In this document: piece by piece, positions 1 through 64,000 of the stretch
Layout of the letters: the number at the start of each line of letters is the position of its first letter
How positions within the stretch are numbered: the first letter of the stretch is position 1
Assembly (NCBI GenBank): GCA_029856235.1
Contig: JAHQWP010000193.1
Span: 9,646-73,645 of the forward strand
From: Promethearchaeia archaeon
Lineage (GTDB): Archaea; Asgardarchaeota; Lokiarchaeia; Sigyniarchaeales; SOKP01
DNA: 64,000 nt
Reading direction: 5' to 3'
Translations under genes and position numbers: made by a program
Notes under the pieces: generated by a model
Databases searched by the model: none
The model's input: only the letters and a program-made list of their open reading frames with translations
Told to the model about the DNA's origin: nothing

Positions 1-1046
1 ATTACGATGTAATTGGTTATAAAGAACCAAATTCTCCTCCTGTATTTATAAATAAAGAAAATTGCCTTAAATGTGGAATTTGTTATCATTTATGTCCGCA
101 AACTCATGTATTCGATGATGAGCTTAATAGAACTTTTAATCTATTAGATTTTTCGTCGATGCCCCTTGGCAATACATGTGATCTCTATTCGTGTCAAGCA
201 GTTGATTACGATTTTTTGCGCCACGGTACGGACGGAGGAGTTGTAAACTCCTTGCTGAATTACCTGTTTGAAAAGAAATTAATAGATGGAGCAATAGTAG
301 CAAAAACGAATGCCCCTTTCTCTAGAGAGCCGTTTTTTGCCAGGAACAAGGAAGACTTACTAAGTGCTTCAGGGCTTGGATTAGGGCTTTCTAAGCAATT
401 AGAGGAAGTTCAGAGGTTTCATTCGTATACGAGCGCGCTTCCTAAGATAAAGACTACCAAGTTCAAAAAGTTAGCGGTCGTCGGAACTCCGTGTCAAATT
501 TACACGATTAGGAGTATGCAGAATCTTGGCATTATACCTTCACAAAATATAGAATACTGTTTAGGGTTATTTTGTTTCGAGAATTTCGAATTTGATCAGC
601 AAAAAGTCAAACAGTTTGAACGGGAGTTTAATCTTAAATTTGAGGACATAGAGAAGATTAAGATCAAAGAAGACCTGATTATACAATTGAAGGGAGACAA
701 AAACAAAGAATCCTTAATCCATATTGCTTTTGAGGATTTAAAAAATTACATGCGACCTGCGTGTAATGCGTGTAGTGATTTTTCGAATGTATATGCGGAT
801 GTGTCGTTTGGGGGTTTAGGTTCGCCAGATAATTATACCACAGTAATTACAAGAACTAAAAAGGGGCGTCAATTAATAACAGAGGCCTTAAGAAATGGTA
901 AAATCCAAAGCTTAGAAATCGACTCTGAAAGAGGAAGACGCATGAAAGATCTTCTATTGCGCTATGCAATTACGAAAATGGAACGCAAGGGTTATTTTGT
1001 GAAATCTAAATTAAGATCTTATAAAAAAGTTAAATCTATGGTTTAG
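1..1046 (+). CDS. Coenzyme F420 hydrogenase/dehydrogenase beta-subunit family protein (FrhB/FdhB-like) with an N-terminal 4Fe-4S ferredoxin motif; the 5' end lies outside the window
   Basis: Frame 3 is open from the window edge into ORF 159..1046. The upstream part reads ...NKENCLKCGICYHLCPQTH (CxxCxxCxxxCP). The body has FrhB-type motifs: GGVVNSLL, VVGTPCQI, CLGLFCFENF and CNACSDF...ADVSFGGLG. Confidence 0.75.
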   Translation, partial: YDVIGYKEPNSPPVFINKENCLKCGICYHLCPQTHVFDDELNRTFNLLDFSSMPLGNTCDLYSCQAVDYDFLRHGTDGGVVNSLLNYLFEKKLIDGAIVAKTNAPFSREPFFARNKEDLLSASGLGLGLSKQLEEVQRFHSYTSALPKIKTTKFKKLAVVGTPCQIYTIRSMQNLGIIPSQNIEYCLGLFCFENFEFDQQKVKQFEREFNLKFEDIEKIKIKEDLIIQLKGDKNKESLIHIAFEDLKNYMRPACNACSDFSNVYADVSFGGLGSPDNYTTVITRTKKGRQLITEALRNGKIQSLEIDSERGRRMKDLLLRYAITKMERKGYFVKSKLRSYKKVKSMV

Positions 1047-1129
1047 AAATTATTGAATTAAATGAAGAAATCAAAATAAAAAAAAAATAAAAAAAAATTA
1101 TATGGTGATATTGTAAAAAGGTGTATTAA

Positions 1130-3157
1130 ATGTCTGATTTACAGATCAATGTTAGAATCGGTGTTTATATCTGCAAATGAGGAGTTAATATTGGTAATAC
1201 TGTGGACTGCGATAGAGTAAGAGATGCTGTTGAAGGGCTTTCGGACGTAAAAATTGCTCGGATTAACAAATTCACTTGTAGCGATCCAGGTCAAAACTTA
1301 ATTAAGAACGATATTTTAGACTTTGGATTAAATCGAATAGTTGTTGCGGCGTGTACTCCAAAAATTCACGAGACTACTTATCGAGCGGTGTTAATAGAAG
1401 CGGGATTGAGTCCATATTATTTTGAAATGGTTAATATTCGCGAACATTGTTCGTTTGTGCACTCAAATGACAAGAAGAGAGCTACCGAAAAGGCTATTAG
1501 AATGGTAAAAGGAGGAATAAATAGAGCTCGACAATTGGAAGTTGTCCCTTACAAGGAAATTTTGGTGGAAAAAGATGCGCTAGTTATTGGCGCAGGAATA
1601 GCTGGAATGAACGCTGCTTTAGACTTAGCGAACCAAGGAACCCACGTTTATTTAGTAGAAAAAGAAGCTACAATCGGGGGAAAAATGGCACAATTAGACA
1701 GAATCTATCCCACTGACGATTGCGGGATATGAGTTCTGGCGCCAATTATGGTTAGCACTTCGAAACATCCTAACATAACTCTGCTTACCTACAGCGAAAT
1801 CGTCGAATTTAGCGGCATTCCTGGGAATTTCAATGTTAAAGTCAAAAAAAATCCCCGCTATGTGAACGAAAAAAAATGCACAGGTTGTGGACTATGCACG
1901 GAAAATTGTCCTATCAAAGTTCCTAACGAATTTAATAGGGGGATTGGTGAAAGGAGCGCAATTTACATCCCATTCCCACAATCGGTACCTAAACTGGCTA
2001 CAATAGACGAAAGTATATGCATTGAATGCGGAAATTGCCAAAGAAATTGTCCTGCCGAAGCAATTGAGTTTGACCAACAACCAGAATATATTGATGTTAA
2101 TGTTGGAGCAGTAATAGCCGCTACAGGTTATGATGAATATCCAATTATGGAATATAACGATTATAAATATGGTATATATCCTGATGTGGTTACTCAAATA
2201 GAACTAGAACGCATGCTAAGCCCAATTGGTCCAACGGATGGTCATGTATACAGGATCTCTGATGGAAAAAAACCAAAAGTGGTAGCTATGATTCAGTGTG
2301 TTGGTTCAAGATCTTTGAAAGGAAACCCATACTGTTCAGTAGTGTGCTGCAGCGTTGCTCTTAAAAACGCTCAATTACTAAAACAAGAATACCCTGATAT
2401 GGAAATTGTCATATTTTACATAGATATGCGCACATGGGACAAAGGCAACGAAGAATATTATAGAAAAGTCAGAGAAGCGGGCGTTTTAACGATTCGGGGC
2501 AAAGTTGGAGATATCCAAGAGGACCTAGAATCAAATACATTAAAACTTACGGCTTTCGATACTCTTACTAATCAGCCAATAAATTTGAATGCTGATATGG
2601 TTGTTCTATCAACTGGTATGGTGCCTTCTAAAAATTCAGTAAAAATGATTGAGACATTAGGTTTAAGTAAAGATAGCTATGGATTTTTAACTGAAGTTCA
2701 TGGATGCTTAAAACCTCAGGAAACAACAAATATGGGCATTTATATATGTGGATGCGCTGCTGGCCCAAAAAACATTCCTTCATCCGTCTCAACAGCTTCA
2801 GCTGCCGCAAGTAAAGCAGCTACATTGCTTTCCAAAGACTCTATTGTTCAAGAACTAATGGTAGCTGAAATTGATGACAATCTCTGTATGGGGTGTCATA
2901 GATGCGAGAAAGTTTGTAATTACGAGGCTATAAAAGTCAACGAAGACGCAATCGCTGTAGTAGACGATTTAAAATGTAAAGGGTGCGGAATTTGCGTGTC
3001 GTCCTGTCCAGCTCGAGCAATTGACCTCAAATATTATAGAAACATCCAATTTGTTGAACAAATTAAAGGAATTTGTAGCACGGAGCTTACATACAAGGAA
3101 GAATTTATTGATACCGTTGAGTTTATTACTAAAGAGCAAAAGCCTTTAACTCCTTAA
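1130..3157 (+). CDS. hdrA: Heterodisulfide reductase subunit A (HdrA-type flavoprotein) with two in-frame TGA codons read as selenocysteine (1178-1180 and 1730-1732)
   Basis: ATG 1130 (with AGGTG about 7 nt upstream), ORF 1202..1732 and ORF 1748..3157 are all in the same frame. Read-through gives MSDLQINVRIGVYICK-U-GVNIGNTVDC... and ...IYPTDDCGI-U-VLAPIMVSTSKHPNITLLTYSEIVEFSG. These match the HdrA motifs IGV(F/Y)VCHCGxNI and DCSxCILAPKM..HPNIxLLTYSE. Also present are the FAD fold GAGIAGMNAALDLA, the ferredoxin motifs CTGCGLCTENCP, CIECGNCQRNCP, CMGCHRCEKVC and CKGCGICVSSCP, and the Cys-rich CVGSR...YCSVVCC. Confidence 0.88.
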
Positions 3158-3164
3158 AAAATTT

Positions 3165-3239
3165 AATCCGAATTAGAATGATGCTCTCAAAAAAATCATA
3201 GTTGGGAGAGAACTTACCCTCTGCAAGGGTTTTCGGATT
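3165..3239 (+). promoter_or_regulatory. Candidate 3'-UTR structured element (possible SECIS) downstream of hdrA
   Basis: AATCCGAA (3165-3172) is perfectly complementary to TTCGGATT (3232-3239). Inside this closing stem are a GC-rich hairpin, ACCCT(3216-3220)/AGGGT(3226-3230) with loop CTGCA, preceded by GAGAAC containing GAA, and a second small hairpin ATGAT...ATCAT. It lies in a 303-bp non-coding gap immediately after a gene with two putative Sec codons. I have not folded it computationally. Confidence 0.25.
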
Positions 3240-3460
3240 TGTCAATTTTTACCAATTAAATAAAAATTAGTTTCCAGATTACTAAGATAGAAGTTTTTAA
3301 AGTTTACCACTGAAGGTTTTTTTAAGCCTTCTTATCAAGATAATTTGCTATATTTCAAAAGGGCCGAAATCCATGTTCAAATTTTAGCTATTAGATAGTA
3401 GAAAAAGAACGGTTAAAATTATATCTAAGAGTTAGTTCTTTTCTTTTTAATTAGAAGAGA

Positions 3461-4885
3461 CTAGTAATTCAATCCTTTTAGCATCTGGACCGTAGTGTAT
3501 TGGTTTTTCCCACCAGTCCTTAAGTAGTCCATAGCTTCTTCGATTCCTTCCACTGTCAAATTATACATCGGGATGATGCTCGATATAATTTTTCGAGTCC
3601 ACGGCACCCACTCAAGCCGTATTAGTTCAGGATTTAACCAAACGACATTATTTTTGAAGTGATTAGCAATTTCTCTAATGTAGTAAATTCCGGGCATTTC
3701 ATTTCTGTGATAGTAATAAATTGAGCCGTATCGCTCAGTTAATTCCCATGAAGCCATAGCAGCGTCTCCTACTACGACGATTTTGTATTTGCTATCGTAT
3801 TTTTTGGCAAAATCTTCGAAATCTATGGCTTCTTCGGGATTGCGTTGTGCGTTAAAATAAAGCTTATCGTAAACACAATTATGGAAGTAATAATGCTTAA
3901 AATCTTTCCAGTGTGACATGTTATTAGCGGCAGAAAAAAGAAGATTAACTAAGTGAGCGTATGGGCTCATACTGCCACCAACATCCATTAAAAGAACGAG
4001 TTTTACATTATTTTTGCGGCGTTTTTCGAAAATGATTTCGATGTCTCCCCCATTTTTCGCGGTCTTGTCGATGGTTTTATCCATGTTTAGCTCGTCAAGC
4101 TTTCCGATTTCCTCCAATTTTTTGAGACGTTTCAACGCAACTTTAATTTGTCGAGTGTCTAAAACGACATCTTTTCGATAATCAGCAAATATTCTTTTCT
4201 GGGCGATTTGAACTGCCATGCGCATCCCAGAAGATCCACCTATCCGCATTCCCATCGGATTTTGTCCCGAATGTCCAAACGGGGATGTTCCTTCACCCCC
4301 TATCCAATGATCTCCACCGCTATGTTCTTCGTCTTGTCTTTGCATAAGGTCTTCGAATTGCTGCTGCATCTGTTCGAGGTTAAAAAATTGGTTTAACATT
4401 TCTTGAAAATTACCATCAACTTGCGATAAGTCCATATTTTTTTGTAGCCAATCCCAGATTTCGTCCTTAACCTCTTGCGGAGCGTTTATTAATAGGTTTC
4501 CTTCTAAGTCTTCGTTGATCTTCTGTAACAACTCTTCTAGGAACTGTTGAAGGTCTTCTATGTTTAAATATTGTTGATATTCACTTAATAGGATTTTTAA
4601 TCCTTCGAGTAATTCGGGAATAGTTATGTCCTTGTTTAACCAATCCCAGATTTCTTGCTTGATATCGTCAGGAAATTTAATAATAGCGTTCTTGAAAAAA
4701 TTTGCAAATGCGATATCGTAAATATCGAAGTGATGTTCGTTTTTACAAAGAATCGAGCGAGAAATGTAGTAAAACTCAACCATATTGCGAATAAGCCCTT
4801 TATTTAACGATTCAATAAGGGCCATATATTCTGTAATACTAACAGGTAATCTTTCTTTAAGATAGTAAAAATAATCAACAAACAT
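3461..4885 (-). CDS. VWA domain protein, CoxE-like (partner of a MoxR-type AAA+ ATPase)
   Basis: The C-terminal half has a MIDAS-like motif LLMDVGGSMSP, then KIVVVGDAAM. The central region is Gly/Met-rich. The N-terminus has a twice-repeated EIWDWL(N/Q)K motif. Length and layout are typical of CoxE-type VWA proteins. Confidence 0.8.
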   Translation of the reverse strand: MFVDYFYYLKERLPVSITEYMALIESLNKGLIRNMVEFYYISRSILCKNEHHFDIYDIAFANFFKNAIIKFPDDIKQEIWDWLNKDITIPELLEGLKILLSEYQQYLNIEDLQQFLEELLQKINEDLEGNLLINAPQEVKDEIWDWLQKNMDLSQVDGNFQEMLNQFFNLEQMQQQFEDLMQRQDEEHSGGDHWIGGEGTSPFGHSGQNPMGMRIGGSSGMRMAVQIAQKRIFADYRKDVVLDTRQIKVALKRLKKLEEIGKLDELNMDKTIDKTAKNGGDIEIIFEKRRKNNVKLVLLMDVGGSMSPYAHLVNLLFSAANNMSHWKDFKHYYFHNCVYDKLYFNAQRNPEEAIDFEDFAKKYDSKYKIVVVGDAAMASWELTERYGSIYYYHRNEMPGIYYIREIANHFKNNVVWLNPELIRLEWVPWTRKIISSIIPMYNLTVEGIEEAMDYLRTGGKNQYTTVQMLKGLNY

Positions 4886-5000
4886 TTAGCTAAGTTTTAT
4901 TCACTTCAATTCTGTTACTAGAAAATAATTAAAATAACAATATTAGCTTTTTGGAGAGACCTTAAGTTTTTTCGCTAACTGAATATAATATGAGGTTTCG

Positions 5001-5026
5001 AACGAGCATTTATTTGTATGCTCGTT
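5001..5026. terminator. Perfect 9-bp hairpin (AACGAGCAT / ATGCTCGTT) between the DsrE-like gene and the VWA gene
   Basis: The inverted repeat was read directly: 5001-5009 and 5018-5026 with an 8-nt loop. It sits about 60 nt downstream of the stop of 5089..5430 on the minus strand. There is no clear oligo-T tract, so a terminator role is only a guess. Confidence 0.25.
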
Positions 5027-5088
5027 AAAACCAGTTAAGATTCGATTGGTTATCTATCTTTCTTTCCTGTACTAAATTTATGAAATAA

Positions 5089-5430
5089 TTAAAACCACAT
5101 AGTTGCATCGGCTTCTAACACTAAATCGTTCAATGTCGCAGCTCCAACTATTTTCAATCCTGGTATTAACTCAGCTGTTTCCCATCCTAGCATTCTTTTT
5201 GAAGCTTCGCAAACAAAAATTTCGATACCTTCCGCAATCGTTTTATCAATCATTTCTCTGAGCGTAGGGAAGTTTCCCGCTTTTATTTCCTCTGCTTTAC
5301 CAGGTTTTAAGATTCTTAAGCTTTGACCTAAATAGTAAATAAGTGCTTTAACATTCATTGCTTTAGCAGTCTGTGCTAAAATGTGTGGCGAATATTGACG
5401 TTCCGGATCGTCGCTAGTTTGCACATACAA
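5089..5430 (-). CDS. DsrE/DsrF-like sulfur-relay family small protein
   Basis: It is 113 aa with a DsrE-like pattern: beta-strand FILYVQTSDDPER, ...ALIYYLGQSLRIL..., and IEIFVCEASKRMLG carrying a conserved Cys. The start is uncertain. The track start is TTG, but a GAGGTGA SD-like box lies 30 nt upstream, just before in-frame ATC/ATA codons. Confidence 0.5.
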   Translation of the reverse strand: MYVQTSDDPERQYSPHILAQTAKAMNVKALIYYLGQSLRILKPGKAEEIKAGNFPTLREMIDKTIAEGIEIFVCEASKRMLGWETAELIPGLKIVGAATLNDLVLEADATMWF

Positions 5431-5539
5431 GATAAACTCTTCTTTTTCGCTTATGATTCCTCACCTCTTTTTTAAATAATCATTTAAATAGACATAATTT
5501 CTAATATAAAGTAGTGCAATCCTTAAAGAAATTCTAAAA

Positions 5540-5953
5540 CTAATAAATCTCTCCTTTATAGTTTAAAAAGTAAATGAAGATTTTAATTTCCTCATTCTGC
5601 TCTCGAAGTAATTTTCTGAATTCCTCTTCTAATTTTTCTAAGCTCATATTTGGAAATAATTCTTCAAGAACTGCAGGTAATTGAAGAACGGTTATATTTT
5701 TATTTAGCCAATCCCAAATCTCTTGCTGAATCTCTTCAGGAAACTTGATGGAGGCATCCTTGAAAAAATTAGCGAAAGCAATGTCATATATGTCGAAATG
5801 ATGTTCATTTTTACAAAGAATTGAGCGAGAAATGTAATAGAATTCGACCATGTTCTTTATGAGCCCCTTATTGAGAGCTTCCAGTAAAGTTAAAAACTCA
5901 GTAATGCTTACCGGTAAAATTTCCTTGAGAATGAAAAAAAAATTCAAGAACAT
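5540..5953 (-). pseudogene. Truncated diverged paralog of the N-terminus of the CoxE-like VWA gene (first ~95 codons homologous, then unrelated tail)
   Basis: MFLNFFFILKEILPVSITEFLTLLEALNKGLIKNMVEFYYISRSILCKNEHHFDIYDIAFANFFKDASIKFPEEIQQEIWDWLNKNITV is collinear with residues 1-90 of 3461..4885. The DNA differs at many synonymous sites. There is no VWA domain. It could still be expressed as a short protein. Confidence 0.65.
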
Positions 5954-5965
5954 AGAAAAAGTGAA

Positions 5966-6110
5966 TCAGGTTGGGAATTTTAGTTTTTCTATTGCTATTT
6001 CAAAATCTTTCTCTTTTTTTTAACAACACGCCTAAGAAGGGTAACTCTTTTCTTAATTCTTCAATTGAAATTCCGCTTTTAAGCAGGACGCCTATCCAAT
6101 CGATAATGAC
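5966..6110 (-). pseudogene. Remnant of the 3' end of a MoxR-type AAA+ gene (frameshifted)
   Basis: The reverse-strand translation is VIIDWIGVLLKSGISIEELRKELPFLGVLLKK, followed after a 1-nt frameshift by EKDFEIAIEKLKFPT-stop. This parallels the C-terminus of 7922..8776 (ILDWISVLLKSGITIEELKKGIPFLGVLIKKEKDLEVVLEKIKFPI). It ends 12 nt before the ATG of the VWA fragment at 5953. Confidence 0.7.
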
Positions 6111-6254
6111 TTTGAATTTGTTTTATTATTTTTAAAAAAATCTTAAAATCCTATTACCTCTTCGTGATTTCGCTTAACATCATTTAACATTTGAGAAATA
6201 TATTTCTTAATTATATTAGATTAATATATAAGTTAGTGTGGAAATTATGGCATT

Positions 6255-7670
6255 TTACCGCTCCTTAGGAGGAAATAACTCATAATTACCTTTGTTAAAC
6301 TTTAAAAAACCTATGGAAAAGAGTTCGGGTACTAATCTTACTAAATCTTGATGTGTAGTATGATGACTTGACTTGTCTGGAAAAACCCATAAATTTTCAA
6401 TATTATTATCACTACGATCATAATTGATGTGATGAACGGGACATTCAGGTCTTAAATATTTTCCACTCTTCATACAAATTCTTGAAATTTCTGATTCTGG
6501 ATGATTTGCAAGATATTGCTCTACCACATAACGGTGTAACTTCATTCTGTTTCCTTCAAAAGCAAATGGATGATCCTTATCAGAAATTCTAACTGTCGAA
6601 ATTATTGTCTTTCTAGGAATAAATGATTTTTTTAGCTTATGTTTACTAAATTTCCAATCTCTTATCGTAGTTAGTTTTTCTTCACATAATTGAGCGATGT
6701 CTTTTTCTCGAAGGTGAAATCTTTTATCGGTGATGATGCGTTCAAACCATTGTTTGTGCGTATATAATGGGTTGTCTTTAGAACAATCGCTATAAGGATC
6801 AAGAGTGACTACAATATCGGGAGTATATTGATTCGATCCCTTTCCTTTGAAACTTACAGTCCAATCTTGAGAAATGTTATTCCATTCAATTTTTTTTATT
6901 GTTTCTTTGATGTTTTCGAGTTTTTTGTAATAATCTATTGATTCTAGCTCAAGAATATTTTTTATATCACCATAATTTAAAGATCTATAGTCAATATTTT
7001 TGTTTAGAAAGTAATGACCCTGAGAAAATGTTATTTGTCTCATTTTAATTAGTTTTTCAAAACATAGGTTTAAGCTAGCTTCTCCTTTTTGATGCTCGGA
7101 TTTACTACCATAAATCCATAAATTCTCGTATCTATTATCTCGTTTATCAAAATTAATATGATGGATCTCGATGCCTTTTTTTAGTCTTCCTTGTCTTAGA
7201 TATTTATTTGCCCAAATATGATTGGAGTTTTTTCTTAAGAATTCTAAAATAACTTCTTGATGTTCTCTCCTTATATCAAGTATTTTTGAACGAGAAGGTT
7301 TATATTTACTTGGTTTAGTAATCATATATCTATCTATATTAAACTTTTTCCTTGATCTCTGAATAGCACCTTTATCGATATTACATATTTTACCAATAAT
7401 TCTATTACTCAATCTTTTACCATTGTTCAAGGATGCGTCATTGCATACTCTGATTATCCACTCTCTATGTCTATATAAAGGATTCACCTTCGAACAAGGA
7501 AGCTTGGGATCAACTTTAATTGACACAGTCCGATACTTTCTAAGTACTGGTATGTATTGCTGTTCTGTGATTTCCCAAACAATTGAATCATCCCAATTGT
7601 AATTCAGAATTTTTTTTGAAATCTCATCAAAATGATTTTCTGGTAAGAAGATATCACTTTTCTCTGACAT
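6255..7670 (-). CDS. Tandem-duplicated HNH endonuclease-like protein (two HNH modules)
   Basis: There are two collinear halves. Each has NPLY(R/T)H(R/K)(E/Q)W, a basic HTH-like stretch, then an HNH-type motif: IEIHHINFDKRDNRYENLWIYGSKSEH in one and PVHHINYDRSDNNIENLWVFPDKSSHH in the other. Confidence 0.7.
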   Translation of the reverse strand: MSEKSDIFLPENHFDEISKKILNYNWDDSIVWEITEQQYIPVLRKYRTVSIKVDPKLPCSKVNPLYRHREWIIRVCNDASLNNGKRLSNRIIGKICNIDKGAIQRSRKKFNIDRYMITKPSKYKPSRSKILDIRREHQEVILEFLRKNSNHIWANKYLRQGRLKKGIEIHHINFDKRDNRYENLWIYGSKSEHQKGEASLNLCFEKLIKMRQITFSQGHYFLNKNIDYRSLNYGDIKNILELESIDYYKKLENIKETIKKIEWNNISQDWTVSFKGKGSNQYTPDIVVTLDPYSDCSKDNPLYTHKQWFERIITDKRFHLREKDIAQLCEEKLTTIRDWKFSKHKLKKSFIPRKTIISTVRISDKDHPFAFEGNRMKLHRYVVEQYLANHPESEISRICMKSGKYLRPECPVHHINYDRSDNNIENLWVFPDKSSHHTTHQDLVRLVPELFSIGFLKFNKGNYELFPPKER

Positions 7671-7921
7671 ATAATCCTAATGAATGTCTAAATATTTAAA
7701 TGAAAGGGGTGAATCAAAATGCTAAGAATTATAATTAATCAAATCTTGTTTGTATTTGAAAAATCAAGCTATGTTGCTTTCTATGGGATTGGACATCAAA
7801 ACAGCATTAAGAAGATATAATATCCAATAGAAAAATAAGATAAAGACAGCTATGAGAAAAACAAGATCCCAGCTCAACTACTACGATATTTTAACAGCTT
7901 TCAAATTCTGATTATATTGTA

Positions 7922-8776
7922 TTAGATCGGAAATTTGATTTTTTCTAGTACTACTTCAAGATCCTTTTCTTTTTTAATTAATACTCCTAAAAATGGTATT
8001 CCTTTCTTCAATTCTTCAATTGTTATACCGCTTTTTAATAACACAGATATCCAATCCAAGATTTCAGAAGTTGATGGCATTTTTCTTATTTTAGTGATAG
8101 CCCTGAGGGCATAGAAGTGTTTCAAGCATTGATCTAATAAGTTTTGCTTCAAATTTGGATAATGAAGGTTACAAATTTCAGTCATAAATTCTTTAGATGG
8201 AAATTCAATCCAATGAAACACACACCTCCTTAAAAACGCATCAGGAAGTTCCTTTTCGTTATTTGATGTGATAATTACAATGGGTCGATGTTTTGCCTTA
8301 ACAAACTCTTTTGTTTCTTTCACATAGAATTCCATTACATCTAACTCTTGTAAAAGGTCGTTAGGGAATTCGATATCTGCTTTATCTACTTCGTCAATAA
8401 GAAGAACAACTTGCTCGTCAGAGTCAAAAGCTTCCCCAAGAGGTCCAAGGGTGATGTAATCTTTCACATTATCTACATTGCGATCCTCGCTTCCAAATCG
8501 ACTATCGTTTAATCTTTGGACCGTATCGTACATGTAAGCCCCATCTATTGCTTCCGTTGTGCTCTTTACATTCCAAATAATTAATTTTTTTCCTAAAGAT
8601 TCAGCGATAGCGTGAGATAATAACGTTTTTCCTGTACCGGGTTCACCTTTTACCAATAAAGGTCGTGCTAAGGCAATAGAAACATTCACGATATTTCTCA
8701 ATTGAGGATCGGCAATATATTTAATCCTTTCGGTATTAACATCTCCTTTAAATTTATTAAATCCATCATTACTCAT
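7922..8776 (-). CDS. MoxR-like AAA+ ATPase (AAA_5 / CoxD-like)
   Basis: Walker A is GEPGTGKT and Walker B is VLLIDEVDKA. Sensor and arginine-finger regions are ITSNNEKELPDAFLRRC. The 284-aa size is typical of MoxR ATPases that pair with VWA proteins. Confidence 0.85.
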   Translation of the reverse strand: MSNDGFNKFKGDVNTERIKYIADPQLRNIVNVSIALARPLLVKGEPGTGKTLLSHAIAESLGKKLIIWNVKSTTEAIDGAYMYDTVQRLNDSRFGSEDRNVDNVKDYITLGPLGEAFDSDEQVVLLIDEVDKADIEFPNDLLQELDVMEFYVKETKEFVKAKHRPIVIITSNNEKELPDAFLRRCVFHWIEFPSKEFMTEICNLHYPNLKQNLLDQCLKHFYALRAITKIRKMPSTSEILDWISVLLKSGITIEELKKGIPFLGVLIKKEKDLEVVLEKIKFPI

Positions 8777-8861
8777 AATTAAATGAAATTAATTAGGAAT
8801 TAAATAATTTTTGACTAAAAAAAAAGAATAGAAAAAAAAGGAATCCCCTTTGATGTCTTCG

Positions 8862-9698
8862 TTATTTTTTAATGTAGTACTCGTCGTAGAATTCAGCGTT
8901 TTCACGAAGTTCCTTCTCCGTACAAAGATTTCCGTGTCCAGGAACATAAATTGCGATATCTTTTTCAGCATATTCTATTAAAATATCACGAAGGTGTTCA
9001 GGATCTGGGGGGTGTGGTACCCCTTCAGCAGCAGTAGCCCAACTGGGATCTGTTTCCTCGAATAATAAATCTCCCATAAAACAGATTTTTTCCTTTTCGA
9101 AGTAAGCTATAATATCTCCTTTTGAGTGAGCCGCTCCTATGTAAATTATTTGAACTTGGTTTTTAGTGCCTTTAATTGTAAAGGAATCGTTAATAATAAA
9201 ATCTGGTAACCTTAAACTAAAACTCGGTTCCTTAATTTCGTTCCATGTATTTACATCATTCTTCAATTCCAGTATTTTATTTGGATCTTTCTCGTTTAAC
9301 AATAATTCTTCTGTTCTTTTAATTTCTTCGGGGGCTCTTTCTTTAAAATCTTTAACTCGTGTCCCTAAAGTTTGTTGCGCTTCTATGAGAGCTTCAGAAC
9401 TGCTAATAATAGGTACGTTCATAGGGAATTTACGATTTCCGAATAAATGATCCATATGATGGTGACTGTTTATTAGAAAAGATGGTTCTTTGTTTGTAAA
9501 TTGTTTTGACGCTTTGATGAGATCAACAGTAGAGTAAGGATCCATGAGCGCATCGAACACTACTAAATAATTCCCAAGATCAAAAAATCCCGCATTTGAA
9601 GTAGGCATTTTTTCTGCTGAGATTGCCGCAAATATCCCTGAACTTAATTCGTAGAGATCAAAGTATATTGACTCAAATTCCAATTTTGTAGCTTCCAC
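8862..9698 (-). CDS. MBL-fold metallo-hydrolase
   Basis: HxHxDH motif NSHHHMDH, a later AAHSKGD, and C-terminal PGHG. Confidence 0.8.
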   Translation of the reverse strand: MEATKLEFESIYFDLYELSSGIFAAISAEKMPTSNAGFFDLGNYLVVFDALMDPYSTVDLIKASKQFTNKEPSFLINSHHHMDHLFGNRKFPMNVPIISSSEALIEAQQTLGTRVKDFKERAPEEIKRTEELLLNEKDPNKILELKNDVNTWNEIKEPSFSLRLPDFIINDSFTIKGTKNQVQIIYIGAAHSKGDIIAYFEKEKICFMGDLLFEETDPSWATAAEGVPHPPDPEHLRDILIEYAEKDIAIYVPGHGNLCTEKELRENAEFYDEYYIKK

Positions 9699-9701
9699 TT
9701 T

Positions 9702-10031
9702 TTAATCACCTCTTTCGGAAACACGTTCTAATTTAAAACAAACGGGACGAATTCCATCTGGACAGGCGGTATAGATCATATCCTTTCCAGTCCAGTTAGG
9801 AAAACCACCCCCAGATTGTAAAATTGCTATATTTTTGTAAAGCCCATACCACGCGTGGTGACAGAATCCCTCTGGCATATTCCCCGATTCACTAACGGTG
9901 AACTCAAGGCCTTCTTTCATTCCACATTTCTCAATTGGAGTCCCATCAGCTCGGATAAACTCCTTTCCTATAACATCTTCGGGACCAAATTGTTTTACTA
10001 CGGTTATTTTAACATCATTCATCTTAACCAC
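9702..10031 (-). CDS. Small Cys-containing protein, TIGR04076-like (function unknown)
   Basis: It is 109 aa with the pattern KCGMKEG..F.V....MPEGFCHHAW.......GG.F.....D..YTACPDGIRPVCFKLERV, which I recall as TIGR04076-like. It lies 3 nt from the MBL gene, so they probably form an operon. Confidence 0.45.
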   Translation of the reverse strand: MVKMNDVKITVVKQFGPEDVIGKEFIRADGTPIEKCGMKEGLEFTVSESGNMPEGFCHHAWYGLYKNIAILQSGGGFPNWTGKDMIYTACPDGIRPVCFKLERVSERGD

Positions 10032-10288
10032 TTTTAATTTCTCAAGATTTTGTTATTATTTAATATTAGATGATAATTTCATCATTATGTATAATTAACA
10101 TTAAGGGTATTAATAGTGTTAATGTTCGAAGTTCGTATAAAGTTCGAATCAAAGCGGAATCTATTCAAAACGAAGTCAGCATTATTTCATTTTATTTCAT
10201 AGGTCATAAATAAAAAATTTAAGTACGATCAAAATAAGTATTAATTAAAAAAATCTAAAGAAATTAAAAAAAAATAAGGTGAATTTAT

Positions 10289-10663
10289 TTGACAACCGAT
10301 ACAGATATGTTAGAAGAATTGAAGAAAATTCGAGAACTCCTGACTCCAGTACCGCCACCACCAAAAGAAAAACCAAAAAATCTAGCGAAAGAATTTTTAG
10401 AATTTATCAAAGAGTATAAAATTCTTGGTCTTGCATCTGCTTTCATACTCGGTCTTGCCGTAAATGCTTTAATTCTTTCCTTAGCCCAAGATATTATAAC
10501 TCCTATAATCGGACTCCTTGTGCCTGGATTTGAAGATCTTTCATCGTTCAAGATTGGAGTATTTAGGCTAGGGAATTTTCTTGCTGCTATCATCAATTTC
10601 ATAATAATAGCATTAATAATATTCCTTATTGTAAAATTTGCTTCAAAGATAGGAATTGAATAA
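10289..10663 (+). CDS. mscL: Large-conductance mechanosensitive channel MscL with an N-terminal extension
   Basis: KEFLEFIKEYKILGLASAFILGLAVNALILSLAQDIITPIIGLL... parallels E. coli MscL [44 protein letters not shown]. There is a second TM helix near the C-terminus. Confidence 0.8.
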   Translation: MTTDTDMLEELKKIRELLTPVPPPPKEKPKNLAKEFLEFIKEYKILGLASAFILGLAVNALILSLAQDIITPIIGLLVPGFEDLSSFKIGVFRLGNFLAAIINFIIIALIIFLIVKFASKIGIE

Positions 10664-10756
10664 TCTCTCAATCAATATTTTTTTTTATTTTATGTTCTCA
10701 TTCCGTAGAATTTTGAAATTATTTAAGATTTTAAAGTACTGAGCACTAGAGATATT

Positions 10757-11278
10757 ATGGTTGAATTTCTCCCTATTAATTTAGACTTGCATAAATCACA
10801 CTTAATTAAACTAACCGAGGAATATTTTACTTGGATCAATGATGAAGTACAGAAACATTATACCATTGATACGTTTTCGATAATAGGAGAAAGCATCCTT
10901 GAATACTCAGAGAGAACTCTTGAAGATTTAACATCTTATATACCACCTGAGGGTATTTACTACATTATACAAAACGATGGCTCCGTAATCGGAATGGGCG
11001 CACTGAGAACAATAAAAAAGGGAATTGGAGAAATTAAGAGAATGTACATAAGACCGAACTATAGGGGAAATGGTTATGGAAAAAAAATCTTAGAAATATT
11101 ATTAGAAAAGGGAAAAGAATTCGGCTTTTCTTCGATTCGCCTGGATACAGGAGAATTTATGGCTGCTGCGCAAAAAGTGTATCGATTAGCGGGATTTCAG
11201 GAAAGAGAGCGATATCTTGAGAGCGAAGTACCAACTTCTTTTTTACCCCACTGGTTATTCATGGAGAAATTGGTTTAA
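10757..11278 (+). CDS. GNAT family N-acetyltransferase
   Basis: Acetyl-CoA binding motif IRPNYRGNGYGKKILE, with a 173-aa GNAT-like layout. Confidence 0.8.
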   Translation: MVEFLPINLDLHKSHLIKLTEEYFTWINDEVQKHYTIDTFSIIGESILEYSERTLEDLTSYIPPEGIYYIIQNDGSVIGMGALRTIKKGIGEIKRMYIRPNYRGNGYGKKILEILLEKGKEFGFSSIRLDTGEFMAAAQKVYRLAGFQERERYLESEVPTSFLPHWLFMEKLV

Positions 11279-11371
11279 AGATAGTATTTTTCGAAAGACT
11301 AATTGCATATAATTCCTATTTTTTAATTCAATAAATTATAAAAGCTTGTTTTCTCTTATTTACCGTGAACT

Positions 11372-11998
11372 ATGAGCCAAAAAAAGTTAAAGATTATCGT
11401 ATTCTCTGATTATATTTGCCCTTTTTGTTACATCGGATTTTATCGCGTAGAGCAGCTTAAAGAAAATTTTGATATTGAAGTTGAGTGGCGACCTTTTGAG
11501 ATTCATCCGGAAACTCCAAAAGAGGGCACTGAGTTGAAAAATTTGCCCTTTCCTAAAGAATATTTAGAGATGATGATGTCTAATATTGTAAAGCTTGCAG
11601 ACGACGTCGGTATAACACTAAAGCTTACAGATAAGCTACCAAATTCTCGGTTAGCATTGTATTTCTCGGAATTTGCAAGGCAAAAAGGAAAATTTGACGA
11701 GTTCCACAAGTTAGTGTTCGATGCGTACTGGAAAGATGGTCAGGATATCGGCAATCAGGATTTTTTATTGAGTATTGCAGAATCAATCGGTTTTAAAAGG
11801 AGTGAAATTCTTGAATATATTGATAGCGAAGAGCCTTATGAGGAGTTAAAGAAATCGCTTAGAGAATTAAGGAAATACGGAATAAATGGCGTACCAACAT
11901 TTATTATTGGTGATAGAATAGTAGTTGGAGCTCAACCTTACGAGGTTTTTGAGAATGTTATAAGAATTGGTCTTGAAACTGATCCAGTATTATTATAA
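11372..11998 (+). CDS. DsbA-family (FrnE/HCCA-isomerase-like) thiol oxidoreductase
   Basis: N-terminal FSDYICPFCY (CxxC) and C-terminal GINGVPTFIIGD, typical of DsbA-like thioredoxin folds. Confidence 0.75.
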   Translation: MSQKKLKIIVFSDYICPFCYIGFYRVEQLKENFDIEVEWRPFEIHPETPKEGTELKNLPFPKEYLEMMMSNIVKLADDVGITLKLTDKLPNSRLALYFSEFARQKGKFDEFHKLVFDAYWKDGQDIGNQDFLLSIAESIGFKRSEILEYIDSEEPYEELKKSLRELRKYGINGVPTFIIGDRIVVGAQPYEVFENVIRIGLETDPVLL

Positions 11999-12074
11999 TT
12001 ATAAAATAATAAGGTATTATTAAAAACTAAAAAAATATTCTTAAGTACTATACATATAAATTTTGGTCATAAAA

Positions 12075-12452
12075 ATGGATAGAAAAAATTTATGGTTAAT
12101 TCTCGGCGCTTTTAACGGCGCCTTTGCCGTTTTAGCGGGTGCTTATGGGGCACACATTATAGGTGGAAATCAGCTTAATCCTACTCTCATAACCATGCAA
12201 AAAGCTGTGAGATATCAAATGTATCACGCGATCGCTTTAGTAATTGTTGCGTTATTAGCAAGAAATATTGAATTAAAAATGGTTGATATCTCAGGATGGT
12301 TATTTTTAATCGGCATCATCCTTTTCAGTGGGAGCTTATACATCATTGTCTTCACAGGTATGCAATGGATTGAATTTCTAACTCCTATCGGTGGTTTTGC
12401 GTTCACCTTTGGGTGGTTGGGCCTGATGTATGTAGGATTCAAGAGTAAATGA
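12075..12452 (+). CDS. DUF423-family small membrane protein
   Basis: Four TM helices with GAYGAH and YQMYHA motifs. I prefer ATG 12075 over the upstream TTG 12063 used in the track. Confidence 0.6.
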   Translation: MDRKNLWLILGAFNGAFAVLAGAYGAHIIGGNQLNPTLITMQKAVRYQMYHAIALVIVALLARNIELKMVDISGWLFLIGIILFSGSLYIIVFTGMQWIEFLTPIGGFAFTFGWLGLMYVGFKSK

Positions 12453-12547
12453 CACAGATAAAATGCAATAGTTAAAAGTGATTTTATTTCTTTTCTATTT
12501 TTTTATACATTTCTTTTAAGTAAAAATAAAAAAAAAAATCTATTAGA

Positions 12548-13027
12548 TTATTCAACTCGGGGAAGTTTTTGTTCCCGAAAAACTAGTACGATTGAAGTTA
12601 TTGACAAGGCTATTACTATAATATCGCTTGTAATACGTAAGGGTAATATTATACTCGTGTACCCTCCTAATGTTAGAACTATCAAAGCCCTAATCCCGAT
12701 AAAAAGAGCTAGCCCCGAAAATATCGATACTATCATTGGCATAGCTTTTGTTCTTTTAAGAGCCAATGTTAATGCCCCGAAAACGGCATAAATTATTGCG
12801 TTAATTATTCCTACAAAAATCATAGCAAAGAAAAAAATAAGTCCGGCAACTAAACCGGCAACAGCACCTGCAATTGCTTCGCCTATATTTCCAGCACTGA
12901 TATCTATCCCAAAGTTAAAAAGGACTGCTAATGAATCAATTTCCAGAAATAATAAAGCAAAGATCGTAACGGTGCTAACAAGTAGCAATATTCCTACAAC
13001 AATTCTGAACGTTCTGTCTACATTCAT
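12548..13027 (-). CDS. Polytopic membrane protein, unknown function
   Basis: It is 159 aa and almost entirely hydrophobic, with Gly/Ala-rich helices. I recognise no family motif. Confidence 0.4.
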   Translation of the reverse strand: MNVDRTFRIVVGILLLVSTVTIFALLFLEIDSLAVLFNFGIDISAGNIGEAIAGAVAGLVAGLIFFFAMIFVGIINAIIYAVFGALTLALKRTKAMPMIVSIFSGLALFIGIRALIVLTLGGYTSIILPLRITSDIIVIALSITSIVLVFREQKLPRVE

Positions 13028-13174
13028 AATTAGATTTCACTTATATTTTAGATTTCAACGAAATAATTTTGATATTTGAAATTATTAATGATATAAATCT
13101 TTAAATATGTTTCTACAAAAGTGTGTAAGAAGAAAATTTATTTGAAATTCTAAATTTTATCAATTGCTGAGAAT

Positions 13175-14059
13175 ATGGTTGTTCAAAAGATATATCACTG
13201 TAACAATGAAATTTTAGAGTGGAAATGGTCCTCAGATAACAAATTAATGCCACAACCCTTTTGGACTTCAGTATTTTTAATTGATGGTCTGTTAATCGAC
13301 GCGGGTCCTCCAGGTGGGGTTGAAGATCTTCGAAATTTTGTCAAGTCTCTTGATTCCGACGATATGATTGAAAAATGTGTCATTACCCATAATCACGAAG
13401 ATCATTGTGGCGGGGGTCGAATGCTTCAAGAAGAATTTAATATTCCCGTCTTTGCAAGTAAACTTGCCATTCCATTACTATTGAAAGAAAAAGACTACCC
13501 CGATTATCGTCAAATGACCTGGGGCGAGAATTATCAGCCATTTAAAGCTGAACTATTAAAAAGTTCAATTTATTCTAAATCTGGTAAATATTTTTTTGAT
13601 GTACTAGATACACCTGGACACGCTCTTGAACAAATTAGTTTAATTGAACGAAAACAACAATGGGCATTTATCACCGACGCAGTAATGCCAAAATACCAAA
13701 TGATATTTGGTAGAGATACAGATATTCCCGAAGACATCTCCTTGATATATCAATCTATTAAAATCTTATATGAATTCACAGATAAAATGAATGATTTGCT
13801 TCTCTTTACTTCAGGGAAGGGAATTTTTAAAGGCAGAAAGTTTCTAAAAGAAAAAATGGATGAGATTAGTTCACTTCATCTGGAAGCTCATAAATTCCAA
13901 GACGAAGCCAAACAACAAGGCCTTCATGGTAACCAAATTTTACGGTATGCCTTAAAAAAAATGTATACACGAGAAAACTTTATAGGCACACTTACTCGAG
14001 GAGGATTATCTCATAAAAATCTAATAATATCTTTGCTCGAATGGTCCATAGATTATTAA
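13175..14059 (+). CDS. MBL-fold metallo-hydrolase
   Basis: THNHEDHCGG (HxHxDH) and DTPGHA motifs. Confidence 0.75.
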   Translation: MVVQKIYHCNNEILEWKWSSDNKLMPQPFWTSVFLIDGLLIDAGPPGGVEDLRNFVKSLDSDDMIEKCVITHNHEDHCGGGRMLQEEFNIPVFASKLAIPLLLKEKDYPDYRQMTWGENYQPFKAELLKSSIYSKSGKYFFDVLDTPGHALEQISLIERKQQWAFITDAVMPKYQMIFGRDTDIPEDISLIYQSIKILYEFTDKMNDLLLFTSGKGIFKGRKFLKEKMDEISSLHLEAHKFQDEAKQQGLHGNQILRYALKKMYTRENFIGTLTRGGLSHKNLIISLLEWSIDY

Positions 14060-15298
14060 CTAATTTTTAGCCAATTGTATACTACATGGAAAAAGAGCTG
14101 CTTTTGGAGAAACTCCATGAACTCTGGATAATTCTTCTATTAAATTATTCCATTTTTTATATAATTTCACTGATTTTGGATAAAAATGATTTAAATCAGG
14201 CTTGCTTATATTTGGAGAAAAGAAATATACTTGTCTTCTTTTGACAATACCTTTCCATACGAGACCATCTCCAATATTTTTATATAGCTTAGCTCCTGTT
14301 TCAGCAATTAGACTATGATATCCTCGTCCTTCGTATGAGGACGCCATTAGAACAATACTACCCTTACTATCGAGAATATTATTTGGAGCGGTCATTAAAA
14401 AATTGAATCCCTTAATCGATTGATTTAGTTCAGAATCCTCAGGGAATAGATTAAAGAAGCAAATTTGATTGTTAAGAGTGATTTTTGTAGCATAATTCCA
14501 TTTTCCTATTTCCATTGCTTTTCTATGGGCGTCTCTGAAATGTCCCGAACTCAAGGCCGCAATTTCTCCAGATTCCGTTAGGATGGCATTAATAGAAAAA
14601 TCCAACCTAACTTTATCGGCAATATCCTCGATATCTTTTCGAATATCTGTCATCCGACCGATCCCAGCACCAACTCCTCGCATGCCAGCAGAATGATTGG
14701 CCTCAAGCGTTCGAATACCACATACTCCAGGCAATACATTTTTAGCACCTCCGCCAAATCCGGCTAATGGATGAGGAATCACGCCCCCGATCGAAATTTT
14801 TAAATCAGCATCTACATATGTGGAATTAACTTCTATAGGCGTGCCTATCTTGGATTCACCAAGGTTCGTCAAGTTTTCGTAAGGATGGTGGTTTTCTATG
14901 TTAATTTGATTTACCACATCTATTCCGAGTTTAAGAATACAATCATGTCTATTCATTGGCTTATGAGCGCCTAAAGCCAGTAAGATAGTGATCTGATCAA
15001 TATTTATATTTGCTTTATCTAATTCTTCAAGGACATGAGGAATAATTCTTGATACGGGAGTAGATCTTGTCATATCATCAACGACAATAACTACAGCTTC
15101 CTTGTCTTTTGCTAACTCCGATATCCTTTGAGCTCCAATAGGATTTAAAATTGAGTGTTTAATCTCGTTATCATTTAAAACAGGTCCATCAGCACCTTCC
15201 ATCCTACAAGCGGTTACATCCCACGAATCGGGAAACGATAATTCTAAATACTCAGGCTCTCTCCACGCGGCCCAAGGGATTTGATAAGACTTTACCAT
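14060..15298 (-). CDS. LarA-like (nickel-dependent lactate racemase family, DUF2088) protein
   Basis: VVIVVDDMTRSTP, LLALGAHKP and GGVIPHPLAGFGGGAKNVLPG follow the LarA N-terminal and catalytic-domain pattern. Confidence 0.7.
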   Translation of the reverse strand: MVKSYQIPWAAWREPEYLELSFPDSWDVTACRMEGADGPVLNDNEIKHSILNPIGAQRISELAKDKEAVVIVVDDMTRSTPVSRIIPHVLEELDKANINIDQITILLALGAHKPMNRHDCILKLGIDVVNQINIENHHPYENLTNLGESKIGTPIEVNSTYVDADLKISIGGVIPHPLAGFGGGAKNVLPGVCGIRTLEANHSAGMRGVGAGIGRMTDIRKDIEDIADKVRLDFSINAILTESGEIAALSSGHFRDAHRKAMEIGKWNYATKITLNNQICFFNLFPEDSELNQSIKGFNFLMTAPNNILDSKGSIVLMASSYEGRGYHSLIAETGAKLYKNIGDGLVWKGIVKRRQVYFFSPNISKPDLNHFYPKSVKLYKKWNNLIEELSRVHGVSPKAALFPCSIQLAKN

Positions 15299-15435
15299 TT
15301 ATTTACAGACTAAACTATTAAATTATTAATATAAATTTTATTTGATTTTAATTGTCAAAGATATTAAATAAAATATTTGAAAAGAAGTTAGAAAATTTCT
15401 AAATTAGAATAAAACAGAAAGGAAAAAAAATAGAT

Positions 15436-16278
15436 TTAATATTTCTTCAGTTTTTTCCATATAAGGATTGCTACAACTGATAGAATACCAAGGAGAAAGA
15501 ATAGATTATAACCTGGAATGCCTGGTATTTGATCATCGTTCGAATTAATGCTGCTAATCGTAATATTGTCCCAGTACGCTATAGGTCCATACATTGCCTT
15601 CACTCCAATAAAACCAGAGGTGAAGAAAACTCCTGAAAATGAAAGTACTAAGGAATTATTCAGATGAAATTCTACATCAGCTCCAGTTGATATGAGTTTA
15701 AAGTGATACCATTGGCTATTGCTAAAGTTATAAGATACAATTTTATGAGTGGCTTGATAATTTTGTGTGGAATATAATATTATACTGTTTTTTCTATCAC
15801 CGGGGTCATCATAGAAAAGTGTCAGTTGGCAGTAATGCCCTTGGTCTACGCCTAGAGAAATATTATGAATATTAAATATTATTTGCATTTCAGTACCAGA
15901 AACGAGGTTGAAATCACCTTCATAGATATAGTTGTGAAATGTTTGATTATTATAATAACTCCTCACGCGTTCCCCCGGAGCACCTGTGGCTTTATATCGA
16001 TCATTTTCAACAGTCCATGTCCCCCCGACAGTTTCCCAGAAATCCGCAACACCATCATCAAAATCTTCAGAATAAAGTAAAACATCTTGGGAAGTCTTTA
16101 AAGTATCCAAATCAATTATATCGTTATTTCTCGAACTCTTAACATTATTTTCTGCCGGGAAATTAAGATCGGTGGCAACAAATAGCATTAGACCAAATAC
16201 AATTCCTGAAGTGACCAAAATTATTGATGTTAATTTTGCTTTTGAATTCATTTTAACTAACTTTCCTAGCATATTCAT
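15436..16278 (-). CDS. Secreted or cell-surface protein with a LamG/DUF1080-like beta-sandwich and a C-terminal PGF-CTERM-like anchor
   Basis: It has an N-terminal signal/anchor helix. The motif DFWETVGGTWTVENDRYKATG is typical of DUF1080/LamG-like domains. The C-terminus is IPGIPGYNLFFLLGILSVVAILIWKKLKKY, i.e. PG(Y), a TM helix and a basic tail. Confidence 0.45.
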   Translation of the reverse strand: MNMLGKLVKMNSKAKLTSIILVTSGIVFGLMLFVATDLNFPAENNVKSSRNNDIIDLDTLKTSQDVLLYSEDFDDGVADFWETVGGTWTVENDRYKATGAPGERVRSYYNNQTFHNYIYEGDFNLVSGTEMQIIFNIHNISLGVDQGHYCQLTLFYDDPGDRKNSIILYSTQNYQATHKIVSYNFSNSQWYHFKLISTGADVEFHLNNSLVLSFSGVFFTSGFIGVKAMYGPIAYWDNITISSINSNDDQIPGIPGYNLFFLLGILSVVAILIWKKLKKY

Positions 16279-16429
16279 TCACCTTCTTCTTCTCTCTCAA
16301 ATTTAATTCTCAATTATAATTATCTTGAGTAATATAATATCTATTATCTATAGGGAATATAAAGATTATACTGAAATTAAGTAGTAAATCCTTATTTTTA
16401 CCGGCAGTTTTAAAACAAAAAATAATTAT

Positions 16430-16612
16430 AAATTACTTGGTTAATACCCATCTACTTTTACTATAGTACCACCCTCAGTATACTAGAGAACGAGTTCTCC
16501 GTATCTGGATTGACAGATATTAACAATCTTTTGCCCTCGATGCTTCTTTAATGCTCTTGAGAAACTTTACAAGAAAAATCTATATAGCTACTTTAATTCT
16601 TAAATAAGTCAT
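16430..16612 (+). pseudogene. Degenerate partial copy of the small zinc-ribbon gene at 20829..21050 (left arm of the direct repeat flanking the rSAM cassette)
   Basis: Identical runs are shared with 20772-21060, for example AAATTACTTGGTTAATACCCATCTA (16430-16454 = 20772-20796) and CACCCTCAGTATAC (16470-16483 = 20904-20917). Translated fragments HPQYTRERVLRIW and CPRCFFNALEKLYKKNLYSYFNS parallel HPQYTKERALLIW and CPKCFINAPEKPYKKNRYSYFNS. The start codon and first CxxC are deleted, and there are internal stops. Confidence 0.7.
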
Positions 16613-16944
16613 TAATGGATGAGTTGGGATAAATAGATCTCTAGAAAAAATATTATTTAATGTGATAGGAATTACTGCTTAAATTAATAATACTATGCAT
16701 CTGATATGGCTTTAATTGCTATCCTATTTTAAAATTAAATATTAAAAAAAAAAGAAATTATTTAATTATCATAATCGTGTGATCCATTGCTAGAGTGGCC
16801 TATTGATTATTGAATCTTCTTAGTGTTATCCAAAAATGTTAAATAACAACTCAGCTTATTTTAAAACATCCAATTTTCTAAAATATTTCGAAGTTTATAT
16901 CTGTACTTAAATAAACATAAAAAATTTGAATCCAAATCTAAAAT

Positions 16945-18048
16945 ATGCCAAGCTTAACCTCTTTAATATCTAAGATGATTAAACCAAGTTGCGCTGTATG
17001 GGAAATTACTCTAAAGTGTAATAGCAACTGCATTCATTGTGGTTCAAAAGCTGGGAAAGTTCGGCATGATGAATTAAGTACTGAAGAATCATTAAACTTA
17101 GTTAGGGATATCCGTGATTGTGGTTATAAGGGAATCGCTTTAATGGGAGGAGAACCATTAGTTAGAGACGATTGGTATGAAATCGCACGGGAGATTAAAA
17201 AAAATAAACTTGATTTATCGATTGTTACTAATGGATTAAATCTGATTGATAACCTTCAAAAGTTAAAAAGCTTAAAAGCTGACTGTGTCTCGCTAAGTTT
17301 GGATGGAGGGACAGCTAAAGTTCACGATTACCTTAGAGGAATTTCAGGAGCATTCGAAAAAACATTAAATGCGATTAACAGATTAAAAGAGGAAAAATTA
17401 CCTGTCAGCGTTATTACAACTGTAAGTAAAACGAATTTAAATGAACTAGATAAAATAAAAAAACTGTTATTAGATAGAGAGATTGCCTGGCAAATTCAGA
17501 TTGCACTTCCTATTGGACGTTTTCCAAGAGAATTGACTATATCCAGAGAAGAGTTTTACACTGTAGCGTTATTCATTGCTATAAATGTTAAAAAATATTC
17601 TTATAAAAGATTGCCAGTTATTGGTGCTCACTGTTTCGGTCATTTTTCAAGGTTCATACCTAATCTAGGGTTGGATCCATGGATTGGATGCCAAGCAGGA
17701 ATATCTGTTTTAGGAATTCAGAGTAATGGGAACATTAAGGGATGTTTAACGCTCCCCGATGAATTTATCGAAGGCAATATTAGAACGCAGAGATTGAAGA
17801 CGATTCTGGAAAAATTAAGGTTAAAACAAATACAGGTAAAAGGCTATTGCACAGATTGTGATTTGACAAATTCATGTCGGGGAGGATGTTTGGGAACAGC
17901 TTATGCATTAAAAGAATTTGAAGAGCCTTATTGCTTAAGAGCAATAGAAAATAAAATGTTTTCATCGAAACAATTCCCAATGAAAGGAAAATTGGATTCA
18001 ACTATTTCGTCCTTAAGGAATATGTTTCATACCTTAATATTCAAATAA
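16945..18048 (+). CDS. Radical SAM / SPASM-domain peptide-maturase-like enzyme
   Basis: CNSNCIHC (CX3CX2C) lies near the N-terminus, with the GGEP motif (MGGEPL). The C-terminal Cys-rich SPASM-like region reads GCQAG...GNIKGC...CTDCDLTNSCRGGCLG. Confidence 0.85.
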   Translation: MPSLTSLISKMIKPSCAVWEITLKCNSNCIHCGSKAGKVRHDELSTEESLNLVRDIRDCGYKGIALMGGEPLVRDDWYEIAREIKKNKLDLSIVTNGLNLIDNLQKLKSLKADCVSLSLDGGTAKVHDYLRGISGAFEKTLNAINRLKEEKLPVSVITTVSKTNLNELDKIKKLLLDREIAWQIQIALPIGRFPRELTISREEFYTVALFIAINVKKYSYKRLPVIGAHCFGHFSRFIPNLGLDPWIGCQAGISVLGIQSNGNIKGCLTLPDEFIEGNIRTQRLKTILEKLRLKQIQVKGYCTDCDLTNSCRGGCLGTAYALKEFEEPYCLRAIENKMFSSKQFPMKGKLDSTISSLRNMFHTLIFK

Positions 18049-18082
18049 ACCGAAAATAAACGTTAATGGAGGTAGCTTAAAA

Positions 18083-18334
18083 ATGATAGACAATCTTTTT
18101 CAATTGGTTAAAATAGGTAAAGAATTAGGATTAAGTAAAAAAGAAATTACTAAAGTATTACTATTTAACAATACTAAGAACCCGATACTATATACGATCT
18201 TAATGATAATAGCAATTATCTTTTCAGGGATAATCATTATTTTTTTAGCAATTGTAGTCTCAAGAAATATCTATCCCGCTGGAACATTATATTCTACGGT
18301 AAAAACAAAGGATTTCAAAGCTAAAAAAAAATAG
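18083..18334 (+). CDS. Small membrane-tethered peptide A (precursor-like; conserved C-terminal YPAGTLYSTVKTKDF motif)
   Basis: GGAGG lies 10 nt upstream of the ATG. The 83-aa product has an N-terminal IGKELGLSKKEIT, one TM helix, then NIYPAGTLYSTVKTKDFKAKKK. It is a paralog of 19836..20105. Confidence 0.6.
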   Translation: MIDNLFQLVKIGKELGLSKKEITKVLLFNNTKNPILYTILMIIAIIFSGIIIIFLAIVVSRNIYPAGTLYSTVKTKDFKAKKK

Positions 18335-18371
18335 AATGGCAAATTTCAAATAAGGAGAGTTTATTTAGAAA

Positions 18372-18500
18372 TTGAAAAGATTAGCTAGTTTAACTGCGAT
18401 ACCAAATTCACCATATGTTCCATCAAATAATACCTACCAAACAGGAACTCTATATTCTACTGTCAGAATAAAAGATTTTGATAAAAAAAATGAAGCTTAA
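18372..18500 (+). CDS. Cryptic short ORF B (not in the ORF track) carrying a third copy of the GTLYSTV(K/R)xKDF motif
   Basis: It starts at TTG 18372, with AAGGAGAG about 14 nt upstream. The translation is (M)KRLASLTAIPNSPYVPSNNTYQTGTLYSTVRIKDFDKKNEA-stop. It overlaps the methyltransferase ATG at 18490. Confidence 0.4.
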   Translation: MKRLASLTAIPNSPYVPSNNTYQTGTLYSTVRIKDFDKKNEA

Positions 18501-19809
18501 TATTGGTTGCGGAAAAAAATACGAACCGGAATATTGTAATATTGATCTATACGAAGAATTAGTGGCTGATAGACTAATGTCAGCTTTTAACCTTGAAATT
18601 AATGACAATACCTGCGAGGAAATTAAAGCGATTCATATAATTGAACACTTGAGTTTTTTTGAAACTATTTACGCTCTTAGTGAATTTTTTAGAGTATTAG
18701 AACCTGATGGAAAATTAATCCTTGAAACTCCTGATCTCGAGAAAGGTTGTCAACATTATTTAAAAGCAGACGCAGAACAAAAAAAAGAAATATTAGGATG
18801 GTTTTTTGGAATTCCTCATAAAGGTCTGCAACATAAACTATGTTTTCCCCCTTTCCTCTTAATCGAACTATTAGAAAATACAGGATTTGACAATATCTCG
18901 AACTTGGTTTTTTACAACGATGAGTCTATTCCCTCAGTTAGGTTTATATGCTGTAAAAGTGGGAATAGTGATGGAATTGGGGTATTTCAAGTCATTTCTA
19001 AACTCCGTAAGGAGCTACTCTTAAGCAACCAAATTGATTTTGCTGATTCCTTCTTACTTAAAGAGCAAGAAGATTTAGTAGCTTTCATAGCTTTAAATCT
19101 ACTTGAGTTTAAAAAAACCAAAAAAAAAAAGTTAATTCAGGATTTATTTGTCGAATTGCTGTTTAAGTGGCCTGGAATCGTTAAAACATTATTAATGGTT
19201 GTAGAGAATGAGAATTTTATCTCTCAGGTTTACAAATTAAACATTAAAGAAATATCAGAGCTTTTAACTAAGTATAAAATTGTGAATATACTTTTTAATT
19301 CGATAACTGAAGCTGCTACAAATCCCGGAACGCAAAGAATTATCTATTTCTCAGTTGAATCGTTTGCCAGGAAATTAATAGAAAACCTACTAAATTCCAA
19401 GGAAGATCGAGAAAAGTTGATAGAGAAACTTGAAACTCTGAATAAATCCTCTAAAGATATAAGTAATAAAATATTCTCAGCTGTTTTAATTGAAAGAGAA
19501 GCTTTAAACTTATTTTATCTAGGAATTAAATCATTTCATCAAGAGAATTATACTCAGGCTCATAATTTATTTTTAAGAGCAATTAAACTCAACCGTGATA
19601 ATTATTTATTTTTTTGGAATTTAAGTAAAACTCTAGCAAGGCTAAAATCTTACATTCAAGCGGAAAAAGTTTATAAGAAGACATTGCGTCTAATAAAAAT
19701 AACCAATGTTAAAAATAAACATGAATTAAAATCGCAAATCCAATATGAATACGATTGGATTAAGAAAAAGAAAGGAAATAAACCCAAGTTCGGTCCGATA
19801 ATAGTGTAA
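18490..19809 (+). CDS. Class I SAM-dependent methyltransferase fused to a helical/TPR-like C-terminal domain
   Basis: MKLNIGCGKKYEPEYCNIDL, IHIIEHL and LEPDGKLILETPD are Methyltransf_11/23-like. The C-terminal ~250 aa is helical with TPR-like repeats (NYTQAHNLFLRAIKLNRDNYLFFWNLSKTLARL). I prefer ATG 18490 over TTG 18478. Confidence 0.75.
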   Translation: MKLNIGCGKKYEPEYCNIDLYEELVADRLMSAFNLEINDNTCEEIKAIHIIEHLSFFETIYALSEFFRVLEPDGKLILETPDLEKGCQHYLKADAEQKKEILGWFFGIPHKGLQHKLCFPPFLLIELLENTGFDNISNLVFYNDESIPSVRFICCKSGNSDGIGVFQVISKLRKELLLSNQIDFADSFLLKEQEDLVAFIALNLLEFKKTKKKKLIQDLFVELLFKWPGIVKTLLMVVENENFISQVYKLNIKEISELLTKYKIVNILFNSITEAATNPGTQRIIYFSVESFARKLIENLLNSKEDREKLIEKLETLNKSSKDISNKIFSAVLIEREALNLFYLGIKSFHQENYTQAHNLFLRAIKLNRDNYLFFWNLSKTLARLKSYIQAEKVYKKTLRLIKITNVKNKHELKSQIQYEYDWIKKKKGNKPKFGPIIV

Positions 19810-19835
19810 AGATATATTAAATTAAGGGAAGTAAT

Positions 19836-20105
19836 ATGATTGCTGATATATTGAAATTTTATGAAGTAGGAAAAGAATTAGGATTAACAAAGAAAGAAAT
19901 AACTCAGATAATGATTTTTGATAATAGCAAATATGCTTATTTATGGAGATTTCTGCTAATTATCTTCATGCTCCTAATTATGATTGGATGGTTTAACTCA
20001 TTAGTTTTCTTAACTCAAAAAATTAACGAAAATGTTTACCCTGCTGGTACGATGTACTCTACGGTAAAACTTAAAGATTTTAATAAGAAATTTAAAGCTA
20101 GTTAG
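19836..20105 (+). CDS. Small membrane-tethered peptide C (precursor-like; conserved C-terminal YPAGTMYSTVKLKDF motif)
   Basis: The 89-aa product has an N-terminal VGKELGLTKKEIT, one TM helix, then NVYPAGTMYSTVKLKDFNKKFKAS. It is a full-length paralog of 18083..18334. Confidence 0.6.
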   Translation: MIADILKFYEVGKELGLTKKEITQIMIFDNSKYAYLWRFLLIIFMLLIMIGWFNSLVFLTQKINENVYPAGTMYSTVKLKDFNKKFKAS

Positions 20106-20123
20106 AGAGATGCAGGTGAAAAC

Positions 20124-20729
20124 ATGATTGAGAAAATTAGAATTATCGTAAAGAATAAAATAGCAATATTGCCAATACTAGGGGCAGTTCTAATAATAAT
20201 CTCGCTTTTTACACCATTCGCAATTTCTATGGGATTGGAAGGAATTTCCGTCTCAAGTCAATCTAATGTGTGGTATTGGGGATTTTATGAGGGGCAAAAC
20301 CAAATTCTTCTTCTCAATATACCCTTTATGCTAAATATACTCCTACCTATGACCACGTTTGTATGTGCAATTTTGATACTAATACTTTCTATTGAATTTG
20401 GTTTAAATGAAATAAATAGAAAATTATTTGGTGAATTATTGTTCATTTTTATTGTTTTAATTTATCTCTCCATGACTTTAACAGTAAAATTAATAGAATA
20501 CTCGTTTTCTCTCATGCCAGATTTAGAACCTGTCTTAATGACGGGCGCTCCTTTTTGGCATTATCGAATAGCTGGTTTTGGCCCTTTTGGAATAAATATA
20601 GCGATCTTCTTAGTTATAGTAGGAAGTTTAATATCGTTATTAGAGTCAAGAAAAAGTTTTTTCTATATTGAAATAACGGTTATTGTAATTTGGATAATTA
20701 TCCTCCTAGCTTTCTCTCCTCTCATTTAA
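20124..20729 (+). CDS. Polytopic membrane protein of the rSAM cassette (unknown function)
   Basis: It is 201 aa with several hydrophobic helices. AGGTGA lies upstream. It sits 18 nt after peptide C. I recognise no family. Confidence 0.5.
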   Translation: MIEKIRIIVKNKIAILPILGAVLIIISLFTPFAISMGLEGISVSSQSNVWYWGFYEGQNQILLLNIPFMLNILLPMTTFVCAILILILSIEFGLNEINRKLFGELLFIFIVLIYLSMTLTVKLIEYSFSLMPDLEPVLMTGAPFWHYRIAGFGPFGINIAIFLVIVGSLISLLESRKSFFYIEITVIVIWIIILLAFSPLI

Positions 20730-20828
20730 AATAGCAATGGTAAAAAGAGAATTTTTTAATCACGAATTCATAAATTACTTGGTTAATACCCATCTATTTT
20801 TAATATAGATCGTTTAAGAACTACAAGT

Positions 20829-21050
20829 ATGGCTCTTTTATCTTCAGAACGAAATTGTGCTGATTGTAGAAAAAGCATCTCGTTTGACGAGTTTTTGACG
20901 AATCACCCTCAGTATACAAAAGAACGAGCCCTTCTTATCTGGAATGACAAAATTCTTACGATTTTATGTCCCAAATGTTTCATTAATGCTCCTGAGAAAC
21001 CCTACAAAAAAAATCGATATAGCTACTTCAATTCATACTTTAGACATTGA
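20829..21050 (+). CDS. Small zinc-ribbon protein (CxxC...CxxC)
   Basis: It is 73 aa with CADC and CPKC pairs. It lies inside the right arm of the direct repeat. Confidence 0.5.
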   Translation: MALLSSERNCADCRKSISFDEFLTNHPQYTKERALLIWNDKILTILCPKCFINAPEKPYKKNRYSYFNSYFRH

Positions 21051-21183
21051 TGGATGAATTTTTTAAGGATTCTAGCTCATTGATTAGAAGCTGACGATTT
21101 CGCAAAATCAAGAATAAAAATCTATCAAATCTATTTATAAGACTAGATTTCCTTATTAGTACTTGGGGTTTGTAATCGTTAAA

Positions 21184-21714
21184 ATGTCGAGTTTTAAGTT
21201 AAAAGTTTTACTTACGGGAGCTGCCGCTGTTGGAAAAAAGAGACTTGTTCAGAGGTTTATCAAAAATCGATTTGCTGAAAACTACAAGCTCACCGTTGGA
21301 GTAGACATTCTCACCAAAGATGTAGAATATAAACCGGGCGAAGTAGCAACTCTCTCTATATGGGACATAGGCGGTCAACAAAGGTTCGAATTCATCCGAT
21401 CGACATTTTACAAAGGAGCTGCTGGCGTTTTGTTAGTCTTTGACTTAACAAGGGAGCAAACTTTCGTTGAATCAAAGAAGTGGCTTACAGAAACCCGGCA
21501 ATTTAGCAATGAGAACATTCCATTTGTATTGATTGGAAATAATGTAGATCTCCTCGAAGATGTTGGAGAAGTTATTGATCGAGAAGAAGCGCGAGCTTTT
21601 GCTGAAAAAGAAGGCGGTATTTACATTGAAACTTCAATTAAAACAGGGGCCAATGTAGATGAAGCCTTTAATGAACTCACACGTAGAATAATCGAATCAA
21701 GACATAGTAATTAA
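21184..21714 (+). CDS. Ras/Rab-like small GTPase with non-canonical G1 and G4 motifs
   Basis: G1 is GAAAVGKK and G2 is LTVGVD. G3 is WDIGGQ, G4 is GNNVD and G5 is ETSIKTG. Order and spacing are typical of Ras-superfamily proteins. I prefer ATG 21184 over TTG 21163. Confidence 0.85.
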   Translation: MSSFKLKVLLTGAAAVGKKRLVQRFIKNRFAENYKLTVGVDILTKDVEYKPGEVATLSIWDIGGQQRFEFIRSTFYKGAAGVLLVFDLTREQTFVESKKWLTETRQFSNENIPFVLIGNNVDLLEDVGEVIDREEARAFAEKEGGIYIETSIKTGANVDEAFNELTRRIIESRHSN

Positions 21715-21776
21715 TAGCTCTTCCGTTTAAACAATTCATGTTTTTCTTGACATCTTCTATTGAAGTTTCTACTTTT

Positions 21777-22871
21777 TCAAGGTAATGAGGGATAATCAGT
21801 GTAACCCTTCTCACCAGGAGTGTAAAAAGTGTGCTTATCCCATCTTGCTATTTCACCATCAAGTTCAAAGCGTTTTGGGAGATCGGGATTAGATATAAAA
21901 AGCTTCCCAAACGCCACGAGATCGGCGAGATTCTCCTGCAGAAATCTATTCCCTTTTTCTTGGGTAAATTCGCTATTTATCATTAGAGTCCCTTTATATA
22001 ACGGTCTAAAATGTTTCGCGATATTAGGTTCCGCAAAGGGTACGTTAGTTACATCTGTGAATGGTTCGGATAGATGCAAATATGCTAAGTCGTAATTGTT
22101 CAGTCTTTCTACTATATATTCGAATGTAGGAATAGTCTCCTCGTCAACTGTAATTCCAAATATATCGTGAAACGAAGGATTTAGCCTCGTTCCAATGCGA
22201 TTCTCCGGCACTACTTCCTTTATTGCATCAATGACCTCGAATAGAAATCTGGCTCGATTTTCAATTGATCCACCATACTCGTCTGTTCTGTTGTTAGAAC
22301 ATCGTGTAAAAAATTGATGGAATAAATACCCGTTTGAGGAGTGAATCTCTACTCCGTCAAATCCCGCCTTCATAGCATTACTAGCAGCATTCTTGAAATC
22401 TTGAACAGTTTGTTTAATATCAGCGATATCCATCGCTTTAGGAGTAACAGTATCTTTAAACCCTTCGTAAGTGAATGATTTCGATTTAGGATTTATTGCA
22501 GATGGAGCCAGTGGTAGTTCGCCATTGTGGAGATCTGGATGCGACATTCTTCCAACGTGCCACAATTGGATAAATATTTTTCCTTCTCTTTTATGAACAG
22601 CGTTGGTTACTAACTTCCATCCTTCGACTTGGGCCTCTGAATAGATCCCAGGGGTGTGAATGTAACCGACGGCATCTTTCGAGACTTGGGATCCACAGGT
22701 GATAATCAGCCCCGCAGACGATCTCTGCCCATAATGTTTAGCTTGAAGCTCAGTGGGGCGATTCTCTGGATTATTAGCCCTATTCCGAGTCATAGGAGCC
22801 ATTACCATTCTATTTTTTAGGTGTAAATCTCCTATCGTTATTTCTTTTAAAAGAGGTTGCACTCTAGACAT
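21777..22871 (-). CDS. Old Yellow Enzyme family NADH:flavin oxidoreductase (alkene reductase)
   Basis: NRMVMAPMTR, QLWHVGR, GFDGVEIHSSNGYLFHQF and RTDEYGGS are classic OYE motifs. Confidence 0.85.
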   Translation of the reverse strand: MSRVQPLLKEITIGDLHLKNRMVMAPMTRNRANNPENRPTELQAKHYGQRSSAGLIITCGSQVSKDAVGYIHTPGIYSEAQVEGWKLVTNAVHKREGKIFIQLWHVGRMSHPDLHNGELPLAPSAINPKSKSFTYEGFKDTVTPKAMDIADIKQTVQDFKNAASNAMKAGFDGVEIHSSNGYLFHQFFTRCSNNRTDEYGGSIENRARFLFEVIDAIKEVVPENRIGTRLNPSFHDIFGITVDEETIPTFEYIVERLNNYDLAYLHLSEPFTDVTNVPFAEPNIAKHFRPLYKGTLMINSEFTQEKGNRFLQENLADLVAFGKLFISNPDLPKRFELDGEIARWDKHTFYTPGEKGYTDYPSLP

Positions 22872-23007
22872 ATCTAATCGTTTTGATTATAATGTGTTAA
22901 TTAAATTTTTATATAATGAGCAATATTTAACGCTATTCAGTATAATCTATAATTATGAAAAATTAATTGAATAATCTTTCTCATATCGAAAAAATAGGTG
23001 TATAATT

Positions 23008-25398
23008 ATGCAAACAAGTGAGTCAATTGATCCGTTTTTTACCGAGCCATATGTGGATATCGATGAGTGGCGGGACGATCCTGTACGCCATCGATACATC
23101 CATGGCGGTTTTAAAGGCACCGATGCCAGATTTTCGTTCTATTTCCCACCGAAGGAGCAATACGAAGGCCGGTTCTTCCAGTATATCATGCCAATGTCTG
23201 GGAATGAAAACCTTGTACAGAATCCAAGTTATCCTGATCCTCCCTACGCATTAGATTTTGTCTTCGAGAGTGGCGGTTATTTTGTGGAATCAAACCTAGG
23301 GAGGTTGGACATGTTCCCAGGGGATGATCCCACCATCGCCGGATATAGAACCAGTGCGGCAGTGGCGAAATATTCGCGCGTTTTGGCCTCTGAAATGTAT
23401 AGTCCCCACCGCTCCTATGGTTATGCTTTTGGCGGTAGCGGCGGAGGATATAAGACAATGAGTTGTATAGAAAACACAACCGGTATCTGGGACGGTGTGG
23501 TGCCATTTATTCACGCAACACCAATGGCCATGATCAATGTATTTTCGGTACAGGCTCATGCAATGCGCGTGTTGAATGATAAAATGCCCGCCATCATCGA
23601 TGCAGTAGAACCTGGTGGTAGCGGAGATATGTATGCTAATCTAAATGAAGAAGAACGAGAAGCGCTTACCGAAGTGACTAAGATGGGATTTCCGCCACGA
23701 GCTTGGTTCAATTACAGGAGAATAGCGTTCGGTTACACCGGAGTCTTAACTACGCTCCTTGACCCAATGATTAAATGGGATCCCACATACTTTGAAGATT
23801 TTTGGAAGGAGCCGGGCTATCTCGGTGCGAACCCGCCCCAATCGCTCTTAGACGCGCGGATAAAACACGAAACAACCATAAGCAAGCTTATTATGCCCGA
23901 AGATATCAGGAAAATGGGAGGGTCATTGTCCATATCTGCGGGGCAAGCTGGTAACGTAGTCCCAGCAGGGTTTGAATTAGAAAGCGTGCCTGAAGGTGAC
24001 ATACAGGGGGCCTCAATATACTTGAAAAACGGCAAAGCAGAGGGTTGCGTGGTTTACGCTGTTGCAGCGTTCGATAACATGGTAATGTTAGCCTATGGCG
24101 AAGAAAACTACCAGTTTCTATCAAGTGTCAAGGTGGGTGACAAAGTGCAGATCGACAATTCTAATTATCTCGCTACTCAAACCTATCATCGACATCAGGT
24201 TCCGGCACCGGAATACTATGTCTGGGACCAGTTCCGGGGCGCTGATGGTAAACCGTTGTATCCGCAACGACCCGAGATAATAGGCCCGCTTCATGCGTAT
24301 CAGGGCGCTGGTTCGGTCCAGACTGGCAAGTTTGAGGGCAAGATGATTGTAGTAGAAATGTTAATGGACGAGGCAGCTTATCCTTGGCAAGCCGACTGGT
24401 ATCGCTCGAAAGTAAAAGCCGCATTGGGAGAGAAATTCGATGATAACTATCGGCTCTGGTTCATTGACAATGCAATGCATACTCCACCAGTGATCTCAGC
24501 GTTAGACTCCCATCCAGCAATAACCACGCGAGTTATTCACTATGGTGGTGTGTTGCAGCAAGCACTGCGTGACGTGAGCGCATGGGTTGAAAAAGGCGTG
24601 GCACCCCCAGCAAGTACTACATATAAAGTAGTAGATGGCCAAGTGGAAGTACCTCCCACTGCTGCGGAGCGTAAAGGTATTCAACCAGTGGTCACTCTTG
24701 CAGTAAATGGAAGCGATCGTGCAGATGTCAAGTTCGGGAAGAAACTTAAGTTTTCCGCGGTGATTGAAACACCCCCGGATACTGGTTCGGTAGTTAGCGT
24801 TGAATGGGATTTTGAGGGCAATGGTGATTATCCAATAACTGAGCAACTCAAAGATAGCAAGAGTAAAACTGTGAAGGTGAAAACCACTTATACTTTCGCC
24901 GAGAACGGCATGTACTTTCCTGCAGTGCGTGTATCTTCGCAGAGGGAAGGCAACGCTCAAACACCCCACACAAGAATCCAGAACATCGCTCGCGTGAGGG
25001 TTGTAGTCAGCGGTAAAGAACAACAAGTACCTGAAACTAAGCAATTAATATTTGAATTAAAAGAGAAACGAGCCGATTTGGGAAACATAATTAACAAGTT
25101 CTTTGATACAGTTGGACAACATACTACGGTAGCTCAGGGAAAAGAGTTATCAACCAATGAGATTGGCCCAAGAACTGAACGTTCTACAAGATTCGAAGTT
25201 GTTCCTTCTCCTGGGACAACTTTTTATACGATAAGTTTTGAAGATATAGATTCAGGTATTGGCGTCTTTATTGAAATAGAAATGGAAGTCACAGGATCCT
25301 ATAAAATGATGGCAAAAACCATAAAAAAAGTGTTCTCAAAAAGCATTATAGAAAATGCTACAGAAACTCTCAATAAAATTTTAAAAGAAACGGAGTGA
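23008..25398 (+). CDS. Multidomain serine-hydrolase-like protein (alpha/beta-hydrolase, tannase/feruloyl-esterase-like) with a PKD-like domain and an AT-rich C-terminal extension
   Basis: FGGSGGGYK contains a GxSxG nucleophile elbow. The C-terminal third has a PKD-like VSVEWDFEGNGDY. The gene body at 23040-25020 is markedly GC-rich, while the first ~11 and last ~120 codons have the local AT-rich composition. Confidence 0.55.
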   Translation: MQTSESIDPFFTEPYVDIDEWRDDPVRHRYIHGGFKGTDARFSFYFPPKEQYEGRFFQYIMPMSGNENLVQNPSYPDPPYALDFVFESGGYFVESNLGRLDMFPGDDPTIAGYRTSAAVAKYSRVLASEMYSPHRSYGYAFGGSGGGYKTMSCIENTTGIWDGVVPFIHATPMAMINVFSVQAHAMRVLNDKMPAIIDAVEPGGSGDMYANLNEEEREALTEVTKMGFPPRAWFNYRRIAFGYTGVLTTLLDPMIKWDPTYFEDFWKEPGYLGANPPQSLLDARIKHETTISKLIMPEDIRKMGGSLSISAGQAGNVVPAGFELESVPEGDIQGASIYLKNGKAEGCVVYAVAAFDNMVMLAYGEENYQFLSSVKVGDKVQIDNSNYLATQTYHRHQVPAPEYYVWDQFRGADGKPLYPQRPEIIGPLHAYQGAGSVQTGKFEGKMIVVEMLMDEAAYPWQADWYRSKVKAALGEKFDDNYRLWFIDNAMHTPPVISALDSHPAITTRVIHYGGVLQQALRDVSAWVEKGVAPPASTTYKVVDGQVEVPPTAAERKGIQPVVTLAVNGSDRADVKFGKKLKFSAVIETPPDTGSVVSVEWDFEGNGDYPITEQLKDSKSKTVKVKTTYTFAENGMYFPAVRVSSQREGNAQTPHTRIQNIARVRVVVSGKEQQVPETKQLIFELKEKRADLGNIINKFFDTVGQHTTVAQGKELSTNEIGPRTERSTRFEVVPSPGTTFYTISFEDIDSGIGVFIEIEMEVTGSYKMMAKTIKKVFSKSIIENATETLNKILKETE

Positions 25399-25509
25399 TT
25401 TCCTTTTTTTTATTTCTTTTAGAATGAATAATTACCTTTTCTTATGTTCTTTATAATTTTTACAGATAGGCATATAAAAAACCTGACTGGTATACAATTT
25501 ATATGCTTT

Positions 25510-25534
25510 TTGCGAAGAGAATAACTCTTCGCAA
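25510..25534. terminator. Perfect 10-bp hairpin between convergent genes
   Basis: TTGCGAAGAG-aataa-CTCTTCGCAA lies between the stops of 23008..25398 (+) and 25677..26864 (-). A T-tract (TTTTTTTTATTTCTTTT) directly follows the plus-strand stop. Confidence 0.3.
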
Positions 25535-25676
25535 TACCAATCGCGGTATCTATCATTCTTTCCTGAGATTTATGGCATCGCTAAACATTAATGAATTGAG
25601 CTATTCAAAAATATATTTCTATCAAGTAAAATTACAGCCAAAAAAAGGAAAAATATATAAAAAAAAATAGAAAGTT

Positions 25677-26864
25677 TTAATCTCGTTGACCTAATATGGT
25701 CGTGGAACAAACGCTAAACGCACCGCCGAGGTTATGAGCCAAACCAATCTTGGCATCGGGTACTTGTCTCCCTTCAGCGCGTCCTTGAACTTGTTTGGCA
25801 ATCTCTGTTAGCATCCTGCAACCCGTACTTCCAATAGGATGACCAAAGCTTTTTAATCCTCCAGATGGGTTTACAGCAGTTTCTCCATCCCAATTGAACG
25901 TACCATTTTTAAGCTCTTCAGCTGCTTGACCCCTATCACAGAATTGTAAATCCTGACAATTTATTAATTCAGTGATCGTAAAACAGTCGTGAACTTCTGC
26001 GGCGTCAATTTCTTTTCGGGGATTGGTAATTCCCGCTTCTTTATAGGCATACTGCGCTGCTTTTATGGTCGAAGGGAACGCTGTAAAGTCTGCTCCGGGT
26101 CCTCCTTGAGGAATGTACCAAGGAAAATTGGTTTGGGCCGAAATCGCGTTGGCTTTAACTAATACATAATCATCTGCATGAGCGTAAGACTCTGCGAGTT
26201 CTGGTGTTGTAAGGATCAACGCAGCTGCTCCGTCCGACATCGCGCAACAATCGAAGCGACCAAGGGGATCAGCAATCATAGGAGCTTTCATCGCAGCCTC
26301 AATTGTAATCGGGCTTCGAAAGTGTGCTTTTGGATGATGAGAGCCGTTCTCGTGATTTTTTACGGCAACTCGAGCAAGATCCTCTTTTGTCCAACCAAAT
26401 TCGTGGAAGCACCTAGTTGCTGCCATCGAAAACATTGCGGGTGCGGAAGGTGTTGGGTACAATGGATGTCCAAATTGTCTGAATCCCGGTAGGCCACTAC
26501 CACCTTCGTCCATGAGTTTCTCCACTCCACAGGCGAGAGCAATATCATATGCGCCAGAGGCAATAGCGAAAGAAGCGTTACGGAACGCGTCCATACCCGA
26601 AGCGCAATAATTTTCCACTCGAGTGGCAGGTTTCCCATCCATTTTAAGGATATCTTCTACCATTGAACCGGAAAGTCCAGTAAAATAGTAAAATATCCCA
26701 ATCCAGCTCGCATCTACCTCGTCCTTGGTGATTCCGGCGTCTTTTAAAGCGCTTTGGAACGCTTCGAAAAGCAGGTCGTATTGCGACTTGTCCCATAGTT
26801 CTCCATATTTTGTCATATCGCAACCGATAATCGCGACTTTGTCTTTAATACCATGTCTTGTCAT
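25677..26864 (-). CDS. Thiolase (SCP-x / archaeal acetoacetyl-CoA thiolase type)
   Basis: The nucleophile motif is VENYCASGMDA. The C-terminal motifs are GGLKSFGHPIGSTGCRM and GLAHNLGG. It is 395 aa. Confidence 0.85.
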   Translation of the reverse strand: MTRHGIKDKVAIIGCDMTKYGELWDKSQYDLLFEAFQSALKDAGITKDEVDASWIGIFYYFTGLSGSMVEDILKMDGKPATRVENYCASGMDAFRNASFAIASGAYDIALACGVEKLMDEGGSGLPGFRQFGHPLYPTPSAPAMFSMAATRCFHEFGWTKEDLARVAVKNHENGSHHPKAHFRSPITIEAAMKAPMIADPLGRFDCCAMSDGAAALILTTPELAESYAHADDYVLVKANAISAQTNFPWYIPQGGPGADFTAFPSTIKAAQYAYKEAGITNPRKEIDAAEVHDCFTITELINCQDLQFCDRGQAAEELKNGTFNWDGETAVNPSGGLKSFGHPIGSTGCRMLTEIAKQVQGRAEGRQVPDAKIGLAHNLGGAFSVCSTTILGQRD

Positions 26865-26879
26865 TTTGCATTACCTCCT

Positions 26880-28325
26880 TTAAGGTCTCCCCCTCACGGG
26901 TCGACATTTCCAATAATAATTTTTAAATTCAGCACCTTCGTGTTCTTTTCGGAAGGTCAGCTCGAGTTTCATCCCAATTTTGACGTTTTCTTCGGGATTT
27001 TCAATTTCAGTCATATTGACGAGCACTCTACCACCACCATCGAGGTCTATTACGCATCGAGGGACGGGTGTGTTGAGATATGCTCCACCAACTAAGTGAT
27101 CGAGGGTATATGTAAAGAGTTCTCCGGTCTTTGCGAGTTTCACGGGTTCCAGTTGATCATCAGCTCTACAGACGCAACAAGCCCTTGCAAGGTCTGGATA
27201 TTGCACGGCTCCGCAATTCTTGCATTTCACACCATACCACTTATAAACTGAGGGAGTATCACGCCAAATTAAGACAGCTGAGCTTTTACGTGTATATCTG
27301 TCCTTTTTGAGTAATTCTTTAGCATCGATGACGCTATTATAATTCTTTAGAAGAGCCATCGATTTTTGGTGACCAATAAATCCCATTCTTCCTTTACCAA
27401 TAGCTTTAACACCATCTTTATCTCGAACTTGCATTAGAATTGCATCAGCACCATCTCCAAACCCAGCCATGATGATTTTGGCATCTAGTTTGGGCCTTCG
27501 TAAGCTGGCAATGAGGAGCATAAAGGGCATTGGTGTCCCCGTATCTCCTATTTGAAAGAATAGGCTATTTTGTGCAACTCCTTGGCCAAACTTCATTATT
27601 TTAGAGATTCTGCTGTGCATTCGAGGGTTATTATAGTAATAAGCTGCAATATCGATGTCTTCAGTAGGATTTAAATTATTACGTTTCAATATTTCACCCA
27701 TTACTTTGGTGATGCTTTCCACGTAAAACTTTGCGTCCATTTTAACTTCAAAAGTTCTGATAAAGTCGTCCTTATCTGCTCTTTTCCACGGTCCAGTCAC
27801 ATTCGCTGAGACGGAATAATAATCATCAATTGAAATTGGAATATTTTCTTCGTCCGCAACGAGTATGGCAGCAGCACCATCTGCAAATCCAAATTCCCAC
27901 ATAGTTGAGGGTTCTGGTTTTCTAGTATCAGCTGCAACTACCAAGATACTATTGATATCTTTGTTAGCCTTGATCGTATCAACAGCTCTAGTTAAGGCTG
28001 ATGTGCCTGCTTTAGTAGAGTCTGTGAAATCTGCGGTAATGATGTCCTCTCTCATATCGAGTACGGTAGCGATTAATGACGCTGAATCCTTTTCGGTATA
28101 GACCTGTGTTGTTGAAGCAAAGAAGATTCCATCAACCGTTTTTGGGTCAATTCCCGCCAAGCAATCAAGTCCGGCTTCTACGGACATTGTCAAGCTGTCC
28201 TCATCTATCATTGCTACTGCTTTAGTCCCAGGAACTGAAGGAAAATCCCATGCTTTCGAAATAAGTTCTCGGGGTAGCATGTATTTAGGTAAATACGCAC
28301 CATAACTTTTAATACCAATTGGCAT
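26880..28325 (-). CDS. HMG-CoA-synthase-like domain (catalytic residues apparently substituted) fused to a DUF35 zinc-ribbon/OB-fold domain
   Basis: The N-terminal ~345 aa are collinear with archaeal HMGCS (IGIKSYGAYLPKY, DEDSLTM, ILVVAADT, GFADGAAAILV). At the Glu/Cys/His positions I read ASTTQ, DSTKAGT and YYNNPRM. The C-terminal ~130 aa are DUF35: CKNCGAVQYP...CCVCRADD, then an OB-fold (GELFTYT..., VKIGMKLELTF). It ends 15 nt upstream of the thiolase gene. Confidence 0.75.
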   Translation of the reverse strand: MPIGIKSYGAYLPKYMLPRELISKAWDFPSVPGTKAVAMIDEDSLTMSVEAGLDCLAGIDPKTVDGIFFASTTQVYTEKDSASLIATVLDMREDIITADFTDSTKAGTSALTRAVDTIKANKDINSILVVAADTRKPEPSTMWEFGFADGAAAILVADEENIPISIDDYYSVSANVTGPWKRADKDDFIRTFEVKMDAKFYVESITKVMGEILKRNNLNPTEDIDIAAYYYNNPRMHSRISKIMKFGQGVAQNSLFFQIGDTGTPMPFMLLIASLRRPKLDAKIIMAGFGDGADAILMQVRDKDGVKAIGKGRMGFIGHQKSMALLKNYNSVIDAKELLKKDRYTRKSSAVLIWRDTPSVYKWYGVKCKNCGAVQYPDLARACCVCRADDQLEPVKLAKTGELFTYTLDHLVGGAYLNTPVPRCVIDLDGGGRVLVNMTEIENPEENVKIGMKLELTFRKEHEGAEFKNYYWKCRPVRGRP

Positions 28326-28520
28326 ATTAAATTTTTACCTCTTATATCTTATAGTTTTGTTATTTGGATATATATATAATTAGTTATATGAATCTCAATT
28401 CTTGAGATTAAATATATTTTGGTTTTTAATTTCGAGGAAAATTCAATTTAACAATTATGTTCAAAAAGGAAGAGTGTAAAAAATTATCACTATAAGGTAG
28501 AAGGATTAAATTTAAAAAAC

Positions 28521-29006
28521 TCAGTCGTTTTCAAATTTCTTTTCTAGAACGGTAATTATTGGTTTGAATCCGACTTTTCCAAACACATCAATTAATTTTT
28601 TATCTCCTAAATAAGCCATATTAATTCTAACGGCGTCGCAACCCCACGATTTTAATATTTGTATGGCTCGATCTGCGAGGATTTTGCCCACTCCTGCCCC
28701 AATGAATTCCCTCTCAGTAGCCCAATTATTTAGGTATCCAATATACTGTCCTAAGTTGCTTTTTACTGCTTCCAGCATACCCATCGACACAACCTGACCG
28801 GTTTTTTTAAGTTCTGCGATTAACGTTATTCGTTTCAAGTTGGGTTTAAATTGTCGTAATCCTGAAGTTTCTCTCCATTTAGATTCGACGAATCCAATAT
28901 TATATTGGCTTTGGAGTTCTTGTAAAATTTTTAAAGTTGCTTTATAATCAGACGTTCTGTAATTCCTTATTATTATATCTTCTTCTTTTAACTTCTCGCT
29001 AGCCAT
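28521..29006 (-). CDS. GNAT family N-acetyltransferase
   Basis: The 161-aa product has the motif TEREFIGAGVGKILADRAI (an R/Q-x-x-G-x-G/A-like acetyl-CoA site). Confidence 0.7.
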   Translation of the reverse strand: MASEKLKEEDIIIRNYRTSDYKATLKILQELQSQYNIGFVESKWRETSGLRQFKPNLKRITLIAELKKTGQVVSMGMLEAVKSNLGQYIGYLNNWATEREFIGAGVGKILADRAIQILKSWGCDAVRINMAYLGDKKLIDVFGKVGFKPIITVLEKKFEND

Positions 29007-29031
29007 TTACCATACACCATTTCCTTAATAA

Positions 29032-30063
29032 TTATGATTTTTTCAAAAGTTTTAAATCAATCCTTTTTGATAATAACTTCTCGTTCGTTACCTCGTCAAT
29101 AATGAAGAAGAGGTATTCTTCTATGTAGGGAATAATCGGCGAGATAAATACCAATTCTTCTTGAGCATCCCAGGTATCAATTGTTTCAATCATTAATTCT
29201 TTCTCAAAATATTCTTTTAGGTGATTGATTCTTACCACTGACCCCTTGATTGTGTGGAGCGAATTATTCTGGACCAGTATCTCTAGTTCTTGGCTATCTT
29301 CTATGATATTGATTTTAAGAATTATAAAGGGTTTTTTATCTACAAAACTTACTTCTCCTTTTATGTTAGGGTCAAATAATTGAATGTTTGAGAAGGTCCC
29401 GTTATAATCTTTACCATAAATATGCGATACATCTATGCCTTTGAAGGCCAAATATGCTATAGCTTTTTGCATTCTTATCGAAGTGGTATCAGAATTCCTT
29501 ATCACATCAGAAAAAAAAGTATTCGTGATTTTTTCAATTGAATTTCTAAGTTCTTTCTTAATAGATACCCCTTTTTCTATGCGTTTCTTAATTTTAGGAG
29601 ATTTAATTACCTCTTCCTTTAAGATCTCAGATTCTATTATTTCAAACAGTTTGTCTTCATATTTATCTTTCACTTCTTGGGTCAAAATTCTAATAAGCTC
29701 GTCGCCAAAAAGTTCAATCTTGTTTGGTAAAGATACTATTATCACTATCGTTTCAGGAGTTTCCTCTTCGAGTCCAGACCTTCTTTTCTCTCTGTTAGAT
29801 TTAGTTAAAAATTTCTTGCCAAAGAAAGTAAAACCTTTAAATTCAAGGTCTATATGATCTAAAGCATCTGATTCATCCAAGCTTAAAAACCAAATTGGAT
29901 GATATTTAATTGGACGCATGAATGCTTTATCGTTTTTGTATTTTTCTTCGGGGAAAATAAGTAATGGCATATGACCTTGAGCTTCGTCAAAATATAACAC
30001 ATAGACTACAGCTAATTCTTCAAGAGGATTTTTTACCGATGACGAATCAAACAAATCACCCAA
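29032..30063 (-). CDS. Hypothetical protein whose N-terminal ~130 aa have a longin/uDENN-like alternation pattern (speculative)
   Basis: It is a long intact ORF of 343 aa. See the findings for the N-terminal pattern. I recognise no enzymatic motif. Confidence 0.45.
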   Translation of the reverse strand: MGDLFDSSSVKNPLEELAVVYVLYFDEAQGHMPLLIFPEEKYKNDKAFMRPIKYHPIWFLSLDESDALDHIDLEFKGFTFFGKKFLTKSNREKRRSGLEEETPETIVIIVSLPNKIELFGDELIRILTQEVKDKYEDKLFEIIESEILKEEVIKSPKIKKRIEKGVSIKKELRNSIEKITNTFFSDVIRNSDTTSIRMQKAIAYLAFKGIDVSHIYGKDYNGTFSNIQLFDPNIKGEVSFVDKKPFIILKINIIEDSQELEILVQNNSLHTIKGSVVRINHLKEYFEKELMIETIDTWDAQEELVFISPIIPYIEEYLFFIIDEVTNEKLLSKRIDLKLLKKS

Positions 30064-30183
30064 AACCTTACCCTTCCAACCAATTTTTTCTGAAATATAC
30101 TATAGATTTAAATAATTCTTTGTCTAAAAAGTTTAATTAAAAAATATGTATTATAATTAATATCATTTTTGAAGTGAGTATTT

Positions 30184-31275
30184 ATGCAAATAACAGATAT
30201 CAAAACATATGTTTTAAAAATGGATTTTAAAGTTAAAATTGGAAGTATGCCGAGACTTCAAGCTAGTGGTGTTTATACAAATCTCAAGACAGACGAAGGA
30301 ATTGATGGATGGGCCTTAACCCATTGGAATCTGAGCAACCTCGCACAAAAGCAGTTTATAGACGAAGCCTTAAGAAAGCTGGTTTTAAATAAGGATCCAT
30401 TTATGGTTGAGGAAATCTTTCACGAAGTATATCAAAACACTAATAGAATTTTGTTTGGAATACCACAAGCTACTTCTGCTATACAGATTGCGTGTTGGGA
30501 TATAATGGGAAAAGCAACTAACCAACCGATTTATAAATTACTCGGTGGTCGTAAGAGAGAGGTTAAGTGTTATGCTTCTATTCTACGCGGGTATAAACCA
30601 AAACCTGCTGTAAAAACCGTTGAGAATGCTGTGAATCCCGAATTGGGAGGGTTTAAAGCAGTGAAATTACGTATAGGAATGGGGGTAGATCAAGACGCAG
30701 CAATTTTGAAGGAAGTTAGAGATGTTTTTCCAGATATCGATATTATGGTTGACGCAAATTCTGCTTATCAATCTGTTAACGACGCTTTGAAAGTAGCAAA
30801 AATTTGTGATAAGTACGATGTTTTATGGTTAGAAGAACCTATACCGACAGATAACTTGAACGGATTAGCAAAGATAAGAGCAAATTCTCCAGTACAAATA
30901 GCTGGTGGTGAAAATGATATGGGTATTTTTCGATTTGAAGACATTCTCTCGCGAGATTGTTTTGATATAATACAACCAGACGTTACCAGATGCGGTGGAT
31001 TTTTACAATTGAAAAAGATCGATGCTATGGCAGAAGTAAAAGGAGTTCAATGTATACCCCACATTTTTGGATTTGGACATATTTTAGCGGCTAATTTGCA
31101 CTTTATCATGGCTTCACGATGTGAATGGTGTGAGTTTCCTTTTTATCCAGAGGAATTCCAATTATTTGAGGAACCAATAAGGATTAAGAATGGAAAAGTG
31201 AAAGCCTTAGAGAAACCTGGGTTAGGTGTAGAGATTGATAAAGAAATGTTTGAAAAAAATGTTTTAAAAACTTAA
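30184..31275 (+). CDS. Enolase-superfamily enzyme (mandelate racemase/muconate lactonizing enzyme family)
   Basis: FKAVKLRIG, IMVDANSAY, LWLEEP, AGGEN and IIQPD mark the metal-ligand and catalytic positions of MR/MLE enzymes. Confidence 0.85.
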   Translation: MQITDIKTYVLKMDFKVKIGSMPRLQASGVYTNLKTDEGIDGWALTHWNLSNLAQKQFIDEALRKLVLNKDPFMVEEIFHEVYQNTNRILFGIPQATSAIQIACWDIMGKATNQPIYKLLGGRKREVKCYASILRGYKPKPAVKTVENAVNPELGGFKAVKLRIGMGVDQDAAILKEVRDVFPDIDIMVDANSAYQSVNDALKVAKICDKYDVLWLEEPIPTDNLNGLAKIRANSPVQIAGGENDMGIFRFEDILSRDCFDIIQPDVTRCGGFLQLKKIDAMAEVKGVQCIPHIFGFGHILAANLHFIMASRCEWCEFPFYPEEFQLFEEPIRIKNGKVKALEKPGLGVEIDKEMFEKNVLKT

Positions 31276-31294
31276 CAAATGTTTTTTTAATAGT

Positions 31295-31325
31295 ATTTTC
31301 ATTGAAATCAGACGCTGAATTTACC
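31295..31325. repeat. 31-nt perfect direct repeat, copy 1 (ATTTTCATTGAAATCAGACGCTGAATTTACC)
   Basis: It is identical to 32561-32591, read directly from the sequence. It contains a small imperfect hairpin, AAATCAG-acg-CTGAATTT. Confidence 0.9.
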
Positions 31326-31399
31326 CTTCATGAAAAATATGTAAAAATCGAGCTTTAAAAGATTTAAAATCAGTCTTATTAACATCAGATTAAAGTTTA

Positions 31400-32326
31400 T
31401 CACATTATTTCTCTGCTAAAAATGTGAATAGGATCCTCAATGTCAGGACTTTCTATTACTATAACCATTTTATTGATACCTAAATTTTCAGCTTCTTTTA
31501 TTTTTTCTTTAATCTCTTCAGGAGTTCCTATGAATAGATATTTCATATCAGATTTTAAGATATTCCTTTCTTTTCTTATCCTTTCAACTGTTTCTTGACT
31601 GCTTACTATTGTAAAATTTGTGAAAAGAGAGATCTCAAACTCAGAAGGATCGCGGTTGTATTTTCTTACTTTTTCTTTAACTAGTGAAATATTCTCCATT
31701 CTCTTTTTCTGTTGCGAAAGTTCAAATGAAGCTAGATTTATTCCATCAGCTTCTCGGCATGCAATATCAATCATCCTCTTACCATTTGTCCCTATAACTA
31801 GTTGTGGGTAAGGTTTCTGGATTGACTTAGGAAAGTTCCGATGTTTTTCAAGTTTCCAAAATCTTCCATCAAAGTTTGTTTCATCTTCCGTAAATATCTT
31901 CTTATAGATAGTCAATGATTCCTCAAACTCATCAACTCTTCTTTTAGGAGAATGAAAAGGGTAACCATATGCCTTATATTCTTCCTCATACCAACCTGCT
32001 CCTAACCACATTAAAACTCGACCATTAGAAATGTGATCCAAAGTCAATATCATTTTTGCTAAATAAGCGGGATTACGAAAAGAGTTACACAATACAATTT
32101 GCCCTAATTTTATATTATTTGTTTCTACTGCTAAGGCTCCCAATAGCGTCATAACCTCTAAAAACGTTTCTTTTTTTTCTTGAGTTTCATCAAAACCTAG
32201 TAAATGGTCGGTAACATGAATAGAATCAAAATCTAAGTTTTCAATTCTTAATGTTAAGTCTCTAATTTCAGAATATGTACGAGAAGAAGGATTTCTTACA
32301 CAATAACCAAACTTCATAGTATTCAA
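31400..32326 (-). CDS. LLM-class (luciferase-like) flavin/F420-dependent oxidoreductase
   Basis: SIHVTDHL, LGAGWYEEEYKAYGYPF and the TIM-barrel length (308 aa) are typical of LLM-class oxidoreductases. Confidence 0.8.
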   Translation of the reverse strand: MNTMKFGYCVRNPSSRTYSEIRDLTLRIENLDFDSIHVTDHLLGFDETQEKKETFLEVMTLLGALAVETNNIKLGQIVLCNSFRNPAYLAKMILTLDHISNGRVLMWLGAGWYEEEYKAYGYPFHSPKRRVDEFEESLTIYKKIFTEDETNFDGRFWKLEKHRNFPKSIQKPYPQLVIGTNGKRMIDIACREADGINLASFELSQQKKRMENISLVKEKVRKYNRDPSEFEISLFTNFTIVSSQETVERIRKERNILKSDMKYLFIGTPEEIKEKIKEAENLGINKMVIVIESPDIEDPIHIFSREIM

Positions 32327-32560
32327 AAAATAGTGACTATTTTAAGTTTTGTTATTTTTGTTAAAAAATTCTTTCCCTTTTTTATTAAATAGAACTTGGT
32401 AAAAAATGCAGTAAAATTCCTGAAAATTCTTCAATTCTATAAAAAAGTTTTTACTTTCTCATTTATCAAAAGTTCAGATAATTAAGGACAGATAGCAAGT
32501 AGGTTCAAATTCCTCATTTTTAATAAATTGACAGAAGTTCAATATTGTAACTTTCACTAA

Positions 32561-32591
32561 ATTTTCATTGAAATCAGACGCTGAATTTACC
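32561..32591. repeat. 31-nt perfect direct repeat, copy 2
   Basis: It is identical to 31295-31325. Together the two copies bracket the LLM oxidoreductase gene and about 230 bp of non-coding DNA. Confidence 0.9.
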
Positions 32592-32735
32592 TTTCTAATA
32601 ATTATCAAATTTTTTAATTGATTAATGAAGAAAAGAAAAAATAATTGTAAAAAATAGGTAATTTATTTGCTCCCATATATCCCAAAAATATCAAAGGAAA
32701 ATAATAAGAATTCATATATTCAAGTTTAACTTCTT

Positions 32736-33200
32736 TTATAGGTTCTGCTTCAGGTTCTGAGCAAACTCCTCCGCATGTTTGAGGTCTTCAGCGTTAGGTC
32801 TACCTTTATTCATACCCCCGAAATATTTCATGAAACTATTAGTATTAAAACCTTTACACGCAAATTCATCAATTATCGTGTAACCTTTCGATTGCAATTT
32901 TTCCCTTAACAGCGAGTGATCTTCGGCGACTTTAGCTTTTCCCATCATTGCACTTGTAGAAAAAATGAATGCTTTCTTGTCGGTGACAGGTGATAGTTTA
33001 TCGGCAAGGTCAAGCAGAGATTCATGGTGTTTTGCACCATATATCCCCGAGCCAATTCCTACTAGACCATAATCTTGAAGTTCTTTAGGGTTTATTTGCT
33101 GTGGTGTTTTTATTTGTGCATCAAGAACTTTTGCGAAGACCTTAGCGATTTTCTCAGTATTTTTGTGATGATATGAAAGTAAAACCAATAGAGATTTCAT
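32736..33200 (-). CDS. Flavodoxin-family protein
   Basis: The 154-aa product has an N-terminal LVLLSYHHKNTEKIA (FMN phosphate loop-like) and GIGSGIYG. Confidence 0.65.
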   Translation of the reverse strand: MKSLLVLLSYHHKNTEKIAKVFAKVLDAQIKTPQQINPKELQDYGLVGIGSGIYGAKHHESLLDLADKLSPVTDKKAFIFSTSAMMGKAKVAEDHSLLREKLQSKGYTIIDEFACKGFNTNSFMKYFGGMNKGRPNAEDLKHAEEFAQNLKQNL

Positions 33201-33433
33201 TGGTAGTCTAGCATTCTCTTATATTTAAGTCTTGTTTTTATTCTATTTCTACGAATCCTACATTTTTTAACTTATTTTACAACAAACAGAGCCTCGATTT
33301 CAATGATTTATCATTGTTTCAATAACTTTTTGTTTAGTACATCAGTTTTAATAATATAATACAAAATAACTTATTTAGCAGTAATAGATTTAATGTAACA
33401 TTAGACAAATGAGATTTGGAGCTCTTTTAATAC

Positions 33434-36400
33434 ATGAAATTTGGTAGTAAGCTAGAATTGAGTTTTATCCCCTCTTCCTATTGGAATGAGCCCTTAAGTG
33501 GATTCAAATTAAGTTCCGAAGGACCAGATTTGCCTAAAGATTCTAATTTTTTTGTTTTATGGATTCCTTCAAATAACTCAGAAGACATTCTTTCGAAGCA
33601 CATAACTGAAATCTTTCCAAGGATACCTGTTAACAAGCTTATTAGCTGCAATATAAACTTGGCATTTCCTCCCTTGGAAATAGCAGATAATTCTCAAGAG
33701 AAGATTTCGTTAAATTTCTATGAAATATCATTGTGCATAGCAAAGATCATACCTATTGGTCCTGCTGTTAAGTTACTTTTTCAAATGGAAATTGTAGATA
33801 ATGTCGATCGTGGGATAAAGCATTACAGCAATTCAATTAAGACTTGGTCTTTTCTAACAAAATTAGTGTTCGAACTATTGAACAAAGGGCAGTTCATTCC
33901 TAGCTTGGAAACTAAAAACAATAAAGGGTATAATGGCAAGTGGAATTTACTACTAAAATCTCAAAACGATAAAGATCGACTTCAAACAATATTGAAAAGA
34001 GCTTCTTGGTCGGCTTTTTGTATTCCCATAAATTTCATTCAATTTAATGGGGGATACAAAACTAATGGATTATGGCACCCATCCTATTTATTTTCATTCT
34101 TTATAGATACTATTGGAGATTATCTGATACGATCAACATTAAATAAAATGAAGTTCCGTACTTTTAACGAATTTTATAGTAAAGAATTAAAAAAAGAGGA
34201 CAGTTCAGACTATAGGCCAGGTTGGGATTATAAATTTCTTAAATCCCTTATTACGAAGGATTCGAATTTTAAAATACAATCATTCCATGAAACTATTTTA
34301 CCAGCGTTGATTAAAAATTGGACTCAATCAGCGAGAGGATTTACGTTAAAGCATGGTTTTGTATTCAACTTAGAGTTAAAGTATCCAAAAACTCCAAAAA
34401 ACGATTGGCTGTTAGTTTTTTATGTTTCTTTTCAAGATGGAGCACAAAATATTCCTTTACACGAACTATGGGAAGAAAACAACCAAAAGAAACTAGAAAA
34501 GCTAAAGATCATTGATAGCAAAGGGGAATTTTTAGAGATAATTTTAAGAGCTATTGGTACAGCTTCAAAAGTTTTCCCCCCCATAAAAAGAGCTTTAGTA
34601 GAAAATCTTCAAGATGAAATTTCTCTTACTTCATCTGAAGTCATTGATTTTCTAAAATACCCTAAAGATTTATTAATACAAAGTGGATTTAACGTTATTC
34701 TCCCGGAAGTCTTCAGAAGAGATGGAAAACAGAGGTTATCAGCTAAACTCATTATTCGTTCAAACAGTAGTATTAAAACAAAAGAAGGTGTTTTCCAAAG
34801 TTTGCCTTCAATCTTCGATGTCCATTCAATGCTTGATTTCAAATGGGAAGCAACAATCGAAGGAAAAAGTATTTCGGATGAAGCATTTAAAGATTTAATC
34901 AATTTAGATGAATCTTTAATTAACATGGACGGAAAATGGATCTTAGTAGATCCACAATCAATAGCAGATTTTAAACAATCAAAAACCCCCGAGTTTGAAA
35001 ACTACATGGATGTGCTTAAAGTTGGTTTGCTCGGGAAGATACAATTACGGGAAAATGGTACTGAATACGATGTGATTATCGAAGGAGAATTCAACGATAT
35101 TATCAGTAATTTACAGTCAGTAAAATCTTTTGAAGATATTCCATGCCCATCATCATTTAACGGCACTTTAAGAGATTATCAACAAGAAGGTCTCACATGG
35201 ATGGGCAACATGACAAAGTTCAATTTTGGATTATGCTTAGCAGATGATATGGGTCTTGGTAAAACTATTCAGGTGATCGCCTTTCTATGCTATCTTAAGA
35301 AAAATTATCCTGAAAAGCCTGGAAGCGTAATCGTTGTATGCCCAACCTCAATTTTATTTAATTGGCATCGAGAAATAAAGAAGTTTGCCCCCGATTTAGA
35401 CGTATTGCTCCATTACGGACCTTCTCGGATTAAGGACGCATCAGACATACCAGAAATTATTAAACCACACAGAATTATCCTCACATCTTATGGAACGCTA
35501 AGAAACGATATTGATTTATTGGAATCCATCAATTTTAGCGGAATCATCGTTGATGAAAGCCAAAATATAAAAAATTATACTTCACAACAGTCTAAAGCTA
35601 TAAATAAGCTCAGAGGGCAATTCAAAATCTGTCTAAGCGGCACTCCAATTGAGAATCGTTTGCTCGAATTATGGTCACTTTTTAATTTCTTAAATATTGG
35701 TCTTCTAGGGAAGAGAAAGGAGTTTCATAACAGATATATCATCCCAATTGAACGCTTTCAAAATCAAGATGCCATTGAGAAATTAAGGTTAATCATTGCG
35801 CCTTTCATCTTACGGCGCGTAAAATCTGATAAGACCGTCATTAAAGATCTACCTGATAAAAACGAAATGAAAATTATCGTCGATTTAAGCGAAACGCAAG
35901 TTAAATTATACAGAGAACTCGTAGATAACACTCTGAAAGATATTGCCGATATGTCTTCAGATAAAAGAAAAAAGAGGGGAATAGTCCTAGCTCTATTAGT
36001 AAAACTAAAACAGATTTGTAATCATCCTTCTCAATACCTGAAACTTGATATGGAATCATTAGAATTAGAGAATAATTTGCAAGAATTCGTATCTCAATCA
36101 CAAAAGCTAGAACGACTGATCGAAATGACCGATGAGGTTCTACTGAACGGAGAAAAAGTTTTAATATTTACTCAATTCACGCAAATGGGAGACATTCTAA
36201 AAAGTGTCCTTGAACAGAAATACAACTTTGAGATTCTCTACTTCCATGGAGGGGTACCAGAAAATAAAAGAAGGGAAATCATTGATCAGTTTCAATCAAA
36301 CGATTTAGAAAGCCCTCCAATATTAATTTTATCGTTAAGAGCCGGTGGAACGGGGTTAAACCTTACTCAGGGAACAACAGTTATACATATAGATAGGTGG

Positions 36401-36631
36401 TGGAATCCCGCAGTAGAAGACCAAGCAACAGATAGAGCTTATCGAATTGGTCAAAAATCGATTGTAAATGTGTATAAATTTATTACAAAAGGAACAATTG
36501 AAGAAAAAATCGACAATCTTTTGGAAGAAAAGCGCGAATTGGCTGATGCGATTGTAGCTTCTACAGGAGAATCTTGGATTTCAGACTTAAATGATGATAA
36601 ATTACGGAATTTGTTAAATTTAGGTGATTGA
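33434..36631 (+). CDS. SNF2-family helicase/ATPase with a ~560-aa N-terminal extension
   Basis: The helicase motifs are LADDMGLGKT (I), IIVDESQNIKN (II), LSGTPIENRL (III), LRAGGTGLNLT (V) and DRWWNPAVEDQATDRAYRIGQ (VI). Confidence 0.9.
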   Translation: MKFGSKLELSFIPSSYWNEPLSGFKLSSEGPDLPKDSNFFVLWIPSNNSEDILSKHITEIFPRIPVNKLISCNINLAFPPLEIADNSQEKISLNFYEISLCIAKIIPIGPAVKLLFQMEIVDNVDRGIKHYSNSIKTWSFLTKLVFELLNKGQFIPSLETKNNKGYNGKWNLLLKSQNDKDRLQTILKRASWSAFCIPINFIQFNGGYKTNGLWHPSYLFSFFIDTIGDYLIRSTLNKMKFRTFNEFYSKELKKEDSSDYRPGWDYKFLKSLITKDSNFKIQSFHETILPALIKNWTQSARGFTLKHGFVFNLELKYPKTPKNDWLLVFYVSFQDGAQNIPLHELWEENNQKKLEKLKIIDSKGEFLEIILRAIGTASKVFPPIKRALVENLQDEISLTSSEVIDFLKYPKDLLIQSGFNVILPEVFRRDGKQRLSAKLIIRSNSSIKTKEGVFQSLPSIFDVHSMLDFKWEATIEGKSISDEAFKDLINLDESLINMDGKWILVDPQSIADFKQSKTPEFENYMDVLKVGLLGKIQLRENGTEYDVIIEGEFNDIISNLQSVKSFEDIPCPSSFNGTLRDYQQEGLTWMGNMTKFNFGLCLADDMGLGKTIQVIAFLCYLKKNYPEKPGSVIVVCPTSILFNWHREIKKFAPDLDVLLHYGPSRIKDASDIPEIIKPHRIILTSYGTLRNDIDLLESINFSGIIVDESQNIKNYTSQQSKAINKLRGQFKICLSGTPIENRLLELWSLFNFLNIGLLGKRKEFHNRYIIPIERFQNQDAIEKLRLIIAPFILRRVKSDKTVIKDLPDKNEMKIIVDLSETQVKLYRELVDNTLKDIADMSSDKRKKRGIVLALLVKLKQICNHPSQYLKLDMESLELENNLQEFVSQSQKLERLIEMTDEVLLNGEKVLIFTQFTQMGDILKSVLEQKYNFEILYFHGGVPENKRREIIDQFQSNDLESPPILILSLRAGGTGLNLTQGTTVIHIDRWWNPAVEDQATDRAYRIGQKSIVNVYKFITKGTIEEKIDNLLEEKRELADAIVASTGESWISDLNDDKLRNLLNLGD

Positions 36632-36635
36632 ATAG

Positions 36636-37562
36636 ATGGATGAAAGAAAAAAATATTTCATGGATAATAGGAGAAACAAGAAAAAAGATGTCCCTAAAAG
36701 AAAAACGGAATATGAAAAAGAAAGAACCCGCGAAGAAGTTGAACAAATTAAAAAAAATCTAATCAATTATGCTAAGACACCTTGGGGAAGAGATTGGATT
36801 ATCTCAAACCTAAAAATTGGGCGTCCCTTCAGAATGCAGAGAGGAATTGATTATGCTAAAGATGAAGAGCGTATTGACAATTTCTCAATAAGTACTGGCC
36901 AAATCTTCGCAACCGTACAAGGTAACGCTCCTACACCTTACCGCGTGAAAATAAATTTTGAAATTATTCCGGATGAAACATGGGAAAAAATAGTTAAAGA
37001 ATTATCTACGAGACTAGATTACATCATCGAATTATTAGAAGGCTCTCTACCCCAAGAGATTGTTACTATCTTTGAAAACAATGGATATTCCCTATTCCCA
37101 GATTCAACTCAGGGATTAGATTCAACTTGCTCTTGTCCTGATAAAGCAATTCCCTGCAAACATATTGCTGCTGTAATTTTATATCTTGCTCGCGTGCTAG
37201 ATTATAATCCATTCTTATTGTTAGAGTTGCGAGGAAAATCTAAAGAAGAAATTCTTGTGGATCTTAGTTTATCACAACCAATAGAGAGTAGAGATGAATC
37301 CGAAGAAGTTTCTCTTAAGAATAAGATTGAATTTAAATTTAATGTCCCTAAAATTTACATCGAAGATATAACCGAACTCTATTCAGGTACTGATGAATAT
37401 ACGATTGGATTTGACATAAAAAAGCCGGGAAAGATTATAGAAACTTTAGAGAACTTAGGAATTCCCCAAAATATGGAGAATAAAGCTTTTGAAATTGTAT
37501 TAAGAGCAATTTATCGTAAAATTACATCAAAAATGCATGAAATATCTTTAGAACTCAGTTAA
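36636..37562 (+). CDS. SWIM zinc-finger protein (partner of the SNF2 helicase)
   Basis: CSCPDKAIPCKHIAAV matches the SWIM CxC...CxH signature. It starts 4 nt after the SNF2 stop. Confidence 0.8.
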   Translation: MDERKKYFMDNRRNKKKDVPKRKTEYEKERTREEVEQIKKNLINYAKTPWGRDWIISNLKIGRPFRMQRGIDYAKDEERIDNFSISTGQIFATVQGNAPTPYRVKINFEIIPDETWEKIVKELSTRLDYIIELLEGSLPQEIVTIFENNGYSLFPDSTQGLDSTCSCPDKAIPCKHIAAVILYLARVLDYNPFLLLELRGKSKEEILVDLSLSQPIESRDESEEVSLKNKIEFKFNVPKIYIEDITELYSGTDEYTIGFDIKKPGKIIETLENLGIPQNMENKAFEIVLRAIYRKITSKMHEISLELS

Positions 37563-37649
37563 TGATAAGAATTTGGGAAAAAAATATCTTTTAACCTCGT
37601 AAAAATCAAAAGCAAAAATCAAAGAAATGCTAAAATTAAAAGTCCAAAT

Positions 37650-38231
37650 TTAGACCCTTAGCGAGCCACGGAACCCCCTAACGCCATAATAAGAGGGCGC
37701 ACTATTGTGATACACGAAGACATTGCCGTAGCGACGATCAGCAAAGATGGCGCCGCCGAGTTTTCTAATATCAGAAGGTGTTTTCACCCAACTTGATGTC
37801 TTCGTATCGAAATTTCCAAGATTCTGCAACTCTCGATATTGTTCTTCCGTTAAAAGCTCAATGCCCATGGTAGCTGCCATATCAATAGCGTTATTTTCTG
37901 GTTTATTTGATTTCCTTGCCTCCAGCGCTTCACGGTCGTAACAAACATTTCTGCGGCCTTTAGGACTTTCCGCTGAACAATCATAAAAAATATATTCGCC
38001 CGTCTTTGTATCATGACCAATAACATCCGGTTCACCGCCAGTTCTTTCCATTTCATTGAGTGGCCACAATTTTTCAGTATTAGCTTCCAGCTTTGCTTGT
38101 ACTTTAGCCCATTCAAGACCTTTATGGCGGTTCATGTTTTTCTCAAACCGGGCTTTCAACGCTCTGAGTAGTTCTTCACGTTTTTCTGGTGACAACTCTT
38201 TTTTGAGCTTGCTCATAATCGTAGTAATCAT
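37650..38231 (-). CDS. DUF4256 family protein
   Basis: The near-full-length pattern LKARFEKNMNRHKGLEWAKVQAKLE...NEMERTGGEPDV...YDCSAESPKGRR...GIELLTEEQYRELQ...FDTKTSSWVKTP matches my memory of bacterial DUF4256 proteins. GC content is visibly higher than in the neighbouring genes. Confidence 0.7.
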   Translation of the reverse strand: MITTIMSKLKKELSPEKREELLRALKARFEKNMNRHKGLEWAKVQAKLEANTEKLWPLNEMERTGGEPDVIGHDTKTGEYIFYDCSAESPKGRRNVCYDREALEARKSNKPENNAIDMAATMGIELLTEEQYRELQNLGNFDTKTSSWVKTPSDIRKLGGAIFADRRYGNVFVYHNSAPSYYGVRGFRGSLRV

Positions 38232-38734
38232 CCATAGTTAATAAAATCATCTATGCAGGGTGGAGTTTACTTTACAACTCATATTCATTTAAAAGACAAT
38301 AACCCATAAAAAACATATAAAATCTTTTGTTAATGGATATTGTCTTTCATAAAATATTGCTTTAGAAACTATGAATGATACTGCGAGAACCAATATTTAC
38401 AAGGATAATCAATGGTATTATACTAAAATCGGATTCTTACATGTTCCTTTATATCATACTTAGATTTATTTCGAGGATTCTGCTGACCTGCGGAATGTAG
38501 CCTACAATGCAATGGGAATGTTCCAAGCTTATGGGATATGGCGGGTGGTACCACCTATCGAATAGGAACGGATTTTAACTTTTATTTTCTTAATTTATTA
38601 CTTAGTTTTATTTTTGATTGATTCGATAATTTATCTCCACCTTTCTCGAGTTGAAGTACCTCGATTGAAATCACGGATTTTAAATAATTTAGCACAATAT
38701 TCTATTTAATAAATAATCTTAAGAAAGTGAGAAA

Positions 38735-39880
38735 ATGCGACCTATTACCGAAGAAAAATTCGAATCAATTGTAGAATTTATAAAAGAAAAGAAACTCGAT
38801 GTTCTGATGATAACTGATTACGAAGATAGTCGGAATGTTAACTTACAATATCTTTCTGGTCATCCTACCGACGCAACGATATTAATAAATTCAAGTGGAG
38901 AAACGATCTTAATACCATGGGACGTACCTTTAGCCGAAAAACATTCGGAAGTTGATGAAATTATAAATCCTGCTAATTTCAACTTCAATCCATCTCTAGC
39001 AATAAAAGATTTATTTGAAAACCGCTGGAAAAAATCTTCAATTACAATTGGGGTCCATTCAATGACTACTTATGGATTAATTGTAAAAATGAAAGCAATA
39101 ATGACTGGTATTAAGTTTTTTGAAGAACCTATCCAAATAACGCAACTTTTCGAAAAACTGAGATCTACCAAAACAGAATTAGAGATTAAGAGATTATTAA
39201 AAGCAGGCCAAATTGGAAATAGAATTATCAATAATATCAAAGATTTCTGCATAAACAATCCTGACGGTACAGAAAAAGATTTATCGTTTCTAGTGCGTAA
39301 AAAAATCGGAGATTATGGTGGTGATGATGTAGCTTTTGAACCTCTTGTTGCAAATTCTTCACGAGCTCATGAAATTCACCAACATCCATTTGCTAGTGAT
39401 CAGAGATTTGGTTTACCAGGGTTAGCTTTAATCGATTTTGGGGCAAAATTTCAAGGATATAACAGTGATATTACAATTCCGATTAGTTTTGGTAAATTAT
39501 CAGACGAACAGAATAAAATGCGTGAATTAACGATCAAATCTTATGAAACTGCCATTGAGATGATTGATATGGATGTACCTCTATGGAAAATCCATGACAC
39601 AGCAGAAACTGTACTTAGGAAAGGCGGCTATCTCATGCCTTATTCTTTAGGTCATGGTTTAGGGTTAACTGTACACGATTCTCCATTTGTAACTCGAAAG
39701 CCTACGGATGAGTATTCAAAAAAACATTGGAAAGAAGTGACAATTCAAGATGGAATGGTGTTTACAATAGAACCTGGAGCTTATAAGCAAGGATTAGGCG
39801 GTCAAAGACTCGAGAACGATGTCTTAATTCGGAATGGCAAAGTAGAAATTATTACCAAATCAGAACCTTTGAACTTTTAA
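38735..39880 (+). CDS. M24-family Xaa-Pro aminopeptidase / creatinase-fold peptidase
   Basis: LIDFGAKFQGYNSDIT, GHGLGLTVHD, FTIEPG and LEND are the metal-ligand motifs of M24B peptidases. Confidence 0.85.
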   Translation: MRPITEEKFESIVEFIKEKKLDVLMITDYEDSRNVNLQYLSGHPTDATILINSSGETILIPWDVPLAEKHSEVDEIINPANFNFNPSLAIKDLFENRWKKSSITIGVHSMTTYGLIVKMKAIMTGIKFFEEPIQITQLFEKLRSTKTELEIKRLLKAGQIGNRIINNIKDFCINNPDGTEKDLSFLVRKKIGDYGGDDVAFEPLVANSSRAHEIHQHPFASDQRFGLPGLALIDFGAKFQGYNSDITIPISFGKLSDEQNKMRELTIKSYETAIEMIDMDVPLWKIHDTAETVLRKGGYLMPYSLGHGLGLTVHDSPFVTRKPTDEYSKKHWKEVTIQDGMVFTIEPGAYKQGLGGQRLENDVLIRNGKVEIITKSEPLNF

Positions 39881-39893
39881 TATTATTTTTTTA

Positions 39894-41162
39894 TTAATCT
39901 CGAGAAGTGTATTTCCAGTTAATATTAAACTGAATGTAAGTAAGAATTTCATAAACTAATATGATTACTACTCCTAAATTTAGAAATACGGTTGAAGTTA
40001 AGCCAATCATTAAGGATCCCGTCATTCTACCGCTAGACATTATTGCTTGAAAATACGAAAAAGGTTTAGCACTGTTTTTATCTCTTGCTTTGTAAGATAT
40101 CAAATTCATTATAAGTGGATAGATCATACCTTGACCAAAACCAGAGATTGTTAATAGAAGTGCTAAAGACCAGAGATCATTACTCAACATAATCAAAAAC
40201 CACGAAAATGCAACCACTGCAATTGATATCATGAGAAGTCTTGCTATTTGTTTCTTTTTGGTAAAGGAAAATATCATCGTAGCCACCATTTGTGAAAAAA
40301 GCTTGACCAAGGTTAGTAAAAATACCCAATAAAGTTCTTGATGAATTAAATCGACTTTTAGTGTTAGAAAAATAACCATTACTCCATCTGTTGAAGAGTG
40401 TAACAGGAGAACAAGTAAAAGAGAATAGAGAGGAAGCCTAGAAAGCCTTGATGTTATGCTTAATTGTCCATCTCTGATGAGTTCGTCATTAAATTCTTTA
40501 ATTATAGTTTGTTGAGAATCATTGACACTTTTTTTATCAGTTTTGAAGATTTCGTAAGTGTTTTTTACAAAAAATAGAGCAATAACAACGCCAAAGATTA
40601 ACCAAATTGCGTTAAAATAGAACACGGAATAATTTGAATTAAATAGATAGACAATAATCGCACCCCCTATCATTCCAAAAATAAATCCAAAGTTCCAACT
40701 GAAATTGTAACCACTCATGTATCTTTGTTTTAATCTTAATCCCCCAAATTTCTCTGTAAGAACACTAATTTGTTGTATTGTTGGCCAAAATAAACCACTT
40801 ACACCACCATCTATAAAAAAGAGGAGTCCGAAGATAATTAGATGAAGATTTGAGGTAATAGGGACTAAGTAGAAGAAACTACATCCCAATCTAATGAAAA
40901 GAATAATTATTATTACATTTCTCTGACCATATTTATCTGAAATATGCCCAAAAGCTAAAGTAAATATGAGAAATCCCGCTGAAGCCATACTAACCACAAT
41001 TCCTCCTATCCAAGGAGCATAATTTAACTCAGAGATGATATTATTAGATATGGCAGTACCTAGACTTCCCGTCGTAGATGTTATGATAATTTCTAACAAG
41101 AAAAAAGGAAAAAATTTTTTTAACGATATAGTTAGCCTAAGATTCTTAGAATTTTTTAGCAC
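39894..41162 (-). CDS. MFS transporter
   Basis: It has about 12 hydrophobic helices and the MFS loop motif GHISDKYGQR between TM2 and TM3. Confidence 0.7.
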   Translation of the reverse strand: MLKNSKNLRLTISLKKFFPFFLLEIIITSTTGSLGTAISNNIISELNYAPWIGGIVVSMASAGFLIFTLAFGHISDKYGQRNVIIIILFIRLGCSFFYLVPITSNLHLIIFGLLFFIDGGVSGLFWPTIQQISVLTEKFGGLRLKQRYMSGYNFSWNFGFIFGMIGGAIIVYLFNSNYSVFYFNAIWLIFGVVIALFFVKNTYEIFKTDKKSVNDSQQTIIKEFNDELIRDGQLSITSRLSRLPLYSLLLVLLLHSSTDGVMVIFLTLKVDLIHQELYWVFLLTLVKLFSQMVATMIFSFTKKKQIARLLMISIAVVAFSWFLIMLSNDLWSLALLLTISGFGQGMIYPLIMNLISYKARDKNSAKPFSYFQAIMSSGRMTGSLMIGLTSTVFLNLGVVIILVYEILTYIQFNINWKYTSRD

Positions 41163-41179
41163 ATTCTCACATCTTTAAG

Positions 41180-41995
41180 TTAATGTCTCTTAGCGTAAAG
41201 CATATAAACGCCCATGAGAGAAAAACGGCTATCTAAGCCTTTCTTTACCTGAAAACCCTTTTCTTCTAACATTTTCGACAATTTTTTTAGAAGATTTTTT
41301 CCCCCTTGAATATGTTCGTGAACCTCCATGGTGATTTGATGGATTTTTTCCCAATCAGTTTGGTTAATCCCTGAAAGTACTTGGAATTCATAGTTCTCAG
41401 CGTCGATTTTCATTAGATTTATGGTTTTAATATCATTTTCTTGAATAATATCTGAGATCGTTCGCAATTTGCATTGTACTAGTTCAGCTTTATATAAATT
41501 TTTCAATATTTTCTCAATAATATCTTTTCGTTTAGACTCTGGGATTGATTCTGCACCCTGAAACCAATCAGCAACAGTTTCATCATAATTGAGAAGATAT
41601 TGCTCCACTTTAAGATCCCAATCAAATTCAATAATAGCAGAATCGGCACTCACATTTGGGTAATAATGAATATGTGTAATTTCCTCTCTTTCAGCTAACC
41701 CAACATTATAATTTTTGACTTCAGCTGGTAAATTCTTGAGGTTTTCTTCTAGCACTTTGAAAATTTTTGGTACGGGTTCAAAAGTAAAAATCCGTAAATT
41801 ATTCGCTTTCGTTGCTATAAAGCGAGAAAATAAACCGATATTTGCTCCAATATCAAAAATGACATCATTATCATTTACTTCAATATCGTGGCGAAGATAT
41901 TCATTTTCAACATAGATCTCATCGTATACATCAAGTGCAGTTAATTTATCTATGTATGAAATGACTTCTCCATTTGGTAATGTAAGCTTTTTCAT
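41180..41995 (-). CDS. FkbM-family SAM-dependent methyltransferase
   Basis: FDIGANIGLFS (SAM glycine loop) and FEPVP, with a 271-aa FkbM-like layout. Confidence 0.75.
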   Translation of the reverse strand: MKKLTLPNGEVISYIDKLTALDVYDEIYVENEYLRHDIEVNDNDVIFDIGANIGLFSRFIATKANNLRIFTFEPVPKIFKVLEENLKNLPAEVKNYNVGLAEREEITHIHYYPNVSADSAIIEFDWDLKVEQYLLNYDETVADWFQGAESIPESKRKDIIEKILKNLYKAELVQCKLRTISDIIQENDIKTINLMKIDAENYEFQVLSGINQTDWEKIHQITMEVHEHIQGGKNLLKKLSKMLEEKGFQVKKGLDSRFSLMGVYMLYAKRH

Positions 41996-42083
41996 AATGT
42001 CACTTCTATTCTAAATCGCTTGATGCATTATGAAAATGTGCCTTATTAATAAATTTTAAATTAATTTTCTAACTATTGGTTTT

Positions 42084-42884
42084 ATGTCTAAAGATAATGA
42101 CTGGTATGAAGTTATAAAACAGAAAGATTACCTATATATTATCCGAGAACACCTTGACGAGATCGATCCCCGATTTCTTACAATTTATACCAATATTTAT
42201 CTTATTCTTGGACACGACAAATCCTTACTGATTGACACTGGAAGTGGTATCTTCCCTATTAAACCCCTTATTAACGAATTGATTGAGAATCGAGAGTTAT
42301 TTGTAATTAATACGCATTCCCATTTCGACCATAGAGGATCAAATAATGAATTCGAAACGATTTATATCCACGATAACGAAGTGAGGGTTGCTTCTTTGCC
42401 TTTTGACATTTCAATGCTAAAAGATTCGCCTAAAGAGATTGTGAATCGATATTCTGCCATAGGATTTGTATACCAACCTTCTGATAATATAGAACCATTG
42501 CATGATGGAGATAGATTTGAATTGGGAGATATCTCAGTAGAAGTAATCGACACACCAGGTCATTCGATCGGATCTATATCCCTTTTGACTAGTAAGGGTG
42601 AATTATTCACTGGAGATACTGCTCATTACGGTACAATGTATCTCCCAAAAAGAAAAGAATTTCACATTATTCTAAAAAGCATATCAAGATTAAAGGATTT
42701 GTGTGATGCCGACATAGTTCAAGAGATCTATCCCTCGCACGAACAGTGCCCCGTAGGAAGAGAATTACTCGATGATCTATACGATGGGATAAGTAATATT
42801 GACAATATTTGGGATACAAAAAAAAGAAATAAGTTTTTAGAAGCTTGGATTATAGAAGACGATAATTTTAAGTATATTATTTAA
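42084..42884 (+). CDS. MBL-fold metallo-hydrolase
   Basis: NTHSHFDHRGS (HxHxDH) and DTPGHS motifs. Confidence 0.75.
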   Translation: MSKDNDWYEVIKQKDYLYIIREHLDEIDPRFLTIYTNIYLILGHDKSLLIDTGSGIFPIKPLINELIENRELFVINTHSHFDHRGSNNEFETIYIHDNEVRVASLPFDISMLKDSPKEIVNRYSAIGFVYQPSDNIEPLHDGDRFELGDISVEVIDTPGHSIGSISLLTSKGELFTGDTAHYGTMYLPKRKEFHIILKSISRLKDLCDADIVQEIYPSHEQCPVGRELLDDLYDGISNIDNIWDTKKRNKFLEAWIIEDDNFKYII

Positions 42885-42899
42885 CAAAATAAAAGAGAG

Positions 42900-45539
42900 T
42901 TGTTATTTATTCATAGTAAAGTCGAAAAAATATCTTTAAATGAGAATTGGTTCCTGACAAACGAACAAAAAGCAATTGAGGTACTAGCTGAAGTACCCGG
43001 AACTGTATTTGAAACATTAATTAATAACAAAATTATTGAAGATCCTTTTTATGGACTAAGAGAACACGAGGTTTCATGGGTTTACGAGTCAGAGTGGGAA
43101 TATAAAACGATTTTTGATCTGAACCCAGCTTTTTTAAACCATAATAACATCCTACTTCGCTTCCACGGGCTGGATACCATATCAGAAATTATTCTAAACG
43201 GAGAGAAGCTAGGATTTACAAAGAATATGTTCGTCAGATACGATTTTAAAGTAAGATCAATATTAAAAAGAAATAGAAATAAGTTGATTATTAAATTTCA
43301 AAGTCCTACTTTAAAAGCACGTGAAGAGATAGAAAATAGAGGTATAAATTTAAATACGGGGGAGGATGCGATTCCAGGAGTACCATATATCCGTAAAGCT
43401 CAGTATTCTTTTGGATGGGATTGGGGTCCTAAACTACCTGACATAGGAATATGGCAACCAGTCGAACTATTAGGCTACGACGACCTTAAAATCGACTCTA
43501 CTTATGTAAACCAAAAATTACACTATAATAAAAGTGTTGATAGAATATCTAAATTAGAACAGATCACTGATCTGGGGGTTATGTCAACTGATTTATCAAT
43601 TATAGTAAATTTACAATCAGATTTATCAATCAATGAACTCCATCAATATCGCCTAAGAATTGAATTGAAAGCTCCTGATGGTAAAACTTTTACATCTGAA
43701 ACATTTATCACTAGCCTGACTCCTAAAGTGGAGTTTAATCTCGAATACCCGTATTTATGGTGGACCCATGATCTAGGTGTTCCTAATTTGTACGATCTTA
43801 CAGTTGAACTTCTTAAAAGCGGATTAATAGATTCTTTTAAGCAGAAAGTCGGGATAAGAGAGATTCGTTTAATACAGAATTCTGATGAATGGGGAGAATC
43901 ATTTTTATTTAGGTTAAACGGTATTCCTGTATTTGCGAAAGGAGCTAATTGGATTCCAATCGATAGCTTTATTCCTAGAGGGAAAAAGAAAGGGCTCTAT
44001 AAATCAAATTTATACAACGCAAAAGAAGCTAATATGAACATGATTCGCGTTTGGGGCGGTGGAATCTATGAGGATAATACTTTTTACGATTTATGCGATA
44101 AGTTAGGTATTTTAGTCTGGCAAGATTTCCCATTTGCGTGTGCTTTCTATCCATATGAGGAAGAGTATATAGAAGATATAAAGAAAGAAGCTACTCAAAA
44201 TATTAAGAGGTTGCGTAATCATTCAAGCTTAGCGTTATGGTGTGGGAATAATGAGATTGAGTGGCTGTGGAAATACCTGGTAATGAGGTCTGAAATTACT
44301 GAGAAAAACATCATCAACGAGTTTGTTATAGGATATTTAAAAATATTCGAAAATTTATTACCCAAATTACTTGAAAAATATGATCCTAATCATCAATATT
44401 GGCCTAGTTCTCCTTCTAATGGCTATGTAGGGAATACATTTGGTAAACATGACGCTAATTCACCAAATACGGGTGATTCGCACTTTTGGGATGTTTGGCA
44501 TAATAATAAACCATTTAAAACCTACCGAAAATTTAATTCGCGTTTTATGTCTGAATTTGGTTACGAATCTTTTCCTTCAATAAAAACAATCGAAGATTTT
44601 TGTCCTGTAGAGCAATTTGATTTCTTCTCGCCAATCATGGAAAATCATCAAAAAAATTTAGCCGGGAATAGAAAAATATTGAAATATATGAAAAAGCGAT
44701 TTACTATACCCCAAGAGTTTGAAAATCAAGTAGTTTTATCACAGATAACGCAAGCTGAAGCCATCGAATATGGAGTTGAACATTGGCGTCGAAATCGCAA
44801 TGATTACCATTGTATGGGCGCACTGTACTGGCAACTAAATGATTGTTGGCCAGTAGCTAGTTGGTCGTCTTTGGACTACCATAATCGCTGGAAAGCGTTA
44901 CATTACTATGCCAAAAGGTTTTACCAGCCCGTTTTTCCAAGCGTTAAAGAAGATGCTAAATTTGTAGAGTTTTGGGTATCAAATGATCTTCGTACCCCTC
45001 AAAAATTCCAGTTCGAGTGGAAACTCTATAAATCAGATGGAAAAATAGAAAATAGTGGCTCTTTTGAATCAGAAATCCTTCCATGCTCATCAAAAAAGCT
45101 TGGAATGGTCGGTGTTTCTGATCTGAATCAAAATTATAAGAATTTATCGGACTATGCTATTTTCTTTGTGTTAAAATACAGTAATCTTGAAGGTGACCAA
45201 GAAATTCATGGATTTAGGTTGTTTTCAGCTCCAAAAGAATTTCAGTTAAGCAATCCTAATATATCTTGGAAACTCAGCGAATACTATTGTGAAGATAATA
45301 ATGAAAAAAAATACGAAATCAAGATAACAGCAAATAAAATTGCTCTATATGTTCATGTAGATTCAAAAAAATTTGATTTTATTGCGTCGGATAATTATTT
45401 CTCCTTAGAACCGGGTGAGTCGAGAACTATTACTCTGAAAAATTTAAGTTTAGTATATTCATCGGAACCCGCCTATAAAACCGTTAACAAAGAAGACTTT
45501 GTTATAAGATCACTCTACGATTTATTGAAAAATTCATAA
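42900..45539 (+). CDS. GH2 beta-mannosidase
   Basis: [43 protein letters not shown] and SEFGYESFP are beta-mannosidase-type GH2 motifs. It starts at TTG and has no signal peptide. Confidence 0.85.
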
Positions 45540-45555
45540 ATTTTTTACTTTCTAA

Positions 45556-46905
45556 TTGAATATAATACTTAATTTAATTAGGAAGTCAGAGATTGATATT
45601 TTGACAAAAAAGGAAAAAATAGTAATAATTGGTGCAGGTTCCTTACAATTTGGCTTAGGGTCTGTTGGAAGCGTAATAAACAGCGAAGTGTTACAAGGAT
45701 CTGCAATAAGTTTGCACGACATCAACCAGACTAATCTGGATTTAGTTACCCTATCGTGCAAAGAAGCAATTGAGCAAAAGAATTTAGATCTTGATTTAGA
45801 ATCTACAATTGACCGGAAAAAGGCCTTAAAAAATGCTACTTTCATAATAAATTCCATAGAAGTCTCTCCAAGATTTGAATTGTGGGAAAGAGATTACGAA
45901 ATCCCTCGTAAGTATGGAAATACGCAAATTATGGGCGAGAATGGTGGTCCGGGAGGATTATTTCATTCATTACGAGTGATTCCTCCGATCCTCGAAATTT
46001 GTGATGACATCAATAAAATATGCCCTGATGCTCATGTTATTAATTATTCCAATCCTATGAGTAGAATTTGTTTAGCTGTCAAGCGAAAGTTTCCTTCGTT
46101 AAATTTTGTAGGGCTATGTCACGAATTCCCTGGATTTGTACGTCATTATTCCAAGATACTAAACACTCCACTTTCTAATCTTGAGATGAGAGCTGGAGGA
46201 TTAAATCATTTTGGAGTTCTTCTATCAATTCGATATATCGATAAGAATAAAGATGCGTATCCTGACCTTAGAAAAAACGCTCTAAAATATCTGAGTGGGG
46301 CCATTGGATACCCCTACGATGTTGATTTGATTAAATATATCCTTGAAAAGTTTGGTTACATACCTTATACACAAGATTCCCACTATGGTGAGTATATTTC
46401 TTGGGGTTGGGAAAAAGCAAACTTCGAGGGCGCAAGAGATTTTTATAACAAGTATAAGGATCTTACATTATCAACGGGAAGACGAATCCAAAAGTTAATA
46501 AAAAGAGGAAAGGGCGCAAAACTTGTAAAACCAGATTTCGAGAGGGCAATACCGATTATTGAGGGCATAAAAACTGATTCTAATCATGAGGAGGCTTCTG
46601 TTAATTTACCTAATGATGATGTTATTACTAACATTCCACGTGATTTAGTTGTGGAATGTCCCGCAATTGTTACTAAGAATGGATTAAAGGCAATAACACT
46701 AGGAGATTATCCAAAAGGATTAGCAGCATTACTACGTAATCAAGCTTCGGTTCAGGATTTAGTAGTAGAATCGATTCTTAAAAAATCAAAAGAGATTGCG
46801 TTTCAAGCTTTGCTTATGGATCCTACAATAGAAAACGCTTCCAAAGCCGAAGAAATGTTTGAAGAAATGTTAAAAGTAAATCAAGATTATATCGATTTAC
46901 AATAG
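45556..46905 (+). CDS. GH4-family NAD+/Mn2+-dependent glycosidase
   Basis: KIVIIGAGSLQFG (Rossmann fold), NYSNPMS and the GLCHE catalytic motif. The start is uncertain: the track start is TTG 45556, and TTG 45601 (MTKKEKIVIIGAGS) is an alternative. Confidence 0.8.
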   Translation: MNIILNLIRKSEIDILTKKEKIVIIGAGSLQFGLGSVGSVINSEVLQGSAISLHDINQTNLDLVTLSCKEAIEQKNLDLDLESTIDRKKALKNATFIINSIEVSPRFELWERDYEIPRKYGNTQIMGENGGPGGLFHSLRVIPPILEICDDINKICPDAHVINYSNPMSRICLAVKRKFPSLNFVGLCHEFPGFVRHYSKILNTPLSNLEMRAGGLNHFGVLLSIRYIDKNKDAYPDLRKNALKYLSGAIGYPYDVDLIKYILEKFGYIPYTQDSHYGEYISWGWEKANFEGARDFYNKYKDLTLSTGRRIQKLIKRGKGAKLVKPDFERAIPIIEGIKTDSNHEEASVNLPNDDVITNIPRDLVVECPAIVTKNGLKAITLGDYPKGLAALLRNQASVQDLVVESILKKSKEIAFQALLMDPTIENASKAEEMFEEMLKVNQDYIDLQ

Positions 46906-48876
46906 CTCCTTTTTTTTAATCAATTCTTCATTTTCGAGATGGTTAACCATTTTCAATATTTTATCTGGCTTAACTAATGCCTCATATTCCAAGGATAGGA
47001 AAGCAGAGATCCGTAAAGTATTGTAACCTTTCCCTAAAAGATTAATCAGCTCGTTAATTGGCCCTAAAAACTCGTACTGTAATTCGGCCATAAATTCCTC
47101 AAAAATTGGATACTTGATTAATTTGAAAACTTCTCTTACAGCAAATGGTCCTTCGTAGTTGGGTTCGTAAATATCAGCGTACTTTGACTCGAGAATTTTT
47201 ATATCATTTTCATCAAAATTGAATTTTTCATTCCACTTATAAAGTTGATAGTCACACAATCCTTTTATTTCCTCTTTCGCTGATACTATTAGTTCAACAA
47301 TTTCTGAAGAAGTGTCAATCTGTTTTATCCACTCCAACGATTCAAGCTCATATTGATAGCACGCCTTTAAAATTTCGCAACCTAATAAAAACAAATCTTT
47401 TCCAAAGTCTTCTGCATTAGCTTCTACTGGATAGGATATAGACAGAAATAATTCTTCTATAAGTTTAATCGCATCTCCAAGTCTTTTAAATAATCCTCGG
47501 TGAATTAAAGGCCAAAACTTCTTTACAAGCCTATTGTCAAATATTGAATGGATATAGGATATACTCAGAGCCATCGCGATTACTCGTTTTAATTCAGTGG
47601 AATCGCTATATTCAACAGTATCCACGTTTGAATGCCAATTAGGATCATTATGACCAAACATGAGCGAGGGAATTCCAAAGTAGGAATCTATAAAGAGAAC
47701 ATGATCGCTACCTCCATCGTAGCTTCTAAGTCGATAAGACATTGGGGTTTTAGTTCCATTGACGGCAATTCCCTTGGGGTGATCCGCTATTTTTTTTACG
47801 AAGTCTGAAGCAATATCGTTAATAATTGATGGCGTAGAACGAGGAGCAAGGTTAACTTCTAATGGCTCACCTAATTTTAATTGGTGTTCTCCAATCATAT
47901 CTAAATTGATACACGCTAATACATTTCTCATCTTATCTTCGTGATACTTCATCCACGGGACCGTTCCATTAAACTCTGGAACCCATACAAATCTTATAGT
48001 TCGTTTTGGGTATTCTAAAATTTCTCTATCTATCATGTATTTATAAGCTCGCGCTAGCTCAAGTAGACCGGCAGCACCGCTAGCATTATCGTTAGCACAT
48101 GAGAGGGGATGACACAGATGAGCAATAATAATTATTTCTTGATCAGGGAATTCCGTTCCTTTAATAGGAGCTGTTAGAACTTCTAGGTTACCTTCCATAA
48201 ATTCAGCCCTAATGGTTGCTTTTACTTTCACAGGTCCCTTTTTTAACAAATCCTTCAAATGCATTGCTTGATTATAAGAAATACTATAACCAAATTTAGC
48301 ACTATTCATTCTTTCCTTTGTAGTAAAAAATCCATTATAAATCCGACGATCGAAATTACCTCTCGCTCTGTTCAAATCAGGATAATATATAACCCCTAAA
48401 GCTCCACTTTCCTCGATGTATGACCGGCACAAAAAGATTGAGCCTGACATTAATACGATTTTACCGTTTATATCGTCTCTGTCGTAATCTTCCTTTTTAT
48501 CACCTACACCGATATCTATTATTTCTGTAGTTACATTGCACGATATTGAATGAGTAAATATTGAAACGGCTATGTCGTTGAAATCACACAGTTTAGTCTT
48601 TTCTGGTTCTACAACCCATAGCTCGCCAGCTTCGATCTCCCATTGATACGATGCTTGATACTCCCAACTGGTTGTTTCTCCATCAGCGGGAGATTTAAAA
48701 TGCTCTATGTCGTCATACCCTAAATTCACCAATTCTTTCTTAATTGTCTCAAGACTATCGTGATACCCGTTTGATGCTTGAACTCGATTATACTGGGAAA
48801 TTTTAGCTACCCAATCCCACGCTTTTTGCCCATTTATCACACCTAGAATATCATTAAAGAATTTTTCAATATCCAT
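46897..48876 (-). CDS. M28-family (aminopeptidase-like, PA-domain) metallopeptidase with a long helical C-terminal extension
   Basis: HLCHPLSCANDNASGAAGLLELA and a later DGGSDH are M28 zinc-ligand-type motifs. The 3' end overlaps the GH4 gene by 9 nt in convergent orientation. Confidence 0.6.
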   Translation of the reverse strand: MDIEKFFNDILGVINGQKAWDWVAKISQYNRVQASNGYHDSLETIKKELVNLGYDDIEHFKSPADGETTSWEYQASYQWEIEAGELWVVEPEKTKLCDFNDIAVSIFTHSISCNVTTEIIDIGVGDKKEDYDRDDINGKIVLMSGSIFLCRSYIEESGALGVIYYPDLNRARGNFDRRIYNGFFTTKERMNSAKFGYSISYNQAMHLKDLLKKGPVKVKATIRAEFMEGNLEVLTAPIKGTEFPDQEIIIIAHLCHPLSCANDNASGAAGLLELARAYKYMIDREILEYPKRTIRFVWVPEFNGTVPWMKYHEDKMRNVLACINLDMIGEHQLKLGEPLEVNLAPRSTPSIINDIASDFVKKIADHPKGIAVNGTKTPMSYRLRSYDGGSDHVLFIDSYFGIPSLMFGHNDPNWHSNVDTVEYSDSTELKRVIAMALSISYIHSIFDNRLVKKFWPLIHRGLFKRLGDAIKLIEELFLSISYPVEANAEDFGKDLFLLGCEILKACYQYELESLEWIKQIDTSSEIVELIVSAKEEIKGLCDYQLYKWNEKFNFDENDIKILESKYADIYEPNYEGPFAVREVFKLIKYPIFEEFMAELQYEFLGPINELINLLGKGYNTLRISAFLSLEYEALVKPDKILKMVNHLENEELIKKKELL

Positions 48877-48980
48877 ACTACATCATTTTCTTATAAATCT
48901 CACTAAAATAAATTTAATATCTATAATGCCTTTTTTCAAATAAATTTGATACTAAATTTAAAATTTAATAGAACTAAATT

Positions 48981-49649
48981 ATGAAATACTTTTTAGATAG
49001 TGCAAAAATAGATGAAATTAAATATGCTTTAGATAATTGGGGAATTAACGGCGTAACTTCCAATCCGAAACATATAAAAACTTCTGGCAAATCATTTTAT
49101 AGTGTAGTAAAAGAATTTGCTGAAGAGTTTAAAGATATTGACTTTCCAATTTCGGTGGAGATTAACCCACATATAGCTAATGCTAAAGAAATGGTAGCTG
49201 CAGCTAAAGAGATCGCAAAAATATCGCCTAACTTTGTTATTAAAATCCCTTGTACAGAACAAGGATTAATTGCTACAAAGGTATTAGTAGAAGCAGGGAT
49301 AAAAGTTAATGTCACCTTAGTTTTTACAACTTCTCAAGCCTTACAGGTTGGAAGGATTGGCGCAGCATATTGTTCTCCCTTCATAGGATGGCAAGAAAGC
49401 TCAGGTGTGGATTGTGAACTCTTAGTCTCAGATATAATGCAAATTTATCGAAATTACGATTTTACTACTGAAGTGATAGTAGCTGCTTTACGAAACGCTA
49501 AGCAAATAGTTGACGCAGCACGTTTTGGTGCGTTTATTGTCACAGCAGGATTTGATGTTTATAAAAACAGTTTTGAGCATCCGTTTACTGAGAAAGGACT
49601 CAAAATATTTCAAGATGCGTGGGATGATACAGATCTAGGAACATTATAA
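48981..49649 (+). CDS. Transaldolase-family protein, short FSA/TalC type (fructose-6-phosphate aldolase-like)
   Basis: The 222-aa product has MKYFLDSAKIDEI, GVTSNP, VIKIPCT (Schiff-base Lys context) and NVTLVF. Confidence 0.85.
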   Translation: MKYFLDSAKIDEIKYALDNWGINGVTSNPKHIKTSGKSFYSVVKEFAEEFKDIDFPISVEINPHIANAKEMVAAAKEIAKISPNFVIKIPCTEQGLIATKVLVEAGIKVNVTLVFTTSQALQVGRIGAAYCSPFIGWQESSGVDCELLVSDIMQIYRNYDFTTEVIVAALRNAKQIVDAARFGAFIVTAGFDVYKNSFEHPFTEKGLKIFQDAWDDTDLGTL

Positions 49650-49673
49650 TAACAAAAAAAGAGGTTTATCAGA

Positions 49674-50990
49674 TTGAAACAAGAAATACGCGTTGGCCTT
49701 GTATGTTTAGCTCGTAAAACCTTCGATTACCAAGCAGCTAAAGAGATTTACGGCAAAATTAAAAATGATTTAAAAAAATTAGATAATGTTCATTGGGAAA
49801 TTGTAGAAGACTTGGTTATTGAAATTGACGAGGCACAAAACGCGGCTCATAGACTTTTTTGCCAAGAAATCGATGCCTTAGTATGTATTAGCGGTACCTT
49901 CGCATTAGGACATTTGATTTTGGAATTAAACAAGATAATAAATAAGCCAATTTTATTGTGGGGATTAGAAGAATTACCTTATGACGGTGGAAAAATTCGT
50001 CTAAATTCGGTATGTGGAATTAATTTGAATTCGAGTAATCTGTATAAAGCTGGTGTTAAAAATTACCAGGTTGTAATTGGCGAGAAAATCGATGAAGATT
50101 GGGTGGATGCAATTCGTATCATTAAAACTTTTTCCGCAAATCGGATAGGAATTTTAGGGTATAGAGCTAAAGGTTTTTTTAACTTGGATGTAGATGAATT
50201 AGATTTATATAAGCAGTTGGGAGTTCTCGTTGATCACTTTGAATTAGAGCAAGTTTACAACTTTGCAATCAATATTGATAAGATAAAAGATAAAATAACA
50301 CAGATCAAATCGACTTTTGATGTATCTGGTATTACGGAACAACAAGTTACCAAAGTCGCCGAATTAACCGTAAAATTTGAAGGATTCATGAAAGAGAACA
50401 AATTGAGTGCTCTAGCCATACGATGTTGGCCTGAATTTGCAGAAAATTTTGGTATTTCTCCGTGTGCGGCAATGTCGGTATTACAATCAGAAGGTAATAT
50501 CCTAACATGTGAGGGTGATTTGTTAGGAGCTTTATCGATGTTAGCCCATAAAGCTATTGGTGGTGAAACACCATTTATGGCCGATTTTTCACAAGTAGAT
50601 CTTAAAGAAAATATCGGACTATTATGGCATTGCGGTGTTGCAGCCTGTAATTTATGGGATGAGAAATGCGTCAGGTCATTAGATAGTTATTTTGCCGGAG
50701 GAAAAGGAGTAACAGCAGATTTTGTAATGAAGTCTGGAGAGCTTTCACTGCTTAGAATTGATTATACTCCTGGCGAATATAGAATCTTTTTACAAAAATC
50801 TAAAGGCATCCCAATGAATAAAGAGTTAAAAGGGACTTATGTAAAAGTGAGATTTAAGGATGATGTAAGGGATGTACTTGATAAAATAATATATAACGGG
50901 ATAGCTCATCATATATCTGTTGTTTACGGTGAATTTATAAAACCGCTGGAGATTTTTGCTAAATTAAAGGGTTGGAATGTAATTAAGTAA
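49674..50990 (+). CDS. L-fucose/L-arabinose isomerase family protein
   Basis: RVGLVCLARKTFD, LLWGLEE, NSVCGINL, AIRCWPEF and CEGDLLGALSM follow the pattern of the short FucI/AraA-like family. It starts at TTG, 24 nt after the transaldolase stop. Confidence 0.65.
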   Translation: MKQEIRVGLVCLARKTFDYQAAKEIYGKIKNDLKKLDNVHWEIVEDLVIEIDEAQNAAHRLFCQEIDALVCISGTFALGHLILELNKIINKPILLWGLEELPYDGGKIRLNSVCGINLNSSNLYKAGVKNYQVVIGEKIDEDWVDAIRIIKTFSANRIGILGYRAKGFFNLDVDELDLYKQLGVLVDHFELEQVYNFAINIDKIKDKITQIKSTFDVSGITEQQVTKVAELTVKFEGFMKENKLSALAIRCWPEFAENFGISPCAAMSVLQSEGNILTCEGDLLGALSMLAHKAIGGETPFMADFSQVDLKENIGLLWHCGVAACNLWDEKCVRSLDSYFAGGKGVTADFVMKSGELSLLRIDYTPGEYRIFLQKSKGIPMNKELKGTYVKVRFKDDVRDVLDKIIYNGIAHHISVVYGEFIKPLEIFAKLKGWNVIK

Positions 50991-51006
50991 AAATCTAAAG
51001 GTATTA

Positions 51007-52992
51007 ATGATGTTAAAACTAAAGCTTAACAAACTTGCTGATGGGTTTACAATCTATTTTAAGGATTATCCATTTTTAAAACACAATCAAAATGCTCCGT
51101 GTTTTAAAATTGGCAAAGGGAAAGCTAAATACAAACTGCATCACGGTGAGTTTAAAATTAGGGAGAAAGAAGTTACTGAAATTCCCTTGCAGAGATTTGA
51201 GATTTTAAGTGATGGACCAGATGAATTAGAATTAGAATTTAAAAATTCTGAGGAAGAAAAGCTTAGGGTTATGATTCTAATAGAAGATGATCAATTTAGG
51301 TTGAAGTTTGATTGCTCTGATCCCGATATTAATAGATTTTGGATGAAAATTCAAGCTACAAGCAATGAGGCTATATTTGGACTCGGAGAACAATTTTCTG
51401 AAATTAATTTTAGAGGTAAAGATCTTCCACTTTGGGTTGAAGAGCAAGGAGTTGGGCGAGGAGATCCTCCTATAACTGGAGATTGGTATACTACTTATCA
51501 TCCACAACCGAGTTTTGTCTCTTCTGAAAATTATTTTTGCCATTGTAATAGTACAAGTTATGCGAGATTTAATTTTACTAAAGAATCTTTCCATGAGTTG
51601 TATATTTGGAGCGTACCTGAAGAAATAACTTTCGGAAAATTTGAATCTACTCTTGAGACTGTAAGCAACCTTTCACAACTGTTAGGAATCCAACCTAAAT
51701 TACCAGATTGGGTATATGATGGAGTTTGGCTTGGAATCCAAGGTGGAAAAGATATCGTAGAGCAGAAGATTCAAACCTGTATTGAAAAGAAAGTTAAAAT
51801 TTCCGCAGTATGGTGTCAGGATTGGCAGGGAATTCACATGCAAGGTGCTCAGAAAAGATTGATTTGGAACTGGGAGTATGATTCAACACTTTATCCGGAT
51901 TTACCTGCCTACATAAAAAGTTTAAATAGTAGAGGGATAAAATATTTGGGATATAACAACTCTATGCTTGCACAGGGGGAAGAACAATATCAGTACGCGC
52001 TTGATAAAGGACTAACTATTAAAGATACAAATAGAAACCAATACAAAATAATTACAGATAGCGGAGAGAAATCTTTGCTTGATCTTAGCAACCCAGAAAC
52101 TCTACATTGGTTTAAAGAAATTGTTAAAGAAAATATGATAAAAATAGGATTGTCAGGATGGATGGCAGATTACGGAGAATATCTTCCAATCGATGCTGTT
52201 TTACATTCTGGCGAAAATCCCGAGACATTCCACAACAAGTATCCTGTCGAATTTGCTAAAGTTAATTACAAAGCTATAAAAGAAGCTGGTCGCTTGGAAG
52301 ATATTGTATTCTTTACAAGAGCAGGTTATTCGCATGTTTCAAAATACTCAACATTGGTATGGGCTGGCGACCAACTTGTAGATTGGAGTTTGGGAGATGG
52401 TCTAGGAACTGTTATACCAGCGGGCATTTCAATCGGTATATGCGGGATAGGTTATTATCATTTTGATATTGGTGGATTCCATAGCCTTGGCATTTATATT
52501 CGAACTAAGGAAATGTTCATGCGTTGGACAGAAATCGCTGTTTTCACAACGGTTATGCGTACTCACGAAAGTATTAAACCGTACGATAATTTACAATTTG
52601 ATTACGATGAGGAAACGCTTGAACATTTTGCTAAGATGGTATACATACATGTACAACTTAAACCATATTTTCAATATCTCTCAGAAGAGTATCAAAAAAC
52701 TGGGATAAGTCCTTTTAGAGGTTGTTTTTTGCATTATGAAAACGATCCTGAACTCTACGATTTAAAATACCAATACATGTTAGGACCTGATTTGGTCATC
52801 GCTCCGGTAATAGAACCGAATGAAGATACATGGAAGGTCTATTTACCCAAGGATGATTGGATTCACTTGTGGAGTAATATCGAGTACAAAGGTGGATGGA
52901 TCACCGTAGAAGCACCTATAGGTAACCCTCCCGTATTTTATAAAAAGGATTCGACATTTAAAGATTTATTCAAAAGCTTAGTTAAAATTTAA
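51007..52992 (+). CDS. yihQ: GH31 glycosidase of the YihQ (sulfoquinovosidase) type
   Basis: VWCQDWQGIHMQGAQKRLIWNWEYD (51811-51882) parallels E. coli YihQ QDW..G.R....FGKRVMWNW with the Gln and RxxW sulfonate-binding signature. The nucleophile context is GWMADYGEYLP and the acid/base context is WAGDQLVDWS. Confidence 0.8.
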   Translation: MMLKLKLNKLADGFTIYFKDYPFLKHNQNAPCFKIGKGKAKYKLHHGEFKIREKEVTEIPLQRFEILSDGPDELELEFKNSEEEKLRVMILIEDDQFRLKFDCSDPDINRFWMKIQATSNEAIFGLGEQFSEINFRGKDLPLWVEEQGVGRGDPPITGDWYTTYHPQPSFVSSENYFCHCNSTSYARFNFTKESFHELYIWSVPEEITFGKFESTLETVSNLSQLLGIQPKLPDWVYDGVWLGIQGGKDIVEQKIQTCIEKKVKISAVWCQDWQGIHMQGAQKRLIWNWEYDSTLYPDLPAYIKSLNSRGIKYLGYNNSMLAQGEEQYQYALDKGLTIKDTNRNQYKIITDSGEKSLLDLSNPETLHWFKEIVKENMIKIGLSGWMADYGEYLPIDAVLHSGENPETFHNKYPVEFAKVNYKAIKEAGRLEDIVFFTRAGYSHVSKYSTLVWAGDQLVDWSLGDGLGTVIPAGISIGICGIGYYHFDIGGFHSLGIYIRTKEMFMRWTEIAVFTTVMRTHESIKPYDNLQFDYDEETLEHFAKMVYIHVQLKPYFQYLSEEYQKTGISPFRGCFLHYENDPELYDLKYQYMLGPDLVIAPVIEPNEDTWKVYLPKDDWIHLWSNIEYKGGWITVEAPIGNPPVFYKKDSTFKDLFKSLVKI

Positions 52993-53008
52993 AAAGAGTA
53001 TTATTAAA

Positions 53009-53242
53009 ATGAAACCCCCAGTATGTTGTATATGTAATAAAAGGTTAGATTATCCTGATGAAGGAGGATTAATATATTTTAAAAAAAGAGCTTCAGACAA
53101 AAAATGGGATAAATTGATGGAAGAAAATGGAATGGTTGGACATCCTCCTTATGCAGAATGGTTTTGTGAAGACCATTATGCCAAGGCTAAAGAGTTGAAG
53201 GATTTAACCATTGATAGAGCTATGAAATTGTTAGAACCTTAA
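53009..53242 (+). CDS. Small Cys/His protein (zinc-binding-like), last gene of the operon
   Basis: The 77-aa product has CCIC...WFCEDH. It lies 16 nt after the GH31 stop. I recognise no family. Confidence 0.4.
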   Translation: MKPPVCCICNKRLDYPDEGGLIYFKKRASDKKWDKLMEENGMVGHPPYAEWFCEDHYAKAKELKDLTIDRAMKLLEP

Positions 53243-54376
53243 TTCTGAGATAACATCTACGAGTTCTTTATTTAGAGTAGCTTGAGCTGATCTTGGGCTT
53301 CCGCCACCTTTACCCCCAAACTTCTTGATTAACTCATTAATGACTTCGTTTGCTTTGAAAGCCTCATTATTAGAAAGAATATGTACTTTGTTATTGCCAG
53401 AATTCATTATTAAAAGAGAGTTTGGAGGAAAATTTTTAAAAGATTTAGACAAAAACTTATAATCTACTTCAAAATTTACCACACCGATTTTAATTCCCTT
53501 TAAAGTGGTAGCAGGAGAGATTGCAATTAATTTTAAAGCCTTTTCAATTAGAATTGCATTTTCCTCCTTAAGCTTGAAATACTGCGTCTTAAGAGAGGTA
53601 AATAGATTTGTAACTGATACATTTAATGCGTTTGCTAAATCCACAGCGGCAATATTTTGTTTAGAAAGCATTTTAATCGCTTTACTTCCCACTAAATATT
53701 TAAACTCCCTCTCTTTTTTAATTTCGTAGAAGTATACTGGGCCTACTTCCGATGATTCCGCGAGATGAGTTCCTCCACAGCAGTTTATATCATAATCTTC
53801 TATTTCTACAATTCTAAGGTCGGTATCACCAGTTACTCCCCCTCTTATTTGTGCGCTTAAATTGTTAATTTCAGTTTGAGGGACAATTTTACTGCGAAAT
53901 TGTAGATTTCGGATAGTACAGATGTTCAAAAATTGGAATAAGACATTCGTCAGTTCTACTTCACTTACACTCCTACTTATATGGATTGATACATCTTCAA
54001 ATGATATGTTTGCTCGAATTGTATCAATATCGAAAAGATTCTTAAAGACTGCCGATAAGATGTGCTGAGAAGAATGAGCTCGCATGATGCCGTATCTATA
54101 TTCCCAGTCAATTTCTCCTGAAATACTATCACCTATTTTCAACTTATCACCAAAAGGTTCCGAAATATGGTGAACGATTAATTCTCCTTTTTTTATCACA
54201 TGGTCTACATTAAATGTATACCCTTTATTATTAATAGCGCCTTTGTCGCTATTTTGATTCCCTCCTTCGGGATAGAAAAGAGTTTTATCTAATATTATAC
54301 CGTCTTCATCAATTTCGATTATTTTTGCTTCAAAACGAGTGTCATAAGGGTTGTCCCAATACAATTTTTCTGTCAT
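53231..54376 (-). CDS. alaX: AlaX-type alanyl-tRNA editing protein (tRNA_SAD + DHHA1-like C-terminus)
   Basis: N-terminal LYWDNPY...LFYPEGGNQ, the zinc motifs HSSQH (HxxxH) and CCGGTH (CxxxH), and C-terminal GGKGGGSPRSAQA. Confidence 0.8.
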   Translation of the reverse strand: MTEKLYWDNPYDTRFEAKIIEIDEDGIILDKTLFYPEGGNQNSDKGAINNKGYTFNVDHVIKKGELIVHHISEPFGDKLKIGDSISGEIDWEYRYGIMRAHSSQHILSAVFKNLFDIDTIRANISFEDVSIHISRSVSEVELTNVLFQFLNICTIRNLQFRSKIVPQTEINNLSAQIRGGVTGDTDLRIVEIEDYDINCCGGTHLAESSEVGPVYFYEIKKEREFKYLVGSKAIKMLSKQNIAAVDLANALNVSVTNLFTSLKTQYFKLKEENAILIEKALKLIAISPATTLKGIKIGVVNFEVDYKFLSKSFKNFPPNSLLIMNSGNNKVHILSNNEAFKANEVINELIKKFGGKGGGSPRSAQATLNKELVDVISELRF

Positions 54377-54498
54377 AATAATTATCTTCGTGAAACGCTT
54401 CTTTTACGATCTATTTAACATACCACAATAATATGGTAATGCATATTGAAATATTACATTTGAATAATTCTAAAAAAGAAATATATTTCTAATTAAAA

Positions 54499-55785
54499 CT
54501 ATTGAGAATCAATTATACTCAAATCTAAATTTAATGTATATTCCCTTAATTCTTCATCAAAAAAGGATTCAGCTTCCTGAATTACATTAGATATTAGTTT
54601 TTCATCAATTTTCAATAAATTCTTTCTTGGTAAAGTAAACCAATTATGAATTCCGAGTACATAAACATTCCATAAACCCTTTTCATCCTTAAAGGAGCGA
54701 TTTTTTGTCTCTTGGCATAGTAACATCCAGAATAGTATCAATTTATGTGATATTTTTACATCTTCATTAAATGAAGATCGATGAAAAGACCCAAAAGCCA
54801 ATATCATCAGAAAAGCAAGACCGTACTTAATTTGAATTTTACACGATTGTTTTAATAGGCTCTCCTTTAGTTGTTCCCATTCCATTCTAGTAAAATTGAA
54901 TTGATCGTAGGGAATTGACTCTGAACTAGATTTTATTACATTAAAATAAAAATTTTCTGTTAGGTACGATTTTGTTCCTACAAATTGAAAGATTCTTAAA
55001 GCTCCAGCAATCCTCCAGTCGATCCACTCCTGAGAATAGAGGAGCGCCTTTTGAATCGCTTTTTCTTCATTAGGTAACAATCTAAATATGTCTTTGAGAT
55101 TTTGATTAATTTTTTCATAATACACGGGATAATGATCAAAAATCCTCGAATAAGAATACCCCAATATATCTATATAAGTGAAAATTTCAAGTAAATCAAT
55201 GAATAAACTTAAATATTTATGATCAGAGAGTAGTTGAGCTAATATTGGATCCCTTATTAACGAGTAACTTCCATAATACGTCGATTCTCCCGTATAAATG
55301 GTTGCAAAGAGAACATGGTATTGTATGACCTTCTCGATTAAGATTCTATCATTTTCTAATAAATTGAAAGGTGAAAGGAGGTTTCGTGAGGATATTAAAA
55401 TAAAGCTTTGATGAGGGTGATCTCTCTTGCGGATAAACTTCCCAATATCGTGATAACTTAGAATTAAAGGGAATATTAAAGTATTATATTGTTGAATTTT
55501 CTCTAGTTTCTTAAGAATCTTCGATAATGTCTGACTCGAAAAGCCTTCAATAGTAAAAGAATCACTTAAGATATTTAGAAAAATTTTGATAGATCTAAAA
55601 ATATGTTTAACTGTTCTTGTAAACTCTTGTTTATCTCTGGTTATTCCCATTTCAAATATTTCAGAAAGATTGGGAAACGATTTGAGAAAATCGGTATAAA
55701 TTTGTGTCTTTTCAATCTCATTTGAAGATTCTATGCTGCTTAAAGAGATATCTGTAAATATTTGTTGAAGTTGGTTAATAATCAC
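54499..55785 (-). CDS. HD-domain-containing protein of unknown function
   Basis: LILSYHDIGKFIRKRDHPHQS contains an H...HD signature. The rest of the 428-aa product is helical with no recognised motif. Confidence 0.45.
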   Translation of the reverse strand: MIINQLQQIFTDISLSSIESSNEIEKTQIYTDFLKSFPNLSEIFEMGITRDKQEFTRTVKHIFRSIKIFLNILSDSFTIEGFSSQTLSKILKKLEKIQQYNTLIFPLILSYHDIGKFIRKRDHPHQSFILISSRNLLSPFNLLENDRILIEKVIQYHVLFATIYTGESTYYGSYSLIRDPILAQLLSDHKYLSLFIDLLEIFTYIDILGYSYSRIFDHYPVYYEKINQNLKDIFRLLPNEEKAIQKALLYSQEWIDWRIAGALRIFQFVGTKSYLTENFYFNVIKSSSESIPYDQFNFTRMEWEQLKESLLKQSCKIQIKYGLAFLMILAFGSFHRSSFNEDVKISHKLILFWMLLCQETKNRSFKDEKGLWNVYVLGIHNWFTLPRKNLLKIDEKLISNVIQEAESFFDEELREYTLNLDLSIIDSQ

Positions 55786-55846
55786 TTTAATTGAAAAAAT
55801 AATCAGTTAGTAATTAAAATTGGCAGTTTTACTAATTGCCCCAAAA

Positions 55847-57145
55847 TTAATACTTTCTTGGAGGTTTTTGCCTTTCATCCTTTATTTTCCCTTTTAACAA
55901 AGGATCTTCAGTTTTTTTCATCCAATTAAATAATTTTTGTCTTAATTCGAGCAAAACATCATTATAAGCGGGATTATATGCAAGGTTGTTATATTCGAGT
56001 GGATCTTCTTTTAAATCATAAAATTCTTCTTTTTTTCTATTCATTTTTATTTTATCCTTTAGAATTTGACCAGAAAGACTCCTCTCAATAAGGATCGGCA
56101 TTTGATAGAGAGATTCTTTAGGCTCAAAATTATGAATGTATTTAAACTCTCTGGTTCTGACGCTCCTCATAGGATCATATATATCGTGATAATTTTTTTC
56201 TGTAAAAATTTCTCTCCTAAAAGGAAGATTAGTATCTTTTAGAACAGGTAGAAAGCTTTTCCCCTCTATGTTTTCTGGAATTTCTGCTCCAATAAATTCT
56301 AATAAAGTTGGTAAAAGATCAATATTACTTATCATTTGCTCAAAGACTTTTCCGCCATTAAAGAAAATGTTATTAGGACAGTTCATTATGAGAAGAGTCT
56401 TTATGCCCGGATCATATAGCGTACATTTAGCTCTTGGGAAAGGGCTACCATGATCAGTTGTGTAAATGAAAAGGGTATTCTCTCTTAAACCAGTATTGTC
56501 TAAAAATTCAAGAATTTTTCCTATAGTTTCGTCTACAGGGTTAATAATTCCATAAAATAAACCTAAATCTTCCCGGACTTTATCAGATTCAGGTAGAAAA
56601 GGAGGAACTATAACCGTTTTTGGATCCACTGGTTCACTCCATATGTGAAAAGGGCGGTGTATCTCAATTACGCCTAAATTCGCAAAAAAAGGCTTTTCAT
56701 CGTCTTGATGTGCTTCAAAGAATTTTTTATATTCATTTAACATTATTTTAGTATCGTATTTATAGTCCTTCATCCTTTTACTAACAGTATCGTATCCTAA
56801 TGTTTTGACATCAACGCTCTCGTGCTGTAAACCAAGTAAATGGGTTGTATATCCGCTTTCTTTAAGATACATAGGCATCGTTTTATTGTGAGGCGGTAAA
56901 GTCCACCCCCGATTAACTAGCCCTATTAAACCATTTTGATGAGGATATAACGATGTTTGAATACTTCCTCGACTTGGGCTACATTGAGGAGCTGTACAAA
57001 AGTAATTCGTAAATCGTATCCCATCTTTCGCTAACTTGTCCAGGTTAGGTGTATGTAATGAATTTGGCGTTTGAGGTGTATCATAACAACCTAAAAATTG
57101 CCCTTGATCATGAGTTATAAACAGTAATATGTTAGGTTTCTTCAA
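55847..57145 (-). CDS. Cys-type sulfatase (formylglycine-dependent), no signal peptide
   Basis: NILLFITHDQG, CTAPQCSPSRGS (the C-x-P-x-R FGly motif) and YTTDHG are classic sulfatase motifs. Confidence 0.85.
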   Translation of the reverse strand: MKKPNILLFITHDQGQFLGCYDTPQTPNSLHTPNLDKLAKDGIRFTNYFCTAPQCSPSRGSIQTSLYPHQNGLIGLVNRGWTLPPHNKTMPMYLKESGYTTHLLGLQHESVDVKTLGYDTVSKRMKDYKYDTKIMLNEYKKFFEAHQDDEKPFFANLGVIEIHRPFHIWSEPVDPKTVIVPPFLPESDKVREDLGLFYGIINPVDETIGKILEFLDNTGLRENTLFIYTTDHGSPFPRAKCTLYDPGIKTLLIMNCPNNIFFNGGKVFEQMISNIDLLPTLLEFIGAEIPENIEGKSFLPVLKDTNLPFRREIFTEKNYHDIYDPMRSVRTREFKYIHNFEPKESLYQMPILIERSLSGQILKDKIKMNRKKEEFYDLKEDPLEYNNLAYNPAYNDVLLELRQKLFNWMKKTEDPLLKGKIKDERQKPPRKY

Positions 57146-57284
57146 CTTATCTCATTTTATTAGAGTTGGTGGGTTAAAATTAATTTAACTATCTGGTATA
57201 AAATTAGAAACTAAAAACTATAAAAAGATGGTCAACTAATATTTAAAAATACTTACATAATTTATAAAAAAATTGGTAAGAAAA

Positions 57285-58727
57285 ATGGTACAAGACGATT
57301 TAAATATTAAACATAGTAAAAAAGGAATGGTTTCTTATGGTTTCAACTCGTTTTCACGAGAGTTTCTTAGAATTGCCTTTACAACTTTTGGTTTCTTCTT
57401 CTATGAATCTGAACTCGGATTGAATGTTTGGTTGATATTTTTTGCATATTTCATTTTTGCGATTTATAATATGTTTAACGACCCACTTGTTGGATATTTA
57501 ACGAATAAGCCCTTCAAGTTTACTAAAAAATGGGGGCGAAGATTTCCCTGGATTTTAGTTGGTGGGCTACCTTGGGGTTTTACTTACATGCTTATATTTA
57601 CACCGCCAACTTACGATGCCGTAGGAGGTGCGTGGATACTGTTCGCTTGGTTACTTTTCACTACATGTTTGTTTGATACGTTTCACTCAATCTTTTTTGT
57701 TAACTTTCAGTCGTTATTCGTTGATAAATATCGATCAGTTCAGGAACGTAGGACTGCTAGTGGTATCTATATTATGATAGGTGTTGTAGGTGTTGCGTTG
57801 GGTTCTATCCTGCCTCCATTAATTTTTAACACCACGGAAGGCGGGGTCACAGATTTCCCTTCTTTTGCTTTTCAAGGATTAATAGTTGCTATCGTTACTT
57901 TCATTGGTTTCTTATTAGCTATACCAGGATCACGAGAAGATCAGGTTACTATCGACCTTTATTTAGCTTCTCAAACAGAAGAACGAGAAAAAACTTCTTT
58001 TTTCAAAAGCCTTTGGGGAGCTTTAAAGCAGATGCCATTCCTCGCATTCATGGTATTTTATTTCCTTTATCAGTCTCTAGTAGAAACAATGCAAGCTTCC
58101 GTTCAATACACAGTTAAATACTCCTTGCTAATGGACGAATCAGCCTCTACTTTAATTTTTGCGGCATTTCTTGTAGGTGTGTTAATTTCTAGCCCAATTT
58201 GGACTATATATGCAAGAAGAGTCAAAAACAACAAAAAAGTGATGTTGATATCTGGATTCCTTTTGGCTGCTTTTACAATTCCAATCACATTTTATAATCC
58301 TTATTTAATTCCATTGCCTGTTTTTGGGGTTTACTTATTAATAGTCTTTGAAATGTTATTATGGGGATTAGCGATGGGAGGTTTTTGGACGATGATATTC
58401 CCAGTATCGGCAGATGTAATTGATAACTCCGTCGTAGCAACAGGAAAACGCGAAGAGGGGGTTTATACAGGATTTCAACAGTTTTTTGCTAGAATCGGAA
58501 TTATCGTTCAAGCTCTCACATTTGCAATTGTGCATGAACTAACTGGATTCGACGAAAATTTAGGTTTAGCTCAACCAGAATCAGCAGTATGGGGCATTCA
58601 TCTTCATCAAGCTCTTATTCCTGCGATATTTGTTATAATTGGTGCTCTTGTATTTTGGAAGTGGTACAAATTAACTCCGGATATTGTGGCTGCTAATCAG
58701 GAGAAAATCAAAGAAATGGGTATATAG
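57285..58727 (+). CDS. GPH-family (glycoside-pentoside-hexuronide):cation symporter
   Basis: It has about 12 TM helices and the signature NMFNDPLVGYLTNK (the D-P-x-x-G loop after TM2), as in MelB/YihO/YihP-type carriers. I prefer ATG 57285 over TTG 57273. Confidence 0.7.
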   Translation: MVQDDLNIKHSKKGMVSYGFNSFSREFLRIAFTTFGFFFYESELGLNVWLIFFAYFIFAIYNMFNDPLVGYLTNKPFKFTKKWGRRFPWILVGGLPWGFTYMLIFTPPTYDAVGGAWILFAWLLFTTCLFDTFHSIFFVNFQSLFVDKYRSVQERRTASGIYIMIGVVGVALGSILPPLIFNTTEGGVTDFPSFAFQGLIVAIVTFIGFLLAIPGSREDQVTIDLYLASQTEEREKTSFFKSLWGALKQMPFLAFMVFYFLYQSLVETMQASVQYTVKYSLLMDESASTLIFAAFLVGVLISSPIWTIYARRVKNNKKVMLISGFLLAAFTIPITFYNPYLIPLPVFGVYLLIVFEMLLWGLAMGGFWTMIFPVSADVIDNSVVATGKREEGVYTGFQQFFARIGIIVQALTFAIVHELTGFDENLGLAQPESAVWGIHLHQALIPAIFVIIGALVFWKWYKLTPDIVAANQEKIKEMGI

Positions 58728-58778
58728 TAGCTTACTCTCATCAATTAATTTTTTCATTTTTTTTTTTAATACCTTCTT

Positions 58779-60038
58779 TTAGGATGAGAATTTTTTATCA
58801 ACAATTTCAATAAAACTAAGCGAAACTTCGAGAAAATCGCTTAGAACTTTTTTATTTAAATTTTCTGGAGCGTCTTTTACAGAATGCCAGTTAACTGCTC
58901 TATTTTTTACGTGTTCCATCCCCATTAAAGCTGCTGCCTTGAACCCTTCGTGGATATACCGACAAGCGTCACACGCTCCGATTTTAAGGCTTCCAGTTCG
59001 TATATTTAACAAGTCGGAATTTTCACTTTTTGTCTCTGAATGGGCCTGTAATAGCAAGTTATTGATTTCCGCATCATAGACTGCTTGGTGCATGTCTTTT
59101 TCAATAACACACATATCTTCTGCTGCACCACAACATTCTAACACCACGGTATAAGAATTATCCAGAATTCCCTTTTTCCCGTATTTTTCAACGAAAGCTT
59201 TAGCACCTTTATCACCTACTTCTTCGCTTCCTTGCGAACCAATCCAAACTTCAACATTCTTAGGTCTATTTTCGCTAAGGTGTTTCCCTATTGCGACAGC
59301 GACAGCAGAGGCAGATAAGTTATCGTTTGCGCCTAACACAACGTTCTTTCCCAAAAAACCTTTTAGTAACAAGAAAAAAAGGGGATATATGATGACAAGT
59401 GGAATAAAATAAATCAGATCTATTATTGTTATAGAAACAACGCCCCAATTCACAATTACAATAGAAGCTCCCGAAACGATTTGAGCGATAAATTTCCACA
59501 GAGAAAAAATAATGGTGTGAAACAAAAAGTAAAGCCCTGTTACTCCTATAATCCGACGAGAAAGGGGTTTAAAACTGGCAATATTCATTTCTTTTGCACT
59601 ATCTGAGTGACCTTCAAATATGATACGGAATTTTACTTCCTGTGTAGGTTTTACTATCCCAAACACGTTAGTAGATTTTTTAGTTTTAAAAAGAAATCCA
59701 ATCCACTCTTTCATTAGAAATAGCTCGCTATAAAGCACGATAATGCCTAGGATTACTAGAATTGCTGATAATATCGGTAAAGGAAACATTAATAGCATAA
59801 ATAGAGGAGAAATACCTCCTAAGATTCCCGCTACCTTGATAAAGCCTTGAGGATACAAGTCAGGTCGAGTTTCGAACTCATCAATAAATGTTTCGTCGCA
59901 AAAATTATCTAATTCTTGTTTTATCCAAATATTTGCGTTCTTTTCAGCTTCACTACACGAGTATCTTGGTCCAAACTTTTTACAAATTGTATCAATGAAA
60001 TTGTACATATAATTAGAATAGGATTCATCTGTTTTCAT
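58779..60038 (-). CDS. M28-like metallopeptidase with an inserted multi-helix membrane segment
   Basis: EGHSDSA, GANDNLSASAVAVAIG, GSQGSEEVGDKGA and a C-terminal WHSVKD resemble M28 metal-ligand motifs. About 150 aa of hydrophobic helices lie between them. Confidence 0.5.
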   Translation of the reverse strand: MKTDESYSNYMYNFIDTICKKFGPRYSCSEAEKNANIWIKQELDNFCDETFIDEFETRPDLYPQGFIKVAGILGGISPLFMLLMFPLPILSAILVILGIIVLYSELFLMKEWIGFLFKTKKSTNVFGIVKPTQEVKFRIIFEGHSDSAKEMNIASFKPLSRRIIGVTGLYFLFHTIIFSLWKFIAQIVSGASIVIVNWGVVSITIIDLIYFIPLVIIYPLFFLLLKGFLGKNVVLGANDNLSASAVAVAIGKHLSENRPKNVEVWIGSQGSEEVGDKGAKAFVEKYGKKGILDNSYTVVLECCGAAEDMCVIEKDMHQAVYDAEINNLLLQAHSETKSENSDLLNIRTGSLKIGACDACRYIHEGFKAAALMGMEHVKNRAVNWHSVKDAPENLNKKVLSDFLEVSLSFIEIVDKKFSS

Positions 60039-60163
60039 TGGCTTATCTCAACTTTTAATTAGTTAATTTAATTAAAATAATGAATTTAGCATAGATTTTA
60101 TTTATATCACATTTTTTTGATTGAATGGAAAAATTAAAACAGCGATCTTAATTATTAATTACT

Positions 60164-60544
60164 ATGAATGATATTAAAAATTTTGTTGACGATTTGGGGA
60201 TTGCTGCGTTTGAGGCAAGCGTAAAGATTGCTGGAGTTGCGATTTTGTCTGATTCAGGGAATATAATCTTCCAGACAGACAATTGGGATTTAAATAATGA
60301 ATCTAACAACATATTAAATATAGTTAAAGGAAGTAAATCAATTGATTTAAATGGGGCTACATTTTCGGTAATCAAGACTACTCCTGATGGAATAATTGCA
60401 ACCAACGAGAGTGGAATGGGACACATAATATTTGCTCCTTTTCAAGGGGGTGTGCTTGTATCATACGCTATGGCTCAAGCAGATACTTCAATAGCCCTAA
60501 GTTTTCTCAAAAGTTATGCGATGAGATTGAGTGGTAAGATTTAG
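60164..60544 (+). CDS. Profilin-like small protein (a roadblock/LC7-like fold is not excluded)
   Basis: The 126-aa product follows the pattern FVDDL...AGVAILSDSGNIIFQTDNW...NGATFSVIKTTPDGIIATNESGMGHIIFAPFQGGVLVSYA...SFLKSYAMRL. This tracks the profilin layout: N-terminal helix, AAI..dG.vwa, G.kY.vir, gk.g.gG..., and a C-terminal helix ending in L. Confidence 0.5.
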   Translation: MNDIKNFVDDLGIAAFEASVKIAGVAILSDSGNIIFQTDNWDLNNESNNILNIVKGSKSIDLNGATFSVIKTTPDGIIATNESGMGHIIFAPFQGGVLVSYAMAQADTSIALSFLKSYAMRLSGKI

Positions 60545-60677
60545 TCAAGATTTATTATTTCTTTTTTTTATTAATTCATTTAACAATTTAGTGCTTTAAT
60601 TCATCTGTTAATAAAAATAAAACGCAGTTTTTTATTAGTAAATGCCCTAATTTTAATTAATTAGAATCTAAATAAAA

Positions 60678-61376
60678 ATGGAAGTCAATAAAGGTGTCTA
60701 TATGTTAAAAATGAGTCGACTTTTAAAAAAGAAAACTGCTTACATTATCATTGGATTTAGTATAGCATGCTTAATATTAGGTCCTTTTTTTGGATTTTTA
60801 CTAGATAAGGTGTCTGTCTACGAAAGCAAACCTGAAATTATACGAGAGGATAGCAGCTCAGGTTTAACTAAAGCATTCGCTCAACGAGTAACATTAAGCA
60901 AAGATCAAAAATTAATAGTAGAAATCTCTGAATTTTATCCCAATGCATCTGTCACAATCAAAATCATAGCTAAAAGTGTGTACGATCGAGCTTATAGTTT
61001 GAATAGCACTCCAAGTGGAATTACAGGTTTACAATTTGTATATTCTGAATTTGGTTGGGGATCATCGCCAGCAGGAAGTACAACAGGAACGAGTTCATTG
61101 AGTTTACCTAGCAGCGGAATTTATTTCTATATAGAATTTATGGGGGATAGAGTAGGTGATTCGTTGATATCTTGGCCAGGTGATTATTATGTTATCGTTT
61201 ATGGTTCAAATTCGGGTCCATCTTCTTTTACAGCTGTGCCTTTCGACATCACTATGAAATTAGATGGTCCAGGAGAAATGTTGAATAATCTTCTCATACT
61301 AGTAGGAATACTCATACTCATAGTGTATGTAATGGCAGCGTTAATATCAGTTTTAAAAGCAAATTATTTAAGGTGA
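60678..61376 (+). CDS. Bitopic surface protein (N- and C-terminal TM helices, Ser/Gly-rich beta domain), unknown function
   Basis: It has hydrophobic helices at both ends. I recognise no family motif. Confidence 0.4.
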   Translation: MEVNKGVYMLKMSRLLKKKTAYIIIGFSIACLILGPFFGFLLDKVSVYESKPEIIREDSSSGLTKAFAQRVTLSKDQKLIVEISEFYPNASVTIKIIAKSVYDRAYSLNSTPSGITGLQFVYSEFGWGSSPAGSTTGTSSLSLPSSGIYFYIEFMGDRVGDSLISWPGDYYVIVYGSNSGPSSFTAVPFDITMKLDGPGEMLNNLLILVGILILIVYVMAALISVLKANYLR

Positions 61377-61382
61377 TAAAAA

Positions 61383-61856
61383 ATGGGGACAGAAGAGAGA
61401 AAAGTAAGTTTGTATGATATGTTGCCAATGATGGATAAGCAGAAAGCTACTAAATTCTTAATATATGGCTTATTAGTGGCTATAATCTTTGGCACTATAC
61501 TCATGATCAGTAAATCAATCGCAGATAACGCTTATACTTGGCTGCTTTTAGAAACTCAGCAAAATGAGATGAATTACATGCAAGGATTATATGGGTATAA
61601 CGATTACATTGTAAAACTTGAGAGAGCAAATCTTATTTATTATTGGATGGAATATCAAGTGGTTATTGTAGGGAACATCGCACGGATTGGAGTCAATGTT
61701 GGCATGTTCTTTATCGCTATAGCGTTCTTGAGTTTTGCTTTAAACGATAAATTTGATGAAAAATCTAGGCGTATCTACCTTATACTCGCAGGGCTTATCT
61801 TGTTCGTTATAATTTTTACAACATTCTTCTCGCAAATATCGGTTCAAGTATCTTAA
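61383..61856 (+). CDS. Membrane protein, unknown function
   Basis: The 157-aa product has three or four hydrophobic helices. It lies 6 nt after the preceding gene. Confidence 0.4.
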   Translation: MGTEERKVSLYDMLPMMDKQKATKFLIYGLLVAIIFGTILMISKSIADNAYTWLLLETQQNEMNYMQGLYGYNDYIVKLERANLIYYWMEYQVVIVGNIARIGVNVGMFFIAIAFLSFALNDKFDEKSRRIYLILAGLILFVIIFTTFFSQISVQVS

Positions 61857-61962
61857 ATCTAATAACTTTCTTTCTTTTTTTTTTATTTTTTAATATAATA
61901 GAATTTAATACAAAATCCTTTTTCTATAGTATAATTGTGAAAAATTGAATGATCGAATCATT

Positions 61963-63165
61963 ATGAAAACAGATCAGAAAAAGACTTCAAAACTAGTTGA
62001 AGTAATTATCTTTATACTTTTTGCGTTAGGTCCTCTTACTGGAAATGTTATATTAGTATTGTTTGGTGTTCTTTCCTTAGAATTTTCAGTAATACCAAGA
62101 GCTATATTGATAGCTATTCCATCATTTATGTTTCCATTTGCTATAGTTCAACTATTCTCTGGCGCCATCTCAGACATTAAAGGACGATTTCCCGTAATTC
62201 TCTTAGGTTTATTTATCTTTGGAATAGGAATGATCTTAGCATCCTTATCCTTCTCATTGATGGCCTTTATTATTGCGAATGTTCTAGCAGGTATTGGTTT
62301 CGGATTCGTCAATCCTGTTTTAATAGCTTTGCTTACAGATATCGTTCCAGGACCTAAGATTTCGAAGAAAATAGGTTTGTTAGGTGCGGTTGCTAATTTA
62401 GGAGTCGGTTTTGGACCATTAATTGCGGGTCAAATAATTAATCTAAGTTGGCGATACTTATATGTAATTTTTTTGAGTATTACGGTGTTAGGAATCCTAA
62501 TAATTTTTACAATAAGAAAAAGTCAATCAGCCACTAAAAGCGATGATGGGATCAGAACATTTTTCTCCCATTTAGCTCAGGAAATTCGTCGTTTACCGGT
62601 TATCTTATTAGTGATCTCAGCTTTTTTAATTTCGCATACTTCTATTGCAACTATAATCTGGACTTCGCAATCATTCGCAGAAGTACCCGAAGTAATCCCA
62701 GTGGCGATTTCAGGGCTAATTATTGCTTTGTTTGGATTAATGGGCTTCTTAGCAGGTATTTTAACGGGGTTTATTATAAAGAAAAAAGACGTAAAATTTG
62801 TTTTAGTCGTAGGATTGATTTCGTTATTTATCGCCGATATATTTTTAATTATATTTGGTGATAACAGTTTTGAAGCACTTATTCTCACTTCCATTGGGCT
62901 TCTCTTTATGGGTTTTGCTGGGGGAATTTTAGTGACATTGGTTATGTTTTTTAGTCAGACTTTATCAAGAGAGAGACGTGGTGCTCTCGCGGGTCTAACG
63001 ACAGCGTCTCTATTTATCGGAAATGCTTTTGTTCCAATGACGTTTAAACCATTTTATGATTCTGGAGGAATTTTTTTAGTTTATCTGATAATTCTAATAG
63101 CCTCAGTATTATTACTTGCTGCTCTATTAATCTTATATAAATTTGCAAAAATTAAAACCAAATGA
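61963..63165 (+). CDS. MFS transporter
   Basis: It has about 12 TM helices and the motif GAISDIKGRFP between TM2 and TM3. I prefer ATG 61963 over TTG 61945. Confidence 0.7.
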   Translation: MKTDQKKTSKLVEVIIFILFALGPLTGNVILVLFGVLSLEFSVIPRAILIAIPSFMFPFAIVQLFSGAISDIKGRFPVILLGLFIFGIGMILASLSFSLMAFIIANVLAGIGFGFVNPVLIALLTDIVPGPKISKKIGLLGAVANLGVGFGPLIAGQIINLSWRYLYVIFLSITVLGILIIFTIRKSQSATKSDDGIRTFFSHLAQEIRRLPVILLVISAFLISHTSIATIIWTSQSFAEVPEVIPVAISGLIIALFGLMGFLAGILTGFIIKKKDVKFVLVVGLISLFIADIFLIIFGDNSFEALILTSIGLLFMGFAGGILVTLVMFFSQTLSRERRGALAGLTTASLFIGNAFVPMTFKPFYDSGGIFLVYLIILIASVLLLAALLILYKFAKIKTK

Positions 63166-63209
63166 AACTCAATAATTATAGAATAAGAAGATAAAATAAG
63201 AAAGACTAT

Positions 63210-63647
63210 CTAATTTTTAAGGGGGCCTAACTCTTTTATTTGGTTAGTGAATTCAGTTATTACCTCAGCGAAGCGTTTACCCTCCGAAGCTGAAACCCAC
63301 TCCAATCTAACGCGTTTTTCGTTTATACCTAATTGTTTAATAATTATCCTATGCATTTTTTCGAATCGATCCCTCGTGTATTCATTACCAGAAATATAGT
63401 GACAATCACCAATATGACACCCGCTAATAAGAACTCCATCTGCGCCATCTTTAATGGCTTTTAAAATGAAGGAAGGGTCAACTCTCCCCGAACACATAAC
63501 GCGAATTACTCTAATATTTGGAGGGTATTGAAATCTCGATACACCTGCTAAGTCTGCACCCGCATAACTACACCAGTTACAGCAAAAAACTAAGATATCC
63601 GGCTCAAAGTCTTTGACCTTCTTGGATTTAGCTTTAGACTTTGACAT
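63210..63647 (-). CDS. mvhD: MvhD/FlpD-type hydrogenase delta subunit (all-Cys form)
   Basis: ILVFCCNWCSYAGADLAG, VMCSGRVDP and ISGCHIGDCHY are the canonical MvhD motifs. Confidence 0.85.
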   Translation of the reverse strand: MSKSKAKSKKVKDFEPDILVFCCNWCSYAGADLAGVSRFQYPPNIRVIRVMCSGRVDPSFILKAIKDGADGVLISGCHIGDCHYISGNEYTRDRFEKMHRIIIKQLGINEKRVRLEWVSASEGKRFAEVITEFTNQIKELGPLKN

Positions 63648-63649
63648 AA

Positions 63650-64000
63650 CTATGTGCTCCCTCCATTTTCTATTTTTTCTAACAAATATGAATCAATCAT
63701 CGCGCCAATTTGATCGAAATCGTAATGCTTGACGGATATCGCTCCCACAGGGCACGTAGCTGCACATGTCCCGCATCCCTTGCAGAGTGCTGAGTTTACC
63801 GAAGACTTTTTTATTGTTATTGTTACATCCTCATACTCTTTCGTTGTTTCTATTAGTTCAATCGCTTTGTAAGGGCAAACTTCCTCACAATCTCCACAAC
63901 CAATACATTTACTTTGAGTTACTTCTGCAACCAAACCAGAAGTAGTTATTTCTCCTGCGCTTAGAAATCTACTTGCTCGACCTGCAGCCCCACTCGCTTG
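63650..64000 (-). CDS. C-terminal part of a second HdrA-like protein (two 4Fe-4S ferredoxin motifs); the 5' part lies outside the window
   Basis: The frame stays open to the window edge: QASGAAGRASRFLSAGEITTSGLVAEVTQSKCIGCGDCEEVCPY...CKGCGTCAATCPVGAI. It ends 2 nt before mvhD. Confidence 0.75.
   Translation of the reverse strand, partial: QASGAAGRASRFLSAGEITTSGLVAEVTQSKCIGCGDCEEVCPYKAIELIETTKEYEDVTITIKKSSVNSALCKGCGTCAATCPVGAISVKHYDFDQIGAMIDSYLLEKIENGGST

Follow-up and report, generated by a model that had tools for sequence, protein, structure and literature searches.

Layout of the locus

The window, by which we mean the whole metagenome-derived stretch of 64,000 nucleotides, contains four closely spaced plus-strand open reading frames (ORFs) between positions 48981 and 53242 (Table 1). 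We recovered the same ORF coordinates as the preliminary description, with gaps of 24, 16, and 16 nt, and found purine-rich SD-like motifs ahead of the downstream starts.

Table 1. Features of the locus (positions are those of the window)
Feature	Position	Strand	Remarks
GH2 (beta-mannosidase-like) and GH4 glycosidase genes	42900-46905	+	Pfam; upstream
AT-rich intergenic region	48877-48980	+	104 nt, between sftT and the divergent M28 peptidase gene; presumed promoter region
ORF 1, sftT	48981-49649	+	222 aa; Pfam TAL_FSA
ORF 2, sftI-like	49674-50990	+	438 aa, TTG start; Pfam Fucose_iso_C sub-threshold only
ORF 3, sftG/yihQ-type GH31	51007-52992	+	661 aa; three Pfam GH31 domains
QDW	51817-51825	+	ORF 3 motif
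KRLIWNW	51853-51873	+	ORF 3 motif
GWMADYGEYLP	52156-52188	+	ORF 3 motif
WAGDQLVDWS	52360-52389	+	ORF 3 motif
DIGGF	52465-52479	+	ORF 3 motif holding F491
ORF 4, orf77	53009-53242	+	77 aa; no Pfam or NCBIfam match
Sulfatase	55847-57145	-	Pfam Sulfatase, E = 2e-35
GPH/MFS_2 symporter	57273-58727	+	Pfam MFS_2, E = 6e-50

The last ORF, orf77, encodes a conserved Cys-rich protein with 104 homologue clusters (56–89% identity), the named ones all from Asgard archaea. Its gene lies 16 nt 3′ of the GH31 gene both here and in L090 and directly after it in L011, and it also adjoins AlaX in a locus without any GH31 (L092). By its homologues, orf77 appears to be Asgard-specific and outside the known pathway gene set; it is possibly co-transcribed with the sft genes. 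Farther downstream, the preliminary description had placed a symporter of the YihO/YihP type. A GPH/MFS_2 symporter is indeed encoded there, 4 kb 3′ of the operon, but its likeness to YihO/YihP is at the level of the family only (21% identity to each of E. coli YihO, E = 2.5e-11, and P. megaterium SftA). Orthologues of 44–45% identity are found a few kilobases downstream of sftG in L006 and L015. The symporter is a candidate for the import of sulfoquinovose or of sulfoquinovose glycosides.

Relationships of the three enzymes

The short FSA/TalC-type transaldolase recognised earlier in ORF 1 can be narrowed further. Its best PDB matches are entries of the sulfofructose transaldolase of Bacillus megaterium (BmSF-TAL, 64% identical; 8bc2-4, E = 1e-89, 303 bits), compared with 154 bits for the best canonical transaldolase (TAL). 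The Schiff-base lysine K88 corresponds to K89 of BmSF-TAL, and W137 replaces the phosphate-binding Arg of the TAL/FSA motif SPFxGR. The pattern S7/K88/C91/W137/E139/A169/R171 is common to 76 orthologues, unlike T. maritima TAL, T. acidophilum TAL, and E. coli FsaA, and the SftT clade received 100% bootstrap support. Scores, residues, and tree identify ORF 1 as an orthologue of BmSF-TAL, with sulfofructose (6-deoxy-6-sulfofructose) as its putative substrate.

The sole NCBIfam match of ORF 2 is the sulfoquinovose isomerase SftI (NF048012; E = 6e-70), at 236 bits against an equivalog cutoff of 700 bits that the P. megaterium SftI orthologue passes. The two proteins align over their full length with 27.6% identity (E = 4.5e-59). 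The predicted fold is AraA/FucI, the AF2 model of ORF 2 (pLDDT 80, pTM 0.86) reaching TM scores of 0.75–0.82 against isomerases of L-arabinose and L-fucose. Bacterial homologues of 51–61% identity lie directly 3′ of sftT, the bacterial type-B orthologues standing in for type-A SftI within sft clusters, and 40 positions are at least 97% conserved over 60 sftT-linked isomerases. The initial guess of a FucI/AraA-family isomerisation matches both the NCBIfam hit and the predicted fold, and the characterised SftI, biochemically proven to do this step in bacteria, belongs to the same family (PMC7491151). ORF 2 is therefore best described as a divergent, type-B, sftI-like aldose–ketose isomerase and a candidate for the conversion of sulfoquinovose to sulfofructose.

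For ORF 3, the closest PDB entries are 8r56 (2e-195), E. coli YihQ (1e-187), and E. rectale SftG (6pnr, 1e-177), other GH31 enzymes scoring 1e-40 or weaker. The protein reaches 803 bits against NCBIfam PRK10426 (cutoff 553), and together with our GH31 tree, with YicI as the outgroup, this places it inside the YihQ sulfoquinovosidase clade, in answer to the phylogenetic question raised by the preliminary description. The four motifs it had listed were all located and aligned to YihQ Q288, R301, W304, D405, and D472, and none of the Arg, Trp, and Gln columns was lost: in the computed alignment, Q245, Q271, R284, W287, D388, D455, and H520 of ORF 3 correspond to YihQ Q262, Q288, R301, W304, D405, D472, and H537, with D388 in the nucleophile and D455 in the acid/base position. 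The sulfoquinovosidase motif is incomplete, however, in a respect absent from the earlier account: Y508 of YihQ, fourth in the Q/E-RWY motif, is replaced by Phe (F491) in ORF 3. The full RWY triad occurs in none of 14 sft-linked Asgard GH31s.

Occurrence in Asgard archaea

We compared 26 Asgard loci, among which sftT was present in 25, sftI in 20, and GH31 in 14, and 13 had MFS_2 genes flanking the cluster. At least 25 Asgard species genomes encode an SftT orthologue, that of Ca. Lokiarchaeum ossiferum on a closed chromosome, and the homologues carry the names of Lokiarchaeota, Promethearchaeota, Hermodarchaeota, Thorarchaeota, Heimdallarchaeota, and others. These names and the closed chromosome show that the host is archaeal, as assumed at the outset, and specify it as Asgard (Promethearchaeota/Lokiarchaeia). 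Recurrent neighbours are sulfatase homologues, at most 10 kb from sftT in seven Asgard loci, and upstream GH2 and GH4 genes in seven and five.

In agreement with the first reading of the sequence, tblastn and Pfam searches of the 64 kb turned up neither a reductase or dehydrogenase for sulfolactaldehyde (SLA) nor a TauE or AEC exporter. Aldehyde:ferredoxin oxidoreductase and SftX/DUF4867 are also absent from the window. Elsewhere, a YihU-family dehydrogenase directly follows sftT in five Asgard loci, and a Fer4 protein and a tungsten-type aldehyde:ferredoxin oxidoreductase are encoded in or near the cluster in three.

A putative sulfofructose-transaldolase pathway

Sulfoquinovose, a sulfur sugar, is abundant in the membranes of plants and algae. 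Enzyme orthology and homology, catalytic and specificity residues, synteny, and archaeal origin agree with the preliminary proposal of a transaldolase-based trio of GH31, isomerase, and transaldolase in one operon, and we estimate a probability of about three in four that positions 48981–53242 represent the core operon of the sulfoglycolytic sulfofructose-transaldolase (sulfo-TAL or sulfo-SFT) pathway in an Asgard archaeon. Counting against this reading are F491, the sub-cutoff SftI score of ORF 2, the absence from the window of SLA enzymes, an exporter, and SftX/DUF4867, and the low identity of the transporter to YihO and SftA. On this reading, the host carries the three core genes of a sulfoquinovose breakdown hitherto described in bacteria only. 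That restriction to bacteria, stated already in the preliminary description, is repeated in a 2026 review, according to which no archaeal sulfoquinovose pathway is known (PMC12890257), and we read the locus as a probable new archaeal member of the pathway.

The following scheme is inferred as regards the substrates, the transporter's role, and what becomes of sulfolactaldehyde. Sulfoquinovose glycosides (e.g., sulfoquinovosyl glycerol derived from the sulfolipid of phototrophs) would be taken up, possibly by the GPH symporter, and the retaining GH31, using D388 and D455 and binding the sulfonate by R284 and W287, would release sulfoquinovose. After its isomerisation to sulfofructose by the AraA/FucI-fold enzyme, the transaldolase would form a Schiff base at K88, release sulfolactaldehyde, and pass the C3 unit on to glyceraldehyde-3-phosphate; the fructose-6-phosphate so formed would enter glycolysis. 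An enzyme encoded elsewhere would have to process the sulfolactaldehyde, related Asgard clusters suggesting either a YihU-family reductase (to DHPS) or an aldehyde:ferredoxin oxidoreductase (to sulfolactate).

A trio derived from sulfo-TAL could instead have shifted to another 6-modified or anionic alpha-glucoside, such as a different sulfosugar or a 6-deoxy or carboxylated sugar, and the altered sulfonate triad would then mirror the change of substrate. Besides F491, this is favoured by the high variability of the triad among 119 Asgard-related YihQ-clade GH31s (RWF 47, QWY 36, QWF 17, RWY 13), by the recurrent sulfatase, GH2, and GH4 neighbours, and by an RWF-type GH31 in Hodarchaeota that lies beside a sugar-acid dehydratase-like gene and an F420-type oxidoreductase gene with no sftT or sftI nearby. 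We nevertheless consider it unlikely: the direct sulfonate contacts R284 and W287 are retained, Y508 of YihQ presumably reaches the sulfonate only via a water molecule, and bacterial sft clusters that are otherwise typical can likewise hold a GH31 of the QWY type. Moreover, ORF 1 has lost none of the SftT-type residues of the enzyme whose structure was solved with bound sulfofructose (PMC12890257).

Public annotation of the genes as alpha-glucosidase, fucose isomerase, and transaldolase, together with the match of ORF 1 to TIGR00875 (fsa_talC), would fit neutral-sugar genes adjacent by chance, with a pentose-phosphate transaldolase or F6P aldolase among them. This match of 186 bits falls below the 246-bit cutoff, as does that of the authentic P. 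megaterium enzyme (201 bits), and the loss of the phosphate-binding residues, the roughly 150 orders of magnitude that separate the sulfoquinovosidase matches of ORF 3 from those to all remaining GH31 enzymes, and the synteny of the trio across Asgard and bacterial sft clusters make such a coincidence highly improbable. An assembly or binning error that put bacterial DNA into an archaeal MAG, suggested by the otherwise bacterial pathway and by one "uncultured archaeon" SftT (L034) clustering with Spirochaetia, is scarcely credible given the same gene order on independent contigs from several samples and in the many Asgard genomes, the Vps4, ESCRT-II, and EAP30 genes adjoining sftT in Ca. L. 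ossiferum, an operon GC content (approximately 0.34–0.35) matching that of the window, flanking genes with Asgard homologues, and a single clade, at a weak support of 49%, that takes in all but one of the 25 Asgard SftT sequences.

ORF 1 shares fold, length, Schiff-base Lys, and the catalytic Asp6 and Glu60 with canonical class-3 TAL and F6P aldolases, but has Trp for Arg (SPFVGR), Ala for Ser (ASIR), and the clade-specific Ser for Thr7 and Cys for Met/Val91. ORF 3 is 43% identical end to end to E. coli YihQ, with the Asp pair, Q262, Q288, R301, W304, and H537 in common and Phe in place of Y508; the E. coli sulfo-EMP pathway, in contrast, runs on YihS, YihV, and YihT, and no homologue of these or of YihR was found at any Asgard locus. 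The sulfo-TAL systems of Bacillus aryabhattai SOS1, Priestia (Bacillus) megaterium, and Eubacterium rectale likewise unite these three core activities in a single operon (PMC7491151, PMC11968277), including a FucI-family SftI homologous to ORF 2 and, in P. megaterium, an SftG 44–45% identical to ORF 3. They differ in their bacterial hosts, type-A isomerase, motif Tyr, and gene order (sftA-T-X-G-I-regulator-D/R-E rather than T-I-G), and their SftX/DUF4867, GntR regulator, NAD-dependent SLA dehydrogenase, and TauE exporter are absent from all 26 Asgard loci. The closest non-archaeal relatives of ORFs 1 and 2 belong to the type-B clusters of Caloramator, Clostridia MAGs, and a Planctomycetota MAG (sftT-sftR-sftI(B)-sftX-sftG). 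These have a YihU-family reductase and DUF4867, unlike the window, and mostly canonical RWY GH31s (QWY in a Clostridium sp. MAG) rather than RWF, but their isomerases (55–61% identity) follow sftT (64–69%) in the order seen here.

Gene order and the transaldolase

The four plus-strand genes of the proposed operon, and the gaps of 24, 16 and 16 nt between them, were reproduced with the coordinates of the preliminary description. Short, purine-rich motifs resembling Shine–Dalgarno sequences precede the internal starts, and an AT-rich region of 104 nt lies upstream of the first gene, sftT. We consider the core of the sulfo-TAL (or sulfo-SFT) pathway, the bacterial sulfofructose-transaldolase route, to be the best-supported reading of this operon, with a probability of roughly 0.75.

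Genes of the operon and sequence motifs of its GH31 enzyme, in window positions
Feature	Position	Strand	Domain match or role
Transaldolase sftT, 222 aa	48981-49649	+	Pfam TAL_FSA
Isomerase, 438 aa, TTG start	49674-50990	+	Pfam Fucose_iso_C, sub-threshold only
GH31, 661 aa	51007-52992	+	Three Pfam GH31 domains
GH31 motif QDW	51817-51825
GH31 motif KRLIWNW	51853-51873
GH31 motif GWMADYGEYLP	52156-52188		Nucleophile
GH31 motif WAGDQLVDWS	52360-52389		Acid/base
GH31 motif DIGGF	52465-52479		Phe491
orf77, 77 aa	53009-53242	+	No Pfam match

The best matches of the transaldolase among PDB sequences were the entries of the B. megaterium sulfofructose transaldolase, BmSF-TAL (8bc2-4; E = 1e-89, 303 bits), to which it is 64% identical, and the next was the T. 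maritima transaldolase at 154 bits. A residue signature for SftT was derived by comparing 76 sft-linked orthologues, in one alignment, with E. coli FsaA and the transaldolases of T. maritima and T. acidophilum: S7, K88, C91, W137, E139, A169 and R171 are common to all 76 orthologues, the window protein included, whereas the three canonical enzymes hold T, K, M/V, R, D, S and R/K in the same columns. In the SftT clade, the phosphate-binding Arg of SPFVGR is replaced by Trp (W137) and the Ser of ASIR by Ala (A169), a pattern absent from all three canonical enzymes. The Schiff-base lysine is kept as the invariant K88 in FVIKIPCTE, equivalent to K89, the Schiff-base lysine of BmSF-TAL (PMC12890257). 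A neighbor-joining tree places the SftT clade apart from canonical TAL/FSA with 100% bootstrap, and the window protein, at 186 bits, fails the 246-bit cutoff of the NCBIfam FSA/TalC equivalog, as does the authentic P. megaterium enzyme at 201 bits. Judged by these comparisons, the window transaldolase is an orthologue of the characterized BmSF-TAL and not of canonical TAL/FSA. In public records, SftT-clade proteins, both that of the window and its Asgard orthologues, are named just “transaldolase.” Asgard reconstructions that score proteins of this clade as pentose-phosphate transaldolases may be wrong and, if the sulfo-TAL reading is true, an Asgard “transaldolase” would be no evidence for a nonoxidative pentose-phosphate pathway.

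The last gene, orf77, is a real gene, with 104 clusters of homologues at 56–89% identity. The named homologues are all Asgard, and the product is Cys-rich, strongly conserved and Asgard-restricted. The gene lies 16 nt after GH31 in the window as well as in a Hodarchaeota locus (L090) and directly after GH31 in another compared locus (L011); it is 4.6 kb from GH31 in L010 and adjoins AlaX in L092, with no GH31 nearby.

The isomerase and the GH31 enzyme

The sole NCBIfam match of the window isomerase was NF048012, “sulfoquinovose isomerase SftI,” which covers its full length (residues 9-429; E = 6e-70) and scores 236 bits, well below the equivalog cutoff of 700 bits. The P. megaterium orthologue of SftI passes this cutoff with 829.5 bits, and a Caloramator enzyme of type B, the divergent subfamily that includes the window isomerase, scores 215. 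The window protein lies outside the narrow SftI equivalog. The SftI of B. aryabhattai has been characterized recombinantly (PMC7491151); the P. megaterium orthologue, whose locus has the gene order of the published cluster, is 27.6% identical to the window isomerase (E = 4.5e-59). No match was found among PDB sequences, and an AlphaFold (AF2) model with pLDDT 80.4 and pTM 0.86 reached Foldseek TM scores of 0.80–0.82 to L-arabinose isomerases and of ~0.75 to L-fucose/D-arabinose isomerases. The protein thus has the AraA/FucI isomerase fold. Across 60 isomerases of type B and of the Bacillus type (type A), 40 positions are at least 97% conserved, including E280, D282, D304, H319 and H413.

Bacterial type-B members, found in Caloramator, in several Clostridia and Bacillota MAGs and in one Planctomycetota MAG, are 51–61% identical to the window isomerase. 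Their genes stand directly downstream of sftT, in clusters without a type-A SftI. The isomerase gene adjoins sftT or lies near it in 19 Asgard loci and in about 16 bacterial loci devoid of a type-A SftI, and one compared Asgard locus (L007) has the isomerase and GH31 with no adjacent sftT. From the full-length match to NF048012 and the direct linkage of type-B members to sftT, we infer that the window isomerase is clearly homologous to SftI and has the same genomic role.

The preliminary description had assigned the GH31 to the YihQ clade, and three approaches agree with it. In phmmer comparisons, the enzyme matched 8r56 (an unnamed GH31), YihQ, E. rectale SftG (6pnr) and the A. tumefaciens sulfoquinovosidase with E values from 2e-195 to 1e-155, every remaining GH31 being at 1e-40 or weaker; it scored 803 bits with the NCBIfam YihQ equivalog PRK10426 (cutoff 553 bits); and in a tree rooted on E. 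coli YicI, it fell within the clade of YihQ and all sft-linked GH31s. The motifs quoted for the enzyme were located at the positions tabulated, and the Gln, Arg and Trp columns defined on YihQ are kept in a computed alignment as Q271 (YihQ Q288), R284 (R301) and W287 (W304). Also retained are Q245 (Q262), the nucleophile D388 (D405), the acid/base D455 (D472) and H520 (H537), and YihQ Y508 is changed to F491. As the sulfoquinovosidase motif is defined as Q/E-RWY (PMC12780224; bioRxiv 10.64898/2026.02.11.705467), a Phe in the place of Tyr508 leaves one of the three sulfonate-recognition residues missing.

We compared the residues at YihQ columns R301, W304 and Y508 across related enzymes. Of the 14 GH31s that accompany sftT or sftI in Asgard archaea, seven have RWF, five QWY and two QWF, and none has RWY; the 119 close, Asgard-related homologues of the window GH31 comprise 47 with RWF, 36 with QWY, 17 with QWF, 13 with RWY and three with NWF. 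The change from Tyr to Phe is a lineage feature and not a sequencing error. RWY is the form of Bacillus-type and most other bacterial GH31s, and QWY is found in a few bacterial sft clusters. Among Asgard archaea, YihQ-clade GH31s vary to an unusual degree in this sulfonate-binding triad, and in one MAG (L091) two GH31 paralogues stand in tandem, one with QWY and the other with LYF.

Y508 of YihQ presumably touches the sulfonate solely via a water molecule, and we count F491 as a caveat on the sulfoquinovosidase reading, not as a refutation of it. Archaeal sulfoquinovosidases may work without the canonical RWY triad, and the Phe and Gln forms offer natural variants to enzymologists probing sulfosugar recognition. 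The variability of the triad might also point to the main rival explanation, that the lineage has moved to a related but different sugar, which we consider unlikely. The idea that these are genes for neutral sugars is poorly supported and much less probable still.

Distribution and gene neighborhoods in Asgard archaea

The taxonomy of the window was read from the names of homologues and from GTDB loci. Both for the isomerase (at least 71% identity) and for the GH31, those of the best 120 homologues that are named bear Asgard names only (Lokiarchaeota, Promethearchaeota, Hermodarchaeota, Thorarchaeota, Helarchaeota, Hodarchaeota and Heimdallarchaeota), and the window transaldolase falls in the same 90% cluster as a “Promethearchaeota archaeon” protein. 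Scanning the window with Rfam and for tRNAs gave no hits. With each GTDB species represented by a single genome, SftT orthologues were present in at least 25 Asgard genomes, including Ca. Sigynarchaeum, one Promethearchaeum species and the cultured Ca. Lokiarchaeum ossiferum, where sftT is accompanied by sftI and an sftR-like gene. In the closed chromosome of the last, sftT adjoins Vps4, ESCRT-II and EAP30/Vps36 genes, which rules out a binning artefact; contamination as the origin of the genes is poorly supported and the least credible of the explanations considered. In the locus of this organism (L029; CP104013.1, 1772181-1792858), both sftT and a YihU-family gene stand beside these ESCRT genes, and after them come genes for an aminotransferase, an AEC transporter and the isomerase. 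As the locus has no GH31 within 10 kb, its substrate may be free sulfoquinovose rather than the glycosides.

All but one of 25 Asgard SftT sequences group in one clade of the neighbor-joining tree, with a weak support of 49%, and the Asgard GH31s form a clade with Leptospirales as neighbors. The sequence trees fit an old acquisition followed by vertical inheritance. We give about even odds to sulfoglycolysis being widespread and vertically maintained in Asgard archaea, across Loki-, Hermod-, Sigyn-, Hod-, Hel-, Thor- and Heimdall-type lineages.

We compared 26 Asgard loci, of which 25 contain sftT, 20 the type-B isomerase and 14 GH31. MFS_2/GPH transporters are found in 13 (22 genes), and GH2 and sulfatase genes in 7 each. 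A YihU-family beta-hydroxyacid dehydrogenase directly follows sftT in five loci, those of Ca. L. ossiferum and Ca. Sigynarchaeum among them, and an AEC transporter (PF03547) is likewise present in five. The window holds just the transaldolase, isomerase and GH31 genes, orf77 and, 4 kb downstream, a GPH transporter. The preliminary description had placed this symporter, a candidate importer, with the YihO/YihP type; its identity to either YihO or SftA is only 21%, and its orthologues, at 44–45% identity, occupy the same relative position in two compared loci (L006 and L015).

The preliminary description had also recognized no sulfolactaldehyde (SLA) enzyme or sulfonate exporter, and the searches bear this out. 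By tblastn with Asgard SftR-like, E. coli YihU, P. megaterium SftD/SftE/SftX, Asgard aldehyde:ferredoxin oxidoreductase and AEC transporter queries, and by Pfam on the remaining ORFs, we found in the 64-kb window no SLA reductase (SftR/YihU) or dehydrogenase (SftD), no TauE or AEC homologue and no aldehyde:ferredoxin oxidoreductase. SftX (DUF4867), of unknown function even in bacteria (PMC11968277), is absent from the window and all 26 Asgard loci; the 26 loci also lack TauE, any aldehyde dehydrogenase of the SftD type and the GntR regulator known from the Bacillus cluster, and no locus compared has homologues of the sulfo-EMP proteins YihS, YihT, YihV and YihR. A GH4 gene (45556-46905) was considered as an NAD-dependent sulfoquinovosidase and rejected, being an ordinary GH4 by Pfam and NCBIfam; GH188 is a family distinct from GH4.

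Three of the 26 loci contain a Fer4 (4Fe-4S) protein and an aldehyde:ferredoxin oxidoreductase. In a Hermodarchaeota MAG (L012, 10769-13079), the pair, its oxidoreductase (11223-13079) of the tungsten type (PF02730 and PF01314), lies between sftT and the isomerase; further such loci are L021 (12402-14724), L024 (18589-20666) and the bacterial L065 (around 14206). The position between sftT and the isomerase suggests a ferredoxin-dependent oxidation of SLA to sulfolactate, of which we found no mention in the sulfoglycolysis literature searched; a tungsten-type enzyme may carry out ferredoxin-linked SLA oxidation within the archaeal operon.

Other genes recur near the cluster or stand elsewhere in the window. 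A pair encoding a NagB/6-phosphogluconolactonase-like protein (282 aa) and an Amidohydro_2 protein (258 aa) lies just upstream of sftT in 6–7 Asgard loci (L012; L013, 7667-9292, minus strand; L016; L020; L021; L024) and is absent from the window. The window has a sugar-acid-dehydratase-like gene of the enolase superfamily (30184-31275), whose orthologues, at 70–75% identity, stand close to the cluster in further Asgard genomes; in L012, L013 and L016, the distance upstream of sftT is ~9 kb. In the Hodarchaeota locus L090 (3607-8074), such a gene is followed in turn by an F420-type LLM oxidoreductase, an RWF GH31 and orf77, with no sftT or sftI nearby. Speculatively, this gene set might represent a second, Entner–Doudoroff-like sulfosugar route, in which an F420-type oxidoreductase and a dehydratase-like enzyme would possibly give archaea another path. 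The GC-rich stretch 22000-28000 (0.42–0.44 versus about 0.33 elsewhere) encodes an OYE-type oxidoreductase, a 796-aa PKD/tannase-like ORF, a thiolase and an HMG-CoA-synthase-like/DUF35 fusion. Unrelated to the sft cluster are a SNF2 helicase (1065 aa) followed by a SWIM zinc-finger protein (33434-37562) and a 471-aa ORF with an HNH-endonuclease domain (6255-7670).

Proposed route and relation to known sulfoglycolysis

Under the sulfo-TAL reading, sulfoquinovose glycosides would be taken up and hydrolyzed by the GH31 to sulfoquinovose, which would be isomerized to sulfofructose; the transaldolase, through a Schiff base on Lys-88, would then yield SLA and F6P or S7P, and the SLA would be reduced or oxidized by an enzyme encoded elsewhere. 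Sulfoquinovose is produced at ~10 billion tonnes a year, and its breakdown is regarded as exclusively bacterial. If the reading is true, sulfoquinovose from phototroph detritus would be a hitherto unrecognized substrate for growth of the prokaryotes most closely related to eukaryotes, and sediment Asgard archaea would be tied to organosulfonate cycling, their DHPS or sulfolactate cross-feeding sulfite reducers. It would also suggest a defined sugar substrate that might aid the cultivation of these very slow-growing archaea.

The original survey of the pathway named bacterial phyla only (PMC7491151), and a 2026 review states that no sulfoquinovose pathway has been characterized in archaea or eukaryotes (PMC12890257), in keeping with the earlier remark that sulfoglycolysis had been described only in bacteria. 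In the full-text literature searched, which does not span all journals, we found no report of archaeal or Asgard sulfoquinovose catabolism; matches for sulfoquinovose or sulfoglycolysis together with Asgard or archaea concerned glycan biosynthesis only. One paper (PMC10755693) credits “a small number of archaea” with genes of the unrelated GH188 sulfoquinovosidase. In NCBI and JGI, automatic naming has already given the label “Sulfoquinovosidase” to some Asgard GH31 entries, so the gene has been labeled before, but the pathway has not been described. On the reading favored here, sulfoglycolysis would extend to a second domain, and the operon is a new, archaeal member of the known sulfo-TAL pathway with some variant features.
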